Of a stretch of 64,000 nt of DNA, positions 1-64,000 are shown in pieces (the stretch's first letter is position 1; the number at the start of each line of letters is the position of its first letter). The position numbers and the translations under genes were made by a program. The notes beneath the pieces are model-generated. The model saw nothing but the letters and a program-made list of their open reading frames with translations. It did not search any database and was not told the DNA's origin. Source of the DNA: an uncultured Bacteroidales bacterium (GTDB lineage: Bacteria; Bacteroidota; Bacteroidia; Bacteroidales; VadinHA17); assembly GCA_963732435.1 (NCBI GenBank), contig CAVSZL010000008.1, positions 34,546 through 98,545 on the forward strand. The letters run 5' to 3'.

Positions 1-630
<630 letters not shown>

Positions 631-638
631 TCAGATAA

Positions 639-1724
<1,086 letters not shown>

Positions 1725-1738
1725 TTTATTGTTATTGA

Positions 1739-3715
<1,977 letters not shown>

Positions 3716-3758
3716 TTTAGCAAAGTGGAGAATAATAATTTTTTACAGAAGCAATCTT

Positions 3759-5321
3759 ATGAAAAAGATAACTATTTTACTTACATTGGTTGTGATGTTT
3801 TCGTTCATAACTGGAATCGCCCAGCAATCTTCTCCTGTACGAGTTGAGAGCGGATTGTTACAGGGAACTTCCGAAAACGGGCTGATGGTCTACAAAGGCA
3901 TCCCTTTTGCGGCTCCTCCAGTTGGTGATCTCCGATGGCGCGCACCTCAGCCACCATCTGATTGGGAGGGTATAAAGCAAGTCACAAAGTTTGCTCCCGG
4001 ACCCATACAGGGAGGAAATCCTCCCTCAGGAAAGAGCGAAGACTGCCTGTACCTGAATATCTGGACACCCGCAAAATCTGCAAATGACCTTATACCTGTG
4101 CTGGTCTGGATCTATGGTGGAGGATTCGGTGCAGGATCAACATCAGAGCGGAATTACAACGGGGAAAATCTGGCCAGAAAGGGAGTGGTCCTCGTCAGTA
4201 TTGCCTATCGTGTCGGTCAAATTGGTTTTTTGGCTCACCCTGAGTTGAGCAAAGAGAGTCCGAATAATGTTTCAGGAAATTACGGCCTTCTGGATATGAT
4301 TGCAGGTCTCCAATGGGTGCAGAAAAATATAACAGCATTTGGTGGCGACCCGAAAAAAGTGACCATTTTCGGTGAATCTGCAGGGGGAATAGCAGTCAGC
4401 ATGTTGTGTGCATCTCCACTTGCCAAAGGATTATTCCATGGCGCGATTTCACAAAGCGGGGGTTCATTCGGACCTCCCCGCCCTACCACCTTTCCGGGCG
4501 AGAATTTGAAAATACTTGCCAATGCTGAGAGTTCTGGTCAGGCGTATGTAAAAAACGCAGGGGTTTCATCCATTGCTGAACTCAGGAAGATCGGTCCTGA
4601 CAAACTACCTGCAGGCAGAGGACTTGGGATGTCATGGCCGATCATCGATGGGTGGGTAATTCCAGACGATCAGTACAAACTCTACGAAACGGGACGGTTC
4701 AATGACACACCGATTCTTGTTGGTTATAATTCAGATGAAGGTGCCAGTTTCTCACCACCAGGAACACCGGAGGCATATATTGCCAGTGTCAAAACGCGCT
4801 ACGGACCCTTTGCGGAGAGTCTCCTTAAGGCCTATCCTGCCGGTTCAGGGATTGTTCCCAAGACCGCCCGTGATCTGGCCCGCGATGCAGCGTTTGGCTG
4901 GCATACATGGATATGGGCACGGCTTCAGTCGAAGATAGGAAAATCTAATGCTTACTACTATTATTTTGATCAGCACCCTGACTATCCGGAGGATTCACCT
5001 AAAGCCGGATATGGTTCTCCTCACGGTCAGGATGTGGCCTATGTATTTCAGCATCTCAACGCAACAGATCCACTAACTACTAAAACTGACCTGGAAATCT
5101 CTGAAGCCATGGCCATCTACTGGACGAACTTCGCCAAATATGGCGATCCCAATGGGAAAGGGGTTCCGGTGTGGCCAGCCTTCAGCGATGCCAGCCCTGT
5201 GGTAATGCACTTTAACCAGAAACCACATACAGGACCGGTCCCAAGCGCTGAATCACTTAGGAGTCTTGATGCCTATTTTGCATGGCGACGAACACCTGAA
5301 GGAGAGGCATGGGCGAAATAA
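3759..5321 (+). CDS. Carboxylesterase type B (para-nitrobenzyl esterase-like)
   Basis: The internal Met at 3759 gives signal peptide MKKITILLTLVVMFSFITGIAQQ. The longer track ORF from 3639 overlaps the upstream gene. Type-B motifs seen: EDCLYLNIWTP, WIYGGGF and nucleophile FGESAGG. Sampled lines of this gene are visibly more GC-rich than sampled lines of the neighbouring esterase genes. Confidence 0.9.
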   Translation: MKKITILLTLVVMFSFITGIAQQSSPVRVESGLLQGTSENGLMVYKGIPFAAPPVGDLRWRAPQPPSDWEGIKQVTKFAPGPIQGGNPPSGKSEDCLYLNIWTPAKSANDLIPVLVWIYGGGFGAGSTSERNYNGENLARKGVVLVSIAYRVGQIGFLAHPELSKESPNNVSGNYGLLDMIAGLQWVQKNITAFGGDPKKVTIFGESAGGIAVSMLCASPLAKGLFHGAISQSGGSFGPPRPTTFPGENLKILANAESSGQAYVKNAGVSSIAELRKIGPDKLPAGRGLGMSWPIIDGWVIPDDQYKLYETGRFNDTPILVGYNSDEGASFSPPGTPEAYIASVKTRYGPFAESLLKAYPAGSGIVPKTARDLARDAAFGWHTWIWARLQSKIGKSNAYYYYFDQHPDYPEDSPKAGYGSPHGQDVAYVFQHLNATDPLTTKTDLEISEAMAIYWTNFAKYGDPNGKGVPVWPAFSDASPVVMHFNQKPHTGPVPSAESLRSLDAYFAWRRTPEGEAWAK

Positions 5322-5401
5322 TACAACTGCACGCAAATAGCTTACAAGGTGAATAACCTTAAATTATTTCGCACCTGACTATTTAAATTACAATTAGATG
5401 A

Positions 5402-6616
<1,215 letters not shown>

Positions 6617-6687
6617 CTATTATTATGAGTATCGGGAATCAATGATATGAATATATTGATTTTCAAGCTATTTTAGAACCTTTATGC

Positions 6688-9075
6688 ATGAGAAAATATG
6701 TTTATATATCAGGTGTAATCGCGTGCTTTTTGATTTTCTGTGAAGTAGGTGCTCAGAATGTACTCTATCCCAATGAATTCCCATTAGGGGATGTAACATT
6801 GCTTGACGGACAATTTAAACATGCCCGCGACCTGAATATTCAAACTTTGTTAAAATACGATGTAGACCGTCTGCTCGCTCCATTCAGGAAAGAAGCCGGA
6901 TTACCTGAAAAAGCGAAATTATTTCCTAATTGGGAGGGTCTGGATGGTCATATTGGCGGTCATTATCTATCAGCATTAGCTATGAACTATGCTGCCACAG
7001 GAAATGCTGAATGCAAAAAACGTATGGATTACATGATTGCCGGGCTAAAAGCCTGCCAGGATGCAAATGGTATAAACAATCCTGACTGGGGTAAAGGATA
7101 CCTCGGAGGTGTCCCCAATAGCAAAAATATCTGGAGCTCTTTGCAGAAAGGTGATTTTAAAGCGTACAGGGCTGCATGGGTGCCATGGTATAATGTGCAT
7201 AAGATGTATGCCGGATTGAGGGATGCATGGGCATATACAGGTAATGAAGATGCTAAAGTCATATTCCTGAAATTCTGCGACTGGGGAATTGATATCACCT
7301 CTGCCCTGTCTGACACACAGATGCAATCGATGCTTGATATGGAACATGGCGGGATGAATGAAATCTTCGCAGATGCATTTAAGATCACAGGAAATGAGAA
7401 ATATCTTAATGCAGCAAAACGGTTTTCTCACAGAATGCTTCTGGATGCAATGTCCTCACATACTGATAATCTGGATAATATACATGCAAATACTCAGGTT
7501 CCGAAAGCAGTCGGTTTTCAGCGGATAGCTGACTTTACCAGCGATAAGATGTTTGATGAGGCAGGAAGCTTTTTCTGGGAAACTGTAACCGGAACCCGGT
7601 CTCTGGCTTTTGGTGGTAACAGCAGGAGAGAATATTTTCCGGCTTTAGCTTCATACATTGATTTTGTAACTGAAGTAGAAGGCCCGGAATCGTGCAATTC
7701 ATATAACATGCTGAGGTTAACTGAGCATCTCTTCAGGGCCAGACCATTGGCAAAATATGCCGATTACTACGAAAAAACACTATATAACCACATCTTGTCG
7801 ACCCAGCATCCGGAACATGGCGGCTATGTTTACTTCACTCCTGCACGTCCGCGACATTACAGGGTTTATTCAGCACCTAATGAGGGGATGTGGTGTTGCG
7901 TAGGAAGCGGTATGGAAAATCACGGAAAATACAATCAGTTTATCTATACTCACCATCAGGATTCGCTATTTCTGAACCTTTTTATTCCTTCAGAACTGAA
8001 CTGGAAGGAAAAAGGTATAAAAATCAGACAATCAACCACTTTCCCCGATGAAGAACAGACCAGACTGACAATTATAGAAGGCTCATCCGGATTTAAACTA
8101 ATGGTACGTTATCCATCATGGGTCAACCGGGGAGCTCTTGAAATCACAATCAATGGTAAAGCTATTTCGATTGAATCGCAACCCTCATCATATATAGCTA
8201 TCGACCGACAATGGAAAAAAGGTGATGTTGTGCTCATTAAACTTCCTATGCATAATTCAATCGTAAAGCTGCCAAACGTACCAGAGTACATTGCTTTCAT
8301 GCATGGTCCGATATTACTCGGTGCAAAAACAGGCACCGAAGATTTGAAAGGACTGGTAGCAGATGACAGCCGATGGGGACACATAGCTCATGGCGAAAAA
8401 CTCCCCGTTGCGAAAGCGCCGATCCTGATTGATGATAACATAACAGGGATACCCGGTAAATTATTAGCGGTAAAAGATAAACAAATGACATTTACCGCTC
8501 CGGGGTTAAAAGTGATTAATGGTTCAGACATCGAGTTGGAGCCGTTTTACAGGATCCACGACTCAAGATACATGATGTATTGGATGGCCTTGTCAAATGA
8601 TGAGTATAGTTCTTACATCGACTCTGTTGCATTAGTTGATAAGATGAAACTGGAGCTTCAGAAACGTACCATAGATTTTGTTGCGCCGGGTGAACAGCAA
8701 CCCGAAGCTGATCATAAAATGCAAAACTCAAATTCAAATACCGGCACCCTTAACGATGAATTCTGGCGCGATGCCCGCGATGGAGGGAATTTCAGCTACC
8801 TCTTGAAAACAAATTCCGAAACCAGTCTCTCACTTATCTTACGATTTTGGGGTATGGAACGCAGAGCCAGAAAGTTTGATATATATATCGACAACGATAA
8901 ATTAATTTCCGAGAATAATTCAGGCAGGCTTGATAAGAACATGTTTATTGATGTTGAATATTCCATCCCGGATTCATTGATCATAGGCAAAAACCAGGTC
9001 AGGGTAATAATCCAGTCTGTTCCGGGATCATCAACAAGCCAGGTTTTTTATGTCCGCTTAGCCAGGAAAAAATAG
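6688..9075 (+). CDS. GH127-family (DUF1680) beta-L-arabinofuranosidase-like glycoside hydrolase
   Basis: 795 aa with a signal peptide. Motifs GPESCNSYNM and EGMWCCVGSGMENHGKY match the Cys/Zn centre known for GH127 HypBA1. A C-terminal beta-sandwich extension follows. Confidence 0.8.
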   Translation: MRKYVYISGVIACFLIFCEVGAQNVLYPNEFPLGDVTLLDGQFKHARDLNIQTLLKYDVDRLLAPFRKEAGLPEKAKLFPNWEGLDGHIGGHYLSALAMNYAATGNAECKKRMDYMIAGLKACQDANGINNPDWGKGYLGGVPNSKNIWSSLQKGDFKAYRAAWVPWYNVHKMYAGLRDAWAYTGNEDAKVIFLKFCDWGIDITSALSDTQMQSMLDMEHGGMNEIFADAFKITGNEKYLNAAKRFSHRMLLDAMSSHTDNLDNIHANTQVPKAVGFQRIADFTSDKMFDEAGSFFWETVTGTRSLAFGGNSRREYFPALASYIDFVTEVEGPESCNSYNMLRLTEHLFRARPLAKYADYYEKTLYNHILSTQHPEHGGYVYFTPARPRHYRVYSAPNEGMWCCVGSGMENHGKYNQFIYTHHQDSLFLNLFIPSELNWKEKGIKIRQSTTFPDEEQTRLTIIEGSSGFKLMVRYPSWVNRGALEITINGKAISIESQPSSYIAIDRQWKKGDVVLIKLPMHNSIVKLPNVPEYIAFMHGPILLGAKTGTEDLKGLVADDSRWGHIAHGEKLPVAKAPILIDDNITGIPGKLLAVKDKQMTFTAPGLKVINGSDIELEPFYRIHDSRYMMYWMALSNDEYSSYIDSVALVDKMKLELQKRTIDFVAPGEQQPEADHKMQNSNSNTGTLNDEFWRDARDGGNFSYLLKTNSETSLSLILRFWGMERRARKFDIYIDNDKLISENNSGRLDKNMFIDVEYSIPDSLIIGKNQVRVIIQSVPGSSTSQVFYVRLARKK

Positions 9076-9142
9076 TATCATATAATATTAATTGTTGACA
9101 AAAGAGATACTTTATAAAATAACAGAATAAAGAAATTTAAAA

Positions 9143-12100
9143 ATGATAAAGAAAAGTCGTTTTAATGGCATTCATATGTTGACGCTCATACCACCCACCA
9201 TTATGATGCTTATATCACTTTCAGGGTTTGCACAGAAAGCTTATCTATCCGGACAGGAATGTCCGTGCGACATCTATGCCGCCGCAGGCAATCCATGTGT
9301 TGCTGCCCATAGCAGTACGCGTGCCCTGTACGCATCATATAAGGGAGCTCTGTACCAGGTTATGCGTCAGTCCGACGGTAAGACCCTCGACATAGGTACA
9401 GTCAGACCTACCGGGGAAGATCCGGGCGGATATGCCGACGCAGCAGCTCAGGATGCATTCTGCTCAGGAACCTTATGCTGGATAACCACTATATACGACC
9501 AGTCAGGAAAAGGTAATCACCTAGTTCAGGCGCCTCCGGGAACTTTCAAGGGACCGGCTAAAGGTGGATTTAATACTTTACCAATTGCGGATATGGCACC
9601 AGTTACAATCATGGGACATAAGGTTTACGGCGTCTATATCATGCCAGGCATGGGCTTGAGAAACAACAATGCAACCGGGCTTGCTATCAATGATGAACCA
9701 GAGGGTATTTACATGGTCTGTGACGGTAAGCACTTTGACAGTGGATGTTGCTTCAATTACGGCAACACTTCGACTAACAGCCGTGCTGTGGGCAGAGGAA
9801 CAATGGAAACAGTCTACTTTGGTACTTCAACTGCCTGGGGTAGAGGCAACGGCACAGGCCCATGGATAATGTCCGACATGGAGGCCGGACTTTTTTCCGG
9901 TTATAACGCTAAACAGAACTTAGCGAATCCCACTATCGATTCTTGGAACTTTGTCACAGGAGTAGTAAACGGCGGCGATGGAAACAAATGGCAGATAAGA
10001 GGCGGAGATGCTCAAAACGGAAATCTTTCAACTTTCTATAACGGCATCAGGCCTCATTCCCCTGACAATAATTTTTATTACCCTATGCACAGGAAAGGAG
10101 CCGTACAAATGGGCAATGGAGGGGACAATGGCAACGGGTCTGCCGGTACATTTTATGAAGGGGTAATGACCGGAGGATATCCATCCGATGCTACCACTGA
10201 TGCTGTGCAGACTAACATTGTTGCAGCCAGATATGATATTCAACGTCTTGATCTTTCACGTATTGCCTCTTTTTATCCGGGATCTGAACAATCGGTTACT
10301 GCAACATTCACTAACATAACCGAAGCTCCTGTTACAGGTGTCAAAATATCCATCTCCGTCCCAAAGGGATGGAAATCAACTGTTGCTGATTCTAAAGAAT
10401 CTGTAAAGATTTTCCGTGACCCGGTTGCCCCTGGAGAAAGTGTAACTGCTTCTTTTGCCGTTACATCACCCGCCATAACCGGCACGTTTTTCCTTAATGG
10501 AAAAGCCGAATGGAAGTACCAGGCTTCCGGCCTGATAGATTCCGAGACAACCTCGAAGAGAGTGAGAAATGTATATCCGGTAAAGATCAACGAAGTTCGA
10601 TTCGAAATCAGCGGAAGCCCGACAAATCAGTTTATTGAACTTTATAATTCAGGCAGTAGTGAGACTGATCTCTCCGGCTGGACCCTGATCAGCGCTCAAA
10701 GTATGTGGGCTCCTGTAAAGTTAGGGAAGATCACCGCCGGGACGAAACTCGCTGCTCAGGGCTTTTTCCTGCTTGGCCTCTCACCTTCAGGTTTGGCTGC
10801 CCCCGCAAACCGTGGCGAAAACATCATCAACGTTCGAAGTACCACCGGGTTTGAGGCTGGCCACCAGATAGACATTGAGGGTGAGATACGTACGATCGCA
10901 AGCGTCGGAACAGCGGCCACACCTATCACCACAATATTTGTTCCTGTTTCCACAGGGCCCTGGATTATAATCCCTGCCGGCTCTACCAACCTGCCCGTCA
11001 CGATTGCAACCGGTTTTGAGGTTGGGCAGAAGATCGGTATCGATTTAGGTGGCAACTACGAGGTAGCAACGGTCACAGTAGTCGGTAAGGGTGCAACACA
11101 AACCATCCTGTCTCAGGCAGCGAATACCGGTGATACAATAATTAAAGTTGCGGCATGTGCCAATATAACTAATGGTGACATACTGACATTAAATACCGGC
11201 TCACGTAAGGAACTCGTCAGGGTTAAACGGATTCTAAATGTTGTTACGGCTCCATCATTGCGGCCAGAACAACCAGGATACAGCACCTCCTCTCCGGGTG
11301 ATGTGGTCTTGACTGCACCGCTCAAATCTGACCATATGTTGAATGTAGATGTATCTTCTCCGGGCACAGGAATCAGTTTCTTTCCGGCTACAAGGTTTGT
11401 ACACAAGAGCGGCGACGCTGTACAGGCACTCGGTAGCGGTATCACACTAAAAAATGCGTTGGAAATGAATCACGAAGTCGGAGCAGCAGTATTAAATCCG
11501 ATGGTCACATCAATGGGTTATCAGGGGGCAGTAACACCAAATCAATGGTATGGAGCACCTATATCAACCTCTGCCGGATCGGTCACACTCCTGGATGCAA
11601 GTGGTGAAGTGGTAGTAGATGCAATCGTCTACGGATCACAACAGAGCAACTCAAGCGCCAATGGTATCATCACCACCCCCGAGATCTCTATTCTTGAGGG
11701 AAATCAGAGCCAGGGTGGGTGTATTGTAATAGCACCAGGTACTACTTCGGGTTCCGGGCCTTTCGCCACGTTCGCAAGCAAAACTAACAAAAGCGCTGGT
11801 CGATTCCCTGATGGAACTGATACTGACAGTAACTGCAACGATTTCTTCTTTCAGGGCACAACCATACTTACTTTTCCGGCCCCGGCAGGTACAAACAATA
11901 TTAAAGTTACAGGTATCGCAGACTTCAGCATCGGTCAAAAGGTTATCATTGGTTCAGGGGAAGATAGCGAGACAAGAGTTGTATCAAATATCGGTACTCC
12001 TGGAGGTACTACTCTCGGTTCTGCAACAAGTCCTGGAACCAAAGTTTTTGCAGTTGCAAGTTCGGAAGGGTTTAGCACTGGTCAGACCATCACAGTTGAC

Positions 12101-12361
12101 GAAGGGAAAAACACCGAAACAGCTATTATCTCATCTGTCACTGTCGCCCGTCGACGATTTGGAGCCAGTACGGTAAACACCCCTATGGATTCTATTGCCG
12201 TCTCAACACCTCTTACTATAGCGCATACACCTGGCATTCAGGTGTCTGGAAGCGGTATTACGTTCACCTCTCCATTAGAAAGGGCTCATGACAAAGGGAC
12301 ACAGGTAGCAAGTAACATTCCAACTCCCGGCAGGCCAAATCTATATGTCATAAAACCATAG
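9143..12361 (+). CDS. GH54 alpha-L-arabinofuranosidase catalytic domain fused to NEW3-like, lamin-tail (LTD) and repeat modules
   Basis: Residues about 39-365 align by eye with fungal AbfB: CPCDIYAAAGNPCVAAHSSTRALY, adjacent-Cys CCFNYGN, TMETVYFG, GNGGDNGNGSAGTFYEGVMTGGYPSD, NIVAARY. These are followed by VKINEVRF...FIELYNSG...LSGWTL (LTD). Confidence 0.85.
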   Translation: MIKKSRFNGIHMLTLIPPTIMMLISLSGFAQKAYLSGQECPCDIYAAAGNPCVAAHSSTRALYASYKGALYQVMRQSDGKTLDIGTVRPTGEDPGGYADAAAQDAFCSGTLCWITTIYDQSGKGNHLVQAPPGTFKGPAKGGFNTLPIADMAPVTIMGHKVYGVYIMPGMGLRNNNATGLAINDEPEGIYMVCDGKHFDSGCCFNYGNTSTNSRAVGRGTMETVYFGTSTAWGRGNGTGPWIMSDMEAGLFSGYNAKQNLANPTIDSWNFVTGVVNGGDGNKWQIRGGDAQNGNLSTFYNGIRPHSPDNNFYYPMHRKGAVQMGNGGDNGNGSAGTFYEGVMTGGYPSDATTDAVQTNIVAARYDIQRLDLSRIASFYPGSEQSVTATFTNITEAPVTGVKISISVPKGWKSTVADSKESVKIFRDPVAPGESVTASFAVTSPAITGTFFLNGKAEWKYQASGLIDSETTSKRVRNVYPVKINEVRFEISGSPTNQFIELYNSGSSETDLSGWTLISAQSMWAPVKLGKITAGTKLAAQGFFLLGLSPSGLAAPANRGENIINVRSTTGFEAGHQIDIEGEIRTIASVGTAATPITTIFVPVSTGPWIIIPAGSTNLPVTIATGFEVGQKIGIDLGGNYEVATVTVVGKGATQTILSQAANTGDTIIKVAACANITNGDILTLNTGSRKELVRVKRILNVVTAPSLRPEQPGYSTSSPGDVVLTAPLKSDHMLNVDVSSPGTGISFFPATRFVHKSGDAVQALGSGITLKNALEMNHEVGAAVLNPMVTSMGYQGAVTPNQWYGAPISTSAGSVTLLDASGEVVVDAIVYGSQQSNSSANGIITTPEISILEGNQSQGGCIVIAPGTTSGSGPFATFASKTNKSAGRFPDGTDTDSNCNDFFFQGTTILTFPAPAGTNNIKVTGIADFSIGQKVIIGSGEDSETRVVSNIGTPGGTTLGSATSPGTKVFAVASSEGFSTGQTITVDEGKNTETAIISSVTVARRRFGASTVNTPMDSIAVSTPLTIAHTPGIQVSGSGITFTSPLERAHDKGTQVASNIPTPGRPNLYVIKP
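10814..12142 (+). repeat. Five protein-level copies of a module of about 35 aa (x-I-x-V...GF-x-x-GQ-x-I-x-I...G...E...I-x-S-V) inside the GH54 protein
   Basis: Copies at aa 558-590, 613-649, 661-697, 915-951 and 963-1000. Examples: TTGFEAGHQIDIEGEIRTIASVG, ATGFEVGQKIGIDLGGNYEVATVTVVG, ADFSIGQKVIIGSGEDSETRVVSNIG, EGFSTGQTITVDEGKNTETAIISSV. Confidence 0.6.
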
Positions 12362-12648
12362 TAATAAACTTTTGTAAAATGGAAAATTTAATATGTTTTG
12401 GTAAGATTGTCCCTTATTTGGTAGCTTTGGGTAATGCAAACTCTGCTATGATATGATTTAAAATAACCCGAAGATTGGTCATGTACGAGGGGAAGAATCT
12501 CATAAGACAATTAATGCATGAATGATTTGACCCGGGGCATACAATCGAAGGTGAGATGAGAGAAAAAGAGCTAAGAATGAATTAACATTAAATATTAATA
12601 TTCAGATTTAAAAATAATTAGTTAATCCAAATTTAAAAATTAGGAATT

Positions 12649-14244
12649 ATGAGAAGAAAAGTAAAACTATACAAGGTGGTTATTATTATCTTTTTCTTCC
12701 TCTTCAGTTTGGTTTCTGTTTCAGGACAAAATGCCCGGATCAAATTCGATACTGATCGTATAAAAGGAGAGGTTGATAAAAACCTGTATGGGAATTTTGT
12801 TGAGCATCTGGGCAGATGCGTATATGGTGGAATTTATGAACCCGGTTCAAAGTTGTCAGATCCTGATGGGTTCCGGAAAGATGTACTGGAAGCTGTTAAA
12901 GGATTGAATGTTTCACTGATCCGGTATCCCGGAGGTAATTTTGTATCTAACTATCACTGGCTTGATGGAGTGGGTCCAAAAAATGAAAGAGTTCCAAGAA
13001 TGGAACTTGCCTGGGCAAGACTTGAAACCAACGAATTTGGAACTAATGAATTTGTTAAATATTGCAGGGCAGCAGGAAGCGAACCGTATCTTTCGGTCAA
13101 TATGGGAACCGGCACCATTGAAGAGGCACAAAGATGGGTTGAATACTGTAATGTGAAGGAAGGGCCTTATTATGCAGAGCTCAGGAGGAAACACGGCTTC
13201 CCGGAGCCTTATAATGTAAAATTCTGGAGTCTTGGAAACGAAATGGACGGCGAATGGCAGATGGGACATCTAAATGCCGAAGATTACAATAAAAAAGCCA
13301 TGGAGGCTGCCAAGCTGATGAGACTGACATCTCCTGATATAAAACTGGTTGCAGCAGGATCATCAAATTACAGACCTCACGCCGACCCTGATTATTGGAA
13401 CAGGTCTGTAATAACTCACCTTAAAGACGTTGTTGATTATATTGCTCTTCATATGTATGTCGGGAATCCTGACAATAACTATTATAATTTCCTTTCAACT
13501 CCACTTGTTATGGAAGAGAGAACCCGTATCGTAAGAGGAATGATTGATGAGGCAATGCAAAAAGCCGACAGGGGAACCAGACCACCCATGTATATTGCCT
13601 GGGACGAGTATAATGTTTGGTATAGGGCACGAACAGATGAAACGATGAAGGGAACAAGAGCTCTGGAGGAAAAATACAATCTTGAGGATGCGCTGGTAAT
13701 CGGTGGCTTTCTAAATGTATTTATAAGAAATGCAGACATTGTTAAAATGGCCAATATGGCTCAACTTGTAAATGTCATCGCTCCGGTTTTCGCAGAAGAA
13801 AAGGGGATTTTCAGGCAGACAATATATTTCCCGTTGGAACTATTTGCTAAGAATATGAAGGGAAAATCACTTGATCTTTTTGTTGATTGTCCGACATATA
13901 ACACCGATGAATTTTACATAGGCCTTGGTGAGGCTACAACAAAACAGACGAATGTACCTTACCTCGATGTATCTGCCACATATAATAATGGAGAGGTTGT
14001 AATATGCGTTATCAACAGACATAAGGACAATCCTATTAAGACCGATATTATCAGCCAGTCAGGTGAGTTTATTGATGTTCTTAAGGTATCTGAGATCAAC
14101 GCACCAGATATCAAGGCAACAAATGATTTTGGTATCGAAAATGTCAGGACTGTTTCCAAGCCCGACCTGAAACCAAATGGAAATATAGTTACTTATGCGT
14201 TTCCTGCCCATTCTTTAACCTTGATCCGGGGAAAACTAAAATGA
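12649..14244 (+). CDS. GH51 alpha-L-arabinofuranosidase
   Basis: Signal peptide present. Motifs: LYGNFVEHLGRCVYGGIY, IRYPGGNFVSNYHW, and WSLGNEMDGEWQ (GNE acid/base motif). Typical length of 531 aa. Confidence 0.9.
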   Translation: MRRKVKLYKVVIIIFFFLFSLVSVSGQNARIKFDTDRIKGEVDKNLYGNFVEHLGRCVYGGIYEPGSKLSDPDGFRKDVLEAVKGLNVSLIRYPGGNFVSNYHWLDGVGPKNERVPRMELAWARLETNEFGTNEFVKYCRAAGSEPYLSVNMGTGTIEEAQRWVEYCNVKEGPYYAELRRKHGFPEPYNVKFWSLGNEMDGEWQMGHLNAEDYNKKAMEAAKLMRLTSPDIKLVAAGSSNYRPHADPDYWNRSVITHLKDVVDYIALHMYVGNPDNNYYNFLSTPLVMEERTRIVRGMIDEAMQKADRGTRPPMYIAWDEYNVWYRARTDETMKGTRALEEKYNLEDALVIGGFLNVFIRNADIVKMANMAQLVNVIAPVFAEEKGIFRQTIYFPLELFAKNMKGKSLDLFVDCPTYNTDEFYIGLGEATTKQTNVPYLDVSATYNNGEVVICVINRHKDNPIKTDIISQSGEFIDVLKVSEINAPDIKATNDFGIENVRTVSKPDLKPNGNIVTYAFPAHSLTLIRGKLK

Positions 14245-16646
14245 AAAAAAATACAACCTCCATTAATATCGTATTCATTGTGTTAATGACAATTATAGTC
14301 ACACACACATCCTGTACGAAAAACCAGACTGAATCTAAAGAAATGGTCCTGTGGTATAATAAACCTGCAGATAAAGTATGGCTGGACGGATTATTCATTG
14401 GGAATGGCTACATGGGTGCCAATGTATTCGGGAGAGTGCAGAACGAGAGAATAGCTCTGAATGAGTCTACTTTCTGGTCAGGCAAGCCTCATGATTATAA
14501 CGATCCTGATGCCGGCAAGTATTTCGGGCAAATTAAAGATCTTGTATTTGCTGAAAAATTCAAGGAAGCTGAAAAGCTGGCAGATGAACATTTTTATGGA
14601 ATACCGGCTGCACAGCAGGCATATGCGCCTGTTGGAGACCTTCTCCTGGACTTTAAAGTTACAGGTGATTCCATAAAAGATTATTACCGCGAGCTGGATA
14701 TGGAAACCGGAATTGTCAGAGTCAGCTATACCGATGGTGATGTAAAGATGACACGTGAAGTATTCATGTCTTATCCCGACCATGTTATGGTCATGAAAGT
14801 GTCGGCAAATAAACCCGGAAAGGTATCTGTAGAAGCTAAGTTAAAAAGTCCTTTTAAAGAAGAAATAATAGCAAAAGATGGCAAACTGATCCTGAACGGG
14901 ATGTGGAGATATCTTCCCGAAAAAGACAGCTGGCTCATTGCCAGGGTTGAAGGAACAGGAATGAGATTCCAGACTGCCATTACCGCTATTCCTGAAAAAG
15001 GCACCCTTAAAGCAACCGATTCAAGTCTTGTTGTTTCTGATGCCAATTCTGTTACATTTTTACTCACATCCGCAACAAGTTTTTTAACTTATAAAGATAT
15101 AAGCGGAGATCCTGCAACTGCCTGTGAAAAAATTCTGACTGCAACTAATGGTAAAGACTTTAATACACTTAAAAATACTCATTTAAGTGATTTCAGTAAT
15201 CTTATGAGCAGAGTGCATCTTAAAATTGGCGACCCTTTAAAGAATCAAAAACCAACTGATGAAAGAGTTGCTGATCTTAAGAAAGGCCTCAAAGACCCGG
15301 ACCTGCTATCTAAAATATTTCAGTTTGGCCGTTATATTCTGGTTTCAAGCAGCAGAACAGGAAGTGAACCTGCTAATTTACAGGCAAGATGGAACCAGGA
15401 TCTGCTGCCCAACTGGGGAAGTAAATATACCATCAATATCAATACAGAAATGAATTACTGGCCAGCCGAAGTAACAAACCTGTCGGAGACACACACACCA
15501 TTATTTCACATGATAAAGGATCTGGCCGAAAACGGTTCTAACACAGCAAAAATTTATTACAGCGCCGGTGGCTGGGTGGCTCATCATAATACTGATCTGT
15601 GGAGGGGTACAGCTCCTGTTGATGCAGCACGCTATGGAATGTGGCCGGTTGGAGGCGTATGGCTTTGTCAGCATATCTGGGAACATTACCTTTTTACAGG
15701 AGATGCGGACTTTCTCAGAGAATATTATCCGGTAATGAAAGGGGCTGCCCAGTTCCTGATGGACATTATGGTAATACATCCCAAATATAACTACCTGGTG
15801 ATTCCATTCTCAATGTCACCTGAACAGGGCTTTTTTGTCAGAGAGGGTGCAGAAGAGACCTTCCTGGCGCCGACAACAACAATGAATATTGGAATGGTCA
15901 AAGATCTTTTTCCTCATTGTATTGAGGCTGCTAAAATCCTTAATGTTGATCAGGATTTCAGTGCAAAACTCGCAGATGCACTCGAAAAAATACCACCATA
16001 CATGATCGGTAAGGATGGTTTACTTCAGGTTTGGATAGAGGATTGGATAAGGGGCAATGAAGGACATAATATGTCTGCTAACTTCGGTTTCTTTCCGGGC
16101 AATTCCATAACGTTGAGGGGAAATCCGGAAATTGCTGCGGCAATTCAAAAATGGCTTGAGCCACGTCGGTCAAGATTAAGCTGGACAAGCGCATGGGATA
16201 TCTGTGATTGGGCAAGACTTGAAAATGGGGTAAGGGCAGATACGGCAATTAACCAGTTTTTCAGGGTTACACCAATGAGAAGTGGCGAAGGAGGTAATCA
16301 GATGCCAAGGCAGGTATTGGTAATAACCTTCATAATCCCAGCAGCAACCAGTCGGATGCCAATTTCGGATTTACTGCAGGAGTTGCCGAGTGTCTGCTTG
16401 CAGAGTCACGCAGGAGAAATCTCATTACTGCCGGCATTACCCCCCAGCTGGGATAAAGGTATCGTAACAGGATTAAGAGCCAGAGGTGGATTTGAAGTAA
16501 ATATGAGTTGGGAAAATGGACTCCTTAAAACGTGTGAAATAAAATCAATTCTGGGAAATCCTTGCATTGTGGGATATGGTGAGAAGACCAAAAGTTATGA
16601 TATCCCGGCAGGAACATCAATAAATATTACCGCAGAACTATTATAA
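14241..16646 (+). CDS. GH95 alpha-L-fucosidase/alpha-L-galactosidase family protein; continuous ORF with an internal out-of-frame segment (see findings)
   Basis: Lipoprotein-type signal (..THTSC). GH95 N-terminal motif WYNKPADKVW...GNGYMGANVFG...ESTFWSG and C-terminal LQSHAGEISLLPALPPSW...GLRARGGFEV. The start overlaps the GH51 stop (ATGA at 14241-14244). Confidence 0.8.
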   Translation: MKKNTTSINIVFIVLMTIIVTHTSCTKNQTESKEMVLWYNKPADKVWLDGLFIGNGYMGANVFGRVQNERIALNESTFWSGKPHDYNDPDAGKYFGQIKDLVFAEKFKEAEKLADEHFYGIPAAQQAYAPVGDLLLDFKVTGDSIKDYYRELDMETGIVRVSYTDGDVKMTREVFMSYPDHVMVMKVSANKPGKVSVEAKLKSPFKEEIIAKDGKLILNGMWRYLPEKDSWLIARVEGTGMRFQTAITAIPEKGTLKATDSSLVVSDANSVTFLLTSATSFLTYKDISGDPATACEKILTATNGKDFNTLKNTHLSDFSNLMSRVHLKIGDPLKNQKPTDERVADLKKGLKDPDLLSKIFQFGRYILVSSSRTGSEPANLQARWNQDLLPNWGSKYTININTEMNYWPAEVTNLSETHTPLFHMIKDLAENGSNTAKIYYSAGGWVAHHNTDLWRGTAPVDAARYGMWPVGGVWLCQHIWEHYLFTGDADFLREYYPVMKGAAQFLMDIMVIHPKYNYLVIPFSMSPEQGFFVREGAEETFLAPTTTMNIGMVKDLFPHCIEAAKILNVDQDFSAKLADALEKIPPYMIGKDGLLQVWIEDWIRGNEGHNMSANFGFFPGNSITLRGNPEIAAAIQKWLEPRRSRLSWTSAWDICDWARLENGVRADTAINQFFRVTPMRSGEGGNQMPRQVLVITFIIPAATSRMPISDLLQELPSVCLQSHAGEISLLPALPPSWDKGIVTGLRARGGFEVNMSWENGLLKTCEIKSILGNPCIVGYGEKTKSYDIPAGTSINITAELL

Positions 16647-16680
16647 TTCCGGATACCAGTTTAGTTAAAATAATTATGAG

Positions 16681-16708
16681 GAAGCCTGCTTTTTCAGCCT
16701 TCTTAATT
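16681..16708 (+). terminator. Candidate hairpin terminator after GH95
   Basis: GAAGCCTG (16681-16688) pairs with CAGCCTTC (16695-16702), 7 of 8 bp, with a 6-nt loop. The following T-tract is weak (TTAATT). Confidence 0.25.
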
Positions 16709-17011
16709 CATGCCGCTTACATACTAATAACTGTACTTAGTTGATCCTTGCAGAACCTTTGATTTAAACGGCTTTATTACCTCACAGGACCTTTAGTGCC
16801 ATGTTAGTATCTGTCTAAAAGGCAACTCGGCTGTTCCTTCATGTCACCAAAGGTTTGGGGGCAGGTTTCCTATCTTAGGTTCTACAGCCAGAATATCCAA
16901 AAATCCTCCGGATAACCAGCTGCAGAACCAAGACCAGGAATTATCTGAGCACTATGACTCCAGATTAGAAGTTGTTTCTCTTATATTCAAGATTGACGAC
17001 TCTGTTTACTT

Positions 17012-18949
17012 CTAATCTAATTTCTGAATAAATCCCTCTTTATTGGTACGGATCTTATATATATTACTATAGGCGGCAATGTAGAGTGTCTTCATGTCAT
17101 CATCTCCAAAACAGACACTTACCGGTGCAATAGGAGTGTTGATAATCCCAACAAATTTCCCTTCTGAATTAAAGATCTGTGTACCAACAGCAGTCGCTAC
17201 ATAAATGTTACCCTCTTTATCTATTGCCATACCGTCGGCATTTGTTGATTTCCCTTTTAAATCAAGCATCGACTCCCTTATAAACAATTCTGCAAATTTA
17301 CGACCATTGCTCAGTGTTCCATCTTCATTTACATCATATGCCCATACAAAATTATCCTTTTCACTGCTAACAGGATATCCAGGGTCGTCATCGTAACAGT
17401 TGTTAATAAATGCTGTTTTACCATCCGGAGAAAGGAAAATACCATTTGGCATTGCAAAATCATTTGGTTCAGTAACTCTTATTAGTTTATTATCCGGTGA
17501 AATATAGTAGACAGCCCTTCCGGGTTGAAACTTCACAGGGTCCATGGTAAATTGTGGATCGGTAAAATAAACACCTCCTTTAGGATCAACAACAAGGTCA
17601 TTCGGACCATCCACCGGTTTTCCATTAAATTTGTTATTGAGTATGTTCACGATCTCTCCTTTTGTGGTCATCTCCACTACTCTGTGACCCATCATGTCGC
17701 AGGCCAGCAGATTGCCGTTTTTATAGGGATAAAGACCATTGGTCTGCATCTTCCCATAACTAATATAGCGGTATGTTCCGTCCGGATCCATTTCTACAGT
17801 GGCACTTCTTCGTGGATCCCCATTCCAGGCTGCATCAAAATACATGCTTGAGAAATACAGTTTCCCATTGATCCATTTGGGTCCTTCTGTAAAAATAAGT
17901 CCTGGTTTTGTATTTTTGCCATCAATAACAAGCTCAACCTTAGCATTTTCAGGAATAAAACTACGATAAGCAGCTTCTCTGGCCTGAGCTTTTTCATCAT
18001 AGTCAGTCCGTGCCGGCCAGAAAATATCGATAACATCACAACCAAGAGGTCCGATGTTCGCACCATGAATAATGTTGGGTGGAAGAAGAAGCAGATCATC
18101 TTTCTTCATGGGTTGTTCTCCGTCAAGGATTATTTCATTGCATCCTCCCCGAAGAACAAGCATCAATTGTTCAGCAGGATGAATATGGCGTTCAAAAACG
18201 GATCCTGGCCCCATCGAAAGGAAACTGATCTGAGTATTCTTGCCTGTAATTACCTTTGAATTTGCTCCAGGTACCAGTTCTGTGAATTGAAGATCGTAAA
18301 CATCATAAACAGTATTTGGCTTTACATTTGGATTAAGTTGGGTTTGGATATCCTTATTTTTTGAAGGAATATCTGATATACCCGCTTTTTGAAGATAGTC
18401 CAAACGTACAGGGCTGTATACCTCTAACAGTTTTGCTCCCGATGGCCCTGCCTTTAAAGCATTCTTGCTCCCATTTTCCAGATAGACAAAATCTATACGG
18501 GGAGTCCCTCCATGTGTGCCGTCTATAGCTTCTCTGGGTTTAGAGACCATTGTAACAAGATTCCCATCAATAAGCTGATCAACAGAACCTTCCAACACAA
18601 ATAAAAACCGATCGCCTGAGAGAACTTCCTCAGGTATTTGTGCATTAGGTTCAAGGTCAAGGATGCCGGCAAGGTTGCCTTGCCCCCAGTAAAGCTTAGC
18701 ATTTACACCCGGGTACAGAAGTACACTGCTGACATTATCAAGGCTGGTTACCTTCGCGGGCTCAAGATTTGAGACAATACCGGTTTTCGGAATACCTGAT
18801 ACCTTCTGAATTGTAAGACTATACTGCTTGATAAGTTCGCTGTTCTTTTTTTGCCATTCAGGTTTGCTTGTACACTGTATAAGACTTACCGATGTTAAAA
18901 CCAGTAAGACTACAGGCAGGATAAGTTTTTTCGTTGATTTTGTTTTCAT
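17012..18949 (-). CDS. Exported lipoprotein: two cupin-like domains fused to an SMP-30/gluconolactonase/LRE-like beta-propeller
   Basis: Signal plus Cys (LVLTSVSLIQC). The second cupin keeps metal ligands (ERHIHPAEQ...IIHGANIG). C-terminal lactonase-family motifs: FTEGPKW, GPNDLVVDPKGGVYFTDP, PNGIFLSPDGKTAFI, ADGMAIDKEGNIYVA. Confidence 0.75.
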   Translation of the reverse strand: MKTKSTKKLILPVVLLVLTSVSLIQCTSKPEWQKKNSELIKQYSLTIQKVSGIPKTGIVSNLEPAKVTSLDNVSSVLLYPGVNAKLYWGQGNLAGILDLEPNAQIPEEVLSGDRFLFVLEGSVDQLIDGNLVTMVSKPREAIDGTHGGTPRIDFVYLENGSKNALKAGPSGAKLLEVYSPVRLDYLQKAGISDIPSKNKDIQTQLNPNVKPNTVYDVYDLQFTELVPGANSKVITGKNTQISFLSMGPGSVFERHIHPAEQLMLVLRGGCNEIILDGEQPMKKDDLLLLPPNIIHGANIGPLGCDVIDIFWPARTDYDEKAQAREAAYRSFIPENAKVELVIDGKNTKPGLIFTEGPKWINGKLYFSSMYFDAAWNGDPRRSATVEMDPDGTYRYISYGKMQTNGLYPYKNGNLLACDMMGHRVVEMTTKGEIVNILNNKFNGKPVDGPNDLVVDPKGGVYFTDPQFTMDPVKFQPGRAVYYISPDNKLIRVTEPNDFAMPNGIFLSPDGKTAFINNCYDDDPGYPVSSEKDNFVWAYDVNEDGTLSNGRKFAELFIRESMLDLKGKSTNADGMAIDKEGNIYVATAVGTQIFNSEGKFVGIINTPIAPVSVCFGDDDMKTLYIAAYSNIYKIRTNKEGFIQKLD

Positions 18950-19068
18950 AGTTTTGTTTTGAGTTTTAATGATATTTTGTTTTTGAGTTTAGTAGTATTA
19001 ATTAAATGCATGTTTTTCAATAAAATAGAAACATAACATGATTACATCAGTTGATTCGAAAAGTTGAA

Positions 19069-20457
19069 TTAATATTTCTTTTCAGTAGTTAGTGATCTGG
19101 GACCGACGGGATCCGCTACCTGGTCCATGCCCACAACATCATAACCACGCCATTCGAAACTTTTTGCCAGGGCTGCCGTCTTACCCCATGCAACATCATG
19201 TACCTGGGTCTTTGTCCACATCTGACGATGTTCCTCCGTATCAAACATTAACTCCATCTGGTAGTTGAATTTAGAAGTTGCTGCAGAAATACTCTTGGTA
19301 ATGTTTGGAGGATATACACGTATCAGTTTTGATCCAAGATATCCTGTCTGTTGCCTGAGAGCAGGAATATACGTATCCGTGTAGTTAAGTTCAAAAGCAT
19401 CGCATTTTTCCGGAGCAACTTCAAAAAACATTTGTAGTTTGGTCATTTTCAATGGGACAGCAACTTCATCCAGCTTTCCTTTCTCATGTGCAACACCATA
19501 AATCATGAGCTCAAGTGGTTCATTTGAATTGTTTTCAATTGAATGAATTTCACCTGTATAAATCGGTATTGCATCTCCCCAGACTATATCAGCCATCTCA
19601 TGATTTACTAAGATTTTTCCTTTTCCTTTGGTAACCAGATATATCTCCTCAACACCCGCGTGAAAGTGTCTTCCTACCGATGCTCCTGCAGGAATCAGCA
19701 GGTGATCAAAGAAAGACCAGTTCGAGGCAAAGGCAGTAGACCCTAGTGCTCTCCTGTAAAAAACAGTATCTTTCCCGCCATTCATCTGAAAGACCGGACG
19801 CATAATGTTTTTTGTCATAGTGAGAGTATTTATAAAAGTCGGCTGTTTTTCCAGAGTAACTCCTACACGACCATCTCTGAGATCAAAAGCTCCCGATCCC
19901 GGATCGGCAGAATAATTGTATGCATTACCGGTTCGTGAACCATATGGATTATCTATAGTCGGTAGTTTTACCTGAAAATTCAACCATGCAACAGGCTTAT
20001 CAGTAGGATTATAGATTGCATGTGAATTTCCTGCTTTAAGAGGAACTCCCGCCGGACCTTTAATAAGCGCTGTCTGTCCGTTAATGGTAAATTCAGCTTC
20101 GCCATCCAATATTAGGAACAATTCATCTGCCAATAAATGAAAATGATGCCCTATCCCGCTTTTCGGATTAATAGGTCCACTGTGCATGAAAACCAGATCT
20201 TTAATCGTCCCTGCTCCCAGTAATGTTTGATAGGTTAAACTTCCGGGACCGGCATGTACACTTTTTGACTCACGTTGTTTTGATTTATCATAGTGACCTA
20301 TACGGTCAGTCAATGGCAGAGTTTTTGCCTCAGCTGGCTTAATACCAACTGGTATGCCCGGTGCTAACGGTTGTTCGTACCGGGTCTGGCCTGACATAGA
20401 ATTTGCTGTCAATGCAAACAAAATCAATAAAAAAACGACATGTAATTTAAGTTTCAT
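19069..20457 (-). CDS. Exported bicupin protein with C-terminal ABM/Dabb-like (ferredoxin-fold) domain
   Basis: Signal peptide MKLKLHVVFLLILFALTANS. Two cupin cores have intact His/Glu ligands (GIGHHFHLLADE...NSHAIYN and GRHFHAGVEEIYL...GEIHSIEN). The roughly 110-aa C-terminal alpha+beta region is assigned as ABM-like by pattern only. Confidence 0.6.
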   Translation of the reverse strand: MKLKLHVVFLLILFALTANSMSGQTRYEQPLAPGIPVGIKPAEAKTLPLTDRIGHYDKSKQRESKSVHAGPGSLTYQTLLGAGTIKDLVFMHSGPINPKSGIGHHFHLLADELFLILDGEAEFTINGQTALIKGPAGVPLKAGNSHAIYNPTDKPVAWLNFQVKLPTIDNPYGSRTGNAYNYSADPGSGAFDLRDGRVGVTLEKQPTFINTLTMTKNIMRPVFQMNGGKDTVFYRRALGSTAFASNWSFFDHLLIPAGASVGRHFHAGVEEIYLVTKGKGKILVNHEMADIVWGDAIPIYTGEIHSIENNSNEPLELMIYGVAHEKGKLDEVAVPLKMTKLQMFFEVAPEKCDAFELNYTDTYIPALRQQTGYLGSKLIRVYPPNITKSISAATSKFNYQMELMFDTEEHRQMWTKTQVHDVAWGKTAALAKSFEWRGYDVVGMDQVADPVGPRSLTTEKKY

Positions 20458-20629
20458 GGTACAGTTTATTAAATAAATGGTTAATAATTAAATGATTCTG
20501 CATATCTGGTAAAAATATCATGAATTTGTTAATTTGATGGAAATAGTTATCTGTTTAGGAATTATTCCTTTAATTTTTGATATACAATACAAATATACAG
20601 AGAATAGTACCAAAGGAAAACAGGATTAA

Positions 20630-21808
20630 CTATTTAAATAAATATGGCGCAAACTGATATAATGACCTTCTAAAAGTAAGCCATTCATGTAGTGTCCCCG
20701 GTGACTCATAATAAATGTTCTTAACTCCGGCTTTTGTAAGACTTTCATGCAAATTTTTAATACTGGTATTCCTGCTCCCCTCTTCGCTTCCTGATGTTAA
20801 GAAAAAAACTTTTACCTTTTTGTTGATGCCAGCAACATCATTATAAACTGTCTCAAGAGTTTTCTCAGGAAGATCTGGACTGAAACCACCAATGTATGAA
20901 AATTTATCAAGATTTGTAAGTGTCACATGAAGGGTTTGCAGTCCGCCCCATGATGTACCTGCCATTGCCCGGTTTTCACGATCAGTGAGTGTTCTGAATT
21001 TATTATCAATGTAAGGAATTATATCATTAAGAAGAATTGGATAAAATCCGGAACCAAATTCCATCCTGGCAGCCATATATTCTGCGCGGGCCTCAGGTGT
21101 CATAGGGCCGGATGGCCTTGGTAATTTTGAACCGAGCATTGGAGATATACCCCCGTTATCCATAACAACAATCATTGGTTTACACTTTCCTTCAGCAATC
21201 ATATTATCCATGATATAATTCATTTTACCCTGGGTAGGCCATGCCCTTTCATCTTCACCCATACAATGCTGAAGGTAAAGCACCGGATATCGTTGATTTA
21301 ACTTCGTATCATAATCCGCTGGTACATATACGTAGCATCTTCTTGTAGAACCCGTGGTCTTTGAAAAATAATAACAGGCACGTACTTCTCCATGTGGAAC
21401 ATTCTTCGGAGAATAGTATTCAACCCCCTCTTCCGGAACTTCAATCCCGCTTTGTACCTTGGCATAACCAAAAAAAGATTCACTTGAGGGATCTGCAACG
21501 GCTACTCCGTCAATTATCAAAGTGTAGTAATGAAATCCCGGAAACAGTGGTTTTGTTGTAACTTTCCAGATCCCATCTTCTCCTTTTATCATGTCATAAG
21601 TCTCTGACAGACTTAACTGGACTTTCTGTGCATCCGGAGCGGTGACCCTGAAAATTCCTCTCAGCTGCGAATCAATACGGGGATATTCCTGTCCCGGAAT
21701 GTTAGTTGATGCCGGTTTTGAATCACCTGAAGGGTCATTTGTCTGTGACTGTATAAGGTTACTGGTAACAAGTAGAATAAAAAACAAGAGGTTTAACTTT
21801 TTTCCCAT
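20630..21808 (-). CDS. Esterase with N-terminal E-set domain (CE1-like)
   Basis: Start moved to the internal Met that gives signal peptide MGKKLNLLFFILLVTSNLIQSQ. E-set module carries FRVTAPDAQKVQL...VADPSS. Esterase core has YLQHCMGEDE and GTSWGGLQ. Paralogous to the C-terminal half of 1796..3715. Confidence 0.8.
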   Translation of the reverse strand: MGKKLNLLFFILLVTSNLIQSQTNDPSGDSKPASTNIPGQEYPRIDSQLRGIFRVTAPDAQKVQLSLSETYDMIKGEDGIWKVTTKPLFPGFHYYTLIIDGVAVADPSSESFFGYAKVQSGIEVPEEGVEYYSPKNVPHGEVRACYYFSKTTGSTRRCYVYVPADYDTKLNQRYPVLYLQHCMGEDERAWPTQGKMNYIMDNMIAEGKCKPMIVVMDNGGISPMLGSKLPRPSGPMTPEARAEYMAARMEFGSGFYPILLNDIIPYIDNKFRTLTDRENRAMAGTSWGGLQTLHVTLTNLDKFSYIGGFSPDLPEKTLETVYNDVAGINKKVKVFFLTSGSEEGSRNTSIKNLHESLTKAGVKNIYYESPGTLHEWLTFRRSLYQFAPYLFK

Positions 21809-22208
21809 AATAGTTATTTTATTATTAGAATGATAACTGGTAAATTTCAAAGATGATGGTGAATAAAGTATAAATGGTGTTGAACATAATATCAACCATT
21901 ATTGCTTAAAAACTGCGGTTAATTTACATAAATTTATTTAATACCCTTCAAATCTCTTACTGAAATATAATATATATGATCGGGCAAATTGACAAAGTAT
22001 TCCTGGTTCAATGCAGGGTGGCATATTTATCCATAATCCTGATATTGAGTTTCTTAACAGAGCCAAATAATCATTAAATAATACTATTTAGTTTCACTTG
22101 AAAAAGAGAATTATATTTATAGTATCAATTTTTGACAGTAATAACGAAGCCTATAAAAAGTAACCCATTAATAACTAATCGTTTATCTGCTGAAGAAAGA
22201 AATATCCT

Positions 22209-23762
22209 ATGAAAAAATTATACACTTTCATTATTGTTCTTTTAGTTTCAGTTTGTTTTAACCGGGTATCAGCTCAGGTAAAACAGGCTCAGAATCCGGT
22301 AATTTTTGCTGATGTCCCCGACATATCAATGGTTCGCGTCGGAAACACCTATTACATGAGCAGCACAACGATGCATATGACTCCCGGCGTTCCAATAATG
22401 AAATCAAAAGACCTGGTGAACTGGGAGCTGGTTGGTTACACTTACAACACACTAGGTGAAAATGATGCGCTGACCCTTAATAACGGCAAAAACGCATATG
22501 GCCGTGGTACATGGGCCAGTTGTATCCGTTATCATAACAATACATACTATGTTTCTTCGTTTTCATCTACTACAGGTAAAACATATATCTGGTCAACCGG
22601 GGATATTGAAAAGGGGCACTGGAAAGAGATCTCTTTCAGTCCCAGTTTTCATGATCATACTCTTGTTTTCGACGATGATGGCCGGGTTTATCTGATCTAT
22701 GGCAATAAAAGACTTACGTTGGTTGAACTTAATGCCGATTTATCTGGTGTCAAAACAGGAGGAATAAATCAGGTCATAATTGAAAATTCCAGCCTTCCTT
22801 CGGGAACCGACAGCGGACTTGGTGAGGGATCTCAACTGTTCAGGTATAATGGTAAATACTATCTTTTTAACATAACCTGGCCCAAAGGTGGGATGCGTAC
22901 AGTAGTTGTCCATAGGGCGGATAGGCTTACCGGTCCATGGGAAGGTAAGCTAGTATTTCAGGATAAAGGTGTGGCACAGGGAGGAATGGTTGATACCCCC
23001 GATGGTCGCTGGTTTGCATTTCTGTTTCGCGATTACGGATCAGTCGGACGCATTCCTTATATAGTTCCGATGACATGGGAAAATGGCTGGCCGGTAATAG
23101 GGATTGACGGGAAAGTTCCTGATTTTATGGATCTTCCTGCAAACAAAGGATTAGTCACCGGTATTGTTGCTACGGATGAATTTAAGCGTAAAAAGGGAGA
23201 ACCAGCTTTACCTCTTGTCTGGCAATGGAACCATAATCCTGTTAACGACTTATGGTCTGTAACTGCTCGTAAAGGATTATTACGTCTTACAACCGGACGT
23301 ATAGACACTCTCTTTGTTCAGGCCCGTAATACTCTGACCCAGCGCACATTCGGGCCGGTATGTTCCGGATCAACTCTAATAGATGTTACAAATATGAAGG
23401 AGGGGGATTTTGCAGGACTGGCTCTTTTACAGAGAAAATTCGGCCAGGTTGGAGTTAAATACCTCAACGGAACCAAATCGGTAATTATGATCAGTGCTCA
23501 GACAAACAAGCCTGTGGAAATCGAGGCTGTTCCTTTAAACCAGAAAACTGTTTATCTGAAAGCTGATTGCGATTTCAGGGATCGTGCCGACGTGGCAAAC
23601 TTTTTTTACAGCCTCGACGGCAAAAAATGGATCCCGATTGGCAACCAGCTGAAAATGGAATACTCAATGCCCCACTTTATGGGATATCGATTCGGGTTGT
23701 TCAATTATGCAACAACTACTCCCGGCGGTTATGTTGACTTTGACTGGTTCAGAGTAAAGTAA
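22209..23762 (+). CDS. GH43 beta-xylosidase/alpha-L-arabinofuranosidase with C-terminal concanavalin-like domain
   Basis: Signal peptide present. N-terminal NPVIFADVPDISMVRVGNTYYMSSTT is the typical GH43 five-bladed-propeller start. 517 aa with a beta-sandwich tail (DFDWFRV). Confidence 0.85.
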   Translation: MKKLYTFIIVLLVSVCFNRVSAQVKQAQNPVIFADVPDISMVRVGNTYYMSSTTMHMTPGVPIMKSKDLVNWELVGYTYNTLGENDALTLNNGKNAYGRGTWASCIRYHNNTYYVSSFSSTTGKTYIWSTGDIEKGHWKEISFSPSFHDHTLVFDDDGRVYLIYGNKRLTLVELNADLSGVKTGGINQVIIENSSLPSGTDSGLGEGSQLFRYNGKYYLFNITWPKGGMRTVVVHRADRLTGPWEGKLVFQDKGVAQGGMVDTPDGRWFAFLFRDYGSVGRIPYIVPMTWENGWPVIGIDGKVPDFMDLPANKGLVTGIVATDEFKRKKGEPALPLVWQWNHNPVNDLWSVTARKGLLRLTTGRIDTLFVQARNTLTQRTFGPVCSGSTLIDVTNMKEGDFAGLALLQRKFGQVGVKYLNGTKSVIMISAQTNKPVEIEAVPLNQKTVYLKADCDFRDRADVANFFYSLDGKKWIPIGNQLKMEYSMPHFMGYRFGLFNYATTTPGGYVDFDWFRVK

Positions 23763-23802
23763 TTATAATAGTAAATGTTACCTGCTGTGTTCTTATATTC
23801 CT

Positions 23803-25161
23803 CTAATTTGCCATTTTACTATCCTGAACCTCACCGCCCTTTGTCAGATCAACCCCATCATTTCTTAGGATTTCCTGTATTTTCTTAACCCCAATTTCTC
23901 TTGGCATCTTTTTCTCTTTTGAGGAAAGAGCAGCAGCAATACCTGCGGCATGACCTGTTGCAACACAATTACCAATACTTTTACCCGCTGCAGCACCTTC
24001 ATGGGTTGCAGAAATACATCGTCCCGCAGCAAGCAAACCATCTATTTGCTCAGGGACTATAGATCTGTAAGGTACCTGGTGAATCTTCATCTGTGTAACC
24101 CTTACAAAACCGATATCCAGCCAGCCACTTCGCCAGGCTATCACATCCTCAAATCTGCTTCCGTTAATGGAGTCTTCTTCTGTTATAATATAGGATCCCC
24201 TGATCCTCCGTGATTCCCTTACGCCGATCTGCGTGGATGCTCCCACGATCTCAACTTTTCCTAATTCTCCGCCGCCATATTCCCTCATAGCTTCGGTCAT
24301 TTGAACTGCCTGCCGACGACTTTGGCACTCCGCACCGGAAAACTGTTCAGGATCTGTAACATCAAAATTCCCCATTCCCTTGGTCCCGGAGTGATTGATA
24401 TAATAATGGTTACAATTTGAGATTTTTGACAGACCCCATCCGTCAGGAATAAGCGGATATTTTGTTTTAGCTTTTTTCGCCACGTCAGTCATATCTTTGG
24501 GTGAATAACTGTCAATGTTACTCACATTTAAAAGTAATGTCTGAGGGGCAAGGTTTCCTGTTTCCTTCAAAGTAGGAGCTCCGGCAAAATATGCAATATC
24601 AGCGTCACCTGAACAGTCGACAACGACATCTGCCATAATTTCTACCAATCCCGATTTCGTGGAGACAATTACACCAGTAACCCTGTTCCCATCCGTAATG
24701 GCATCTACTGCTTTTACATGAACAAGGTATTTACATCCGGCTTCGTCCAAAGCATCCAGAATTGCCACTTTAAGATATTCAACATTTACAAAAAACTGGT
24801 GTGTACTGAGTCTGACTGCCTGTTCTCCATAATTTTGAAGCTTCTTCAGTAAAAGTTCATGTATAAATCCGCGCGGTTCTGAATCAGGCCGCATTTGATT
24901 CATGCACATTCCAACACCCCAGGTGGCAACTCCCCCGAAGAAACCATAGTTTTCAATCAGCATCGTTTCAGCACCTGTCTTTGCAGCACCAATTGCAGCA
25001 CCGATTCCCGCCGGACCGCCTCCAACTACTAATACTTTTGTTTTAATAGTCTGCAATCTTTTCTTATTTATTATCTCCGGAGTTCGGGGTAAATTCCCAA
25101 ATAATTTATTCATTCCGAATAAAGACAAACCTGTTGCTGCCAAGAATTTTCTGCGTTGCAT
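23803..25161 (-). CDS. FAD-dependent oxidoreductase with twin-arginine-type signal
   Basis: MQRRKFLAATGLSLFG is TAT-like (RRxFL). Dinucleotide-binding motif VLVVGGGPAGIGAAIGAAKTG. Resembles the FAD_oxidored-type proteins seen in glycan loci. Confidence 0.75.
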   Translation of the reverse strand: MQRRKFLAATGLSLFGMNKLFGNLPRTPEIINKKRLQTIKTKVLVVGGGPAGIGAAIGAAKTGAETMLIENYGFFGGVATWGVGMCMNQMRPDSEPRGFIHELLLKKLQNYGEQAVRLSTHQFFVNVEYLKVAILDALDEAGCKYLVHVKAVDAITDGNRVTGVIVSTKSGLVEIMADVVVDCSGDADIAYFAGAPTLKETGNLAPQTLLLNVSNIDSYSPKDMTDVAKKAKTKYPLIPDGWGLSKISNCNHYYINHSGTKGMGNFDVTDPEQFSGAECQSRRQAVQMTEAMREYGGGELGKVEIVGASTQIGVRESRRIRGSYIITEEDSINGSRFEDVIAWRSGWLDIGFVRVTQMKIHQVPYRSIVPEQIDGLLAAGRCISATHEGAAAGKSIGNCVATGHAAGIAAALSSKEKKMPREIGVKKIQEILRNDGVDLTKGGEVQDSKMAN

Positions 25162-25613
25162 AATACTTTCTGATTTAAAATTATAGATACCTATGCATTA
25201 TCAGGGAATACTAATCAATTCCCCTACCTGCTGCTATACCGGCCATGCTAACTGTTCCATGATGAACTTCCTTATTTATTATTCATGATTAATAAGAATA
25301 CAATCAGCATACTGTTATATCTACCAGTGACCTGTTAATACCAACAGCAAGTGAAAATAATATAAAATTATTGATTAAGAAAAGACTATGATGAAAAATC
25401 CTATCTCTTGATTAATCTATTTATATGGAGCAAGGTTAACAGTAAGTGCCCGCTACTGTTTCCTTATGTTTATTTAAAAGGTCGGGTTTTAACAAAGTAT
25501 GGTCTATTATTTATAGTCTGTTATCAGAATCCAATTAAGCCAGATTTACTGCTTTGGATTTCTTAAATTAAGGAATGTATTACTAATATAAGATTGGTTA
25601 TAAAACACCATAC

Positions 25614-26414
25614 CTAATCAATCAGTCTTATCATTTCTGTTGGCATATTTCGGTTCAGTACTGATATATTCTGTTGATCACTTAGAACTATACCCCTTTC
25701 AGAGAAAGTCTGCTGAAGGGTATGAAGCACTAATTCCGGTGTATTATTATTTTTACTCAGATGGGCAAGATAGATATCTCTAAGGTTTTCACTCATAATT
25801 TCAGCCAGAAAAGATGAGGTCTGATGGTTTCCTAAATGACCATGATCTGATTTAATCCTTGCTTTCAGAAAATGAGGATATTTGCCATTTGCAAGCATCT
25901 CCTCATCGTAATTTGACTCTATGATAATGAAGTTGGCTGCTTTGATATAATGAGCAGCAGTCTGGCAGATATGGCCAAGGTCGGTAGCTATTGTTATTTT
26001 TTTATCCCCATAACAAATATGGAATCCAACCGTTTCAGGAGCATCGTGGCAAACCGGAAATGCTTCGATAACAAAACCTGCCAGATGGAATTTTTGTTTT
26101 AATCCGATTTCGCGTATACAATCCGGGGATATTTTCTTCTGCGAAGAGAGAATACTATTCCATATTTTGGGGGTAGTGAATGCAGGAAGGTTGTTCTTCC
26201 TGATTAACAACTCCAATCCTCTGATATGATCTATATGATTGTGTGTTATCATTACTCCCATAATTGTTTGCATCGGAATTTCCATATTCCTGAGAAACTT
26301 ACGTATGGAGGTTGCCGGAATTCCTGAATCGATTAGAATTCCATGAGATTCATTACCCAGATAATAACAATTTCCGCTGCTTCCGCTACTGAGACTGCAA
26401 AAATTCAAACTCAT
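25614..26414 (-). CDS. MBL-fold metallo-hydrolase
   Basis: HxHxDH motif ITHNHIDHIRG. ATG at 26414 (MSLNFCSL...) is preferred over the upstream TTG of the track ORF. Confidence 0.8.
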   Translation of the reverse strand: MSLNFCSLSSGSSGNCYYLGNESHGILIDSGIPATSIRKFLRNMEIPMQTIMGVMITHNHIDHIRGLELLIRKNNLPAFTTPKIWNSILSSQKKISPDCIREIGLKQKFHLAGFVIEAFPVCHDAPETVGFHICYGDKKITIATDLGHICQTAAHYIKAANFIIIESNYDEEMLANGKYPHFLKARIKSDHGHLGNHQTSSFLAEIMSENLRDIYLAHLSKNNNTPELVLHTLQQTFSERGIVLSDQQNISVLNRNMPTEMIRLID

Positions 26415-26717
26415 CAATTCTTTCTTTATCGGAGCCAAAGGTATATATAAGTATTATTTAAAACCTGTTGAATTGTCCTTGTTCCTGAGAAAAAATAATT
26501 ACACCTGTCTGAGAGCAATACTTGTTGGATTATTACTGGTGTATAGTGTTCTCTGATTACAATTTGAGACTATAAAGCAGAGACTTAAAGTGTAAAATCC
26601 GAATTAAACTTGCAATCTGGTTCCGATTATCCCCAATGAATGAAAAATTTATTTTAACAATATGTGAGTCATTGTTTAATAATTACAAACTTCCTCTGTT
26701 TGTTATACCATAATAAC

Positions 26718-26725
26718 TATTTTTG
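26718..26725 (+). promoter_or_regulatory. Bacteroidota -7 promoter element (TAnnTTTG) upstream of xth
   Basis: TATTTTTG lies 22 nt upstream of the ATG at 26747. Confidence 0.35.
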
Positions 26726-26746
26726 CGATTTACCAAGATTGAGACT

Positions 26747-27508
26747 ATGAAAATTGTGTCCTGGAACGTAAACGGAATCCGTGCTATTGCCAAAAAATCT
26801 TTTTTTACTGATCTTGAAATTCTTGGAGCCGACATCCTTTGCCTGCAGGAAACAAAAGCCCAGGAACATCAGGTTGCCGAAACTCTTGCGCCACTGAAAG
26901 ACCATCATATCTATTCAAATTCTGCGGATAAACCTGGTTACTCCGGAACAGCTGTTGTCTCAAAAATTGTTCCACTGAATGTAACAAAAGGTATTAATAA
27001 TAAGGATCATGATACGGAAGGCAGGGTATTGTCTCTGGAATTTGAATCATTCTTCCTGGTAAATGTATACGTGCCTAACTCTGGCAGTGAATTAAAGCGG
27101 TTAAGCTATCGGCAGTCCTGGGATAAGGCTTTTTTTGACTATCTGAAAGATCTGGAACGGAACAAACCTGTTATTGTGTGCGGCGACTTAAATGTTGCCC
27201 ATAAAGAGATCGACCTTGCTCGCCCGAAAGCCAATTACAATAAATCAGCAGGTTATATGCAGGAGGAGATAGATGGAATGGACCGGTTTACTGAAGGAGG
27301 ACTGGCTGATACCTTCCGCCGTCTTCATCCGAATGAGTCAGGAAGATACACCTGGTGGAGTTACATGGCAGGTGCAAGATCAAAGAATATAGGATGGAGG
27401 ATCGATTATTTTCTGGTCACCGAATCCTTCCTGCCTGCAGTAAAGGATGCCTTTATTCTGGAAGAAATGACCGGCTCTGATCATTGCCCTGTAGGAATAG
27501 TGCTATAG
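26747..27508 (+). CDS. xth: Exodeoxyribonuclease III
   Basis: MKIVSWNVNGIR...LCLQETK...GDLNVAH...SDHCPV. These are canonical ExoIII/APE family motifs. Confidence 0.92.
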   Translation: MKIVSWNVNGIRAIAKKSFFTDLEILGADILCLQETKAQEHQVAETLAPLKDHHIYSNSADKPGYSGTAVVSKIVPLNVTKGINNKDHDTEGRVLSLEFESFFLVNVYVPNSGSELKRLSYRQSWDKAFFDYLKDLERNKPVIVCGDLNVAHKEIDLARPKANYNKSAGYMQEEIDGMDRFTEGGLADTFRRLHPNESGRYTWWSYMAGARSKNIGWRIDYFLVTESFLPAVKDAFILEEMTGSDHCPVGIVL

Positions 27509-27600
27509 CTTTAACAATATAAAGACTTGAATATAAATTAAATCAGGCCTGCATCAATCGGGATCATGACTTAACTCATCAAATATATTGACCTTAAAAA

Positions 27601-28044
27601 TTGATAGAAGGATTATTTGATTACAGCCTCTGGGGATTATTTCTGGCCAGTTTCCTGGCAGCCACTGTTGTGCCTTTCAGTTCGGAAGCGCTCCTCTCCT
27701 ACCTCATAATCAACGGAACAGATGCTTATACAGCAGTTATAGTGGCTTCAGCCGGAAACTGGTTGGGGGGGATGAGCAGCTTTGCCATTGGTTATCTTGG
27801 TAAATGGGAATGGATTGAAAAGTACCTGAGGATAAAACGTGAAACCATTGAAAAATGGCATAACCGGCTTTACAAAAGAGGAGCTCTTTTTGCTTTTCTA
27901 TCCTGGGTTCCGGCAGTAGGAGATATTTTTGCGGTCGGGCTCGGAATTCTGAGGGCAAATATCATAATTACTGCCACTGCCATGCTGGCTGGAAAATTTT
28001 TACGCTATGTGATCTGGGGTTGGGTGACCGGACTTGTATTCTGA
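27601..28044 (+). CDS. YqaA/DedA-related inner-membrane protein
   Basis: Multi-TM protein. FLAATVVPFSSEALL resembles the YqaA family. Only a TTG start is available after the in-frame stop at 27595. Confidence 0.6.
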   Translation: MIEGLFDYSLWGLFLASFLAATVVPFSSEALLSYLIINGTDAYTAVIVASAGNWLGGMSSFAIGYLGKWEWIEKYLRIKRETIEKWHNRLYKRGALFAFLSWVPAVGDIFAVGLGILRANIIITATAMLAGKFLRYVIWGWVTGLVF

Positions 28045-28058
28045 GTAATGCTTTTCAG

Positions 28059-28568
28059 TTAATTTTTATATGGGCTCATTGTCCAGAATTGGCCTTTATA
28101 GAAATTCCAGACTGAATCGAATCCTGCAGGCAGATAATATTCAATATAGTCTTTATTTATAAGGACTTTGTTATACTTTATTTCCTTTTTAAACAGTTCC
28201 TGGATTATGCCTTTGCTATATAAAAAAACGAAAAGAAATGCTGTTCCCTTATACTCATTTACTGCCACTATTTCCATATCACCATCTGCACCAAAATCAT
28301 ATTCATAAATATTCAGCCTGGAAATATCTTCTCCTACAATTTGTTTCACTGTCCTGTCTTTATATACAATTTCAAAATAACATGACCCCTGATTACATCC
28401 TACCCTGACCATTTCACTTGAGGATAATTTACCCTGGGCTTTCATTGCATCCTTTCTTGCAAGAAGAACCTGTAACTTGTTGCCGGAGAATGTAATATCC
28501 GGTTGAAGTTTCTGTGCAGAGATACTTAGCGATACCAGCAGGAGGAAAAAAATAGTCCACTTTTTCAT
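28059..28568 (-). CDS. Hypothetical secreted protein
   Basis: Internal Met gives signal peptide MKKWTIFFLLLVSLSISAQ. No recognisable family. Confidence 0.5.
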   Translation of the reverse strand: MKKWTIFFLLLVSLSISAQKLQPDITFSGNKLQVLLARKDAMKAQGKLSSSEMVRVGCNQGSCYFEIVYKDRTVKQIVGEDISRLNIYEYDFGADGDMEIVAVNEYKGTAFLFVFLYSKGIIQELFKKEIKYNKVLINKDYIEYYLPAGFDSVWNFYKGQFWTMSPYKN

Positions 28569-28844
28569 GACAATCTGGATTATGTTATAATTCAAAATAT
28601 TAAATATCAGTACCAGAATTTAAATATCTTATTTCTATTCACGGTTAATTAAAACCTGACACTTATTAAAACTGATCATCTGTAATAAAATTGTGTAAAA
28701 CCTGATTTTTGATCCGTTCAGAATATTTAATAAACAGAATCAAAGGATAACAGAATCTTCTGATATGCAGAACCGGGAGATAAATAATGAATGAGTTCTG
28801 TAATTGTATTCCGGATGGAAGAAGTGAAATGCCAGACTAAACGA

Positions 28845-29492
28845 TTAAATACATTGCAAAATCTCAGGATAATGTAAAACTGATGGCTTGCCAACCGGAT
28901 TTTTACTTAAACCAACCATTGCTTTTGCCAGCTTTTCCACCGGCATACTCCTGTATTTTTTTAAAGATCCTGTCAGGACAGGATCCGTCAATTTCATAAC
29001 GTATGAAGCAATTTTCTCCGCAAGCCTAAATTCTTTCCTCTTCCCGACCAGAAGTCCGGGTCTGAAATGAAATACCTTTTGGGGGAAGAACCTCTCTGTG
29101 CCTTCTTCCATCTCTGCTTTTGTTTTCAAATAAAATCCGCCTTTCTTATTCGCCCCAACACTTGATACATTCAGCATGATTCCAACCCCGTTTTCAGAAG
29201 CAATTCTGGCAAAACCTACAGGTAAATCCCTGTCGATCCGCTGCTGTTCCTGTTTACTGCCTGCCTGCTTTATTGTTGTTCCCAAAGCGTTAAATAACAC
29301 ATCCCCTTTAATATAAGAACTCAGGGAAAAGACATCAGTCAATGGATCAACAGTCTCTCTTATTTTTTCATGTAAAATCCCCGTCGGTTTACGGACAAAA
29401 ATCCTTACTTCCGTGAAATAGTTATCATCCAGAACTTCTTTCAGTATCAAATTCCCTACTAAGCCGGATGCTCCAATTAAAATTGCTTTCAT
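28845..29492 (-). CDS. NAD(P)H-binding (atypical SDR/NmrA-like) protein
   Basis: N-terminal Rossmann motif MKAILIGASGLVGNLIL. Confidence 0.7.
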   Translation of the reverse strand: MKAILIGASGLVGNLILKEVLDDNYFTEVRIFVRKPTGILHEKIRETVDPLTDVFSLSSYIKGDVLFNALGTTIKQAGSKQEQQRIDRDLPVGFARIASENGVGIMLNVSSVGANKKGGFYLKTKAEMEEGTERFFPQKVFHFRPGLLVGKRKEFRLAEKIASYVMKLTDPVLTGSLKKYRSMPVEKLAKAMVGLSKNPVGKPSVLHYPEILQCI

Positions 29493-29525
29493 TTAGAAAT
29501 ATTATTATTATGCAACCTTATAATT

Positions 29526-30359
29526 TCAGATGGTTTGAATATTAAGAAACATTTGAGAGGCTAAGTACCCAAAATATAATCCAATCAGGCAAAGAACAAT
29601 ACTCATGATTTTAACTAATCGTGACAAAAACATAATATTGATTGCTTTTCGGAATCGGGTTATAAGAACTGTCAGGATATAAAACCAGGAAATACTTCCT
29701 ACTGAAATAAAAAAAGCATAAAACAGACTAATTAATAAATGAAAATAGGAGGGAAAATTGGAATTTTCATTATGAGTGTTTTTTACTCCCTGTCCGGTAG
29801 CTGAATTAATAAATAAACTATCATTTAAACTGCTTTCAAAATTACTGATTTCCTTAACACTCTGGTCTATAAAAATATCCAATCCTCCTGTATTAAATCC
29901 AAGAGAAGAAACAAAGGAGATTACCAGGAATGTCGAAGTAAGCCATCCGATTAATAACATTGGATTACAAAAGTTAATCAGGCTTCCTGTATAGAAACCA
30001 CCTTTTTCCCTTTTTCTGATTTTCTCACTCAATTGACTTTTATCTTCAAAATGTTCAAAATCAATTTTCGTAGTGAAAATCTTGTATCCCAGATATAAAA
30101 GAATTATTGATCCGAAGGAGAGGAGATAAGGAATGGCCGGTTTGTAAAAAGAATACAATTTTGTCAAACCATAGACTGCGACAAATACATAAGTAAATGT
30201 TGCAAGAGATGCCCCGATATTCACCAAAATACAATAGCGGAACCTTCCTTTGAGTGCATTGGTTGTAATGAGGATGCTGATAGGTCCGGCAATTGGCATC
30301 GAAAAAATAACCCCTGCAAGTAATCCAACAATTGATATAGTAATTATACTTTCTGTCAT
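29526..30359 (-). CDS. LysE/RhtB-type translocator-like membrane protein with enlarged central loop
   Basis: Multi-TM protein. The N-terminus (GLLAGVIFSMPIAGPISILITTNALKG) is LysE-family-like. At 277 aa it is longer than typical members. Confidence 0.55.
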   Translation of the reverse strand: MTESIITISIVGLLAGVIFSMPIAGPISILITTNALKGRFRYCILVNIGASLATFTYVFVAVYGLTKLYSFYKPAIPYLLSFGSIILLYLGYKIFTTKIDFEHFEDKSQLSEKIRKREKGGFYTGSLINFCNPMLLIGWLTSTFLVISFVSSLGFNTGGLDIFIDQSVKEISNFESSLNDSLFINSATGQGVKNTHNENSNFPSYFHLLISLFYAFFISVGSISWFYILTVLITRFRKAINIMFLSRLVKIMSIVLCLIGLYFGYLASQMFLNIQTI

Positions 30360-30472
30360 TTAACCTTTCCTGCTTTACTGAAAATGATTTAATATAAGTA
30401 CATACTTTATCTTGTTATGTTTCTGTTGAGGATTCGCAAAGCATAAAAAATATTTTCTCCGGATTAATATTG

Positions 30473-31372
30473 TTATTTAATAATTACGTGATCTAACTTA
30501 AATTGAGTAATGTATGATTTATCGACTTTATGCTGAATTATCCAGATTATCAGTGCATAGATGTTCAGACCCACAATTGTAATCCAAAAATAGATGTCGT
30601 AACGACTGAACAGAGAACAGACAATCAATGCTGTTCTGACAATTGACGGTCCCATAAAAACCCATAGACGAATCAGAAATCTGTTCTTCCTGTAATACTC
30701 TTCTGAAGAGACATTGGGTAATTCAGGTTTCTTTTTTTTGCCAATAAGGTTTTTTTGGAATTTTGAATATACAAGATAAATCCCAATAACATTTTTTTCA
30801 ATCCATTTTCCTTTTTGCTCCTTCAGTATTAAGTATTCTTCCCTGTAAGCGTCAACACCTTCAGCAAAAGTATTCTTCCGTTTATTGATTATATCAAGAA
30901 ATCGTGTTCTGTAAAAATCAACCAGCATATCCTGAATTATAATGCTGACACCGGATAAAAGCAACAGACCCAAAATAAAAAAGGGTTGTCCGTCTTTTTG
31001 TGAATATCCGATTGCAATCCCTATATAAATTGCAGTTACAACAATGTAATCGGCTATACCATCGAGTAACCTGCCCATTGAAGAACCATTTTTTTTTAGC
31101 CGTGCAAGCTGACCATCACTGCAATCCAGAATAATAAACAATATAAAGAAAACAGCGCCGATATTGCTGGCCGACTGTAAACCAAATGTGTAGAATACTC
31201 CTCCGATTAATCCCATTACAATTGCGGCTAATGTAAGCTGATCCGGTGTAATTCTTGTATTATAAATCAATTTGATAAGGAGGAATGCAAGGGGCCTGTA
31301 AATAATCAGGTCGACAAATTCCTCTACCTCTGTCATTTTAAGAGATTTTTTATATTCAGTAAACCAGCTCAT
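30473..31372 (-). CDS. CDP-alcohol phosphatidyltransferase family protein
   Basis: Signature DCSDGQLARLKKNGSSMGRLLDGIADY matches D-x2-DG-x2-AR-x8-G-x3-D-x3-D. Multi-TM. Start chosen at MSWFTEYKK to avoid overlap with the SDR gene. Confidence 0.85.
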   Translation of the reverse strand: MSWFTEYKKSLKMTEVEEFVDLIIYRPLAFLLIKLIYNTRITPDQLTLAAIVMGLIGGVFYTFGLQSASNIGAVFFILFIILDCSDGQLARLKKNGSSMGRLLDGIADYIVVTAIYIGIAIGYSQKDGQPFFILGLLLLSGVSIIIQDMLVDFYRTRFLDIINKRKNTFAEGVDAYREEYLILKEQKGKWIEKNVIGIYLVYSKFQKNLIGKKKKPELPNVSSEEYYRKNRFLIRLWVFMGPSIVRTALIVCSLFSRYDIYFWITIVGLNIYALIIWIIQHKVDKSYITQFKLDHVIIK

Positions 31373-31385
31373 AATTCCCCTTTCT

Positions 31386-32111
31386 TTATTGATATGAATA
31401 CCCACCATCAATTGTAATAATCTCTCCATTTAAATAATGACTATCTATAATGAATAAATAGACAGAAGCAACTTCTTCCGGTGTAGCAAAACGTTTTAAT
31501 GATATTTTCGACTTTATATTTTCCCTGATATCTGACGGTTTATCTTTCTGCCATTCTGTATCAACAAAACCCGGCGATACACAATTAATTCTGATGTTAT
31601 AAGGAATCAGAAATTTTACAAGATTTTTAACCATGGCATGAACTGCGGATTTGGTAATGCCGTATGAAATGGATACAGAGTGTGGAAATATTGCCATTGA
31701 AGAACCGGTAAATATAATATTTGACCCGCTTTTTAACAATGGTAAAAACCTCTGAATCAAAAACAATGGTGTTGTGATATTCATATTAACAACAGATTCC
31801 CACTCCTCCATTGTAATGTCAGTTACACCTTTTCTTACTGTCTTTCCGGCGTTCAGAATAAGAACATCAATGGTTTCAGTTATTTTCTTAACTTCAGAAA
31901 ACAGGAATGCAATATTTTCTGTATTCGAGAGATCGCATTTGATCAGATAGTAAAAATTTCCGAATTCAGTTTCAAATTCCTGCCTGGTTAAAAGAGCAGA
32001 TGTATCATCATTATGATAAACAGATATTACTGCAAAGCCCTGATTTAATAGCTGCCGGCAGATCTCTTTTCCAATTCCCTTTGTTCCTCCGGTTACAATT
32101 GAATATTTCAT
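31386..32111 (-). CDS. Short-chain dehydrogenase/reductase (SDR)
   Basis: TGGTKGIGKEI cofactor motif and YGITKSA (YxxxK) catalytic motif. Confidence 0.88.
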   Translation of the reverse strand: MKYSIVTGGTKGIGKEICRQLLNQGFAVISVYHNDDTSALLTRQEFETEFGNFYYLIKCDLSNTENIAFLFSEVKKITETIDVLILNAGKTVRKGVTDITMEEWESVVNMNITTPLFLIQRFLPLLKSGSNIIFTGSSMAIFPHSVSISYGITKSAVHAMVKNLVKFLIPYNIRINCVSPGFVDTEWQKDKPSDIRENIKSKISLKRFATPEEVASVYLFIIDSHYLNGEIITIDGGYSYQ

Positions 32112-32116
32112 TTATC

Positions 32117-32563
32117 CTATTTAATATCAGGATTCTTATGCTTATCTATTTTATTCTTCATCTTTAGATAGTTTGCATGAATCTTCTCTTTTACATTTGA
32201 ACTGTTAGTCCCTTTGCCGTAAGGGAAATAAAAGACTTGTACTCCTAAACTTTCAAGATAATCGTATTTTCCAAACCAATCATCCCCAATTACAAATGAA
32301 TTAATATGAAGCTTCTTTATTAATTCTGTATGGTCTAATGTATGCTGGGGGATTACAATATCAGGATATTTGAGAGCTTCTATAATCTGAATTCTTTCCT
32401 CAAATGGAATTATTGACGGCTTTTTATATGTACTTACCAGTTCATCTGTACTTACACCAACTATCAGAACATCTCCTAATCCTCTTGCATATTTAATCAT
32501 TTTGAGATGATTACTATGGAAAAGATCAAAAGTGCCTGAAGTGTAAACTATTATTTGATTCAT
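32117..32563 (-). CDS. TagD-like cytidylyltransferase (glycerol-3-phosphate cytidylyltransferase family)
   Basis: SGTFDLFHSNHLKMI is an HxGH-type nucleotidyltransferase motif variant. 148 aa, typical of the family. Confidence 0.8.
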   Translation of the reverse strand: MNQIIVYTSGTFDLFHSNHLKMIKYARGLGDVLIVGVSTDELVSTYKKPSIIPFEERIQIIEALKYPDIVIPQHTLDHTELIKKLHINSFVIGDDWFGKYDYLESLGVQVFYFPYGKGTNSSNVKEKIHANYLKMKNKIDKHKNPDIK

Positions 32564-32891
32564 TCCATGGAGATATAATTAATAATAGATGTGAAAATAG
32601 TGAATTTTATTTGTTGTGAACATATATAACTCAATTTGTTCAACATAATTGTAATCCATAGAAGTTAAAATAGTAGTAATATAAATTACTTAGTGGTATT
32701 TAAAACATTTAAAATAATCTGCCTTTTTCTTCATGTGCATGGAAATAAAAGCTTCAGTATGCCTGTCTTATTCATATATTAACCAGAAAGATAAAGTTTC
32801 GTCGCCGGAATTAACCGGTTTGCAGATTTTTTTTTTAATAGTTGAACTGACTCTTGATATTTGCTTCATGTTTAACTAAAAATTTAATATT

Positions 32892-33275
32892 ATGAAAAAA
32901 TTTACTGAGATTTCAATCCATCTTACCTTCTGGATTTTATTTACTGCTGTTGTATATGTACTAAGTAAAATTTATCTGGAAGTGAAACCTGATGCCCCTT
33001 TTTCAAATCATTTCACTTATGTAATTTTTCTGGAAGTATTCATGGGGGTTATTTTTTTCTATACAACATACTTTTGCATTCCCTGGGCGAAAAAGAAACA
33101 AACTAATGCTTTAATCCTGACAATAATTCTTCTTTTCCTTTTGATGTTCTTTGCATTTCCGGCAATGAAGATCGGGGTTTTGCAAGTAATGAGTTCAATT
33201 ATTCCTCATTTGTTACTGATATTTGTTGCAATTCTTTTAAAACTATACTCTATTTCTGTAAGGTCTTTGACATAA
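32892..33275 (+). CDS. Four-TM membrane protein, stand-alone paralog of the sensor domain of the downstream histidine kinase
   Basis: By eye, 44 of the first 70 residues are identical (63%) to the N-terminus of 33353..34342 (shared SKIYL..KPDAPFS, IFFY, FAxPAMK, QVMSSxIPHL). There is no kinase core. Confidence 0.65.
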   Translation: MKKFTEISIHLTFWILFTAVVYVLSKIYLEVKPDAPFSNHFTYVIFLEVFMGVIFFYTTYFCIPWAKKKQTNALILTIILLFLLMFFAFPAMKIGVLQVMSSIIPHLLLIFVAILLKLYSISVRSLT

Positions 33276-33352
33276 TTAAGTTTCTCTCCTTTCTTAAGCT
33301 TTCTGCAGATATTAATGTTAGCTTAATATTTTAAGACTAAATTTACACAATC

Positions 33353-34342
33353 ATGAAAAAGTCGATAGAAATATTCGTTCACATATTCTTCTGGATAATA
33401 TTTACAGCATTTGTTTTTATGCTGAGCAAAATCTATCTGCAGGCTAAGCCGGATGCCCCATTTTCACAACATTTACTCTATGTAGTATTTTTGGAATTGA
33501 TAATGGGGCTTATCTTTTTTTATATTACTTTTTTTGGAATAAAATGGGTAGAAAAGAAGAAACTAAGTCTGTTTATTTTTTCATTTATTCTTTTGGCTCT
33601 TCTCGTCTTTTTTGCAATTCCTGCCATGAAATTTGGAGTCTGGCAGGTTATGAGCTCTGTTATTCCTCATTTGATACTTATATTACTGGCACTAATTTTC
33701 CGGAAATTTTCTGACTCCATCAGACTTGAACAGGAAAAACAGTTTCTAATCCTTCAAAACACGAAAAGTGAACTGGCCTTATTGAAGATGCAGCTTAGTC
33801 CTCATTTTCTTTTTAATACACTCAACAATATAGATTATCTGGTAAGCTATGATACAGAAAAAGCCTCCGGTTCAATTTCTAAACTTGGCGCCATACTTCG
33901 TTACATGATTTATGATACAGAAGCTGAAAAAATCCCGTTATCAAAAGAATTAAAATATATTGAAGATTATATTGATTTACTACGATTAAGAACTTCTGGC
34001 AAAAATTATCTCAATTACAAGATATCCGGGCAGATCTCATATTTACAAATAGCACCAATGCTTTTTATGCCATTGGTTGAAAATGCCTATAAACATTCAT
34101 CTACTAAGGAAGGTGAAAACATTGTCGATATCAGAATTGAAATTGTAAACAACAAATTACAATTCAATATTAACAATGAATATGACAGCTCCTTAAAATC
34201 ACAAACACCAGAAGGTGGCCTGGGATTAAATATAGTAAAGAGAAGACTGGAACTTATTTATCCGGGCAGGCACAGTTTTAAAAAAATTGAAGAACAAAAC
34301 AGATATAAGATTGAATTAATCCTTGAACTGGATGAATATTAG
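33353..34342 (+). CDS. LytS/YehU-type sensor histidine kinase
   Basis: N-terminal TM sensor, then the His_kinase motif LKMQLSPHFLFNTLNNI, then a GHKL ATPase region (PLVENAYKHS...GGLGLNIV). Confidence 0.88.
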   Translation: MKKSIEIFVHIFFWIIFTAFVFMLSKIYLQAKPDAPFSQHLLYVVFLELIMGLIFFYITFFGIKWVEKKKLSLFIFSFILLALLVFFAIPAMKFGVWQVMSSVIPHLILILLALIFRKFSDSIRLEQEKQFLILQNTKSELALLKMQLSPHFLFNTLNNIDYLVSYDTEKASGSISKLGAILRYMIYDTEAEKIPLSKELKYIEDYIDLLRLRTSGKNYLNYKISGQISYLQIAPMLFMPLVENAYKHSSTKEGENIVDIRIEIVNNKLQFNINNEYDSSLKSQTPEGGLGLNIVKRRLELIYPGRHSFKKIEEQNRYKIELILELDEY

Positions 34343-35024
34343 TTGTATCGCCGTTGATGATGAGCCTCTGGCTATTGAAAAGATAAAATCATTCATTGGA
34401 AAACTACCTCAATTAGAGTTATTGGGAACGTTCATTCATTCTTCTGCTGCTTATGAATTCTTAATCAATAACCCGGTAGACCTTGTCTTTCTCGATATAC
34501 AAATGGGTAAATTAAACGGTATTGAAATGGTTGAGAAAATGGTAAGCAAACCGCAGGTTATTTTTACTACAGCCTATAATGAATATGCAATAAAAGCATT
34601 TGAGCTTGCTGTTACTGATTATTTACTCAAACCATATACATTCGATCGTTTTAGCCAGGCTGTTAATAAAGCAACTGAATATATCCTCTGGCAATCAGCA
34701 GCTTTTAAACCAACACCACATGTTATTGAATACATTTTTGTTAAATCAGGTTATAAATTAGTTAAGATATTTTTGAACGAAATACAATATATTGAAGGAA
34801 TGAGGGACTTTCAATGCTTTGTAACCCCTGGTAGCAAAATATTAGTAAGTCACTCTTTTCAGGAACTGGAAAAAATACTACCCAAAAGTTTCGTCAGATG
34901 CCATAAATCTTATATAGTTCCATTGGCAAAAATAGAAAGCATCGAGAGGGACAGAATTAAAATAGGTAATAAGTTTATTCCAGTAGGCGATATGTATAAA
35001 AGCGATTTCTACAAAAGTATCTGA
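34332..35024 (+). CDS. LytTR-family response regulator
   Basis: Receiver domain (IAVDDEPLA...VFLDIQM) plus a C-terminal LytTR DNA-binding domain (FVRCHKSYIV). The start overlaps the kinase stop. Confidence 0.88.
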   Translation: MNISCIAVDDEPLAIEKIKSFIGKLPQLELLGTFIHSSAAYEFLINNPVDLVFLDIQMGKLNGIEMVEKMVSKPQVIFTTAYNEYAIKAFELAVTDYLLKPYTFDRFSQAVNKATEYILWQSAAFKPTPHVIEYIFVKSGYKLVKIFLNEIQYIEGMRDFQCFVTPGSKILVSHSFQELEKILPKSFVRCHKSYIVPLAKIESIERDRIKIGNKFIPVGDMYKSDFYKSI

Positions 35025-35072
35025 TCTGAAAATAAACTATTCAGTCTCAGAGCTTTCTTCACTAAAACGACA

Positions 35073-37433
35073 CTATTTTAAGTTTGTTTCAAATAATTTA
35101 AATATTCTTTTATACTCATCAGTCCAGCTGGATGATTCTACAAAACCATGTCTTTCCAGTGGATATACAGCCATCTCCCAGTTTTCCTTTCCAAGCTCAA
35201 TAAGTCTTTGGGAAAGTCTTACAACATCCTGAAAATGAACATTATCATCTATCATGCCATGACATATTAATAAAGCACCTTCAAGTCCTTCGGCATAATA
35301 TATCGGGGAGCTTTTTACATAGGCCAGACTATCAGACACCGGGGTATTAAGAATATTTGAAGTATAACCGTGATTATAGTGAGCCCAGTCGGTAACAGAC
35401 CTGAGTGCGGCACCTGCTTTGAATGTTCCGGGCTTGGTAAACATTGCCATTAGTGTAATAAAGCCGCCATACGATCCTCCGTAAATACCAATCTTGCCCG
35501 CATCCACCTGTAATTGTTCAACCAGATATTTTGCCCCGTCAACATGGTCATCCAGATCTTTACCTCCCATATGTCTGTATATGGCAGTACGCCAGTCTCT
35601 TCCATATCCGGCACTGCCCCTGTAATCAATATCCAGAACAATGTAGCCATTGTCAACAAGAAAATTATGGAACATGTATTCCCGCGAATAACTACTCCAC
35701 CATTGGTGTGCATTCTGGAGATATCCCGCTCCATGAACAAAGATTACTGCCGGGCCGTTTTTTTTATAATTTTCCGGTTTGTATAACCTGGCAGGGATAT
35801 ACGATCCGTCTGATGCCCTGAAACGGATAATATCAGGTTTCTTCCAGTTGTATGATTTGTAATCCTGAGAAACCGATTCTGTGATTTTAACAGGTAAAGC
35901 TTTCTCATTGTTTTCCATTATATAAAGTTCCCATGGAGTTGTTGAATGTGAAACCCTCAGGGCAAAATATTTTTCATCAGGTGATAAAACATATTCTATC
36001 CCTCCTTCAAAACTGGTAAGCCTGACTTTAGATCCTCCTTTTACAGACAATTTATACAATTCCCTGACTCCTGCATCTACCTCATTTGATATGTAATACC
36101 ATGTTTTTTTATCATTGGAAAGAATTAAATCATAGATTTCAAATTTGCCAGAGGTAATGGCTTTCTTTTGCCCGGTAATAATATCGATGGTATACAGATG
36201 TGAAAATCCTGATTCTTCAGACTGAAAAAAGATGGTCCTGTTGTCAGGTAACCAGCCAAGTGGTCCTCCATATCTTATTCCGGGGCCACCAATCCAGGCA
36301 TCATCATGTTGCTTTTCAAGAAGTTTCAGCCCTCCGGTATTAATATCAAGTATCATTATCCAGCGACTTTTATTATCGTCTGAAAAAATATCTACAACAG
36401 CAGTTTTTCCATCGTCAGACCATACAGGACTATCAATCACTACACCTCTTTTCTTTGGCTTCGATGAGATCTTCGCCGGGTAGTCTGAAACATAATCTGG
36501 CTGCTCATCAAGTCCGGGTATATCATCAAGCTTGACCTGATAAATTGTATCCCTTCTGAGATCATAAATATTAAGACTGACCGACTTGTAAAACGATGTG
36601 CCAACTTTTGTTCTGGTCTGAATATCCTCGGTATATCCTGACTCCGTAACATAATTCGGTACGATGGTTCTTTTACTTTCAGCTGGCTGGTAGGATTGAT
36701 AGGTGATATAGTTTTCGTCAGGACTCAGGTTAACAGATGAGGTCTGTTCCTGACCTGTATAGATTATTTTTGGTTTTTCCGGTTTAAGAGAATCCTCTTC
36801 TTTTTTACCAAGATCTCTGCTTTCCTTCCTGTCTGCCAGAATCCTGAAATTACGTAACTGATCATAATACAACCATTTATCATTTTCATTACTGTAAGGC
36901 TGATCTTTTGGCTTTTCCTTTCCTGCCTTAAAATCGGTCAGCTGTGCCAGCTTACCACTGTTTATTTCCCATGAAAAAAGATTATTCCCGCTCGTGAAAA
37001 GTATCTTGCCTCCATCATGGCTGAATACAGGATTGCTTTCATAAGCCGCAGTTTTTGAAATCTGTGTAATAACTCCGGATTTTGTATCCATCAGATAAAG
37101 GTCACCCTCCTTTGAATAAACCATTTTTGTCCGGCTACGGTTAAATTGACCATTGAATGAAGGAAGTTTTTTTCTTTCTTCAAGTTCCACCTTTGTTTGA
37201 TTATTATTATCAATATTATATGAATAAAGCGGAGCAGAGATTTCCATGTCTCTGTTCCATTTGAAATATATGGTTCTGCCTGATGCAGACCATTGTATAT
37301 CCTCAGGCGAAAAACCAGTGAATCGTTCTCCCATCATAATTTTACCGATGGAGAGAGAACTTTGGCCAAAAAGTTTTCCTGCAACTATAAATGAAGCAAG
37401 AGTGAAACAGATTATTATGATTTTTCTTCTCAT
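35073..37433 (-). CDS. S9-family serine peptidase (prolyl oligopeptidase/DPP-like) with N-terminal beta-propeller
   Basis: Signal peptide present. Nucleophile motif IYGGSYGGF. Downstream acid HGMIDDNV and His ERHGF. Confidence 0.85.
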   Translation of the reverse strand: MRRKIIIICFTLASFIVAGKLFGQSSLSIGKIMMGERFTGFSPEDIQWSASGRTIYFKWNRDMEISAPLYSYNIDNNNQTKVELEERKKLPSFNGQFNRSRTKMVYSKEGDLYLMDTKSGVITQISKTAAYESNPVFSHDGGKILFTSGNNLFSWEINSGKLAQLTDFKAGKEKPKDQPYSNENDKWLYYDQLRNFRILADRKESRDLGKKEEDSLKPEKPKIIYTGQEQTSSVNLSPDENYITYQSYQPAESKRTIVPNYVTESGYTEDIQTRTKVGTSFYKSVSLNIYDLRRDTIYQVKLDDIPGLDEQPDYVSDYPAKISSKPKKRGVVIDSPVWSDDGKTAVVDIFSDDNKSRWIMILDINTGGLKLLEKQHDDAWIGGPGIRYGGPLGWLPDNRTIFFQSEESGFSHLYTIDIITGQKKAITSGKFEIYDLILSNDKKTWYYISNEVDAGVRELYKLSVKGGSKVRLTSFEGGIEYVLSPDEKYFALRVSHSTTPWELYIMENNEKALPVKITESVSQDYKSYNWKKPDIIRFRASDGSYIPARLYKPENYKKNGPAVIFVHGAGYLQNAHQWWSSYSREYMFHNFLVDNGYIVLDIDYRGSAGYGRDWRTAIYRHMGGKDLDDHVDGAKYLVEQLQVDAGKIGIYGGSYGGFITLMAMFTKPGTFKAGAALRSVTDWAHYNHGYTSNILNTPVSDSLAYVKSSPIYYAEGLEGALLICHGMIDDNVHFQDVVRLSQRLIELGKENWEMAVYPLERHGFVESSSWTDEYKRIFKLFETNLK

Positions 37434-37459
37434 TTAAAATATGAATTGAATAATTACAA

Positions 37460-39046
37460 CTATTTATTAGATTCATTTGGTAATACCTGCCAGGGTATGA
37501 GCTTTGACGGATAAAAATTAATCCCCATTGTCCTGAATCTTTCTCCGTGTTTTCCCACCCTGTATTTATATTCATCCCAGGATCTTTGAGATGGCATAGT
37601 CCATCCGATTTCAGCATATCCGGGTAATCGGGGAAACGTCATAAATTCGATTTCATCCATGTTTGTGACAGTCTCAGACCATAACGGCGCTTCTATACCA
37701 ACTATTTTGTCTTTACTAACTCCGGGAATAAGATTTGCAGGATCCCACATGTAAGCGCTATCAACTTCTATATAACCGGCCCAGCTTAAACCAAGAGCTG
37801 TTGTAGAGTCATATTTCATATCCAGATAGGCTTTTTTTGCCGGTGACATTAATACTTTTGCTCCCTTGCCTACAGCCATTTCAGCGTTTTTAATACTTGC
37901 CCAGTGTTGTACAATGAAGCCCGCTTTTATATCTGATATTGCGATATCATCCCATCCGATTGGCTGCTTACCATGTTTTAAAACGATCTCCTGAACTTTG
38001 CTTATAAAAGGGATATAGTCTTCTGTTTTTGTTGCATGTGACTCATCCCCTCCTATATGTAACCAGGGCCCGGGGGTAATAGATGCCAACTCCCTGATAA
38101 CATCATCTATAAACTTGTAGGTAATCTCTTTATTTGTACACAAGGAGCTAAAACCCACTTTCGTACCAGTATATAATTTGGTTGCTTTTCCGTTGCAGTT
38201 TAATTCTGCATATGATGCAAGTGCTGCATTTGTATGGCCGGGCATATCAATTTCAGGGATAATTGTAATAAACCTTTTACTTGCATATTCTACAATATCA
38301 GAATATTCTGTCTGGGTATAGAATCCTCCTTTGCCCCCTCCTACCTGCGTACTCCCTCCATATTCAGTCAGATTTGGCCATGATTTGATTTCTATCCTCC
38401 ATCCCTGATCATCAGACAGGTGAAGATGCAAAACGTTCATTTTATAGAAAGCCAGAAAATCAATAAATCTCTTAACATCTTCCGGTTCAAAAAAGTGACG
38501 GGAAACATCAAGCATTGCTCCCCGATAGTCGTAAAAGGGATAATCAGTAATAATCCCAGTTGCTATTTTCCATGGACCGGTTTGCTTTTCAGCAAGTTCA
38601 ATTTCTGGTGGTAATAATTGTATCATTGTCTGTACTCCCCGAAATATTCCTTCCGGTTTCCTGGCAGTCAGAAGTATCAGTTTTTTGGTAATTGTAAGTT
38701 TATATGCCTCAGTTCCGGGGAGAGAATCGGCTGCGGAAAGAGAGAGAACAATCGCCCTGGCCTTTGGCAATCTATCAGCAGATTTTACCTCTATATTGAA
38801 TCCTGTTGGTGGTCCAAGTTTATCTGAAAGATATTGGCCTATCTGTTTCAATTCTTCCGATTCACCCTGATAATAAATATCAGTTCCTTCCTTAAATTCA
38901 AAACTATTACCGGAAGATACTACTGCAACAGGTTTGGGAATTATACTTTCTTTGGAAAGGTCGGTAATTGTCTTTTTGCTACAGGAGAAAATGCTTACTG
39001 TTATAACTATAGCACTCATACCAGAAACAAATCTTCTAGACTTCAT
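37460..39046 (-). CDS. GH20 beta-N-acetylhexosaminidase
   Basis: Lipoprotein signal (SIFSC). Motifs: YRGAMLDVSRHF, LHLHLSDDQGWRIE, HIGGDE. Confidence 0.9.
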   Translation of the reverse strand: MKSRRFVSGMSAIVITVSIFSCSKKTITDLSKESIIPKPVAVVSSGNSFEFKEGTDIYYQGESEELKQIGQYLSDKLGPPTGFNIEVKSADRLPKARAIVLSLSAADSLPGTEAYKLTITKKLILLTARKPEGIFRGVQTMIQLLPPEIELAEKQTGPWKIATGIITDYPFYDYRGAMLDVSRHFFEPEDVKRFIDFLAFYKMNVLHLHLSDDQGWRIEIKSWPNLTEYGGSTQVGGGKGGFYTQTEYSDIVEYASKRFITIIPEIDMPGHTNAALASYAELNCNGKATKLYTGTKVGFSSLCTNKEITYKFIDDVIRELASITPGPWLHIGGDESHATKTEDYIPFISKVQEIVLKHGKQPIGWDDIAISDIKAGFIVQHWASIKNAEMAVGKGAKVLMSPAKKAYLDMKYDSTTALGLSWAGYIEVDSAYMWDPANLIPGVSKDKIVGIEAPLWSETVTNMDEIEFMTFPRLPGYAEIGWTMPSQRSWDEYKYRVGKHGERFRTMGINFYPSKLIPWQVLPNESNK

Positions 39047-39160
39047 AATAACAATGGCTTTAAATTATTTGCGTTAAGATATATATTAAATTATAATTTC
39101 ATTCCCATCAGAACAAAGCTTTTTATATTCTGTTATGTAAACAGAAAATAATTAATCAAA

Positions 39161-39772
39161 ATGGGAACCATCAGCCAGCTTTCAGAAAAAACAGCAGATA
39201 TGAATCCCTTCGTTCAATTTGATATCTGGTATAAAGAACATCTTAACTCAGAGGTTAAAATTCCTGAAGCAGTAAGCTTAGGCACTACAGATTCAGGAGG
39301 AAGGGTTTCATTAAGAACTGTTCTCTTGAAAGATTTTGACAAAAGGGGATTTGTGTTTTTTACAAATTATAACAGTAAAAAGGGTATTCAGCTGGCCTCA
39401 AATCCCAGGGTTGCATTACTCTTTTACTGGCCTGAATCAGCAAGACAGATCAGGATTGAAGGTTATGTTATAAAAGTATCCGAAGAAGAATCCCGATCCT
39501 ATTTTAACGGAAGACCTTACGAAAGCCAGATTTCTGCCTGGGCCAGTGATCAGAGTTCCACAATACCTGACCGGCAATATCTTGAAAAACAATATAATTT
39601 TTACTTAGAAAAATTCAAAACTCATCCTGTTGAAAAACCCGAAAACTGGGGAGGATTTCGCATTATACCGGAATGGTTTGAATTCTGGCAGGAAGGAAAA
39701 TACAGATTGCACGACCGGATTACCTACACCAGAGTAAAAAATAAATGGAACATAGAACGTCTTGCACCATAG
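39161..39772 (+). CDS. pdxH: Pyridoxamine 5'-phosphate oxidase
   Basis: RTVLLK...FFTNYNS.KG..L..NP...LLFYW....RQIRIEG...WGGFRI...EFWQ; canonical PdxH pattern. Confidence 0.9.
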   Translation: MGTISQLSEKTADMNPFVQFDIWYKEHLNSEVKIPEAVSLGTTDSGGRVSLRTVLLKDFDKRGFVFFTNYNSKKGIQLASNPRVALLFYWPESARQIRIEGYVIKVSEEESRSYFNGRPYESQISAWASDQSSTIPDRQYLEKQYNFYLEKFKTHPVEKPENWGGFRIIPEWFEFWQEGKYRLHDRITYTRVKNKWNIERLAP

Positions 39773-39781
39773 GGTTAAAAT

Positions 39782-40363
39782 CTAAACAAGATCACAGGCA
39801 TCAGCCGGCATCCAGTGTGCATCTTTGCCGTCCCACTTTACATTACAACCTATTGGATTAGTCATCTGTACAGAAATCGGTTTTCCATTCGTTAACTCAT
39901 TAAGAACAATATCAAGATTATTTACTGTCATTTTTGTGGTGTCCCTGGGATTATCAACACCCCGGCCGGTATAAACGAGCTTTCTTTCCTCATCAAAAAC
40001 AAAAAAATGCGGCGTTCTTAATGCGCCATATGATCTTGCAACATCCTGTGTCTTGTCATACAGATATACCCACGGAAATTTATGTTTTTTCATGCGATCC
40101 TCCATATTTGCAAAGCTATCTTCAGGATAGGTGTTCTCGCTGTTTGAATTAATTCCGGCAAACCCGACTCCCATATTCTGGTATTTTATTACTGTTGCCC
40201 TGGTAACTTCATCTGATCCAATAACATAAGGACAATGATTGCAGGTAAAAAAGATCACCAGAAATTTAAATTTATTAAAATCTGATAGGCTGTACTCTTT
40301 CCCTTCTGTCGAGGTAAGGTTAAAATCTATTGCTTTCTTCCCTGGTTGTAATGTAAAAGTCAT
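39782..40363 (-). CDS. Thioredoxin-fold (AhpC/TSA-like) protein
   Basis: Redox motif [10 protein letters not shown]. Start placed at MTFTLQPG. Confidence 0.7.
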
Positions 40364-40508
40364 TTTCTTTGGATTATTTATTAGTATTAACACTTTTATT
40401 CCCGAATTGTTCTGTCATCCATGTTTTCAGATTTAACAATTAACTGTATAATCTCCGATAGTTATCTTGTTTATTTTCTGACTACATTATCTGGATTAAC
40501 CTGAGTAA

Positions 40509-40799
40509 TTAAATAATTTTTGCTGCTCTGAAAGGTTTTATCTCAATCTGTTTCCACACGCCGTTAATAATATATGTCTCTTCTTTAAGCATCGCATCGA
40601 GCGATTCTCTGTCAGGAAATTCGTAAACAATCATCGATCCTACCATATGCCCGTTATCATTGAGAATCGCTCCGCCAAACAGACATTCTCCTGTTTTTTT
40701 CAACTTATTTATGTTTTCAATGTGCTCTTCGCGTACCCGAAGTCTTCTTGCCGGAGCTTCAGGATCGGTATCATCATAACCTATTAATAAAAATTGCAT
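40509..40799 (-). CDS. YciI-family protein
   Basis: 96 aa. The pattern REEHIENI...GGAIL.. is typical of YciI-like proteins. Confidence 0.65.
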   Translation of the reverse strand: MQFLLIGYDDTDPEAPARRLRVREEHIENINKLKKTGECLFGGAILNDNGHMVGSMIVYEFPDRESLDAMLKEETYIINGVWKQIEIKPFRAAKII

Positions 40800-40908
40800 A
40801 TTACTTCTGTTATTGTTAATTAATTAAATTTTCTCCTTTCAAATTTATAACAAATTCTATCAAATATATTGACGTTATGATACCATTAATATATTTCATA
40901 TCATTGTT

Positions 40909-40916
40909 TATCTTTG
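40909..40916 (+). promoter_or_regulatory. Bacteroidota -7 promoter element (TAnnTTTG) upstream of mntH
   Basis: TATCTTTG lies 57 nt upstream of the ATG at 40973. Confidence 0.3.
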
Positions 40917-40972
40917 CATGTAATTTTTAATAATGCCAGAAGACAGACAGTTGTGGTTTCGGGCGTTTCAAT

Positions 40973-42265
40973 ATGTTGAAATACAAGAATATATTTAATC
41001 CTTTCAGATTCGTTAAAGATCTGAAAAGAAAAGATCATACACCTGCTTATGGTGCACTTGATATTTTCAAATATATTGGCCCCGGACTACTTGTAACTGT
41101 CGGATTTATAGACCCTGGCAACTGGGCTGCAAATATTGCCAGTGGTTCAAGTTTTGGTTATTCCCTTCTCTGGATTGTTACTTTATCAACAATTATGCTT
41201 ATAATTCTGCAGCATAATGTTGCGCATCTCGGTATTGCAACAGGACTATGTCTTTCAGAGGCTGCAACAATTTATATTCATCCGAAAGTTTCAAAACTTA
41301 TTTTGTCTTTTGCTGTATTGGCATCTGTATCAACCTCACTGGCTGAAATTCTCGGGGGAGCAATTGCCTTAAATATGCTATTTGATGTTCCATTAAATGC
41401 AGGAGCAATTCTTGTTACAATATTCGTCACAATAATCTTATTTACAAATTCTTATCAGAAAATAGAAAAATGGATAATTGGTTTTGTTTCAATAATTGGA
41501 TTATCATTTCTTTATGAACTGGTTCTTGTTGATGTTGACTGGTTTACTGCAGGAATATCCTGGGTGAAACCATCTATGCCCGAAGGATCTATTTTACTGA
41601 TTATGAGTATCCTTGGTGCGGTTATTATGCCTCATAATCTTTTTCTTCACTCTGAAGTGATACAGAGCCGTCAGTGGAATTTGCAGGATGAAAAGATCAT
41701 TAAGAAACAACTTAAGTATGAGTTTGCAGATACACTCTTTTCAATGATAATTGGCTGGGCCATAAATAGTGCCATGATAATTCTGGCTGCAGCAACTTTT
41801 TTTAAAAATGGTTTAATTGTCAATGAGTTGCAGCAAGCTGAAAAGCTTTTGGAACCATTGCTTGGAAACAATGCTTCTGTTGTCTTTGCTGTTGCTCTGC
41901 TGTTTGCAGGAGTAGCCTCAACAATTACATCCGGAATGGCCGGGGGATCAATTGTTTCCGGTATGTTTAAGGAACCATATGATGTTAAAGACAATCATTC
42001 CCGGATAGGCATTTTAATATCTCTTTTAGGAGCATTGATGTTAATATTCTTTATAGGAGATCCTTTTAAAGGCTTGATTCTGTCGCAGGTATTTCTGAGT
42101 ATTCAGCTTCCTTTCACAATACTTATTCAGATCTATCTCACATCTTCTAAAAAAGTAATGGGAAAATATGCAAATGGCCCTTTCCTTATCGGTGTTTTAT
42201 CTGTTATTGCCGGAATTGTTATATTCCTGAATTTTAAATTGCTGACAGATATCCTGATAAAATAA
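40973..42265 (+). CDS. mntH: Nramp-family divalent metal (Mn2+/Fe2+) transporter
   Basis: GPGLLVTVGFIDPGNWA (DPGN motif), AVIMPHNLFLHSE, and about 11 TM segments. Confidence 0.9.
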   Translation: MLKYKNIFNPFRFVKDLKRKDHTPAYGALDIFKYIGPGLLVTVGFIDPGNWAANIASGSSFGYSLLWIVTLSTIMLIILQHNVAHLGIATGLCLSEAATIYIHPKVSKLILSFAVLASVSTSLAEILGGAIALNMLFDVPLNAGAILVTIFVTIILFTNSYQKIEKWIIGFVSIIGLSFLYELVLVDVDWFTAGISWVKPSMPEGSILLIMSILGAVIMPHNLFLHSEVIQSRQWNLQDEKIIKKQLKYEFADTLFSMIIGWAINSAMIILAAATFFKNGLIVNELQQAEKLLEPLLGNNASVVFAVALLFAGVASTITSGMAGGSIVSGMFKEPYDVKDNHSRIGILISLLGALMLIFFIGDPFKGLILSQVFLSIQLPFTILIQIYLTSSKKVMGKYANGPFLIGVLSVIAGIVIFLNFKLLTDILIK

Positions 42266-42286
42266 TTTTTCTAACAAAATATTTAT

Positions 42287-43081
42287 ATGTCTGAAAAGCA
42301 ATATAAAATTGGTCTGGTATTAAGTGGTGGCGGTGCAAGAGGTTTTGCTCATCTTGGTGTTATTCAGGCATTAAATGAAGCAGGAATTTATCCGGATGTA
42401 ATATCCGGTACCAGCGCAGGGGCTATTGTGGGTGTTTTATATGCTGATGGTTATACTCCAAAAGAGATCATGAAACTGTTGAATTCCGGGAGCCGTCTTG
42501 ATTTTATGCGACCAACACTGCCAAGAGAAGGTTTGCTGCAGATCGGTGGAATAATGAAAATATTAAAAGCCAGTTTATCAGCAATAAACTTTGAAGAGCT
42601 TAAAATTCCTTTGTATGTAGCAGCTACTGATCTGAATCACGGACAATCAGTGTATTTCTCAACAGGTGAGTTACTGGATCCTGTTATGGCCTCGGCAAGC
42701 ATACCTGTGCTATTTCAGCCAGTGGTAATTAATAATATTCATTTTGTAGATGGTGGCGTTATGGATAATCTGCCTCTGAAACCTATTGAAAATAATTGCA
42801 GATTCCTGATTGGCTCTTTTGTTAATCCGGTTGGATTTGTTGAGAAAATCAATGGACTAATAAATATTGCTGAGCGGACTTTTATGCTAAGTATGTCAAA
42901 AGAAATAATTGAAAAAGCACGCAAATTTGATTTATTTGTTGCACCTCCTGAATTGAGAAATTATAAAATTCTCGACCCTGATAAAGCCAGGGAGCTTTAT
43001 TTAATCGGTTATAATGCAACAAAGGAGAAGTTGAAAAACACTGATATTCAGGCGTTTATCAGCTTACAGTCTGATCGTTAA
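42287..43081 (+). CDS. Patatin-like phospholipase
   Basis: Oxyanion motif LSGGGARG, nucleophile GTSAGA, and catalytic Asp region VDGGVMDN. Confidence 0.88.
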   Translation: MSEKQYKIGLVLSGGGARGFAHLGVIQALNEAGIYPDVISGTSAGAIVGVLYADGYTPKEIMKLLNSGSRLDFMRPTLPREGLLQIGGIMKILKASLSAINFEELKIPLYVAATDLNHGQSVYFSTGELLDPVMASASIPVLFQPVVINNIHFVDGGVMDNLPLKPIENNCRFLIGSFVNPVGFVEKINGLINIAERTFMLSMSKEIIEKARKFDLFVAPPELRNYKILDPDKARELYLIGYNATKEKLKNTDIQAFISLQSDR

Positions 43082-43085
43082 GACG

Positions 43086-43931
43086 TTAGCTCCTCACAAG
43101 AGAATAAAGCTTCTTAATTTCTGCCTCCCACAGTGATTCGTCGGGAGTCTCCAGTATCAGAGGTAAATTGTCGAACCTCGGGTCACTCATTATCATTTCG
43201 AAAGTTCCTTCACCAATAAATCCGATTCCAATATTATCATGCCTGTCAACCCTGCTACCAAACTCTTTCTTTGAATCGTTGAGGTGCATTCCTTTTAAAT
43301 AATTAAAGCCAACCACCGACTCAAATTCCTCGAATGTTTTTCTGAATCCGTCAGGGCTCTTGACATCATAACCTGAAGTATATGCATGACAAGTATCAAT
43401 ACATACACCAACTCTTGACTTATCCTCAACATTATCAACAATTATCCTGAGTTGTTCAAAATTGTACCCCAGGTTTGTGCCCTGTCCTGCAGTATTTTCA
43501 ATTACAGCTGTAACACCTATTGTTTTATCAAGAACAATATTTATAGATTCAGCAATTCTTTTGAGACACTCCTCTGTTCCTATAGCATTGAGATGGCTTC
43601 CGGGATGAAAGTTCAGCCTGTCAAGACCAAGCTGTTCACATCTTTGCATCTCATCAAGAAAGGCTGCTCTTGACTTTTCAAGTGGTTCTTTTTCCGGATG
43701 ACCCAGATTTATCAGATAGCTGTCATGAGGCAATATCTGAAAAGGTTTAAAATTCAATTTTTCACAATTGTCACGAAAAGCCTTAATACTCGATCTGGTA
43801 AGAGGATTTGAAAACCACTGCCTCTGATTTTTAGTGAATAGGGCAAAAGCCCTGGCTCCTATTTCAGCTGCATTTACCGGGGCGTTTTCAACACCTCCTG
43901 TTGCGCTTACATGTGCACCAATGTATTTCAT
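43086..43931 (-). CDS. nfo: Endonuclease IV (deoxyribonuclease IV)
   Basis: [11 protein letters not shown]...A...[17 protein letters not shown]...HDSYLINL...VIENTAGQG...CIDTCHA; canonical Nfo pattern. Confidence 0.92.
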
Positions 43932-43992
43932 TGTTATTTCTGTTTTAACTGATAATTATAACAAAATATGAGGCAATAAACAATCTCTGATG

Positions 43993-45396
43993 CTAATAGT
44001 AACTGGTTCCGTCCCAACAATGTGTACATAATTTTTCTTTCGGCAGACCAATCGCGTTTACAAGATCATCGAGGCGCTGATATATTAATGAATCCAGATC
44101 AAGGTTTTTTGCAATTTGCTGAACCATTTCATTGTACTTATCCGAATCAGGATTGGCATACTCAGGAAGATCCTTTTCAGCTCCCCCAAGTTGATCTATT
44201 GCCTTTCTTCCTGCCAGCTCGAAGATTGATCTTGATTCCGAGAAATTAAGAAAATCACAGGCAAATAAAAGGGGGGGACAAGCAATTCTCATATGAACTT
44301 CTGAAGCACCGGATTTCCGTAAATCAACAGTATTATCTTTTAACTGGGTTCCCCTTACTATACTATCATCCAGAAAAACCATCTTTTTTCCGTCAATCAC
44401 AGCTTTATTCGGGATTAATTTCATTTTTGCCACCAGGTCGCGCTGAATTTGATTTTGTGGCATAAAACTTCTGGGCCAGGTTGGTGTGTATTTTGAATAA
44501 GCTCTCTTGTATGGAATTTTCTTTTCATTCCCGTAACCAACTGCATGCCCGACACCAGAATCAGGAATTCCACATACAAAATCTGCTTTAACTGTGTCTC
44601 TTTTTGCAATCGATGCACCACAGCGATAACGACACTCATCAACATTAATTCCTTCGTAATAAGAGGGGGGATAACCATAATATACCCATAAAAATGAACA
44701 TATCTGCATTTTTTCTGATGGTCCTCTTAGCCTTTGAAATCCTTCTGGTTTAATATGGACTATTTCGCCAGGACCAAGAAAATAGTCAAGCTCAAAACCT
44801 GTGTTTGAAAACGAACATGATTCTGATGCAACAGCATATGCATCATCTTTTTTTCCGATTACAACAGGTGTTCTTCCCAGCTTGTCGCGTGCCGCTATAA
44901 TTCCATTGTCAGTAAGTATCAGTAGTGAACATGATCCTTTTATATTTTCAAATACATTCTCAATACCATCAGTAAAATTATCCCTCTCACAAATCAAATT
45001 TGCTACAACTTCTGTTGGATTGATATTTCCTTCAAAGTTCTCAGTGAAATGCTTTTTCTTTCTTAAAAATCGCTCTTCAAGTTCGGGGATATTTACAAGC
45101 CGGCTTACTGTGACTATTGCAAATCTGCCAAGATGAGAATTAAACAATATTGGTTGAGGGTCAGTATCACTTATGACTCCAAGACCCGAATTTCCTGAAA
45201 ACTGTTTCAATTCCTCCTCAAATTTATTCCTGAAATAGGCATTTTCAAGATTATGTATCGATCGCCTGAACCCTTTTCCTGGTACAATAAAAACAAGGCC
45301 TGCCCGTTTTGTTCCCAAATGCGAATGATAATCAGTTCCATAGAAAACATCTTCCACACAATTATTCTTAGAAACTATTCCATAAAATCCACTCAT
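43993..45396 (-). CDS. Amidophosphoribosyltransferase-like protein (PurF-like; Ntn Cys replaced by Ser)
   Basis: PRTase PRPP loop VFLDDSIVRGTQ and a glutamine-amidotransferase-like N-terminal half. However, the N-terminus is MSGFYG rather than MCG. Confidence 0.7.
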   Translation of the reverse strand: MSGFYGIVSKNNCVEDVFYGTDYHSHLGTKRAGLVFIVPGKGFRRSIHNLENAYFRNKFEEELKQFSGNSGLGVISDTDPQPILFNSHLGRFAIVTVSRLVNIPELEERFLRKKKHFTENFEGNINPTEVVANLICERDNFTDGIENVFENIKGSCSLLILTDNGIIAARDKLGRTPVVIGKKDDAYAVASESCSFSNTGFELDYFLGPGEIVHIKPEGFQRLRGPSEKMQICSFLWVYYGYPPSYYEGINVDECRYRCGASIAKRDTVKADFVCGIPDSGVGHAVGYGNEKKIPYKRAYSKYTPTWPRSFMPQNQIQRDLVAKMKLIPNKAVIDGKKMVFLDDSIVRGTQLKDNTVDLRKSGASEVHMRIACPPLLFACDFLNFSESRSIFELAGRKAIDQLGGAEKDLPEYANPDSDKYNEMVQQIAKNLDLDSLIYQRLDDLVNAIGLPKEKLCTHCWDGTSYY

Positions 45397-45486
45397 GTTG
45401 CTGAATATAAATTAGTTAACAATAAACCAGGAATTTGTAAATTTAATCAATGAACCTGATAATATTTAATATAACAGTATATTTAT

Positions 45487-45494
45487 TACTTTTG
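45487..45494 (+). promoter_or_regulatory. Bacteroidota -7 promoter element (TAnnTTTG)
   Basis: TACTTTTG lies 31 nt upstream of the ATG at 45526. Confidence 0.35.
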
Positions 45495-45525
45495 CATAAG
45501 AAACATTTAAACATAAACAGTTAAA

Positions 45526-46431
45526 ATGACAGAAACAACTGCGAATTCAAATATTGGTAAGGCTCCTGATAAAAAGGTGCCAATAGGAATGGTGGCTACA
45601 TCAATCATTCTTGGAGTAGTTCTGATTTTTCTGGTGTTTATGTATTTCGACCAAAAGAGCAAAATGGTTGAAATGGAAACAGTTCTCACACAGGAAAAAG
45701 ATTCACTGGCAAATGAGTTAAAACTCATGGTTGTTGCTTATGACACTTTAAAGACAAATAATGACAGCCTGAATGCCGGCCTTCAGAAGGAAAGAGAAAG
45801 AATTGTGCAGTTATTGTCAATAAATGCATCAAATGTCCAGCTTATAAAAAAGTATAAGAGCGAGATTACGACTATGAGGGAAATTATGAAAAGTTATATT
45901 GTTCAGATCGACTCCCTTAACACCCGAAATAAAGTTCTGGTAGCTGAAAATACAGAGATACGTCAGCAGATGAAAGAAGTAAGAACCACCAATACTGAAC
46001 TTTCCAAAGTCAAAGAAGAGCTGAGTAATAAAGTTGAAATTGCTTCCATTGTTCAGGCAAAAGATATTTATGCCGCTTCTCTGAATAAGAAGAGAAAAGA
46101 GACCAATCGGATCAGTATGCTGGATAAACTAAGGATATGCTTCACTCTTCGTGAGAATCCTCTGGCAAAAAGTGGCCCTAAGGAGGTATATATGAGAGTA
46201 ATAAGACCAGATTCTCTTGTTATAACCAGCAGTCCGGATAATCTTTTCGAATATAAGGGCAACAGGATTATTTATTCAGCAAGCAGAGAGGTGGATTATA
46301 TGAATCAGGATGTGGAAATGTGTATCTATATGGATAATACAGGTGATTTTATCGTTGGTAATTATAGTGTTCAGCTATATCTTGAAGACAATATTATTGG
46401 AAGGACAACCTTTATGCTTTCAAAAAAATAA
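45526..46431 (+). CDS. Hypothetical membrane-anchored coiled-coil protein
   Basis: One N-terminal TM segment (GMVATSIILGVVLIFLVFMYF), a heptad-like region of about 130 aa, and a C-terminal beta-rich domain. No family recognised. Confidence 0.55.
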   Translation: MTETTANSNIGKAPDKKVPIGMVATSIILGVVLIFLVFMYFDQKSKMVEMETVLTQEKDSLANELKLMVVAYDTLKTNNDSLNAGLQKERERIVQLLSINASNVQLIKKYKSEITTMREIMKSYIVQIDSLNTRNKVLVAENTEIRQQMKEVRTTNTELSKVKEELSNKVEIASIVQAKDIYAASLNKKRKETNRISMLDKLRICFTLRENPLAKSGPKEVYMRVIRPDSLVITSSPDNLFEYKGNRIIYSASREVDYMNQDVEMCIYMDNTGDFIVGNYSVQLYLEDNIIGRTTFMLSKK

Positions 46432-46433
46432 TA

Positions 46434-47567
46434 CTAATCCAACGGCATAATAAATTCGGAAATAATATTATCAGAAATCATCTTACCCTGGTTTGTAAGA
46501 ATAAGGTTATTATTGTCCTGTTTCATCAGACCATATTCTTTAAACTTGCCGGCCAGATTAATAATATAATCATAACCCTCTTTCTCAAAGGTTTTTTCAA
46601 CAAAATCAAGATCAATACCCCACATTGTTCTTAGTGAAGTTATAAGATACTCATTAAACCTCGTTTTTGTGTCAAGTTCCTCTTTCTCAAAGAAAGGTTT
46701 CCCCGAATTAACAGATTTAATATAACTCTTTAGATCCCTGACATTCCATTGTCTTGAATAACCATTAAATGAATGTGCTGAAGGACCCAATCCTAAATAA
46801 TTAATTTGTTTCCAGTAATTTGAATTATGGAGGGAGAAATATCCGGGTTTGCCGAAATTTGAAATTTCATAATGTATAAAACCGGCAGATTCAGATTTTT
46901 CAATAAGCAGATTAAACTGGGAAAGACTTGTCTCTTCGTCAACTTCCTTGAAAATTCCCTTCTCCTGCATTTTTCCGAATACAGTTCCTTTCTCAATAGT
47001 AAGGTGATAAGCCGATAAATGCTTTATGTCAAATGAAAAAGAAAAATCGAGGTTTGCAGCCCATTCAGTGTTACTCATACCCGGTATTCCATAAATCAGG
47101 TCAATTGTAACATTCTCAAATCCTGCTTTGAATGTCTCCTCCAGAGCAATTACAGCCTGAGCTGAACTGTGCCGTCTGTTAAGCATTTTCAGATCTGAAT
47201 CCCTCCATGATTGTATTCCTAAACTTATCCTGTTAATGTTCATCTTCGTCAAACCCGCCAGATAATCTGAACTAATATCATCCGGATTTAATTCAATTGT
47301 TATTTCACAATTATTATCAATCCGGAACGATTTATAAATATGATTAAGAATTACTTCAAGTTCTATGATCGTTAGTATTGAAGGGGTTCCTCCTCCAAAG
47401 TATATGGTTGAAATTGTTTCGGTTCCTGTGTAATCCTGCCTTAATGAAGCCTCATTCATAAGGGCATTAATAAAAGAAGTATTATCTGTTGGTGATATCA
47501 CATGATAGAAATCACAGTAGGAACAGAGTTTTTTACAAAAAGGTATGTGAATATATATCCCTGCCAT
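46434..47567 (-). CDS. hemW: Radical SAM heme chaperone HemW (oxygen-independent coproporphyrinogen oxidase-like)
   Basis: IYIHIPFCKKLCSYCDF (CxxxCxxC), with the HemN C-terminal-like domain. Confidence 0.85.
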   Translation of the reverse strand: MAGIYIHIPFCKKLCSYCDFYHVISPTDNTSFINALMNEASLRQDYTGTETISTIYFGGGTPSILTIIELEVILNHIYKSFRIDNNCEITIELNPDDISSDYLAGLTKMNINRISLGIQSWRDSDLKMLNRRHSSAQAVIALEETFKAGFENVTIDLIYGIPGMSNTEWAANLDFSFSFDIKHLSAYHLTIEKGTVFGKMQEKGIFKEVDEETSLSQFNLLIEKSESAGFIHYEISNFGKPGYFSLHNSNYWKQINYLGLGPSAHSFNGYSRQWNVRDLKSYIKSVNSGKPFFEKEELDTKTRFNEYLITSLRTMWGIDLDFVEKTFEKEGYDYIINLAGKFKEYGLMKQDNNNLILTNQGKMISDNIISEFIMPLD

Positions 47568-47618
47568 TAAAATAAAATGAGATCATGAAAATTATAAATA
47601 AAATATCAATTTGCTGAT

Positions 47619-47626
47619 TAAATTTG
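47619..47626 (+). promoter_or_regulatory. Bacteroidota -7 promoter element (TAnnTTTG)
   Basis: TAAATTTG lies 15 nt upstream of the ATG at 47642. Confidence 0.3.
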
Positions 47627-47641
47627 CATCAAACATACAAA

Positions 47642-48019
47642 ATGGTCTGGAAAAACAAATTTTCAATTCTGGTTGCTTTGATTATCTTATATTTAAGCCT
47701 GACAAGTGCATCTACTTTTGACAAATTACACTTATCTGAAATACCGTTTTACGATGGAATTGTTCATTTTGGCATGTATTTCGGTCTTATGTCAGCAATT
47801 ATTTTTGAAAATCAAAAAGCTCTGGCAAAGACAAGAAACCTTTTGATTACATCTCTGGTACCTCTGTTTTATGGTATATTAATGGAGTTTTTGCAGGTAT
47901 CATTAACTTCCTCACGCGAAGGAAGCATTTCAGATTTTATTTTTAATTCTGCAGGTATTATCGTTGCCATGTTAATCTGGTTAATGATAAAACAATCAGC
48001 AAAAGAAACTTTCAAATAA
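47642..48019 (+). CDS. VanZ-family membrane protein
   Basis: Small four-TM protein. D..H...Y..L and the SDF..N..G pattern resemble VanZ-like proteins. The ATG at 47642 is preferred to the upstream TTG. Confidence 0.55.
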   Translation: MVWKNKFSILVALIILYLSLTSASTFDKLHLSEIPFYDGIVHFGMYFGLMSAIIFENQKALAKTRNLLITSLVPLFYGILMEFLQVSLTSSREGSISDFIFNSAGIIVAMLIWLMIKQSAKETFK

Positions 48020-48452
48020 CTATTAATTCAGAATTATCTGCCTTAATAGCAAGATCATAAATTGTCATATTGCTAAATAACTTTTTCAGATCTTCTCTGG
48101 TTTTGTAATATTCTTCATGTATTGTACATTGCTTCCTTTTCGTTTCTGCAATTACACATAGTCCATTATGCATAACACAATTCTTGAAAAAACCTTCTCC
48201 GTCAATTGTATTTACGATATCAAGCAAAGTTATATTTCTGGGATCTTTCAATAATGAAAATCCTCCATGTGGTCCCTTTGAGGAAGCAAGAATTTTTTCC
48301 TTTACTAGTTTCTGAAGAATCTTGCCCATAAATGGTGTAGGCAGATTCAGGTCTTCACTGATTTTTTTTATACCAATCTTCCCGTTTATCAAAGGGTTCT
48401 TTGATAAATAAATAAGAGACCTTATACCATACTTACATGAAGATGAGAGCAT
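48012..48452 (-). CDS. Rrf2-family transcriptional regulator
   Basis: N-terminal wHTH (YGIRSLIYLS...ISEDLNLPTPFMGKILQKL) and typical length of 146 aa. Confidence 0.85.
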   Translation of the reverse strand: MLSSSCKYGIRSLIYLSKNPLINGKIGIKKISEDLNLPTPFMGKILQKLVKEKILASSKGPHGGFSLLKDPRNITLLDIVNTIDGEGFFKNCVMHNGLCVIAETKRKQCTIHEEYYKTREDLKKLFSNMTIYDLAIKADNSELIVI

Positions 48453-48453
48453 T

Positions 48454-48900
48454 TCAATACATTTTTAATGAAATCTTATCTATTCTTGTTTTATGCCTGC
48501 CTCCGTCAAATGATGTATTGAGGAATGTGTTTACAATCAAATATGCCTCTGATTCTGAAATAAATCTTCCTGGTAATGCACAAATATTAGCATCATTATG
48601 TGCCCTTGCCAAACGACTTACCTCTTCATTCCAACATAAGGCACTTCGGATACCCTGATGCTTGTTTACAGCCATGTTAATTCCATTTCCCGATCCGCAA
48701 ATAGAGATTCCAAGTTCATATTCTCCTGCAGAAACTGCATTGGCAAGCGGATGACCAAAATCAGCATAATCTACACTCTCTTCAGAGTAACAACCAAAAT
48801 CCTTAATTTCATGGTTTTCCTTAATGAGATATTTTACCAGTTTTTCCTTAAGATTAAACCCGGCATGATCCGACGCAATAGCTATCTTTCTCTTTTTCAT
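48454..48900 (-). CDS. rpiB: Ribose-5-phosphate isomerase B
   Basis: KIAIASDHAGF.LKE...G..ICGSGNGI.MA.NK..GIR.A; canonical RpiB/LacAB pattern. Confidence 0.9.
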   Translation of the reverse strand: MKKRKIAIASDHAGFNLKEKLVKYLIKENHEIKDFGCYSEESVDYADFGHPLANAVSAGEYELGISICGSGNGINMAVNKHQGIRSALCWNEEVSRLARAHNDANICALPGRFISESEAYLIVNTFLNTSFDGGRHKTRIDKISLKMY

Positions 48901-49252
48901 GTTAATATGTGTTAGTTATTCTTTTTTAACCATTGCGCAAAGTAAAGTAATTGGTTTGGTTATATAAAATATTTAAATACCTATATTGAACATTAAAAAG
49001 TTAACAAAATAAAGTTCTGATTGTTCTTTTTCTGATGTAAAATTTAGATTTTTTCATTTATTATATGTTTATAACATGTAAATAAAATATTGTTAAAATT
49101 TTAGTAACTCTTATGTTTTTAACATTTCAGAAGTCGAATCTTCAATTATCGCTTTTATAACAAAGTTTTTAGAAAATAATATTAAAATATGAACCTTAAA
49201 TAAACCTTAAAAACTTTACTTTTGCTTCCTGTGTATCATTTAAAAGCAGAAC

Positions 49253-49266
49253 TTAACAATTGTTAA
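49253..49266. promoter_or_regulatory. Perfect 14-bp palindrome TTAACAATTGTTAA in the rpiB/nadA divergent intergenic region
   Basis: Read directly from the sequence and self-complementary. The half-site TTGTTAA/TTAACAA recurs at 49001, 49090, 49382 and 49445. Confidence 0.4.
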
Positions 49267-49310
49267 TTATTTTTCTAATCTGTTGATATTCAAAAACGGT
49301 ATGTTTTTTG

Positions 49311-49332
49311 AGATGTTTATAAGATGTTTATT
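49311..49332. repeat. Tandem 11-bp direct repeat AGATGTTTAT(A/T)
   Basis: AGATGTTTAT occurs at 49311-49320 and again at 49322-49331. Confidence 0.7.
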
Positions 49333-49541
49333 CAATGATTATAATAACAAAAACAATAAAATTCGTTTTTTTATATCAACATTGTTAACAGTCTATTAAT
49401 ACCATAATAAAGAAATTTAAATTTAAAATATAAAGAATATTATGTTGTTAATATTATGCCTGAAATGTATTCTAATATTATTATTTACCTGACAAGTAGT
49501 GATTAAATTTATAAATTGATTACTGGCAACATTGAAACTAT

Positions 49542-50495
49542 ATGAATCAACTTAGCAAAGAACAATATATTGACGAAATAAGCAGGATAAAAGCTGAAAA
49601 AAATGCTATAATCCTGGCTCATTATTACCAGACCGGAGATATTCAGGATATTGCAGATTTTGTTGGTGATAGCCTGGCTTTATCGCAAAAAGCAGCTTCA
49701 AATGATGCTGATATTATAGTTTTTGCAGGAGTAAAATTCATGGCTGAGACTGCTAAAATTCTTGCCCCTGAAAAAAAGGTTCTTCTTCCTGATCTAATGG
49801 CTGGTTGCTCGCTTGCAGATTCATGCAAACCCGAGGAGTTTGAAAATTTTATTAAAGAAAACCCCGGAAGAATTGTTGTTTCTTATGTTAATACCACAGC
49901 AGATATTAAAGCTCTTTCTGATATTATATGTACATCTTCAAATGCAGTACAGATTGTTGAATCACTTCCATACGATACTAAAATAATTTTTGCACCTGAC
50001 CGTAATCTTGGAAATTATGTTCTGAATAAAACTGGAAGAGATATAATTGTATGGAATGGTGCTTGTCACGTTCATGAAGAATTTTCTTTGGAAGCCATAC
50101 TAAAGCTTAAAAAAGAAAATGTTGATGCGAAAATAATTGTTCATCCGGAATGTGAGCTGCCAATAAGAATGGTTTCTGATTTTATTGGGTCAACGGCAGC
50201 TTTATTAAATTTTATAATGAAAGATGATGGTAATTGTTATATCGTTGCTACAGAGGCAGGTATAATTCATCAGATGAAAAAGGCGGAACCATTAAAAACG
50301 TATCTTCCTGCACCACCACGAGATTCTACCTGTGGTTGTAGCGAATGCAGCTTTATGAAGCTAATAACAATAGAAAAGATATACAATTGTATTTTGAATG
50401 AGAAACCAGAGATTTTTGTAGATAAAGATACATTGATAAAAGCACAGAAACCCATTAGAAGAATGATAGAAATTTCTGAAAAACTAGGACTCTGA
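49542..50495 (+). CDS. nadA: Quinolinate synthase
   Basis: ILAHYYQ..DIQDIADFVGDSL.L...A......I.F.GV.FMAETAKIL..EK.V..P; canonical NadA pattern. Cys ligands are present. Confidence 0.92.
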   Translation: MNQLSKEQYIDEISRIKAEKNAIILAHYYQTGDIQDIADFVGDSLALSQKAASNDADIIVFAGVKFMAETAKILAPEKKVLLPDLMAGCSLADSCKPEEFENFIKENPGRIVVSYVNTTADIKALSDIICTSSNAVQIVESLPYDTKIIFAPDRNLGNYVLNKTGRDIIVWNGACHVHEEFSLEAILKLKKENVDAKIIVHPECELPIRMVSDFIGSTAALLNFIMKDDGNCYIVATEAGIIHQMKKAEPLKTYLPAPPRDSTCGCSECSFMKLITIEKIYNCILNEKPEIFVDKDTLIKAQKPIRRMIEISEKLGL

Positions 50496-50497
50496 AA

Positions 50498-52051
50498 ATG
50501 AAAAAATTCTTTTTTCTTATAATATTAGTGTTTTTCTGTTTTACCCTCTTTTCCCAGAATAATGGATCTTTAAAGGATGGATATCAAATATTTAAATATC
50601 CGAACGGAACAGTATCAAGTGAAGGTTTAATAAAGAATGGAAAGCCTGAGGGATTCTGGAAAAGCTACTATGTTACAGGAGTTAAAAAATCAGAAGGACG
50701 AAGAACGAATTTTCTTCTCGATAGTATATGGATATTTTATGATCAGGCAGGAGATACTACTGAAAAAATAAATTACCTTTTTGGTAAGAAAAATGGATGG
50801 TATTATAAATTTAAAAAGGAACCTTCCAAAGGAGTTTATTTATGGTCGAAAGAACTTTTTGCAGCTGACAAAAAGGAAGGAATAGCATATGTCTATTTTC
50901 CCGATTCAAAAGTACAACAGACAATTGCATACAACAATGGCAAGAAAGAAGGTTTATCAAAAGAATATGATAAAGAGGGCAACATCATTACATTATTGGA
51001 GTATAGTAATGATTTTCTTGTAACAAGGGAAAGGATTAACAGGACAGATAACAAAGGACTAAAACAGGGAGGATGGAAGGATTTCTATCCAAATGGAGGA
51101 ATTAAAACAGAGAGGTATTTTAAGGACGATATGCTTCATGGTTATTATAAAGAATATGACAACAGGGGAAAACTGGTACTAACCATGCTGTATGAAAATG
51201 GGACTATAGTTAAATCAAAAGTTGAAGATGAGCCGGATATTGAAATTGTAAATAAGTATGATGCTGATGGAAAAATAATCTATAGCGGACCATATCGTAA
51301 TAAAATTCCTGTTGGAATTCACAGGGAATATAACAAGGATGGAAAAGTAAGTAATGCCTTCATTTATAACGATAACGGATTAAAATTGTCTGAAGGTATA
51401 GTTGATGAAGCCGGAAACAGAAATGGCAAATGGGTAGATTTATTTCCAAATACAAAGAAGCAGGCTGAAGGCCAGTATAATGATAACAGACGCTCGGGTA
51501 TGTGGAAATTCTATAACCAGGACGAAAAAGTGGAGCAAACAGGTTCCTTTAATAATGGTCGTCCCGATGGTTTATGGAAGTGGTACTATCCCGACGGATC
51601 TATCCTGCGTGAAGAAGAATATTTTCAGGGGCAAAGGGACGGTTTGTACACCGAATACTCACCTGAAGGAGATATTATAACACAGGGGCAATATTCGGAT
51701 GGTGAAAAAAACGGAGAATGGAAATTTAGTTCAGGTGACTTTACCGAAGAGGGTAAATATATTATTGGTTTAAAGGATGGAACATGGAAATCCTATTTTT
51801 TGGATGGAAAACTTAAATTCAAGGGCAATTATCAGCAAGACAATCCCGATGGAGCTCACAGTTATTATTATGATACAGGGAAAATTAAAGAGGAGCAATA
51901 TTTCAAGATGGGTATAAGAGAAAAGACGTGGAAAAAATTTGATGAGAATGGAATAATGCTGCTTGAAATTACATATAAGAACGATGTTGAAACAAGTATT
52001 AACGGTGTAAAAATTATGCTTCCTGAAAGCGACACAAAGCTTATTAAATAG
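50498..52051 (+). CDS. MORN-variant (YwqK-type) repeat protein, secreted
   Basis: Signal peptide present. More than 15 tandem units of about 23 aa of the type G.W..YY.nGk...eg.y.nGk.dG. Confidence 0.75.
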   Translation: MKKFFFLIILVFFCFTLFSQNNGSLKDGYQIFKYPNGTVSSEGLIKNGKPEGFWKSYYVTGVKKSEGRRTNFLLDSIWIFYDQAGDTTEKINYLFGKKNGWYYKFKKEPSKGVYLWSKELFAADKKEGIAYVYFPDSKVQQTIAYNNGKKEGLSKEYDKEGNIITLLEYSNDFLVTRERINRTDNKGLKQGGWKDFYPNGGIKTERYFKDDMLHGYYKEYDNRGKLVLTMLYENGTIVKSKVEDEPDIEIVNKYDADGKIIYSGPYRNKIPVGIHREYNKDGKVSNAFIYNDNGLKLSEGIVDEAGNRNGKWVDLFPNTKKQAEGQYNDNRRSGMWKFYNQDEKVEQTGSFNNGRPDGLWKWYYPDGSILREEEYFQGQRDGLYTEYSPEGDIITQGQYSDGEKNGEWKFSSGDFTEEGKYIIGLKDGTWKSYFLDGKLKFKGNYQQDNPDGAHSYYYDTGKIKEEQYFKMGIREKTWKKFDENGIMLLEITYKNDVETSINGVKIMLPESDTKLIK

Positions 52052-52063
52052 TTACTTTGCTGT

Positions 52064-53089
52064 ATGGAAGATAATATCAACATCAGAAAAGGATTAAACA
52101 CAGTTGCTGATAAAGAATTTGAGAAACAACTCAGACCTTTATCATTTATTGATTTCAAAGGACAGAAGCAGGTAATTGAGAATTTGTCTGTATTTGTAAC
52201 TGCAGCTAAACAGCGGGGAGAATCTCTTGATCATGTTCTGTTACATGGTCCACCGGGATTGGGCAAGACAACTCTTGCTACTATTATTTCAAATGAATTA
52301 CAGGTTAACCTCAGGGTTACTTCAGGTCCGGTTCTTGATAAACCCGGGGATCTGGCGGGCTTATTAACGAATTTGCAGGAAGGCGATGTGCTTTTTATTG
52401 ATGAAATACACAGGTTAAGCCCTGTTGTTGAAGAATATCTGTATTCGGCTATGGAAGATTTCCAAATCGATATTATGATTGATAAAGGCCCAAGTGCGCG
52501 ATCAGTACAATTGTCACTAAATAATTTTACTCTTATCGGCGCAACTACGCGGTCAGGACTACTTACCAGCCCGTTAAGAGCAAGATTTGGGATCAAATTC
52601 CATCTGGAATATTATGATCAGGATATCCTTACAGGTATTATAAAAAGATCAGCATCAATTATTAATGTAAGCATAGACGATCTGGCAGCTGTTGAAATAG
52701 CCAGACGAAGCAGGGGAACACCACGAATTGCTAATGCATTGCTTAGAAGAGTAAGAGATTTTGCACAGGTTAAAGGATCAGGAGAAATAGATATCGAAAT
52801 AACAAAGTTCGGACTTAAAGCACTTAATATTGACGAGCACGGACTCGATGAAATGGATAATAAAATTCTTAGTGTAATAATTGATAAATTCAGCGGAGGT
52901 CCGGTAGGACTGAACACGATTTCGACTGCAGTGGGCGAGGAAAGCGGAACAATAGAAGAGGTATATGAGCCATTTCTTATTAAGGAAGGATACCTGAAAA
53001 GAACACCAAGAGGTCGCGAGGCAACTGAACATGCATACAAGCATCTTGGAAAAATTCCCGGAAATATAGAAATGGGGGCTTTATTCTAA
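52064..53089 (+). CDS. ruvB: Holliday junction branch migration helicase RuvB
   Basis: Walker [12 protein letters not shown], Walker [10 protein letters not shown], and sensor GATTRSG...RARFG. Confidence 0.95.
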
Positions 53090-53114
53090 AACATTATTTG
53101 CACTTCGAAGACTA

Positions 53115-53825
53115 TTATTTAAAAACATTACTGATCTTTTCCAGACCTTTTGAATTAAGAATTTTTATCTTCCTTCCATTCAGTTCTACAAGTTTATCAG
53201 CTTTAAAATCAGATAATAACCTGATAACAGATTCAGTTGCTGTACCTACAATATTTGCAAGCTCTTCCCGGGTAAGGGAAATGTTAAGATATTGCTCCGA
53301 ATCAAGTCCAAAATCATTTACAAGGAAGATAAGAACTTCAGCTAGACGTTCCCGGACTGTTTTTTGTGCAATATCAGTTATAAAAGAATTAGCTTCCCCC
53401 AATTCATGGCAGGCAAGCTTAAGTAGTTCCACTGCAAATGATGAGTTTGATTTTATGAAGGTTATCAATATTTCAGAAGGGATGAAACAAACATTACAAT
53501 CTTCAATTACTTTGGCTGATGTGCATGCAAGTTCATTGCTTAAAACACTCCGGTATGCAATAATATCTCCTTTTTTAGCAAAACGAATTATTTGTTCTTT
53601 GCCGTCAAAACCGGTTTTAAATACCTTAATAATTCCTTTATTAATACAAAAAAAGCCACTTATCCTGTTACCCTCCTGGTAAAGAATATCACCTCTCTTA
53701 TATTGCCTGTAATCTTTTTCAAAGTTAAGGATATCTGTTTCTTCAGGATTAAGAAATTTAAATATGGAACCTGAATCAAAGGAGCAATGGTCACAAAGCG
53801 GCACATGAATTTCTTGTTGTTTCAT
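53115..53825 (-). CDS. Crp/Fnr-family transcriptional regulator
   Basis: cNMP-binding-like beta-roll plus a C-terminal HTH (REELANIVGTATESVIRLL). Confidence 0.85.
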   Translation of the reverse strand: MKQQEIHVPLCDHCSFDSGSIFKFLNPEETDILNFEKDYRQYKRGDILYQEGNRISGFFCINKGIIKVFKTGFDGKEQIIRFAKKGDIIAYRSVLSNELACTSAKVIEDCNVCFIPSEILITFIKSNSSFAVELLKLACHELGEANSFITDIAQKTVRERLAEVLIFLVNDFGLDSEQYLNISLTREELANIVGTATESVIRLLSDFKADKLVELNGRKIKILNSKGLEKISNVFK

Positions 53826-53885
53826 ATAGTATTTTCAATAATATTATTTGAAAGCCATATTATTTATCAGAAGAATATTCTTTTG

Positions 53886-54926
53886 CTAAAATGCACTTTT
53901 AAACTGGTCAAGAAATCGAATATCGTTCTCAAAATAGAGGCGAAGATCATTTACCTGATATTTTAGCATTGTAAGTCTTTCTATGCCCATACCAAAAGCA
54001 AATCCCGTGTATTTCTTACTATCTATATGGCAGGCATCCAGAACATTAGGATGCACCATACCGCAACCCAGGATTTCAAGCCAACCGGTATACTTGCATA
54101 CATTGCATCCTTTTCCACCACAAATTTTACAACTTACATCCATCTCTGCCGATGGCTCTGTAAACGGAAAGTAAGATGGACGTAATCTGATCTCAGTTTC
54201 TTTTCCAAACATTTCTCTTGCAAAGAAGAGTAAAGTCTGTTTAAGGTCAGAAAATGATACATTTTCATCAATATACAAGCCTTCAACCTGATGAAAAATA
54301 CAATGAGCCCTGGCCGAGATTGCTTCATTTCTGAAAACTCGTCCCGGTGAAATGGTACGTATAGGGGGTTTCTGATTTTGCATCACCCTTACCTGTACAG
54401 ATGAAGTATGAGTACGAAGAAGAATATCAAGAGGATTTGATTCTTCTGATGAAAGGCGAGATATATAAAAAGTATCCTGCATATCCCTTGCAGGATGCTC
54501 ATGGGCAAAGTTAAGTTTGGTAAAAACATGATCGTCATCTTCAATTTCAGGGCCTTCTGATACAGTAAAACCAATTCGTTTAAATATATCGATTATTTCA
54601 TTTTTCACTATTGAAATAGGATGACGTGATCCTGATGAATAAGGAAACGGGGGCTTTGTCAGATCTGATGTTACCGGAATTTCTTCTTTCGAGAGTAATT
54701 CGGATTTAAGTAAGTTATACTTATCAAGAGCATTCTGTTTAAGTATGTTGATTTTTGAACCGATCTCTTTTTTATCTTCCTGAAGAACATTTCTGAATTC
54801 CTCGAAAATCTCTGAGATCTGTCCTTTTTTACTAAGGTATTTTAAGCGGAATAACTCTAATTCTTCAGTGTCTTTAACAGAGAAATCTGATATCTCTTTT
54901 AGTAGTTCTGTGATTTTTTGAAGCAT
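53886..54926 (-). CDS. pheS: Phenylalanine--tRNA ligase alpha subunit
   Basis: Class II aaRS motifs: HPARDMQDTFY, GRVFRNE, FAFGMGIERLTMLKY. Confidence 0.95.
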   Translation of the reverse strand: MLQKITELLKEISDFSVKDTEELELFRLKYLSKKGQISEIFEEFRNVLQEDKKEIGSKINILKQNALDKYNLLKSELLSKEEIPVTSDLTKPPFPYSSGSRHPISIVKNEIIDIFKRIGFTVSEGPEIEDDDHVFTKLNFAHEHPARDMQDTFYISRLSSEESNPLDILLRTHTSSVQVRVMQNQKPPIRTISPGRVFRNEAISARAHCIFHQVEGLYIDENVSFSDLKQTLLFFAREMFGKETEIRLRPSYFPFTEPSAEMDVSCKICGGKGCNVCKYTGWLEILGCGMVHPNVLDACHIDSKKYTGFAFGMGIERLTMLKYQVNDLRLYFENDIRFLDQFKSAF

Positions 54927-54956
54927 TTAAAAAGATTTATTAAATCAATAATACAA

Positions 54957-55772
54957 TTATTTTGCTACAAGTTTAATTTTAATGACTTTTATATCTGTTA
55001 GAGGTTTATCGCCAGGGTCAGTAGCTGCAGAAGCAATTCTGTCAACTACATCTAATCCTTCAATTACTTCACCAAAAACGGTATAAGTACCATCAAGTCG
55101 CGGAGTACCACCCAGATTCATATATGTATTAAGTTGTTCCTCAGAGAATTTAAATTCAGGATTATTCGTCAGATATTTGAACATTTTTATCGAAGCTATT
55201 TCCTGGATCATAGCTTCATTTGTTTCTGAAGAGGCTGAATTTATACTATCAGCAGTTTCCTTTAAATATAAATTGAAAATGGCTTGTTTTATGTTAGAAT
55301 TAACACGTTGTTCAGCTATAATAAGCTCTTCTTTACTGTACTTAACACCTTGAACAATATAAAATTGCATTCCGGATGATCTCATGTTCGGATTAACTTC
55401 ATTTCCTTCCCGCGCAGCTGCAACCGCACCTTTTTTATGGAAATATTCTTTTCTGATCTCGGCAGGTATTGTGTATGTTTTTAGGGAATCTGGAAGAGTA
55501 TTGGTGTCTGCTGTTTTTGTGTTAATATCTCCGGTTTGAATCATGAAATCCTTAATTACCCTGTGAAATGATACACCGTCATAATACCCATTCTTAACAA
55601 GATTAATGAAATTATTCCTGTGCAGGGGTGTTTCATCATATAGTTTGATTTTTATATCACCAAAAGTGGTTTTGATGTGAACAATATAATTTTCGTTACT
55701 CCCGGGAGAACTGCAACAGATTGTAAAAATTAACGCAGGAGCAAGAAGAAATTTCTTAAATCGTATGTTCAT
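54957..55772 (-). CDS. Cyclophilin-type peptidyl-prolyl cis-trans isomerase, secreted
   Basis: Start at MNIRFKKFLLAPALIF (signal peptide). Motifs FHRVIKDFMIQTGD and YTVFGEVIEGLDVVDRI. Confidence 0.85.
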   Translation of the reverse strand: MNIRFKKFLLAPALIFTICCSSPGSNENYIVHIKTTFGDIKIKLYDETPLHRNNFINLVKNGYYDGVSFHRVIKDFMIQTGDINTKTADTNTLPDSLKTYTIPAEIRKEYFHKKGAVAAAREGNEVNPNMRSSGMQFYIVQGVKYSKEELIIAEQRVNSNIKQAIFNLYLKETADSINSASSETNEAMIQEIASIKMFKYLTNNPEFKFSEEQLNTYMNLGGTPRLDGTYTVFGEVIEGLDVVDRIASAATDPGDKPLTDIKVIKIKLVAK

Positions 55773-55915
55773 GAATTTAATATTATGGTTAATAATCTTG
55801 AATAAATAAGTATGCAAAGATATTTAACTTTGAAATATACAGGAAAATATTATTCTGATATCCATTTATTTGATGCAAATAGATGTATTAGGTCAGGGAT
55901 TTGGGTCATTAAATA

Positions 55916-55923
55916 TATCTTTG
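55916..55923 (+). promoter_or_regulatory. Bacteroidota -7 promoter element (TAnnTTTG)
   Basis: TATCTTTG lies 16 nt upstream of the GTG start at 55940. A TTTG is present at 55900-55903. Confidence 0.3.
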
Positions 55924-55939
55924 CACTTAAAAGTTTAAG

Positions 55940-57406
55940 GTGAAAGAAGTAAGAAAACTTGCCGGACAGACACTGATTTATGGTTTTGGTACAATTATTC
56001 CGAGATTTCTTAATTATGGAATACTTACTTTCTTTTACACCAGAATTTTTGATAAAGCTGAATATGGAGTGATTACAGAACTTTATGCCTGGATGGTTCT
56101 GTTACTGATTGTTTTAACTTATGGAATGGAAACAGGCTTTTTCCGATTTGCGCAGAATAAAGATGAGTATGAGAAAGTATACAGCACTTCTCTTATTAGC
56201 CTGATCGTAAGTTCAACCTTCTTTCTACTTCTGGTATTTATTTTTATAGAGCCATTCTCTGCATTGCTTAACTACAGTAATAATCATGACTATATAAAAA
56301 TGTTTGCCGGTATTGTTGCTCTTGATGCAGTTTGTGCAATTCCATTCGCACGGTTGCGAAAAGAAAACAGACCCGTGGTTTTTAGTATCATTAAAATATT
56401 GAATGTTATATTAACAATTGGCGTTGTACTGTTTCTTCTAATGGTTGCTCCGGAGATCTATGAGAATAGTAATGGATGGTTTAGAAAGGTTTATAATCCG
56501 GATTATGGAGTTGGATATGTGTTTCTTGGTAATCTGATTGGAAGTACTGCCACATTGATAATGTTGCTTCCGGTCATTTTCCGGACAAAAATGATTTTTT
56601 ACTGGTCAATATTGAGGAAAATGTTAAGTTATTCTGTTCCTCTTCTAATTGCCGGCTTAAGTGCATCAATCAGCGATACTTTGGACAAGGTATTGTTAAG
56701 AAGGATGATAGGTCCGGAAAATGGACTTGAAACAGTGGGAGTATATGGAGCAGGTTATAAAATTGCTGTTCTTATGGCTTTATTTATACAGATGTTCAGA
56801 TTTGCTGCTGAACCATTCTTTTTTGAAAGAGCTAAACATGAAAATGCAAAGGAGACATATGCATTTGTTATGAAATATTTTGTAATAATAATGCTTTTAA
56901 TTTTTTTGATTATTAATTTGTATATTTCGGGTATTCAATTTATTGTAGGAGAGGGTTTTAGAGAAGCAATGGTTGTAGTACCCATTGTCAGCATGGCGTA
57001 TCTGTTGTATGGAGTTTATCTTAATCACAGTATCTGGTATAAATTAAATGATCTTACTAATTATGGTGTTTATATTACTCTTATTGGAACTCTGGTTACT
57101 GTTCTGATAAATGTGTTGTTAATTCCGATGTATGGTTATATGGCTTCAGCATGGGCACATATTGCATCATACGGGGCAATGATAGTTATGTCTTTTATTT
57201 TCGCAGAAAGACATTACAAGGTTAATTACAATATGGTTAAGCTTATTCCGTATTTTATATTTGCAACAGGACTTGTAATTTTTGGATTTTTCTTTGATTA
57301 TCCTAATATCTGGAGTGAGTTAATCATAAATACATTCTTTATTATTTTGTTCGTTATTTATGCACAGAACAGAGATAAAATATTAACAGTCTTTTTCAAA
57401 AGGTAG
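55940..57406 (+). CDS. MOP-superfamily polysaccharide/oligosaccharide flippase (Wzx/MurJ-like)
   Basis: 488 aa with about 14 TM segments and a GTG start. The N-terminus LAGQTLIYGFGTIIPRFLNY is typical of polysaccharide biosynthesis proteins. Confidence 0.7.
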   Translation: MKEVRKLAGQTLIYGFGTIIPRFLNYGILTFFYTRIFDKAEYGVITELYAWMVLLLIVLTYGMETGFFRFAQNKDEYEKVYSTSLISLIVSSTFFLLLVFIFIEPFSALLNYSNNHDYIKMFAGIVALDAVCAIPFARLRKENRPVVFSIIKILNVILTIGVVLFLLMVAPEIYENSNGWFRKVYNPDYGVGYVFLGNLIGSTATLIMLLPVIFRTKMIFYWSILRKMLSYSVPLLIAGLSASISDTLDKVLLRRMIGPENGLETVGVYGAGYKIAVLMALFIQMFRFAAEPFFFERAKHENAKETYAFVMKYFVIIMLLIFLIINLYISGIQFIVGEGFREAMVVVPIVSMAYLLYGVYLNHSIWYKLNDLTNYGVYITLIGTLVTVLINVLLIPMYGYMASAWAHIASYGAMIVMSFIFAERHYKVNYNMVKLIPYFIFATGLVIFGFFFDYPNIWSELIINTFFIILFVIYAQNRDKILTVFFKR

Positions 57407-57679
57407 GATTATTTTTCGGGAAGATATGAGCGAGTTATATCCACTAATACAAAATTAGAGTAGTAAAGAATATATCGGAGAATTGTTCTTTTAGTGAAGA
57501 AGGGTCGGTACCAAAAAGATTTAAGAACTAATCAGACGATGACTTTGTTATAAAGATGAGAATGAATTTTATAAATGGATAATGTAAACAACTGAATTAT
57601 TGATTATTATATGTTAAGAAGAAATATAAGCTATAGAGAAATAGACGAAGCATTTTTATTGTTCAGGTAAGATTGAAAT

Positions 57680-59404
57680 ATGAAAAAGACATACAGTATA
57701 TTATTGGTCTTGGTTATTGTAATGGTTTATTTTAATTCATGCAATAAGGAGCTATATCCGGTTAAAGGAGTGAAGTCAGGCAAGAATTATGACGAAGCAG
57801 CTTTTAATTACGTATATGTGGAAGGAGTTAAGCAGAAGTTAATGGGAAACACCGGAGATGCACTGAAATACATGGAACAATGTATAAAGCTTAATCCTGA
57901 AAGTGATGCTGCTTATTATCAAATGGCACAGATATTATCTGCAAATGGTGATACCGGAAATGGAAAGAAATATGCTACAAAAGCACTTTCATTGGATGAG
58001 AAAAATTTCTGGTATATTGTACTGTTAGCAGGATTACATTATCAGGAGCAAGATCTGGATAGTGCTATTATATTTTATGAAAGAGCAGTAAAGTATTATC
58101 CTGAAAAGGAAAGTCTTCTGTTAACTCTCGGAAATCTGTATTCCGAAAATAAGAATTATGACAAGGCTAAGGGTATATTTGATTCATTTGATGAGAAATA
58201 TGGAGTTAACGAGGCATCTACTTTATCTTCTGTTAAAGGACTTATTGAAGCTGAAAGATATGATGAAGCATTGATTAAGATTCAGGAACTGATTAAGCAA
58301 TATCCGGATGAAATTCTATATAGCAGACTTCTGGCTTCTATTTATCAGAGCATGGGAGAGAACGAAAAATCTGCTGATGTTTTTAAACAATTAATCCTAA
58401 AGGAACCAGAAAATGCTCAGGTTCAGATTTCATTGTGTGATTTTTTACTTACAGAGAAAAACTACGATGAATTATTCCTGAGAATAAATGGCCTGGTTCT
58501 AAATGCTGAAATAACTCTTGAAGACAAGATAGGATTGTTCGCAAGAATAATTTCAGAACCGGAATTGATTAAAGAGAACAGCAACAGAGTAATACTATCA
58601 CTGATTGTACTGGAAGCATCCTATACAGATCATGAAATCATAGCACTTATGCGACCTGAATTTTTGACGAACCAAGGTAAATACAGGGAAGCTACTGATT
58701 TGCTTGAAGAAGTAGTAAAGAAAAACCCTGATAATTATTATGCATGGGAAAAAATGCTTTTATCCTACCTGCAGTTGCGTGATTATCCTAAATTGTATGT
58801 CAGGGCCGAAGAATGTGCTACTAAGTTTAACAGATCAATTTTAGCCAAAATCTTATATTCTACAGCAGCTATGGAATTGGGGAAGTTTCCGGTTGCGATT
58901 GAGGAATTAAGGAAAGCTGAAATTCTTGCAGGAGATAATGTTGAATATATTACTCAGGTATATACTATGAAGGCTGATGTGTATTACAGAATGAAGGAAT
59001 ATGATAAAGCTTTTGAGTTATACGAGCTAGCGTTGAAAAAAAACAATGAAGACCTTACTCTGTTGAATAATTTTGCATATTATCTGGCAGAGCAAGATGT
59101 AAGATTGAAGGATGCGGAAGAGATGGCAGCGTTCGTTATTGAAAAGGAGAAGGATAATTCAACTTTTTTAGATACATATGCCTGGGTACTGTACAAGCGG
59201 GGAAAGTTAAAGGAGGCATCTAAGATTATGAGTGATATTATTAATAGCGGGGAAGCTCCTGATGCAGAATGGTATGAGCATTACGGATATATTTTAAAAG
59301 CACAAAAAAAATGTTCAAAAGCTGTGGAAATATGGAATATTGCCCTGAAGCTTGATAATACTAAAACTAATCTGATAACAGAAATACAAAATTGCAAAAA
59401 GTAA
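57680..59404 (+). CDS. Tetratricopeptide-repeat lipoprotein
   Basis: Signal ending ...YFNSC. Many 34-aa TPR units (A..Y...A......G....A..Y...AL..DP). Confidence 0.8.
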   Translation: MKKTYSILLVLVIVMVYFNSCNKELYPVKGVKSGKNYDEAAFNYVYVEGVKQKLMGNTGDALKYMEQCIKLNPESDAAYYQMAQILSANGDTGNGKKYATKALSLDEKNFWYIVLLAGLHYQEQDLDSAIIFYERAVKYYPEKESLLLTLGNLYSENKNYDKAKGIFDSFDEKYGVNEASTLSSVKGLIEAERYDEALIKIQELIKQYPDEILYSRLLASIYQSMGENEKSADVFKQLILKEPENAQVQISLCDFLLTEKNYDELFLRINGLVLNAEITLEDKIGLFARIISEPELIKENSNRVILSLIVLEASYTDHEIIALMRPEFLTNQGKYREATDLLEEVVKKNPDNYYAWEKMLLSYLQLRDYPKLYVRAEECATKFNRSILAKILYSTAAMELGKFPVAIEELRKAEILAGDNVEYITQVYTMKADVYYRMKEYDKAFELYELALKKNNEDLTLLNNFAYYLAEQDVRLKDAEEMAAFVIEKEKDNSTFLDTYAWVLYKRGKLKEASKIMSDIINSGEAPDAEWYEHYGYILKAQKKCSKAVEIWNIALKLDNTKTNLITEIQNCKK

Positions 59405-60159
59405 TTAGTATACTACTGATTTTTATAGTAACGATAAGTTGTTCTTTAACCAGAAGGAAGATAAACAGTGGTTCGGAACAATCAATTGAGTTTTCATCCA
59501 CTTTATTGTTAGAAAACGTTATCGAGCAAAACATTACTAATAACTCCTTTTTCATAACTAAGGCCGAGATCGAAGTAATATATGAAAATGAGAAGAAAGA
59601 GGAATTTGTGGCAAGTATAAAATTCGTAAAACCGGACAGGTATTTGATAAGTCTTAAATCAAAAGCAGGAATAGAAGCAGTAAGAATGTTTATAACTGAT
59701 GACACGATCCAGATTAATGACAGATTTAACAGGATTCACTATTATGGATCACCTGACAAGTTTTACGGGAAATATGGGTTAAAGAAAGAATTATTATCAT
59801 TAATATTTGGTGATTATGTAAATATTGAATGTGTTAATAAAGATAACGGTGATTGTGAAAGCGATGTTCTGATTGTTAAATGCTATGACAGAGAGACAGA
59901 AATAAATTATAAAATTGATTGTAAGAGGAAAAAAGTAAAAGTGTTAAGACTTATAAAAGAATTTAGAGAAGGAGAATTAGAGATATTATTTAATGATTTT
60001 ATAAAGGTCGCTGATATTATTATACCACAACGTATTATTATATCTGGAATACCAGATATTAAGATAATGAATGTTACTATACGGAAGATTGATCTGCCGT
60101 GGGAAGGAGATCTTGAGTTTGTGCCTGGAAATAAGTATAAAAGAGTTGAAATATTATGA
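59392..60159 (+). CDS. DUF4292-like lipoprotein
   Basis: TTG start overlapping the TPR gene. Lipobox ..TISC. Sits between the TPR and M23 genes, the conserved Bacteroidota arrangement. Family assignment is by context and size. Confidence 0.55.
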   Translation: MQKVISILLIFIVTISCSLTRRKINSGSEQSIEFSSTLLLENVIEQNITNNSFFITKAEIEVIYENEKKEEFVASIKFVKPDRYLISLKSKAGIEAVRMFITDDTIQINDRFNRIHYYGSPDKFYGKYGLKKELLSLIFGDYVNIECVNKDNGDCESDVLIVKCYDRETEINYKIDCKRKKVKVLRLIKEFREGELEILFNDFIKVADIIIPQRIIISGIPDIKIMNVTIRKIDLPWEGDLEFVPGNKYKRVEIL

Positions 60160-61337
60160 GATATATTTTAAATCTTATTTTTATAAGCATGATTTTTTGC
60201 AGTGCTGTTTATAGCCAGAGCAAGGCAGAGCTTGAAGATATAAGGGAAAAAACATTGCAGGAGATCTCTTATGTGGATGATTTATTGCAGACAACAGCAA
60301 AGGAGAAAAATGAAAGTATGAATGCTGTTAATATAATTGGTAAAAAATTAAATCTCCGGGAAGCCGTCTTATCGGGTATGAAAAAGGAAATAGCATTACT
60401 TTCAGAAAGGATATCACTAAATACATTGGCTCTTGATATTATGGAAAGTGATCTTGTTAAATTAAAGAATGATTATACCAGAGCTGTTATCAATTCTTAT
60501 AAAACACAAAAAGGATATCCGGAGCTGATGTATTTGTTATCTGCAAAAGATTTCAATCAGGGCTATAAGAGATTAAAGTATCTGCAGCAGGTCACTAAAT
60601 TCAGAAGACGAGAAACTGAAATTATTATAGAACTGAAAACTCAGATTGAAACCTCTAAATTAAAGCTGCAAAGCGACTTATATAAAATTTCCGATCTGAA
60701 ATCACGCGAGGAACAGCAGAAAATGTTTTTACAGCAAGAACAGAATAGAAAACAGAAGATGGTTAAATCTCTGGCAAATAAAGAAAAGCAACTCAGGAAG
60801 GAACTTGAGGAGAAGAAACGGGTCGCAAAAAAAATTGAAGGAGAAATCGCAAGATTAATCGCAGAGCAAAATAAGAAAAGTAGTAAATCCGACATTACTC
60901 CGGAAGAGCGTTTGATCGGGGAAGATTTTTTTAGTAATAAAGGAAGACTTCCATGGCCGGTTGAGCGAGGTATTATAACGAGCCAGTTTGGAGTACATAA
61001 ACATCCTGTGTTTAAATATCTGGAAGAGGAAAATATTGGTATAGAAATTACCAGCTCAGGAAGAGCTAGTGCAAGAACTGTTTTTCAGGGAGAAGTTGCA
61101 AGGGTGTTTGCTATTCAGGGTGCTAATATGACTGTAATTGTACGGCATGGTAAATATCTTTCAGTTTACGCAAATATTGTTAATGTAAAAGTAAAGCCTG
61201 GAGATAAAGTCAAAACGAAAGATGATTTAGGTGATGTTTACTCGGATCCGACAACAGGTAATAGTATTCTAAAATTTATGATATTTGAAAATAATTCAAA
61301 ATATATGGATCCGGAGTTCTGGATTGTGAAGAAGTAA
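60156..61337 (+). CDS. EnvC-like murein hydrolase activator / M23 peptidase-domain protein
   Basis: Signal peptide, a long coiled coil, and a C-terminal LytM/M23 fold (GIEI...G.V.......G...VIVRHG.YLSVYANI). Confidence 0.8.
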   Translation: MRYILNLIFISMIFCSAVYSQSKAELEDIREKTLQEISYVDDLLQTTAKEKNESMNAVNIIGKKLNLREAVLSGMKKEIALLSERISLNTLALDIMESDLVKLKNDYTRAVINSYKTQKGYPELMYLLSAKDFNQGYKRLKYLQQVTKFRRRETEIIIELKTQIETSKLKLQSDLYKISDLKSREEQQKMFLQQEQNRKQKMVKSLANKEKQLRKELEEKKRVAKKIEGEIARLIAEQNKKSSKSDITPEERLIGEDFFSNKGRLPWPVERGIITSQFGVHKHPVFKYLEEENIGIEITSSGRASARTVFQGEVARVFAIQGANMTVIVRHGKYLSVYANIVNVKVKPGDKVKTKDDLGDVYSDPTTGNSILKFMIFENNSKYMDPEFWIVKK

Positions 61338-61390
61338 GTTTTAATGTAACTATTTTTATTAAGCTTTGTATAACTTGTCAGGCATAGTTT

Positions 61391-61795
61391 ATGAGTATAA
61401 ATATTAAAATAGAATCAATTCCTTCAAACATAAGGATAATAGAAAAAGCTATTGATGAAGCAGCTGCAGAAATTGGGATTTCACAGGAGAATTATGGGAA
61501 GATTCTGGTTTCCACGCTTGAAGCTGTGAATAATGCTATTATTCATGGCAATAATTCAATTGCTGATAAAATTGTTGAAGTAAATATCAGGTATAAAAGC
61601 AATGAATTAAGGATTAAAGTAACTGATGAGGGATTGGGATTTAATCCAAGTGATGTACCTGACCCGACAACACCTGGCAATATTGAATCACTTAATGGAA
61701 GAGGAGTGTTTCTTATGTCTCGTCTTGCAGATAAGATTAAATACAGCAAAAAGGCAAATACTGTAACAATGATTTTTAAAAATATCAAATCTTGA
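61391..61795 (+). CDS. RsbW-like GHKL ATP-binding protein (anti-sigma-factor-type Ser kinase fold)
   Basis: 134 aa. N-box EAVNNAIIHGN and G-boxes DEGLGF...GRGVFLM. Confidence 0.65.
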   Translation: MSINIKIESIPSNIRIIEKAIDEAAAEIGISQENYGKILVSTLEAVNNAIIHGNNSIADKIVEVNIRYKSNELRIKVTDEGLGFNPSDVPDPTTPGNIESLNGRGVFLMSRLADKIKYSKKANTVTMIFKNIKS

Positions 61796-62211
61796 GTATT
61801 AAAGTATTCTATGACGAAGTTAACTACAGGATAAGAAGCTGGAGAAAACTTAAAAAGATAGTAGAGAGTATTGCTTTATCCTGTAATATGGTAGCAGGCG
61901 ATGTAATGATAATAATTACGGATGATAATACGTTGAGGGAAATCAATGTCCAATTCCTTAAACATAATTATAATACAGATGTTATTACTTTTAATTATTG
62001 TGTCAATAATATTATTAACGGAGAGGTTTACATAAGCATTGATACTGTAAAAAGGAATGCGTTCAACTATAATGTTAGTTTAAGCGAGGAGATTAAAAGA
62101 GTTGTAATTCATGGAATTCTTCATCTTGTTGGTTATAATGATAAGATAAGAAGAGATAGAATTATTATGAAGAATAAAGAAGATTTTTGGCTCGCTGAAT
62201 TAGAAGATTAG
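61792..62211 (+). CDS. ybeY: rRNA maturation endoribonuclease YbeY
   Basis: Zn motif HGILHLVGYND. 139 aa with a TTG start overlapping the upstream stop. Confidence 0.85.
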   Translation: MSIKVFYDEVNYRIRSWRKLKKIVESIALSCNMVAGDVMIIITDDNTLREINVQFLKHNYNTDVITFNYCVNNIINGEVYISIDTVKRNAFNYNVSLSEEIKRVVIHGILHLVGYNDKIRRDRIIMKNKEDFWLAELED

Positions 62212-62214
62212 AAA

Positions 62215-64000
62215 ATGGATTTCAGATATGATATAATTGTAGTAGGAGGAGGACATGCAGGATGTGAAGCTGCCCATATAGCTGCGGTTATGGGGGCAAG
62301 AACACTTCTGGTAACCATGGATATGACTAAGCTGGCGCAAATGTCTTGTAATCCTGCTATGGGAGGTATAGCAAAAGGCCAGATAGTCAGAGAAATTGAT
62401 GCATTGGGAGGAATGAGCGGAATTGTAACAGACAGAAGTATGATACAGTTCCGGATGTTAAACAGATCAAAAGGACCGGCAATGTGGAGTCCAAGGGCGC
62501 AATGTGATCGGCAGAAGTTTACAATCGAATGGAGAAAGATTCTTGAAAAAACCAATAATCTGCATATATGGCAGGAGCAGGCAAAGAAACTTATGCTGGA
62601 TGGATCAAAAGTTATAGGAGTAGAAACAAGTTTCGGGGCTAAATTTTATTCTGAAGCTGTTATACTTACAAATGGTACATTTCTGAATGGATTGATGCAT
62701 ATTGGGTTTTCAAAAATTAAGGGAGGAAGATCTGGTGACCAGGAATCAACAGGCTTAAGTGAACAACTCGAAGAGCTTGGCTTTTTGGTAGAGAGGTTAA
62801 AAACAGGAACCAGTGCAAGGATTGATGGGAGAACAATTGATTTCAAGGAAATGACGGAACAAAAGGGAGATGATGAAGGAGGGTCTTTTTCCTATATGAA
62901 AGATTCCGGAAATTTAATGGAACAGAAAAGTTGCTTTATAACTCATACAAATGAAGAAGTTCATGAAGAACTTCGAAAAGGATTGGAATTTAGTCCGCTT
63001 TATAGTGGGAGAATAAAAGGGAGAGGACCGAGATATTGTCCTAGCGTAGAGGATAAAATTGTTACTTTTAAAGATAAAGATTCACATCAGTTGTTTTTAG
63101 AACCGGAAGGTTTAGATACTGTTGAATACTATATTAATGGGTTTTCAAGTAGCCTTCCATTAATAACTCAATTATCAGCGCTTCGTAAAGTTAAAGGACT
63201 TAAAGATGTTGAAATATTCCGACCTGGTTATGCAATTGAGTACGACTTTTTCCAACCAACGCAAATCAAGCATACCCTGGAAACAAAGAAGATATCAAAT
63301 TTATTTTTTGCAGGTCAGATAAATGGCACAACGGGATATGAGGAAGCTGCAGCTCAGGGTATAATGGCAGGTATAAATTCTGTTCTGAAAATAAGGGAGA
63401 AAGAACCTTTAGTACTGGGAAGAGAAGAGTCATATATAGGTGTATTGATTGATGATCTTGTTACCAAAGGAGTGGATGAACCCTATAGGATGTTTACTTC
63501 AAGAGCCGAATACAGAATTTTACTGAGACAGGATAATGCCGACGAAAGACTTACAAGGAAAGGTTATGATATTGGTACTATACCAAAGGAAAGAGTATTA
63601 CGGTTGGAGGAGAAGGAATTTTTGATAAAAGAGGTGATGGATTTTCTCACGACAAAGAGTATTAGCCCTGAGGAAATTAATACTTTTTTGCAAGATGCCG
63701 GCACAAACATTCTAACACAAAGTGTAAAAGCAATAACAATTGCTTCAAGGCCGCAGGTAATCATTAAAGCTCTGCTTAATAAGGTTCAGGGAGGTAAAGA
63801 ACTGAAAGCATATAACTCACAAAGATTTTCTGAGATTTCAGAGTCTGTGGAGATAAGGATTAAATATGAAGGATATATTTTGAGGGAAAAGATTGTGGCA
63901 GACAAAATAAAACGTCTTGAAAAACTAAAGATTCCAGAGGATATTGATTATAGTGAGTTAGTATCTATATCAACAGAAGGACGTCAAAAGTTAAGCAAAA
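62215..64000 (+). CDS. mnmG: tRNA uridine 5-carboxymethylaminomethyl modification enzyme MnmG (GidA), 3'-truncated by the window edge
   Basis: Not in the ORF track because no stop is reached. My translation reads MDFRYDIIVVGGGHAGCEAAHIAAVMGARTLLVT...MSCNPAMGGIAKGQIVREIDALGG. The frame stays open to base 64000. Confidence 0.93.
   Translation, partial: MDFRYDIIVVGGGHAGCEAAHIAAVMGARTLLVTMDMTKLAQMSCNPAMGGIAKGQIVREIDALGGMSGIVTDRSMIQFRMLNRSKGPAMWSPRAQCDRQKFTIEWRKILEKTNNLHIWQEQAKKLMLDGSKVIGVETSFGAKFYSEAVILTNGTFLNGLMHIGFSKIKGGRSGDQESTGLSEQLEELGFLVERLKTGTSARIDGRTIDFKEMTEQKGDDEGGSFSYMKDSGNLMEQKSCFITHTNEEVHEELRKGLEFSPLYSGRIKGRGPRYCPSVEDKIVTFKDKDSHQLFLEPEGLDTVEYYINGFSSSLPLITQLSALRKVKGLKDVEIFRPGYAIEYDFFQPTQIKHTLETKKISNLFFAGQINGTTGYEEAAAQGIMAGINSVLKIREKEPLVLGREESYIGVLIDDLVTKGVDEPYRMFTSRAEYRILLRQDNADERLTRKGYDIGTIPKERVLRLEEKEFLIKEVMDFLTTKSISPEEINTFLQDAGTNILTQSVKAITIASRPQVIIKALLNKVQGGKELKAYNSQRFSEISESVEIRIKYEGYILREKIVADKIKRLEKLKIPEDIDYSELVSISTEGRQKLSK

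What the first reader, a model, noticed from the sequence alone, without database searches (positions are those of the whole stretch)
9143..10240. Fungal-type GH54 (AbfB) catalytic domain in a Bacteroidota genome, in a GC-rich gene
Residues about 39-365 are colinear with the Aspergillus-type AbfB catalytic domain. This includes the N-terminal CPCDIY...PCVAAHS region, the adjacent-cysteine CCFNYGN motif, the nucleophile context TMETVY and the acid/base context GNGGDNGNG. GH54 is overwhelmingly a fungal family, so a bacterial copy is notable. Hand counts of single 60-nt lines inside this gene give about 47-53% G+C. Lines I sampled in the GH51 gene and in the housekeeping part of the window gave about 32-40%. 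That contrast is consistent with horizontal acquisition. The fungal CBM42 arabinose-binding domain is absent and is replaced by other modules.
Basis: partly seen in the sequence, partly recalled or inferred. Interest (0 to 1): 0.55.

Follow-up and report, generated by a model that had tools for sequence, protein, structure and literature searches.

The report
Ordinary bacterial GH54 arabinofuranosidase gene
The gene really encodes a GH54 arabinose-releasing enzyme, but it belongs to a large, already described bacterial branch of that family and is not a recent import from fungi, and its higher G+C comes mostly from its amino-acid make-up.

Summary
ORF 9143..12361 (+, 1072 aa) carries a full-length GH54 catalytic domain (aa 41-364; Pfam E=2.7e-131; 56% identical to Aspergillus AbfB). 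The three disulfide pairs and the catalytic Glu and Asp are conserved. The fungal and horizontal-transfer reading does not hold.

- **Bacterial spread:** GH54 was found in at least 591 places in species-representative bacterial genomes and in thousands of metagenome proteins.
- **Prior description:** A 2021 paper already described bacterial GH54 groups, including this GH54+NEW3+LTD architecture.
- **Phylogeny:** The window protein sits in a 100%-bootstrap bacterial clade, inside a Bacteroidales subcluster (97%). Fungal enzymes group with actinobacterial GH54+CBM42 enzymes instead.
- **Synteny:** The closest relative has the same GH127-GH54…GH51 neighbourhood.
- **G+C:** The contrast is real (48.0% against about 41% in the flanks). 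About two thirds comes from a Gly/Ala/Pro/Ser/Thr-rich protein. Across 61 related loci, gene G+C follows flank G+C (r=0.93), and the window lies on that line (+0.2 sd).
The nucleophile is in SDMEAG (E247), not TMETVY.

The one open item is the conserved C-terminal module. It is a lamin-tail domain interrupted by one copy of a duplicated ~150-aa domain and followed by the other. It has no solved structural relative and may bind carbohydrate.

The parts
9143..12361 (+). Whole gene: secreted multi-domain GH54 alpha-L-arabinofuranosidase, 1072 aa plus stop codon
   Evidence: ORF list. Pfam domains. Full-length homologs of about 1050 aa are the norm in non-actinobacterial bacteria.
9143..9235 (+). 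Probable signal peptide (aa 1-31: MIKKSRFNGIHMLTLIPPTIMMLISLSGFAQ). No lipoprotein cysteine follows it.
   Evidence: Read from the sequence: basic N-region, hydrophobic core, A-Q/K cleavage context. This is inference, as no signal-peptide predictor was available. Homologs have an equivalent N-terminal hydrophobic leader (consensus).
9263..10234 (+). GH54 catalytic domain (aa 41-364)
   Evidence: PF09206 E=2.7e-131, profile positions 1-314 of 315. 56% identity to AkAbfB.
9746..9751 (+). Adjacent cysteines C202-C203, equivalent to AkAbfB C176-C177. The other two Cys pairs, C42/C52 and C107/C112, are also conserved.
   Evidence: Pairwise mapping to P0121. Invariant columns in the family alignment.
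9875..9883 (+). D245-M-E247: catalytic nucleophile Glu (AkAbfB E221) and the neighbouring Asp (D219)
   Evidence: Mapping. PDB mutants E221Q (6SXR) and E221A (2D43/2D44) identify the residue. D211 and E213 of alignment A1 are invariant.
10124..10126 (+). D328: general acid/base Asp (AkAbfB D297) in GNGGDNGNG
   Evidence: Mapping. Invariant G-G-D-N in A1. The role of D297 comes from established knowledge (Miyanaga et al. 2004, J Biol Chem) and from the Glu/Asp assignment quoted in PMC6887791.
10277..10483 (+). NEW3 / NPCBM-associated Ig-like domain (aa 379-447)
   Evidence: PF10633 E=1.4e-12.
10577..10789 (+). N-terminal half of a lamin-tail domain (aa 479-549)
   Evidence: PF00932 E about 4e-9, profile positions 7-70 of 109 only. 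Foldseek local matches to lamin Ig-fold structures, probability 1.0, rmsd about 2.3 A.
10802..11509 (+). Repeat unit 1 (aa 554-789), inserted inside the lamin-tail domain. It holds three 'GF..GQ.I.I…E…I.SVG' half-repeats plus 'SGITL..PL…H..G..V' tail elements.
   Evidence: AF2 pLDDT about 90. hhalign of unit 1 against unit 2: probability 99.8%, E=2.2e-27.
11537..11851 (+). C-terminal half of the lamin-tail domain (aa 799-903). It includes a conserved but poorly modelled loop with near-invariant C860 and C898 and the GRFPDGxDTDSNCxDF motif.
   Evidence: Conserved columns. pLDDT below 50 for model residues 361-434, which are aa 830-903. Assigning this stretch to the LTD is inference from the motif and the strand pattern.
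11858..12325 (+). Repeat unit 2 (aa 906-1061), the C-terminal copy of the duplicated domain
   Evidence: AF2 alone: mean pLDDT 89.2, pTM 0.77. No PDB hit with E<=0.001, query TM-score <=0.38. The unit HMM hits only GH54 genes in the window plus 81 loci.
6688..9075 (+). Upstream neighbour: GH127 beta-L-arabinofuranosidase
   Evidence: PF07944 E=1e-105. Adjacent to GH54 in L002, L036 and L079 as well.
12649..16646 (+). Downstream neighbours: GH51 alpha-L-arabinofuranosidase (12649-14244) and GH95 (14241-16646)
   Evidence: Pfam. The GH51 ortholog is 85% identical in L002.
88..6616 (+). Upstream esterase genes of the same-strand cluster: four 'Esterase' PF00756 proteins (one with CBM48) and one carboxylesterase
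   Evidence: Pfam. The same esterase families flank GH54 in many related loci.

Best explanation
The gene encodes a secreted, retaining exo-alpha-L-arabinofuranosidase of family GH54. It belongs to the widespread bacterial 'long' form, with the architecture GH54 catalytic domain, NEW3 domain, and a lamin-tail domain interrupted by one copy of a duplicated ~150-aa domain and followed by the other. It is a long-resident gene of a Bacteroidales-type plant cell-wall side-chain degradation cluster, alongside feruloyl-type esterases, GH127, GH51, GH95 and GH43.

Proposed mechanism (inferred from the family):
- Double displacement, with E247 as nucleophile and D328 as general acid/base.
- The enzyme removes terminal alpha-1,2/1,3-linked arabinofuranose from arabinoxylan or arabinan.
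- The neighbouring enzymes handle ferulate esters, beta-L-arabinofuranose caps and other decorations.
- The C-terminal module takes the place of the fungal and actinobacterial CBM42 and probably targets the enzyme to polysaccharide. This last step is the least supported.

The raised G+C is a property of the protein family (Gly/Ala/Pro/Ser/Thr-rich) in any low-G+C host. It is not a mark of recent acquisition.
For: Shown:
- Full-length GH54 model match and homology to solved AkAbfB.
- Conservation of all three Cys pairs, D245, E247 and D328.
- The same roughly 1000-1150 aa architecture in most non-actinobacterial loci, and in all 120 best hits to the C-terminal module, some of which are fragments.
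- Tree placement: long-form clade 100, clade A 100, Bacteroidales subcluster 97 of 100 bootstraps.
- Synteny with L002: Est 67%, CBM48-Est 64%, GH127 72%, GH54 83% in the domain and 64% full length, carboxylesterase 83%, GH51 85%, GH43 78%.
- No mobility genes among the neighbours annotated.
- GC2 0.507 and GC3 0.427; 45.6% Gly/Ala/Pro/Ser/Thr; expected G+C 0.443-0.456 from composition.
- Family regression r=0.93, window residual 0.2 sd.

Inferred: substrate, secretion, and the role of the C-terminal module.
Against: - No long-form bacterial GH54 that I could find has been characterised biochemically, so activity and substrate are extrapolated from fungal enzymes at 56-58% identity.
- A residual synonymous G+C excess of +2.5 to +3.7 points (z=5-8) remains after correcting for amino-acid composition.
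- Within clade A, phyla are interleaved (Bacteroidota, Verrucomicrobiota, Acidobacteriota, Planctomycetota), so older inter-phylum transfers among bacteria are likely.
- The tree is neighbour-joining on the 80 loci most similar to the query, not a full-family maximum-likelihood analysis.
- No T9SS or lipoprotein signal was recognised, so the cellular location is uncertain.
- The exact product is absent from the protein collection although its neighbours are present.
Confidence: 0.85

Rival explanations
1. Direct, relatively recent horizontal transfer of a fungal AbfB gene into a Bacteroidota genome.
For: 56-58% identity to ascomycete AbfB over the whole catalytic domain, which is high for a bacterium-fungus pair. 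Gene G+C is above that of its surroundings.
Against: - Fungi are monophyletic (100/100) and lie outside the 81-sequence bacterial long-form clade (100/100) that contains the window.
- The window is closer to bacterial clade A (75% identity), clade B (62%) and actinobacterial enzymes (62%) than to fungal ones (58%).
- The architecture differs: no CBM42, and the window has NEW3 and LTD modules that none of the listed fungal homologs carry.
- Synteny with a relative.
- The G+C offset is typical of the family.
Confidence: 0.02
2. Acquisition from another, higher-G+C bacterial phylum (for example Acidobacteriota or Verrucomicrobiota), recent enough that the gene is not fully ameliorated.
For: - A residual synonymous G+C excess of +0.025 to +0.037 after correcting for amino-acid composition.
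- GC3 is 0.427, against about 0.37 for the other cluster genes.
- Clade A mixes several phyla.
- Some related loci show much larger gene-flank offsets: L030 +0.115, L037 +0.152, L079 +0.178. So bacterial transfers of this gene do seem to occur.
Against: - The nearest relatives are all Bacteroidales-type sequences (subcluster bootstrap 97), with a conserved neighbourhood.
- The neighbouring carboxylesterase shows the same residual, and the whole 27-kb cluster is richer in G+C than the rest of the window. The signal is therefore not specific to GH54.
- The window lies on the family regression line.
Confidence: 0.1
3. The enzyme is a GH54 member but its main activity is not on alpha-L-arabinofuranosides. 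It could be, for example, a beta-D-galactofuranosidase or act on another furanoside, with the C-terminal module directing it to a non-plant glycan.
For: [quoted passage not shown] No long-form bacterial enzyme has been characterised. The C-terminal units resemble only phage capsule-depolymerase insertion domains, and weakly.
Against: The gene is embedded among arabinose- and xylan-side-chain enzymes (GH127, GH51, GH43, GH95, feruloyl-type esterases) here and in many related loci. The active-site residues and disulfides are identical to those of AkAbfB.
Confidence: 0.07

Closest known systems
Aspergillus kawachii/luchuensis alpha-L-arabinofuranosidase B (AkAbfB; GH54+CBM42; PDB 1WD3, 2D43, 6SXR-T)
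   Same: The catalytic domain is colinear over about 325 residues at 56% identity. All three disulfide pairs are conserved, including the adjacent Cys-Cys pair, as are D219, E221 and D297. The expected chemistry is the same: a retaining exo-arabinofuranosidase.
   Different: There is no CBM42 beta-trefoil. Instead there are about 700 further residues (NEW3, split LTD, duplicated domain). The window protein lies in a different, strongly supported clade.
Actinobacterial GH54+CBM42 enzymes (Streptomyces, Saccharothrix, Microbispora, Amycolatopsis; for example P0096, P0100)
   Same: They are bacterial GH54 enzymes with 62% identity to the window in the catalytic domain.
   Different: They are about 480-530 aa with CBM42, group with the fungal enzymes (73% identity to fungi), and come from high-G+C hosts.
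Uncharacterised 'Bacteria I' GH54 sequences with ArabFuran-catal + NPCBM_assoc + LTD domains, described in PMC8155123 (Sci Rep 2021)
   Same: They have the same domain architecture by Pfam/SMART. The window protein is a further member of this long bacterial form.
   Different: That paper lists Acidobacteria, Verrucomicrobia, Proteobacteria and Actinobacteria for the group. Bacteroidota members, although abundant in genome and metagenome data, are not named there. The split nature of the LTD and the duplicated inserted domain were not described there.
Insertion ('rider') domains of phage capsule depolymerases/tailspikes (PDB 7VUL, 7W1C, 6E0V, 4Y9V)
   Same: There is local structural similarity of about 100-180 aligned columns to the C-terminal repeat unit, with Foldseek probability up to 1.0. 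There is also a very weak Pfam hit to K1-lyase_Rider.
   Different: E-values are only 2e-3 or worse, query TM-score is <=0.38, rmsd is 7-11 A, and sequence identity is about 15%. This is a resemblance, not an established relationship.

Membership tests
Glycoside hydrolase family 54 (GH54) | Significant full-length match to the family's catalytic-domain model | tested here: met
   PF09206: 437.8 bits against a cutoff of 25, E=2.7e-131, profile positions 1-314 of 315.
Glycoside hydrolase family 54 (GH54) | Catalytic nucleophile Glu (AkAbfB E221) | tested here: met
   E247 aligns to E221. E221 is the residue replaced in PDB mutants 6SXR (Q) and 2D43/2D44 (A). It is invariant in alignment A1.
Glycoside hydrolase family 54 (GH54) | General acid/base Asp (AkAbfB D297) | tested here: met
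   D328 aligns to D297 in the invariant GGDN motif. The role of D297 is taken from established knowledge (Miyanaga et al. 2004) and from the Glu/Asp assignment in PMC6887791.
Glycoside hydrolase family 54 (GH54) | Three disulfide pairs of the AkAbfB catalytic domain, including the adjacent Cys176-Cys177 | tested here: met
   C42/C52, C107/C112 and C202/C203 align to C21/C31, C81/C86 and C176/C177.
Glycoside hydrolase family 54 (GH54) | Beta-sandwich catalytic fold | not tested
   The catalytic domain was not modelled. 56% identity to 1WD3 over about 350 residues makes the fold very likely.
Glycoside hydrolase family 54 (GH54) | Retaining alpha-L-arabinofuranosidase activity | not testable with these tools
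   This needs an enzyme assay.
Fungal-type AbfB (GH54 + CBM42) | C-terminal CBM42 (AbfB, PF05270) arabinose-binding beta-trefoil | tested here: not met
   There is no PF05270 hit, even at E<=10, on the C-terminal segments. All listed fungal and actinobacterial homologs carry it.
Fungal-type AbfB (GH54 + CBM42) | Phylogenetic placement with fungal sequences | tested here: not met
   Fungi are monophyletic 100/100. The window is in a separate bacterial clade supported 100/100.
Bacterial long-form GH54 (GH54-NEW3-LTD) | NEW3 and LTD domains following the catalytic domain | tested here: met
   PF10633 E=1.4e-12; PF00932 E about 4e-9. Lamin Ig-fold matches for the model.
Bacterial long-form GH54 (GH54-NEW3-LTD) | Conserved ~600-aa C-terminal module with the duplicated unit | tested here: met
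   54-66% identity in 120 homologs, with 80-100% of the 603-aa query covered. Unit 1 against unit 2 by hhalign: probability 99.8%.
Bacterial long-form GH54 (GH54-NEW3-LTD) | Placement in the long-form clade | tested here: met
   Clade A+B 100/100; clade A 100/100; Bacteroidales subcluster 97/100.
Recently acquired genomic island | Composition atypical beyond what the protein sequence dictates | tested here: inconclusive
   The residual is +0.025 to +0.037 G+C (z=5-8) after correction. It is shared with a neighbouring gene, and the window is on the family regression line at 0.2 sd. Only 64 kb of host sequence was available.
Recently acquired genomic island | Absence from relatives, or a disrupted neighbourhood | tested here: not met
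   GH127-GH54 adjacency and the GH51, carboxylesterase and GH43 neighbours are conserved in L002 at 64-85% identity.
Recently acquired genomic island | Flanking mobility genes, tRNA or repeats | tested here: not met
   No integrase or transposase family appears among the annotated ORFs. There is no tRNA gene in the window. Direct repeats were not searched.

The most novel reading that the evidence does not exclude
The conserved ~600-aa C-terminal module would be a new carbohydrate-binding or surface-targeting module family that replaces CBM42 in bacterial GH54 enzymes. The module is a lamin-tail domain split by insertion of one copy of a duplicated ~150-aa beta-rich domain, with a second copy at the C-terminus. 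The domain was found only in GH54 genes in the sample examined and has no solved structural relative (query TM-score <=0.41). It shares a distant origin or design with the insertion domains of phage capsule depolymerases.
Probability: 0.3. Interest if true: 0.45.

Novelty: new member of a known kind. Interest (0 to 1): 0.2.

Why it matters
As filed, the finding matters little. It is one more member of a large bacterial GH54 subfamily that is already annotated, sitting in a typical arabinoxylan/arabinan side-chain degradation cluster.

It is useful as a caution in two ways:
- Family-level 'fungal' reputations taken from characterised enzymes are out of date for sequence space.
- A G+C contrast driven by second codon positions reflects protein composition, not gene transfer.

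The practical lead is that no long-form bacterial GH54 appears to have been characterised. Its conserved C-terminal module has no assigned function or solved fold, so this subfamily is a reasonable target for CAZyme biochemistry.

Tried and rejected
- **Source record:** I tried to identify it by exact-protein look-up. The 1072-aa product and three shorter ATG-start variants are not on record. Neighbours are on a 296,720-bp NCBI/ENA contig, but the look-up of encoding contigs returned nothing for GH51. The organism is therefore only inferred as Bacteroidales-like, from its nearest relatives.
- **Literature on catalytic residues:** Miyanaga 2004/2006 and McGregor 2020 are not held. I used the PDB mutant sequences instead.
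- **Literature searches for 'GH54':** These are contaminated by 'GH5_4', because underscores are ignored.
- **NCBIfam:** No hit for the whole protein, so no T9SS C-terminal domain or named equivalog.
- **BLASTP self-comparison:** It did not detect the internal repeats. Profile-profile comparison did.
- **Promoter and terminator scan:** Nothing above shuffle expectation that bears on the question.
- **Assembly chimera or planted sequence:** I considered this because the product is missing from the collection. I rejected it because GH127-GH54 adjacency is conserved in L002, L036 and L079.
Full report
**What is there**

The finding's coordinates (9143-10240) cover the first third of an intact ORF, 9143..12361 on the + strand, 1072 aa.
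- Pfam assigns residues 41-364 to PF09206, the GH54 alpha-L-arabinofuranosidase B catalytic domain. The match is 437.8 bits, E=2.7e-131, over profile positions 1-314 of 315.
- This is followed by NPCBM_assoc/NEW3 (aa 379-447) and the N-terminal half of a lamin-tail domain (aa 479-547).
- Residues 41-389 align to the solved Aspergillus kawachii AbfB structures (1WD3, 6SXT) at E about 1e-110, with 56% identity.
- The domain assignment is therefore confirmed, and no other family competes for it.

**Active site**

I mapped the protein onto full-length AkAbfB (P0121).
- C21/C31, C81/C86 and the adjacent C176/C177 correspond to C42/C52, C107/C112 and C202/C203.
- D219, E221 and D297 correspond to D245, E247 and D328.
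- All of these columns are invariant in a 15-sequence family alignment.
- The papers that define the catalytic residues are not in the library. However, the PDB holds AkAbfB point mutants whose only differences from wild type are E221Q (6SXR) and E221A (2D43/2D44), within VDM-E-NN.
- The acid/base context GNGGDNGNG (D328) agrees with my recollection of Miyanaga et al. 2004 and with the Glu/Asp assignment quoted in PMC6887791.

**Is a bacterial GH54 notable?**

No.
- The catalytic domain finds 5,236 protein clusters at E<=1e-5. Among the hits that carry a source name are Bacteroidia, Bacteroidales, Parabacteroides, Verrucomicrobiota, Sphingomonas and Streptomyces.
- The best 80 come from Bacteroidales, Rikenellaceae, Prevotellaceae, Muribaculaceae, Mucilaginibacter, Prolixibacteraceae, Verrucomicrobiae, many Acidobacteriota, Pirellulales, KSB1, Myxococcota and Actinomycetota.
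- PMC8155123 (2021) already splits CAZy GH54 into a fungal group and four bacterial groups. It lists ArabFuran-catal + LTD + NPCBM_assoc among 'not yet characterized' bacterial sequences.

**Is it fungal-type?**

I built a neighbour-joining tree with 100 bootstraps. It used 314 aligned columns and 107 catalytic domains: the window, 91 bacterial domains from the 81 loci, three actinobacterial proteins and 12 fungal proteins.

| Split | Bootstrap support |
|---|---|
| Fungi monophyletic | 100/100 |
| All non-actinobacterial 'long' enzymes as one clade | 100/100 |
| Subclade A, which contains the window | 100/100 |
| Window plus eight sequences, mostly Bacteroidales MAGs (L001, L002, L003, L006, L009, L031, L036, L041) | 97/100 |

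| Comparison | Mean identity |
|---|---|
| Window to clade A | 75% |
| Window to clade B | 62% |
| Window to actinobacterial GH54+CBM42 | 62% |
| Window to fungi | 58% |
| Fungi to actinobacterial enzymes | 73% |

- Fungal and actinobacterial enzymes group together, though only with 63/100 support.
- The closest bacterial relatives of the fungal enzymes are therefore the CBM42-bearing actinobacterial ones, not this protein.
- Caveats: the bacterial sample is the 80 loci most similar to the query, and the method is distance-based.

**Is it native here?**

- The nearest genome hit is L002, a MAG labelled 'Bacteroidetes bacterium AS06rmzACSIP_518'. It has a 1069-aa ortholog that is 83% identical in the catalytic domain and 64% overall.
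- L002 has the same neighbourhood. Two esterases (67% and 64%) and GH127 (72%) lie directly upstream. A carboxylesterase (83%), GH51 (85%) and GH43 (78%) lie downstream.
- GH127-GH54 adjacency recurs in L036 and L079, and esterase-GH54 adjacency recurs in many loci.
- No integrase or transposase family appears among the annotated ORFs of the window, and there is no tRNA gene.

**The G+C contrast**

The contrast is real.

| Region | G+C |
|---|---|
| GH54 gene | 48.0% |
| Catalytic part of the gene | 49.3% |
| GH127 | 42.1% |
| GH51 | 40.7% |
| 10-kb flanks | 40.6% |
| Whole window | 37.6% |

- The outlier is the second codon position. GC2 is 0.507, the highest of 43 ORFs, while GC3 is 0.427.
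- The protein is 45.6% Gly+Ala+Pro+Ser+Thr, against 23-41% for the other proteins checked.
- I re-drew synonymous codons from the usage of the other genes. This predicts 44.3% G+C with all genes as reference and 45.6% with the cluster genes as reference.
- Roughly two thirds of the excess over the window is therefore dictated by the protein sequence. A residual of +2.5 to +3.7 points (z=5-8) remains, and the neighbouring carboxylesterase gene (3639-5321) shows the same residual.
- Across 61 complete long-form loci with at least 8 kb of flank, gene G+C tracks flank G+C (slope 0.81, intercept 0.144, r=0.93).
- GC2 stays between 0.44 and 0.60 in every host, while GC3 runs from 0.33 to 0.92 with the host.
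- In hosts with flank G+C below 47%, the gene exceeds its flanks by 6.7 points on average.
- The window's predicted value is 47.5% and the observed value is 48.0%, a residual of 0.2 sd.
- The contrast is therefore what any member of this family shows in a low-G+C genome.
- Some other loci (L030, L037, L079, L009) have far larger offsets and may be real recent bacterial transfers.

**The modules that replace CBM42**

- The C-terminal 603 residues (aa 470-1072) are conserved at 54-66% identity in the 120 best homologs, most of them over the full length. Nearly all of these are GH54+NEW3+LTD proteins of about 1050 aa, or fragments of such proteins.
- An AlphaFold2 model of this region has mean pLDDT 73, with about 90 for three blocks. 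It confirms lamin-type Ig strands at aa 479-549 and again after aa 799. Foldseek gives probability 1.0 local matches to lamin structures.
- The lamin-tail domain is therefore interrupted by an inserted domain, unit 1 (aa 554-789), and followed by unit 2 (aa 906-1061).
- The two units are homologous (hhalign probability 99.8%, E=2.2e-27, 30% identity). Each consists of 'GF..GQ.I.I…E…I.SVG' half-repeats plus 'SGITL..PL…H..G..V' elements.
- Unit 2 modelled alone is confident (pLDDT 89, pTM 0.77). It has no PDB hit at E<=0.001. The best hits, with query TM-score <=0.38, are insertion domains of phage capsule depolymerases (7VUL, 7W1C, 6E0V). This echoes a very weak Pfam hit to K1-lyase_Rider.
- The viral structure library gives similar weak matches to accessory domains of phage tail and tailspike proteins.
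- An HMM of the unit hits only GH54 genes, or their frameshifted or contig-edge fragments, in the window plus 81 loci, about 1.6 Mb in all.
- The function of this module is unknown. A polysaccharide-targeting role, analogous to CBM42, is my inference.

**Mechanism and context**

- Shown: a complete GH54 active site, an N-terminal hydrophobic leader, and a same-strand cluster.
- The cluster comprises esterases (88-6616), GH127 (6688-9075), GH54, GH51 (12649-14244) and GH95 (14241-16646). A further esterase (20630-21895, on the minus strand) and GH43 (22209-23762) lie nearby.
- Inferred from family knowledge: a retaining double-displacement exo-arabinofuranosidase that strips alpha-1,2/1,3-Araf side chains from arabinoxylan or arabinan.
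- In this picture it works alongside feruloyl-type esterases, a beta-L-arabinofuranosidase (GH127) and other side-chain enzymes.
- Its location, periplasmic or secreted, is undetermined. There is no lipoprotein cysteine, and no T9SS domain was recognised.

**Verdict**

The fungal/HGT interpretation is not supported.
- The gene is a new member of a known, abundant, uncharacterised bacterial GH54 subfamily.
- Interest is low. The only open lead is the unassigned C-terminal module.

Noticed in passing
window 1-27500 versus 27500-64000: The left ~27 kb holds the esterase and glycoside hydrolase cluster. It is richer in G+C (about 0.41-0.43, GC3 about 0.37) than the housekeeping right part (about 0.33-0.36, GC3 about 0.31). 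Cluster genes sit slightly above the composition-corrected expectation and the other genes slightly below it.
   Followed up: partly
window 3639-5321 (+): This carboxylesterase (PF00135) gene has 48.5% G+C and the same composition-corrected excess (+0.037) as the GH54 gene. Its listed GTG start overlaps the previous ORF by 77 nt, so the ATG at 3759 is a more likely start.
   Followed up: partly
window 11630-11851 (aa 830-903 of the GH54 protein): This stretch is strongly conserved (YGSQQSNSSANG…GGC…GRFPDGxDTDSNCxDF, with near-invariant C860 and C898), yet AlphaFold2 models it with pLDDT below 50. It may be a disulfide-stapled or ligand- or metal-dependent loop of the lamin-tail domain.
   Followed up: no
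window 9143-12361: The exact GH54 product, with four ATG starts tried, is absent from the 15-billion-protein collection, and the best hit in it is only 80% identical. Yet GH127, GH51, GH95, GH20, Nramp and a sugar-phosphate isomerase/AP-endonuclease-family (PF01261) protein of the same window are present, on a 296,720-bp NCBI/ENA contig. The gene may be unannotated or marked as a pseudogene in the source record.
   Followed up: partly
L001, L006, L030, L031, L036, L041 (and 12 more loci): Many Bacteroidales-type loci carry two GH54 paralogs, clade A at about 75-80% and clade B at about 60% identity to the window, adjacent or a few kb apart. The window has only the clade A copy.
   Followed up: partly
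L001 10001-13222: The 559-aa protein P0001 is the N-terminal piece of a split long-form GH54. Fragments carrying the C-terminal repeat units follow at 11589-12038 and 12050-13222, which indicates a frameshift or an assembly error.
   Followed up: partly
L009 (Pirellulales MAG) 893-4282; L069 (Bifidobacteriaceae MAG) 4512-7640: The L009 GH54 falls inside the Bacteroidales subcluster, and its gene G+C is 0.50 against 0.36 in the flanks. The L069 copy is nearly identical to Vicinamibacterales copies. Both are either mis-binned contigs or recent inter-phylum transfers.
   Followed up: no
window 17012-20457 (-): Two cupin-domain proteins, one fused to an SMP-30/gluconolactonase-like beta-propeller, sit between the GH95 gene and the next esterase. 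Their role in this glycan cluster is unclear.
   Followed up: no

Follow-up and report, generated by a model that had tools for sequence, protein, structure and literature searches.

What interrupts a lamin-tail domain (LTD) in a secreted bacterial arabinofuranosidase, and what follows it, is the question raised by one gene in the window, the 64,000-nucleotide stretch of DNA analysed here. The gene runs from 9143 to 12361 on the forward strand (+, as do all features below) and encodes, judging from the open reading frame list and from homologs, a secreted GH54 alpha-L-arabinofuranosidase-like protein of 1072 aa. The coordinates given for it in an earlier note on this DNA agree with the list, where nucleotide 10577 corresponds to aa 479. 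An exact-match look-up of the protein returned no record, and more than 1154 homologs are 55-66% identical to it across the C-terminal 603 aa. Following a signal-peptide-like segment (aa 1-31), the GH54 catalytic domain (aa 41-364, 9263..10234) matches the full profile of PF09206 (ArabFuran-catal, E=2.7e-131) and aligns with the structures 6SXS and 1WD3 in Foldseek (E about 1e-19, 46-48% identity in the alignment). Next comes a NEW3/NPCBM-associated Ig-like domain (aa 379-447, 10277..10483; PF10633, E=2.1e-10), and the complete order reads GH54 catalytic domain, NEW3, N-terminal LTD part, RRRppp, C-terminal LTD part and RRpp, where R is a repeat of ~45 aa and p a ~22-aa element, PLxxAHxxGxxV, with five copies of each. 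The catalytic domain is homologous to that of the fungal GH54 AbfB (catalytic domain plus CBM42, e.g. 1WD3). However, the window protein carries NEW3, the LTD and the R/p arrays in place of CBM42, and Pfam gave no match to the CBM42/AbfB arabinose-binding domain (PF05270) anywhere in it.

An insert splitting the LTD had been proposed in the earlier note, and at the level of sequence profiles this is borne out. The native sequence matches PF00932 over aa 479-547 (10577..10783; profile positions 7-70 of 109) with 37.2 bits, above the gathering score of 34.3 bits, which makes the host a bona fide LTD of bacterial secreted enzymes by profile. A chimera generated in silico by deletion of aa 549-802, thereby joining aa 470-548 to aa 803-905, extended the match to positions 7-108 with 43.3 bits. 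This near-complete match shows that about 255 aa, from ~548 to ~803, interrupt the LTD, whose C-terminal part lies at aa 803-905 (11549..11857). Within that part, about aa 803-831 correspond to profile positions 71-108, and a long loop and then a RFPDGxDTDxNCxDF strand come next. Whereas a usual LTD has a short link between positions 70 and 71, the window protein has a three-unit insert of 255 aa there. Alternatively, no domain is split, the N-terminal piece being a degenerate LTD-like fragment and aa 803-905 an unrelated segment. Congruent with this, aa 795-910 alone gave no Pfam match, and the AlphaFold2 (AF2) confidence falls below 50 for aa 832-882, within the putative C-terminal part. We nevertheless regard this explanation as very improbable: it does not account for the higher score and longer alignment of the joined pieces, nor for the recurrence of an incomplete LTD followed by RRRppp in other proteins (e.g. 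P0133, profile positions 7-73), nor for the preservation of the complete RRRppp-RRpp layout in 109 of 120 homologs from at least four phyla. AF2 places strands in both parts of the split LTD (480-546 and 800-830, pLDDT 64-86 as 10-residue block means), and the profiles did not reveal two independent complete domains.

For the repeats themselves, plain blastp self-comparison of aa 471-1072 yielded no off-diagonal matches, and profile self-comparison was needed to detect them. When the family alignment was compared with itself in hhalign, aa 611-806 matched 914-1072 with E=5e-24, and sub-blocks matched at 1e-13 and 1e-8. Every copy was also retrieved with an HMM derived exclusively from unrelated proteins, the segments that contain R having per-domain E-values between 5e-13 and 3e-10. 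Both analyses sustain the count of five modules in the earlier note, three in the LTD insert and two after it. The R copies, with the motif GF-x-x-GQ-x-I-x-I...E...I-x-S-V, lie at aa 551-592, 606-650, 655-699, 908-951 and 957-1001, and the p elements at aa 721-740, 741-762 and 764-786 after the third R and at aa 1016-1036 and 1036-1057 after the fifth. The repeat unit thus measures ~45 aa and not ~35 as had been stated; the P-L elements are grouped behind the R copies instead of standing behind each one, and the middle element of the first group, GTGISFFPATRFVHKSGDAVQA, had been overlooked. Accordingly, of the architecture first described, the repeats and the split LTD stand, while the simple tandem of 35-aa repeats with a tail per copy gives way to an R^n p^n order.

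A single domain of ~70 aa is made up of R, as its N-terminal part, and p, as its C-terminal part, since in other proteins the two are contiguous, as single units of 57-75 aa (n=60). The same unit HMM, derived from unrelated proteins, covers the inner units of the window protein whole: R3, a variable tip loop (aa 700-720, pLDDT below 50) and p1 form a single stretch at aa 655-740 (11105..11362; HMM positions 1-68), and R5, its tip loop and p4 another at aa 957-1036 (12011..12250; positions 3-69). The remaining elements, which would be the halves of outer units, break at a common profile position, 47. R2 (aa 606-650, 10958..11092) covers positions 7-47 and p2 (aa 741-762, 11363..11428; 25.2 bits in the search for p) positions 47-69, the two representing a putative middle unit. 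R1 (aa 551-592, 10793..10918), seen also in the hhalign self-comparison, overruns the break to cover positions 1-52 (29.2 bits), and would pair with p3 (aa 764-786, 11432..11500), detected by the p search and the unit HMM, as the outermost unit. Analogously, R4 (aa 908-951, 11864..11995; hhalign self-comparison and unit HMM, 35.6 bits) and p5 (aa 1036-1057, 12248..12313; 31.5 bits in the search for p, and also seen with the unit HMM) would be the halves of the outer unit in the C-terminal block.

The R^n p^n grammar extends beyond this protein. Among 110 blocks, the prefix rule for R/p strings holds in 96, compared to a mean of 41.6 and a maximum of 58 upon shuffling, and 53 are exactly balanced (shuffle mean 17.4, maximum 28). 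Frequent forms include RRpp, with 24 blocks, RRRppp, with 10, and RRRRpppp, with 4. Roughly half of the blocks deviate from exact balance, in most cases by a lack of p; an element of 22 aa that is weakly detected, together with fragmentary metagenomic proteins, may be the reason, or else R arrays may stand without p. Natural excision variants are also found: the homologs P0055 and P0086 are devoid of exactly R5..p4, with R4 joined directly to p5 (IAGG followed at once by ITL). The R^n p^n order is most simply read, from sequence, as one domain inserted inside the next. In this mechanism the loop between strands 4 and 5 (unit-profile position 47, ...VGTaG^GTGITL...) would itself tolerate insertions, and we therefore propose that copies of the domain sit inside one another, as R1[R2[R3-p1]p2]p3 in the LTD loop and as R4[R5-p4]p5 after the LTD. 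The chain would then run out via the R halves and back via the p halves to its starting point, permitting the two LTD parts to reassemble. The partners are only partly discriminated by the unit HMM, as a chimera of R2 and p3 scored above R2 and p2. Moreover, the hhalign self-alignment pairs p1 with p4 and p3 with p5 and omits p2, which differs from what is expected of a block that simply gains an outer layer.

The predicted structure permits a proposal for the fold. AF2 modeled aa 905-1072 with a pLDDT of 90 as an all-beta protein with 4+2 strands per unit, and DSSP assigns to each R four strands and a 3-residue helix (3-10 turn) and to each p two strands. A predicted unit hence comprises six strands and a short helix, as in rider-type domains of about 70-90 aa, and R and p together would form one barrel-like, six-stranded domain of ~70 residues, of the kind represented by the rider, a beta-barrel insertion domain in the tailspike depolymerases of phages, and by the P22 coat I-domain. 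The two ends of a rider-kind domain are close together, and it can consequently sit in a host-domain loop. The rider consists of two three-stranded sheets and a short helix, is placed in a turn of a beta-helix, stabilises the trimer, contacts polysaccharide and resembles the P22 I-domain (PMC8822698), and in LKA1 gp49 a six-stranded barrel insertion deepens the substrate groove (PMC5701251). Overall, we consider it probable that the units are six-stranded and rider-like, nested three deep in the LTD loop and two deep behind it, as a rigid appendage.

The nearest named relative of the unit is the six-stranded rider of phage K1 lyase, on evidence that is weak but convergent. The best PDB Foldseek matches of the aa 905-1072 model include the tailspike depolymerase 7W1C, which carries the insertion domain, and 7VUL, 6E0V, 4Y9V and 9K4A, also among them, possibly do so as well. 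Matches in BFVD span 81-99 columns with an rmsd of 2.6-3.1 A, a size that fits one contiguous unit. The Pfam family K1-lyase_Rider (PF24149) appears below threshold in the relatives P0133 and P0250 (16-17 bits, E 0.006-0.013; gathering score 27 bits, with K1 lyase itself at 129 bits), and yields no match in the LTD insert or C-terminal block of the window protein even at E<=10. Aligned by hhalign to a 4-sequence rider profile, built with three diverged phage homologs of the K1 lyase rider, the unit profile gave E=2.3e-4 locally and was colinear globally; against the single K1 lyase sequence the result was not significant, and no homologs of the rider domain emerged from a word-indexed search. 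Rider and unit are alike in size (about 70-90 aa), in being all-beta with six strands and a short helical turn (as predicted for the unit), in their insertion in a host-domain loop of a polysaccharide-degrading enzyme and in their colinear motifs, (P/T)LAAxAAAGxxxIxV...GD/GQ-x-I-x-I...strand...GG-x-x-I-x-L...H...V, while their sequence similarity remains below family thresholds. The phage rider has a longer middle loop and occurs as a single copy in a beta-helix, whereas bacterial glycosidases contain as many as 6-10 units per protein and, as proposed, one inside another. At about 120 aa, and with a long D-loop, the I-domain of the P22/CUS-3 coat protein exceeds the unit in size, and it belongs to a capsid protein; it was absent among the Foldseek matches listed.

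The same structural matches bear on a different explanation, that R and p are rungs of one continuous beta-solenoid, a beta-helix-like rod without nested barrels, in which each p would supply a single rung of about 22 aa and each R a pair of rungs. In its favour, R and p have lengths that are multiples of about 22 aa, the best PDB Foldseek matches are right-handed beta-helix tailspikes, and a motif of a beta-helical ice-binding protein (FQVGDDVTVGKGAHFE) is weakly matched (E about 1). However, at least K1 lyase among those tailspikes bears a six-stranded barrel insertion, the sub-threshold Pfam matches derive from the Rider model and not from Beta_helix, for which no match was found in the LTD insert or C-terminal block, and the fourth strand of each R, with 8-9 residues, is atypical for solenoid rungs. 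A solenoid also leaves unexplained the equal numbers of R and p with their bracket-like grammar, the clean loss of R5..p4, and the way in which the chain comes back to its point of departure where a TIM barrel or an LTD loop hosts an array. It is hence an improbable arrangement, and nested rider-like units remain our preferred reading.

Congruent with the impression in the earlier note that the module is unnamed, Pfam, NCBIfam, PHROGs and PDB sequences gave no match above threshold, and the profiles identified neither a known Ig-like nor a known CBM family. Pfam returned zero families over the LTD insert (aa 548-803) and only two chance-level matches over the C-terminal block (aa 905-1072, E 0.08-0.12); NCBIfam provided no relevant match and PHROGs none, and PDB sequences yielded nothing significant with the 603-aa region, the R profile or the unit profile. 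The best PDB sequence match of the R profile is 9N71, the tail tube of phage Mystique (E=0.0017 over 27 aa), for which the accompanying paper describes an external domain and not its fold. A word-indexed search with the unit profile returned only unnamed proteins of at most 132 aa, none with Pfam annotation, and the Foldseek matches of the full-length model, mostly to GH54 and generic Ig-like structures, were uninformative for the repeats. Kinship to FliN/SpoA (PF01052) was rejected as a local hairpin-motif match: a 27-residue stretch of some relatives, G-x-x-I-x-V...L-x-x-GD-x-I-x-LD as in the FliN/SpoA C-terminal domain, matches profile positions 13-39, while PF01052 is not matched in the window protein, 0 stretches pass alone in the relatives, and neither a FliN-type structure among the Foldseek matches nor a domain-level match was obtained.

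Conservation differs strongly between the units. The top-residue frequency is 0.86 for R2 and 0.88 for p2 versus 0.85 for the catalytic domain, while R1 (0.73) is accompanied by p3 (0.72) and R3 (0.70) by p1 (0.74). Conservation is lowest in the tip loops (0.33-0.37, with 0.33 for that of R3), which also have low pLDDT. Invariant or near-invariant aromatics occur in the R2+p2 unit and its flanks, namely W607, F625, Y639, F746, F752, Y793 and W802. Most likely, the arrays would serve as a rigid non-catalytic appendage in place of the fungal CBM42, stabilising the enzyme and extending its surface. If any unit contacts plant polysaccharide decorated with arabinose, or else another region of the enzyme, the proposed middle barrel R2+p2 is the likeliest to do so. 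Conserved like the active-site domain across at least four phyla, R2+p2 is a target for binding studies. The 'binding or surface-anchoring scaffold' suggested earlier is a conjecture, and no anchoring signal was found in the window protein. It is also conceivable, if doubtful, that the units constitute a new family of carbohydrate-binding modules that bind plant polysaccharide, target the enzyme and functionally replace CBM42. Their presence on many glycoside hydrolase families, the lack of the AbfB domain in this GH54 protein, and the conservation of R2+p2 with its aromatics speak for such a role, as do the loops of the phage rider, which touch the capsule oligosaccharide (PMC8822698). Conversely, generic units are rich in Ala, Gly and Thr with few aromatics, unlike typical CBMs, and conserve hardly any pattern of aromatic or polar residues at the surface; the documented role in phage proteins is mainly structural, and a place in the core or at an interface is just as conceivable for the conserved aromatics.

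Far from being confined to this GH54 enzyme, the module is inserted in many other bacterial sugar-cleaving enzymes. Carriers amount to 775 cluster representatives at 50% identity, and they cover GH2, GH3, GH20, GH27, GH53, GH54 and GH78. Excision of the arrays in silico restores continuous Pfam matches of GH2 and GH27 catalytic domains, and one array has GH20 catalytic domain sequence on either side. Such interruption causes domain callers to report truncated or 'two-stretch' host domains, annotations that a profile of the unit would correct, along with supplying a name, boundaries and a grammar for a domain now blank in the annotation of hundreds of glycosidase families. Through kinship to the rider, bacterial carbohydrate-active enzymes would be connected with an insertion domain whose descriptions have so far come from phage tailspikes and capsids alone. 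Confirmed recursive nesting would represent an unusually clean natural case of domain-in-domain insertion, with bearing on insertion tolerance and the design of insertable scaffolds. In a bolder version, which we put forward only tentatively, the ~70-aa barrels constitute a large and still unnamed family of 'professional insertion' domains that recurse into their own strand 4-5 loop, and R2+p2 of the GH54 enzyme is a new polysaccharide-binding site replacing CBM42. By repeating the insertion, perhaps to a depth of six or seven levels, bacteria would grow rigid protrusions from loops in Ig-like domains and catalytic TIM barrels; if true, the architecture would count among the rare natural examples of self-similar ('matryoshka') domain organisation and could serve protein engineering as a ready-made scaffold.

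The window protein itself ends in a short tail (aa 1058-1072, 12314..12358) with a P-x-x-PN-(L/Q)-Y motif, as delineated by the hhalign alignment and the family consensus, and this motif parallels a PNQW motif located after p3.

The repeats lie in a 1072-aa protein encoded on the + strand (ORF 9143..12361), in which Pfam recognizes a GH54 catalytic domain (aa 41-364, E=2.7e-131), a NEW3/NPCBM-associated domain (aa 379-447, overlapped at aa 382-439 by a sub-threshold Alpha_adaptinC2 match of 20.4 bits vs a cut-off of 27.6) and a lamin-tail domain (LTD, PF00932; aa 479-547) that covers profile positions 7-70 of 109 only. Judged by eye, the protein starts with what resembles a cleavable signal peptide, and no cell-anchoring signal was found in the form of a lipoprotein cysteine (by eye) or a Por/T9SS tail (Pfam).

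Self-comparison by hhalign of an alignment of 81 full-length homologs paired aa 611-806 with aa 914-1072 at E=5e-24, and smaller repeat pieces at E=1e-13, 1e-8 and 3e-6, marking the repeats as genuine at the profile level. The element R spans ~45 aa, instead of the ~35 aa proposed in an earlier note, with the consensus TL-a-a-A-x-a-G-d-T-n-I-k-V-x-S-x-x-G-F-x-x-G-(Q/D)-x-I-x-I-D-x-G-a-n-x-E-T-x-x-I-x-x-V-G-T, and occurs at aa 551-592, 606-650, 655-699, 908-951 and 957-1001 (R1-R5). The short PLxxAHxxGxxV element p (~22 aa, consensus GSGITLxAPLxxAHxxGAxV) is likewise present five times, at aa 721-740, 741-762 and 764-786 (p1-p3) and at aa 1016-1036 and 1036-1057 (p4, p5). With LTD-N and LTD-C denoting the two parts of the LTD, the protein reads LTD-N / R R R p p p / LTD-C / R R p p; p is grouped behind the R copies rather than following each of them, as the note had it, and the middle p had been overlooked. 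The claim of an unnamed module in five copies is borne out by the self-match, and no Pfam or NCBIfam model covers the repeat here or in any repeat-carrying protein scanned. The original observation was largely correct and non-trivial; its interpretation, right in part (a split LTD, an unnamed module), missed how the elements are actually ordered, how widely the module is distributed and what its nearest relative is. Alike tails close both blocks, at aa 787-802 (11501-11548; consensus PAPNQWFGGP after p3) and aa 1058-1072 (12314-12358; consensus PGAPNQY after p5), which suggests that the blocks are duplicates of one 'block plus tail' module; hhalign pairs p3 with p5 because this shared tail drove the alignment.

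Many other proteins alternate R and p (RpRpRp...), yielding 60 contiguous units, mostly of 57-75 aa, and, as read from these sequences, R and p are the N- and C-terminal halves of one domain, the Rp unit. Block forms R^n p^n also occur (RRpp, n=24; RRRppp, n=10; RRRRpppp, n=4), with up to 7 R and 6 p in the largest arrays. Treating R as an opening and p as a closing bracket, we compared 110 mixed blocks with shuffled orders. Closings never exceed openings in 96 of the 110 (shuffle mean 41.6, maximum 58), and 53 are exactly balanced (mean 17.4, maximum 28). Where balance fails, p is mostly the missing element, as expected when an element is weak and 22 aa long and when metagenomic proteins are fragmentary, yet the imbalance could be real. 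A unit HMM, derived exclusively from single Rp units of alternating proteins, reads R3..p1 and R5..p4 each as one stretch (HMM positions 1-68 and 3-69), while R1, R2 and R4 take positions 1-52, 7-47 and 3-47, and p2, p3 and p5 each take 47-69. R2, R4, p2, p3 and p5 all break at profile position 47, within the motif VGTaG^GTGITL; R1 overruns to 52. The HMM thereby carries R1 on (positions 47-52) into the R1-R2 linker PITTIFVPVSTGPW (aa 593-605; window 10919-10957), a predicted strand with a conservation of 0.80 that may be a vestigial p-like strand.

This parse is congruent with a nested arrangement, R1[R2[R3-p1]p2]p3 and R4[R5-p4]p5. Indeed, in two homologs (P0055 and P0086) the inner R5..p4 segment is wholly missing and the C-terminal block is a single contiguous unit, with R4 fused straight to p5 ('...ESADIAGG' running into 'ITLVSPLTLPHEAG...'). 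Conservation across the 81 sequences is also paired (R2 0.86 and p2 0.88; R1 0.73 and p3 0.72; R3 0.70 and p1 0.74), with R2 and p2 equalling the catalytic domain (0.85). Conservation is lowest (0.33-0.37) in the innermost loops, aa 700-720 and 1002-1015, which are also the low-pLDDT stretches of an otherwise confident AF2 model. The chain would accordingly run out through the R halves and back through the p halves, a path that would explain how a 255-aa array fits in an LTD loop and how arrays fit in other host domains.

The LTD is, in sequence-profile terms, split by the insert. While aa 795-910 alone give no Pfam match, a chimera of aa 470-548 and 803-905 matches over profile positions 7-108 with 43.3 bits, against 37.2 for the native sequence; therefore ~255 residues (~aa 549-802) separate profile position 70 from 71. 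This layout recurs in other proteins, among them P0133, where the LTD match breaks off at position ~73 and RRRppp comes next. The chimera and this recurrence uphold the split proposed earlier and contradict an LTD without one. In the full-length AF2 model strands are predicted on both sides of the insert, and the two parts are inferred to reassemble in 3D. LTD-C also contains a long conserved loop of pLDDT <50 (aa 832-884, window 11636-11794; YGSQQSNSSANG..SPEIA.LEG.Q.QGGCIV) in which Cys860 is near-invariant; Cys898 comes shortly after the loop.

Other hosts behave similarly. In silico excision of the array extends a GH2 TIM-barrel match from profile positions 5-79 to 5-159 and a GH27 match from 232-283 to 212-283, and an RRRRpppp array separates profile positions 1-300 of a GH20 catalytic domain from positions 308-347. 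Together with the LTD, these matches identify the arrays as habitual insertions in host domains. A single continuous beta-solenoid would fit the ~22-aa periodicity and the beta-helix matches, but it leaves the R/p grammar, the clean excision of R5..p4 and the insertion in host loops unaccounted for.

Regarding the fold of the Rp units, the AF2 model of aa 905-1072 (pLDDT 90, pTM 0.77) is all-beta, with six strands per unit, four and a short 3-10 turn in R and two in p. Foldseek matches of this model in the PDB are weak (best E=8e-4, TMq 0.35-0.41), and are led by phage tailspike depolymerases (7VUL, 7W1C/7W1D, 6E0V, 4Y9V, 9K4A) and the phage Mystique tail tube 9N71, which is also the best PDB sequence match of the R profile (E=0.0017). 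In BFVD, matches to phage tail and tailspike proteins extend over 81-99 columns (rmsd 2.6-3.1 A, 13-20% identity), a size that suits one contiguous unit. Two relatives have sub-threshold Pfam matches to PF24149, the 'Rider' domain at aa 141-230 of the K1 capsule lyase, the sequence of which is colinear with the Rp consensus (PLAADAAAGSKVITV...VKGTYLYL...VKISQIRKV...SGGVTSIRLDKALH...AEV). Against a four-sequence rider profile, the Rp profile gives a pairwise hhalign E of 2.3e-4 over 30 columns and a colinear global alignment. An equivalent six-stranded barrel insertion makes the substrate groove of LKA1 gp49 deeper (PMC5701251), and six-stranded barrels also make up the I-domains of P22 and CUS-3 (PMC11243222). 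The evidence is convergent but sub-threshold; we therefore keep the Rp module outside PF24149, although we class it as working like the phage insertion-domain type, of which it is probably a remote homolog.

The C-terminal 603 aa have >1154 relatives (90% clustering), and genomes with the family include Bacteroidota (closest Rikenellaceae, 62-63%), Planctomycetota, Acidobacteriota and Verrucomicrobiota. Among the best 120 (54-67% identity), 109 retain exactly RRRppp-RRpp. Among 1.84 billion cluster representatives, 775 proteins match a profile of the five repeats at E<=1e-3, 261 of them at E<=1e-10, and each carries 2-10 copies; a Pfam scan of 45 long matches identified GH2, GH3, GH20, GH27, GH53, GH54 and GH78 hosts, and PepX_C and Sde0182 among families beyond the glycosidases. 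Bacterial GH54 sequences have been listed with 'ArabFuran-catal, RICIN, LTD, NPCBM_assoc and RPT1' among their domains, and thus internal repeats were flagged automatically before, without analysis (PMC8155123). Many unannotated stand-alone proteins of ~50-132 aa (P0271-P0359), some on long contigs, carry one or two Rp units, and may represent real small proteins, fragments or ORF-calling errors. In the relatives P0121, P0166, P0127 and P0063, Pfam and TIGRFAM FliN/SpoA models match the GD/GQ hairpin of R; these matches are local, spanning 27 aa and scoring at most 28.7 bits over the entire protein, and automated annotation may therefore mislabel some glycosidases as FliN-like.

The module is associated with secreted glycosidases, and this GH54 lineage lacks CBM42. 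Considering these points and what the phage domains are reported to do, the likeliest role would be that of a rigid accessory appendage, stabilizing the enzyme or extending its substrate-facing surface. Generic units, being Ala/Gly/Thr-rich with few aromatics, look structural rather than lectin-like. The R2+p2 unit and its flanks, by comparison, equal the catalytic domain in conservation across at least four phyla and retain invariant or near-invariant aromatics (W607, F625, Y639, F746, F752, Y793, W802), so that, if any unit makes a specific contact with glycan or another domain, this one is the best candidate. A putative new, dedicated CBM is compatible with all of these data, and differs from the appendage role in emphasis only.

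The unit HMM detected no further repeat copy in the 64-kb window outside the GH54 protein. As its neighbors are four esterases, GH127, a GH51-like arabinofuranosidase and GH95, the cluster looks devoted to arabinose-decorated plant polysaccharide. The co-directional run (645-16646) includes three CE1-like 'Esterase' genes (one with CBM48), a carboxylesterase, a GH127 beta-L-arabinofuranosidase, GH54, the GH51-like gene and GH95, and looks like an arabinan/arabinoxylan side-chain degradation cluster. Much of the GH54 domain (aa 181-344) has pLDDT <50 in the full-length model despite solved homologs 46-48% identical, probably a consequence of a shallow alignment (81 sequences) run with 3 recycles rather than a property of the protein. 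Finally, G+C drops from ~0.40-0.48 over 1-28 kb to ~0.30-0.38 over ~28000-64000, and GC skew is strongly positive (0.25-0.31) at 50-52 and 56-64 kb, shifts that could stem from gene orientation, a different genomic region or replication-related skew.

Follow-up and report, generated by a model that had tools for sequence, protein, structure and literature searches.

Gene clusters with a long CDP-OH transferase, a LysE gene directly downstream and an accompanying cytidylyltransferase have been predicted as 'Group 1 phosphonolipid' or 'Burkholderiales_CDP-OH' clusters (Yu et al. 2013; Li & Horsman 2022, PMC8942020), with an example in Nostoc (PMC5987646). In Archaeoglobus fulgidus, AF2299 and IPCT/DIPPS (PDB 4o6m, 4q7c, 4mnd) use soluble CDP-alcohol donors (CDP-glycerol, CDP-inositol) supplied by an associated cytidylyltransferase (PMC4634129). 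The Kennedy pathway (ECT/CCT with CEPT1/CHPT1) has the same logic as the scheme proposed below, with a GCT/ECT/CCT-fold cytidylyltransferase making a CDP-alcohol from which a transferase serves diacylglycerol or ceramide; the Drosophila ceramide phosphoethanolamine synthase (CPES) carries the same CDP-alcohol motif (PMC9550178). Within the Bacteroidota, the alternative inositol-lipid cluster of the Bacteroides vulgatus type has a putative head group that would be added via a CDP-alcohol made by an NTP-transferase (Heaver et al. 2022, PMC9246714).

We analyzed a 64,000-nucleotide stretch of DNA from an uncultured Bacteroidales bacterium (the whole stretch is referred to as the window), in which an original prediction had placed five co-directional genes of a candidate phospho-alcohol pathway. 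All five minus-strand ORFs are present (Table 1), separated by gaps of 5, 13, 113 and 33 bp, and the motifs ascribed to them were recovered: FHSNH in the cytidylyltransferase (CT), TGGTKGIG and YGITK in the SDR, and DCSDGQLAR...G-x3-D-x3-D in the transferase. The mechanical ORF of the transferase extends to 31429; its start was set at 31372 because all 292-aa homologues begin at MSWF there. The spacer upstream of the CT is presumed to be the operon promoter region; sigma-70 and terminator scans gave matches at chance level only, and an Rfam scan of 28000-33400 gave no match at E ≤ 1.

Table 1. Features of the cluster, with positions counted from the first letter of the window.
Feature	Coordinates	Strand	Evidence
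TagD-family (GCT/ECT/CCT-type) cytidylyltransferase (CT), 148 aa	32117-32563	(-)	PF01467, 60 bits, above gathering score
Classical SDR ketoreductase, 241 aa	31386-32111	(-)	PF13561, 161.6 bits; PF00106, 140 bits
AF2299-like class I CDP-alcohol phosphotransferase, 299 aa	30473-31372	(-)	PF01066, 51.8 bits; catalytic motif 31049-31126
LysE/RhtB-family 6-TM membrane protein, 277 aa	29526-30359	(-)	PF01810, 40 bits
TIP30/PA4017-like atypical SDR (NAD(P)-binding), 215 aa	28845-29492	(-)	PF13460, below gathering score
AT-rich spacer 5' of the CT, 328 bp, shared with a divergent plus-strand gene	32564-32891	.	presumed promoter region

The window cluster appears to be a phosphate-ester variant of the predicted Group 1 phosphonolipid cluster, with which it shares the transferase, the downstream LysE gene and the accompanying cytidylyltransferase. 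The transferases of the Group 1-type clusters in our comparison (L086, L091, L093) are 26-27% identical to that of the window; L091 has all seven genes of the published core, a TauD-type oxygenase among them (PMC8942020), and the PEP mutase, phosphonopyruvate decarboxylase and 2-aminoethylphosphonate (AEP) aminotransferase of L086 pass the curated NCBIfam cutoffs. In contrast, the window lacks these three enzymes as well as the oxygenase and PntC, and its donor module consists of a TagD-like CT and an SDR; tblastn searches with the three L086 enzymes gave no hit in either the window or the window-type loci. The original prediction knew of no characterised pathway for this exact gene set; a cluster of this kind had nevertheless been described, as a prediction and with an uncharacterised product.

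Synteny was compared across 97 related loci, of which 84 are of the Bacteroidota type. Four of the five genes are co-conserved and, judged from their spacing and conserved synteny, would form a conserved operon in uncultured Bacteroidales; the fifth gene of the predicted cluster, encoding the NAD(P)-binding protein, is not part of this conservation. The LysE-like gene adjoins the transferase gene in 49 of 54 loci with room for it, plus L001 (50/54 informative loci), and the pair also occurs in distant lineages (L085-L087, L091-L095). The LysE-like protein thus appears to be an obligate partner of the transferase rather than an accessory of the pathway, and the conserved core is this pair, with donor-making genes varying around it. 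In the flanking-ORF survey no other family recurs in more than 12 of the surveyed loci, no phosphatase, kinase or acyltransferase is conserved, and no glycosyltransferase or polysaccharide genes recur, nor does the cluster encode the acceptor. The lack of a conserved phosphatase, kinase or acyltransferase speaks against a chemistry with a phosphorylated acceptor, of the PGP, PIP or DIPP kind.

The transferase clears the PF01066 gathering threshold of 22 bits, which places it among the class I CDP-alcohol phosphotransferases, and it carries the sole such catalytic motif in the window (DCSDGQLARLKKNGSSMGRLLDGIAD), the eight residues of which are invariant in 31 diverse homologues. Its family comprises 1006 matches and 111 representative clusters at E<1e-30. 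The protein scores below every NCBIfam equivalog cutoff, including those for PgsA (TIGR00560, 27.1 vs. 109.1 bits), PssA (TIGR00473, 24.3 vs. 107 bits) and, among the models covering PIP synthase, archaetidylinositol-P synthase and DIPPS, those for PIPS (NF045883, 42.5 vs. 170), NF040950 (46.6 vs. 180), DIPPS (NF041135, 33 vs. 580) and the BT1523-type synthase (NF052561, 21.2 vs. 350). Profile searches against PDB sequences ranked AF2299 first (E = 1.9e-24), then PIPS (6e-14), DIPPS (1e-11), CEPT1 (2e-8), PgsA (1.5e-4) and PssA (5e-3). AF2299 is also the best Foldseek match, and CEPT1/CHPT1, with profile matches at E 2e-8 to 2e-6, gave no significant fold match. On these comparisons the transferase is neither PgsA nor PssA. 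Because it lies far from both and the CT and LysE-like genes are co-conserved with it, an outcome that the original prediction had named as refuting it, a PgsA/PssA-like enzyme among neighbors that are not co-conserved, is the opposite of what was found.

In the AF2 model (pLDDT 89, pTM 0.84) the transferase consists of JM1, six long helices and a two-helix insert of ~80 residues between TM4 and TM5 of a 6-TM core. The 'extended multi-TM C-terminus' ascribed to it is this insert, with no additional TM helices in the model. AF2299 and DIPPS have the same 6-TM core and D-x2-DG-x2-AR...G-x3-D-x3-D motif, but structural-alignment identity is only 14-16%, and the window enzyme differs in having no fused N-terminal cytidylyltransferase-like domain, in its TM4-TM5 insert and LysE partner, and in the lack of a phosphatase step. 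CEPT1/CHPT1 are only distant matches and have extra TM helices; such helices mark lipid-acceptor enzymes like CEPT1, and the 6-TM architecture is associated with soluble acceptors (PMC4634129). That AF2299 and DIPPS, its nearest relatives of solved structure, act on soluble substrates stands against a lipid acceptor. Across the family, the near-invariant residues in the C-terminal half are Y199, Y202, W237 and N270, none of which is basic.

The LysE-like protein belongs to the LysE/RhtB family (PF01810, 40 vs. 25.6 bits, with a match spanning the N-terminal half only; six hydrophobic helices in a low-confidence model; 1051 family matches) and lies outside the TIGR00949 subfamily (23 vs. 184). 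Members of the LysE family export small molecules and are not known as flippases; we propose that this one is a head-group-specific translocator (flippase or exporter). To our knowledge, the eukaryotic Kennedy pathway has no LysE-like partner. The B. vulgatus-type cluster, compared by description only, resembles the window cluster in its Bacteroidota origin, CDP-alcohol phosphatidyltransferase and proposed lipid head group, but no LysE partner is reported for it, and it lies beside a myo-inositol-phosphate synthase (MIPS) gene and includes a HAD hydrolase, neither of which is in the window cluster (PMC9246714). A search of the neighborhoods in our comparison for MIPS and phosphatase genes found none.

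The nearest structures to the CT are TagD (1coz, E 1e-23) and TarD (2b7l, 1e-22), its best-scoring characterised relatives, followed by ECT (3elb) and the Fom1 cytidylyltransferase domain (5x3d). It keeps HSNH but scores 108.3 bits against TIGR01518 (TagD), below the equivalog cutoff of 165.4. The stretch that we take to be RTEGISTT in TagD is replaced in 9/9 CT orthologues by a YGKGTNSS-like stretch (pattern YG[KE]G[TV]SS[ST]), the presumed TagD residues W74 and K44 are absent, and the CT loop YK[KNE]PPIIPFEER resembles the ECT loop HKGPPVFTQEER. For these reasons glycerol phosphate is not secured as the substrate. The acceptor enzyme is also a CDP-alcohol phosphotransferase, unlike the TagF-type polymerase that works with the CDP-glycerol enzymes TagD/TarD, and the SDR is facultative. 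We propose that the CT converts an alcohol phosphate and CTP to a CDP-alcohol.

The combination of a reductase and a cytidylyltransferase matches the logic of TarIJ and Bcs1, which make CDP-ribitol for teichoic acids and capsules. The SDR has the cofactor and catalytic motifs of a classical SDR and exceeds its Pfam thresholds, while reaching no NCBIfam equivalog cutoff (best matches of the YmfI and FabG types; FabG TIGR01830, 150 vs. 297.75 bits); its nearest structure, FabG 2p68, is generic. Its gene starts 5 bp after the CT gene in the window, and in L003 the two overlap by 4 bp. Among the loci listed, 13 of the window type have a CT orthologue (82-84% identical) upstream of the transferase; 12 window-type loci have the SDR, which is missing from two sub-lineages (L008/L009 and L017/L022) that retain a CT 82-84% identical to that of the window. 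The proposed making of the alcohol by the reductase is thus not a required step of the pathway, and the CT substrate should be a generally available, common metabolite. The SDR could nevertheless supply alcohol phosphate (e.g., glycerol phosphate from DHAP).

The transferase-LysE pair is an old, widespread core onto which different donor modules were attached. Most relatives carry a HisC-like PLP enzyme (AT) and a LicC/PntC-like nucleotidyltransferase (NTP) instead of the CT and SDR (65 of the 84 Bacteroidota-type loci, compared with 12 with CT and SDR and 4 with CT only), and distant relatives have a complete AEP pathway beside the core. Three unrelated nucleotidyl-activation sources are linked to the transferase (TagD-like; LicC/PntC-like; PntC fused to PEP mutase or AEP transaminase), which indicates a soluble, CDP/CMP-activated head group as the donor. 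In P0262, the CDP-alcohol phosphotransferase is itself fused to an NTP-transferase. CT-type transferases form a single clade nested in the AT+NTP radiation; the window type thus appears to be one derived clade inside the amino-alcohol type, in which a polyol-type module replaced the amino-alcohol module.

Two transferase positions set the CT-type clade apart. At position 80, all 63 AT-type proteins have Asn and all 19 CT-type proteins have Ile/Val (Ile in the window), compared with Gly in the AEP loci L085 and L086 and Ser in both P0308 and P0320. At position 246, Ile/Val in all 63 AT-type proteins contrasts with Arg in all 19 of the CT type, including the window; L086, P0308 and P0320 have Leu. 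At position 54 in TM2 of the LysE partner, all 41 AT-type proteins have Asp, 14 of the 15 CT-type proteins, including the window, have Thr, and L085, L086 and L087 have Asp, Asp and Glu. The covariation of these positions with module type points to a change of head group, from cationic to non-cationic, and also to recognition of the head group by the LysE partner.

Clues to the acceptor come from distant loci; sphingolipid genes were looked for in the window and none were found. In L092 and L094/L095 the neighbors of the pair are genes for an SDR, an alpha-oxoamine synthase of the SPT/BioF family and a faintly GNAT-like protein of 373 aa, the latter two being fused in L094; the set follows the gene logic of bacterial ceramide synthesis (PMC11087976), although none of the genes reach the curated SPT or KdsR cutoffs. 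The association spans two related lineages, both with the amine-type signature, and hints at a ceramide-like acceptor. In Bacteriovoracaceae the pair is accompanied by PntC-AEPT, and Bacteriovorax stolpii makes sphingophosphonolipids (PMC8942020). In L091 the pair adjoins MlaC and MipA.

Our preferred reading, to which we assign a probability of roughly 0.55, is that the cassette uses CTP to activate a small alcohol phosphate and places the head group on a membrane lipid. In this four-gene, Kennedy-type scheme the CT and transferase steps are assigned at the family level and the others are more conjectural. The SDR may add to the supply of alcohol phosphate (e.g., DHAP + NAD(P)H to glycerol phosphate), a step dispensable in some relatives; it is a generic FabG-like enzyme whose sequence bears no sign of a phosphorylated substrate. 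The CT would convert a small non-cationic alcohol phosphate, with sn-glycerol-3-phosphate as the best guess, and CTP to a CDP-alcohol. From this the AF2299-like transferase, with its active site at the cytoplasmic face, would pass the phospho-alcohol to a hydroxyl acceptor with release of CMP. The likeliest acceptor is a neutral membrane lipid, either diacylglycerol or a ceramide-like one, which would give a phosphoglycerol lipid, e.g., phosphoglycerol dihydroceramide. The LysE partner would then recognise the head group and carry a head-group intermediate or the finished product over the inner membrane. The core of the original prediction, a CT making a soluble CDP-alcohol and a non-housekeeping transferase passing the head group to an acceptor, survives at the family level; the role given to the SDR is conjectural and dispensable in some relatives.

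The alcohol could be other than glycerol (phosphoethanolamine, ribitol-5-P, glycerol-1-P, 2-hydroxyethylphosphonate or another), with the SDR as a committed step. The shortfall against the TagD cutoff (108 vs. 165 bits), the ECT-like loop and the match to the Fom1 domain, which cytidylylates hydroxyethylphosphonate, point this way, and the close spacing of the CT and SDR genes (a gap of 5 bp or an overlap of 4 bp) is suggestive of a dedicated precursor step. We nevertheless regard this as possible but doubtful, given that CT-only loci keep a near-identical CT without the SDR, that TagD and TarD are the top characterised relatives, and that PEP mutase and phosphonopyruvate decarboxylase are both absent from the window and from window-type loci; the loss of the LysE TM2 Asp and the gain of Arg246 further disfavour ethanolamine or another cationic head group. 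It is rather unlikely that the CDP-alcohol is joined to a soluble hydroxyl compound, with LysE exporting the resulting metabolite, signal or periplasmic solute. Such a soluble phosphodiester pathway would fit the 6-TM core, the nearest structures (AF2299 and DIPPS, neither of which processes lipids; PMC4634129), the export of small amino-acid-like molecules by LysE/RhtB proteins, and a TM2 acidic residue that tracks amine head groups, as for a small cationic solute transporter. However, the DIP, GPI and DGP routes use a phosphorylated intermediate and no phosphatase is conserved here, the near-invariant C-terminal-half residues are not basic, the pair adjoins ceramide-type genes in L092/L094 and MlaC and MipA in L091, and homologous phosphonate clusters are classed as phosphonolipid, a classification that is itself putative (PMC8942020).

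Decoration of the envelope, with a non-phospholipid acceptor such as lipid A/LPS core, a polyprenyl-linked glycan or capsule, would resemble the modification of surface glycans with phosphoglycerol, phosphocholine or AEP. It would be consistent with a cluster that encodes no acceptor, and AEP and phosphocholine are known glycan decorations from CMP/CDP-activated donors (PMC6697681). Since the known decorating transferases are LicD or TagF/CgoT family members rather than CDP-alcohol phosphotransferases, and glycosyltransferase/polysaccharide genes are not recurrent in the flanks, we consider this improbable. Many homologues are labelled 'phosphatidylglycerophosphate synthase' in source databases, as would befit an ordinary CDP-diacylglycerol-dependent synthase (PgsA, PssA or PIPS-like) with unrelated neighbors. 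That reading is very hard to reconcile with NCBIfam scores far under the PgsA, PssA, PIPS and BT1523-type cutoffs, with PgsA and PssA as the weakest PDB profile matches, and with strongly co-conserved neighbors and residues that covary with module type.

The NAD(P)-binding gene is probably a passenger outside the conserved unit: a homologue lies beside the cluster only in the 92%-identical relative L005. The protein scores 24.7 against the PF13460 gathering score of 27.2, and its nearest structures are PA4017 (2a35, E 4e-21) and TIP30 (2fmu/2bka).

On sequence grounds, the window carries what appears to be a self-contained four-gene cassette, in which a donor module, consisting of a TagD-family cytidylyltransferase (CT) and a classical ketoreductase (SDR), precedes an AF2299-like class I CDP-alcohol phosphotransferase (299 aa; the transferase) and a LysE/RhtB-family membrane protein (LysE-like). 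The cassette is a phosphate-ester, non-amine variant of a widespread, biochemically uncharacterised system, which the literature describes solely in the form of the predicted Group 1 phosphonolipid clusters. The cluster of the original prediction is real, with its five minus-strand ORFs positioned and spaced as described (gaps of 5, 13, 113 and 33 bp), and is more structured than first described. The transferase start is the MSWF at 31372, shared by all 292-aa homologues; the mechanical ORF reaches 31429. No lipid-related genes were seen elsewhere in the window, where the remaining genes (among them glycoside hydrolases, NadA and RuvB) are ordinary chromosomal genes of a Bacteroidota-like organism. 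Scans for sigma-70 promoters and intrinsic terminators (27500-33500) returned no more hits than expected from shuffled sequence, which is uninformative for a Bacteroidota-like genome, and an Rfam scan (28000-33400) gave no match at E≤1, and thus no riboswitch to hint at the ligand.

Features of the cluster and its divergent neighbours (positions within the window)
Feature	Position	Strand	Remarks
Cytidylyltransferase (CT)	32117-32563	-	ORF; PF01467 above gathering score
SDR	31386-32111	-	ORF; PF13561/PF00106 above gathering score
CDP-alcohol transferase	30473-31372	-	ORF; PF01066 above gathering score
Transferase catalytic motif	31049-31126		DCSDGQLAR...G-x3-D-x3-D; sole copy in the 64-kb window
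LysE-like protein	29526-30359	-	ORF; PF01810 above gathering score
NAD(P)-binding protein (fifth gene)	28845-29492	-	PF13460 at 24.7 vs 27.2 bits, just under gathering score
127-aa ORF	32892-33275	+	Near duplicate of the N-terminal membrane domain of the adjoining kinase
LytS-type histidine kinase	33353-35024	+	PF06580

Gene neighbourhoods were compared at 84 loci with Bacteroidota-type relatives (47-92% identical), where neighbours were typed by tblastn, and at 12 further loci (L085-L088, L090-L097) from more remote relatives that share 26-36% identity with the window protein. Donor modules are swapped on a conserved core of transferase and LysE-like genes: the window order, CT-SDR-transferase-LysE, occurs at 12 of the 84 loci and CT-transferase-LysE without the SDR at 4 (L008/L009, L017/L022), while 65 have a HisC-like class I/II PLP enzyme, the transferase, a LicC/PntC/IPCT-like NTP-transferase and the LysE-like gene (amine type). 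Of 54 loci with sufficient downstream sequence, 49 have the LysE-like gene directly after the transferase; in L001 it also comes after the transferase, with an intervening ORF. Unbiased clustering of all flanking ORFs to find recurrent families returned none beyond those of the three arrangements above in more than 12 loci, and no phosphatase, kinase, acyltransferase or glycosyltransferase recurred. Co-conservation therefore extends to four of the five genes initially grouped together; the fifth, a TIP30/PA4017-like atypical SDR, recurs only in L005, a 92%-identical relative, and so lies outside the conserved unit. This fifth gene was rejected as a CerR-like ceramide reductase because its likeness to NDUFA9, a family related to bacterial CerR, is weak (E 0.007-0.05) and it is not co-conserved; it lacks a signal peptide, and a link to sphingolipids is speculative. 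One amino-alcohol-type lineage has a 362-aa ORF between the transferase and NTP-transferase (L001, 6837-7925; L055, 6872-7909) with no match in Pfam or NCBIfam, and in a variant locus (L036, 1913-5670) a class V aminotransferase-like gene and then a divergent NTP-transferase come after the transferase and LysE-like genes.

The transferase is not a PgsA or PssA. It reaches the cutoff of none of the curated NCBIfam equivalogs, scoring 27 against PgsA (cutoff 109), 24 against PssA (107), 42.5 against PIP synthase (170), 21 against the BT1523-type model (350) and 33 against DIPPS (580). In a PDB sequence search with a profile built from 28 diverse family members, AF2299 was far in front (1.9e-24), followed by PIP synthases (6e-14) and DIPPS (1e-11), with weaker matches to CEPT1/CHPT1 (2e-8 to 2e-6), PgsA (1.5e-4) and PssA (5e-3). 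AF2299 was also the top Foldseek match of a confident AlphaFold model (pLDDT 89, pTM 0.84), which consists of a juxtamembrane helix, six long helices and a two-helix insert of ~80 residues between TM4 and TM5; it has no additional TM helices, and the extended multi-TM C-terminus previously ascribed to the protein is not borne out. In AF2299, CDP-glycerol occupies a small, hydrophilic donor pocket (PMC4634129). The family is large, with 1006 matches in a clustered database; at E<1e-3 it comprises 6208 representatives, 111 of them at <1e-30. Nearly all members are from uncultured organisms.

The distant relatives bear on the donor. In L086, L091 and L093 the transferase-LysE pair sits inside a complete 2-aminoethylphosphonate (AEP) pathway, comprising a PEP mutase-nucleotidyltransferase fusion, phosphonopyruvate decarboxylase and AEP aminotransferase (395 vs 320, 396 vs 313 and 388 vs 361 bits against NCBIfam curated cutoffs in L086). 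A separate PntC-like transferase is encoded as well, and L091 adds a TauD-type oxygenase. Together these genes correspond to the seven-gene core known from the predicted phosphonolipid clusters called ‘Burkholderiales_CDP-OH’ or Group 1, a large family that still lacks a characterised product (PMC8942020; PMC5987646). Elsewhere, the transferase-LysE pair is accompanied by a PntC-AEP-aminotransferase fusion (a Bacteriovoracaceae locus) or occurs in the HisC-like arrangement (a Krumholzibacteriia locus), and fusions join the transferase to an NTP-transferase (P0262) or the NTP-transferase to the HisC-like enzyme (L096). The L096 fusion (5142-6941; 599 aa), immediately upstream of the transferase, is reminiscent of FrbH-type enzymes, the substrates of which are CMP-activated, so the PLP step may come after cytidylylation in some lineages. 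Across these loci the transferase is consistently accompanied by enzymes for making a head group in soluble, CMP/CDP-activated form; they come from three or more unrelated families, and the coupling argues strongly for a CDP-alcohol, and against CDP-diacylglycerol, as the transferase's donor. The possibility that the window itself hides a phosphonate pathway was considered and rejected, tblastn with the L086 enzymes giving no match there.

A neighbour-joining tree places the transferases of CT-type loci in a single clade within the HisC-like/NTP-transferase radiation; the window type has a single origin and is derived, its module having replaced another. Three positions vary in near-perfect step with module type and track head-group class. 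Transferase position 80, which precedes the first catalytic Asp by three residues, is Asn in 63/63 amine-type and Ile/Val in 19/19 CT-type sequences, and Gly in the AEP loci L085 and L086. Position 246, in TM5 after the conserved GPS kink, is Ile/Val in 63/63 amine-type and Arg in 19/19 CT-type sequences, and is preceded in the amine type by Gln/Lys/Glu (His in distant loci). Position 54 of the LysE-like protein (mid TM2) is Asp in all 41 amine-type sequences, Thr in 14 of 15 of the CT type, and Asp, Asp and Glu in L085, L086 and L087. The single window-type protein retaining Asp54 is that of L013, a close relative of L012 (Thr), and may reflect recombination or an intermediate state; the L036 variant has Asp, like other amine types. 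Loss of the amine-making module thus coincides exactly with the disappearance of an acidic residue embedded in the membrane and with the appearance of an Arg in the transferase. This would most simply be read as a switch from a cationic (amino) to a non-cationic head group, a reading that we hold with moderate confidence for the window type, and the pattern hints at recognition of the head group by the LysE-like protein.

Within the donor module, the CT is nearest TagD (E 1e-23) and TarD (1e-22), then ECT and the cytidylyltransferase domain of Fom1, and scores 108 bits against the TagD equivalog, under the cutoff of 165. All nine CT orthologues examined have YG[KE]G[TV]SS in place of RTEGISTT and an ECT-like loop, YK[KNE]PPIIPFEER. 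CT orthologues share 82-84% identity both with and without a following SDR, so the CT substrate should be available without the SDR. This independence, the TagD affinity and the non-cationic signature make sn-glycerol-3-phosphate our best guess for that substrate, at somewhat less than even odds, and give weak to moderate confidence in glycerol as the alcohol. The SDR is tightly coupled to the CT (5-bp gap in the window, 4-bp overlap in L003) but could be typed by NCBIfam and nearest structures only as a generic FabG-like ketoreductase; dedicated DHAP reduction, supply of the other glycerol phosphate enantiomer and action on the lipid are weakly held options for its role.

The HisC-like enzyme of the amine-type relatives retains all PLP-binding residues and Arg335 of E. 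coli HisC, and in 51/51 sequences carries D85E, Y110W, Y243L and R322K, all changes in the side-chain pocket of HisC, and lacks the N-terminal arm. With these replacements and a score of 232 bits against the hisC cutoff of 276, identity as the housekeeping HisC was rejected; the enzyme is a specialised paralogue with a different substrate. That substrate is probably phosphorylated, and the reaction may be a transamination (e.g., DHAP to serinol phosphate) or a decarboxylation (e.g., phosphoserine to phosphoethanolamine).

On the acceptor, there is a hint from two related lineages (L092, 726-5581; L094, 2030-8829, with L095), in which the LysE-like and transferase genes lie among an alpha-oxoamine synthase (SPT/BioF/Kbl family), an SDR and a 373-aa protein with faint GNAT similarity; in L094 this protein and the synthase form a single fusion. 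Next in the L092 and L094 clusters is DUF4833, and L094 also has a radical SAM enzyme. This set matches the synthase, N-acyltransferase and reductase logic of bacterial ceramide synthesis (PMC11087976), making these candidate sphingolipid-type clusters and hinting at a ceramide-like acceptor. Consistent with such an acceptor, Bacteriovorax stolpii produces sphingophosphonolipids bearing 1-hydroxy-AEP (PMC8942020), phosphoglycerol and phosphoethanolamine dihydroceramides are among the lipids of Bacteroidota (PMC3037954), and Drosophila CPE synthase is a member of the transferase's superfamily (PMC9550178). The hint from L092/L094 is weak, because none of their genes reaches the curated SPT or KdsR cutoffs, both lineages bear the amine-type residue signature and no cytidylyltransferase is visible there. 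Overall, confidence in a lipid or ceramide acceptor is moderate to weak. Alternatively, the pair could make and export a soluble phosphodiester, a reading that we keep, as an unlikely one, because of the 6-TM architecture of the transferase, its affinity to AF2299 and DIPPS, which act on no lipids (PMC4634129), and the exporter ancestry of LysE proteins. The LysE-like protein gave a low-confidence structure model (pLDDT 55) and no match to PDB sequences, and is with moderate confidence a translocator.

We put at roughly 0.3 the probability that the pair is the missing bacterial phosphosphingolipid/phospholipid head-group synthase with a dedicated flippase. Ceramide-like lipids would then receive phosphoglycerol in the window type, an amino-alcohol phosphate (for example phosphoethanolamine or phosphoserinol) in the HisC-like type and (hydroxy)aminoethylphosphonate in the phosphonate type, and the three covarying residues would set head-group specificity. 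Our literature search found no enzyme adding phosphoglycerol, phosphoethanolamine or aminoethylphosphonate to a bacterial sphingolipid, and no characterised homologue in work on serinol phosphate lipids, bacterial CPE synthase, PG-DHC synthesis or LysE in phosphonolipid clusters; no flippase for bacterial sphingolipids has been identified (PMC11087976). A synthase-flippase pair would explain the making of phosphoglycerol dihydroceramide and sphingophosphonolipids and provide the first lipid-translocating member of the LysE superfamily; with ceramide as acceptor, the cassette would bear on immunologically active Bacteroidota lipids, and a soluble product would define a new class of exported phosphodiesters. 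The conserved core also ties the Group 1 clusters to about a thousand Bacteroidota loci, and the compact, four-gene cassette is expressible and testable, with predicted outcomes for point mutations.

Divergent from the cassette, across a 328-bp spacer, lies a group made up of the 127-aa ORF, the LytS-type kinase and, after it, a LytTR response regulator; genes of this group are absent beside the cassette in L003/L004, the sole other window-type locus with flanks inspected. The window has no tRNA genes. Its G+C falls from ~0.40-0.48 (1-28 kb) to 0.30-0.38 (28-64 kb), and GC skew climbs to +0.25 to +0.31 in the stretches 50-52 kb and 56-64 kb, where the genes are unremarkable (NadA, a MORN-repeat protein, RuvB, a polysaccharide export protein, TPR, DUF4292 and peptidase M23).
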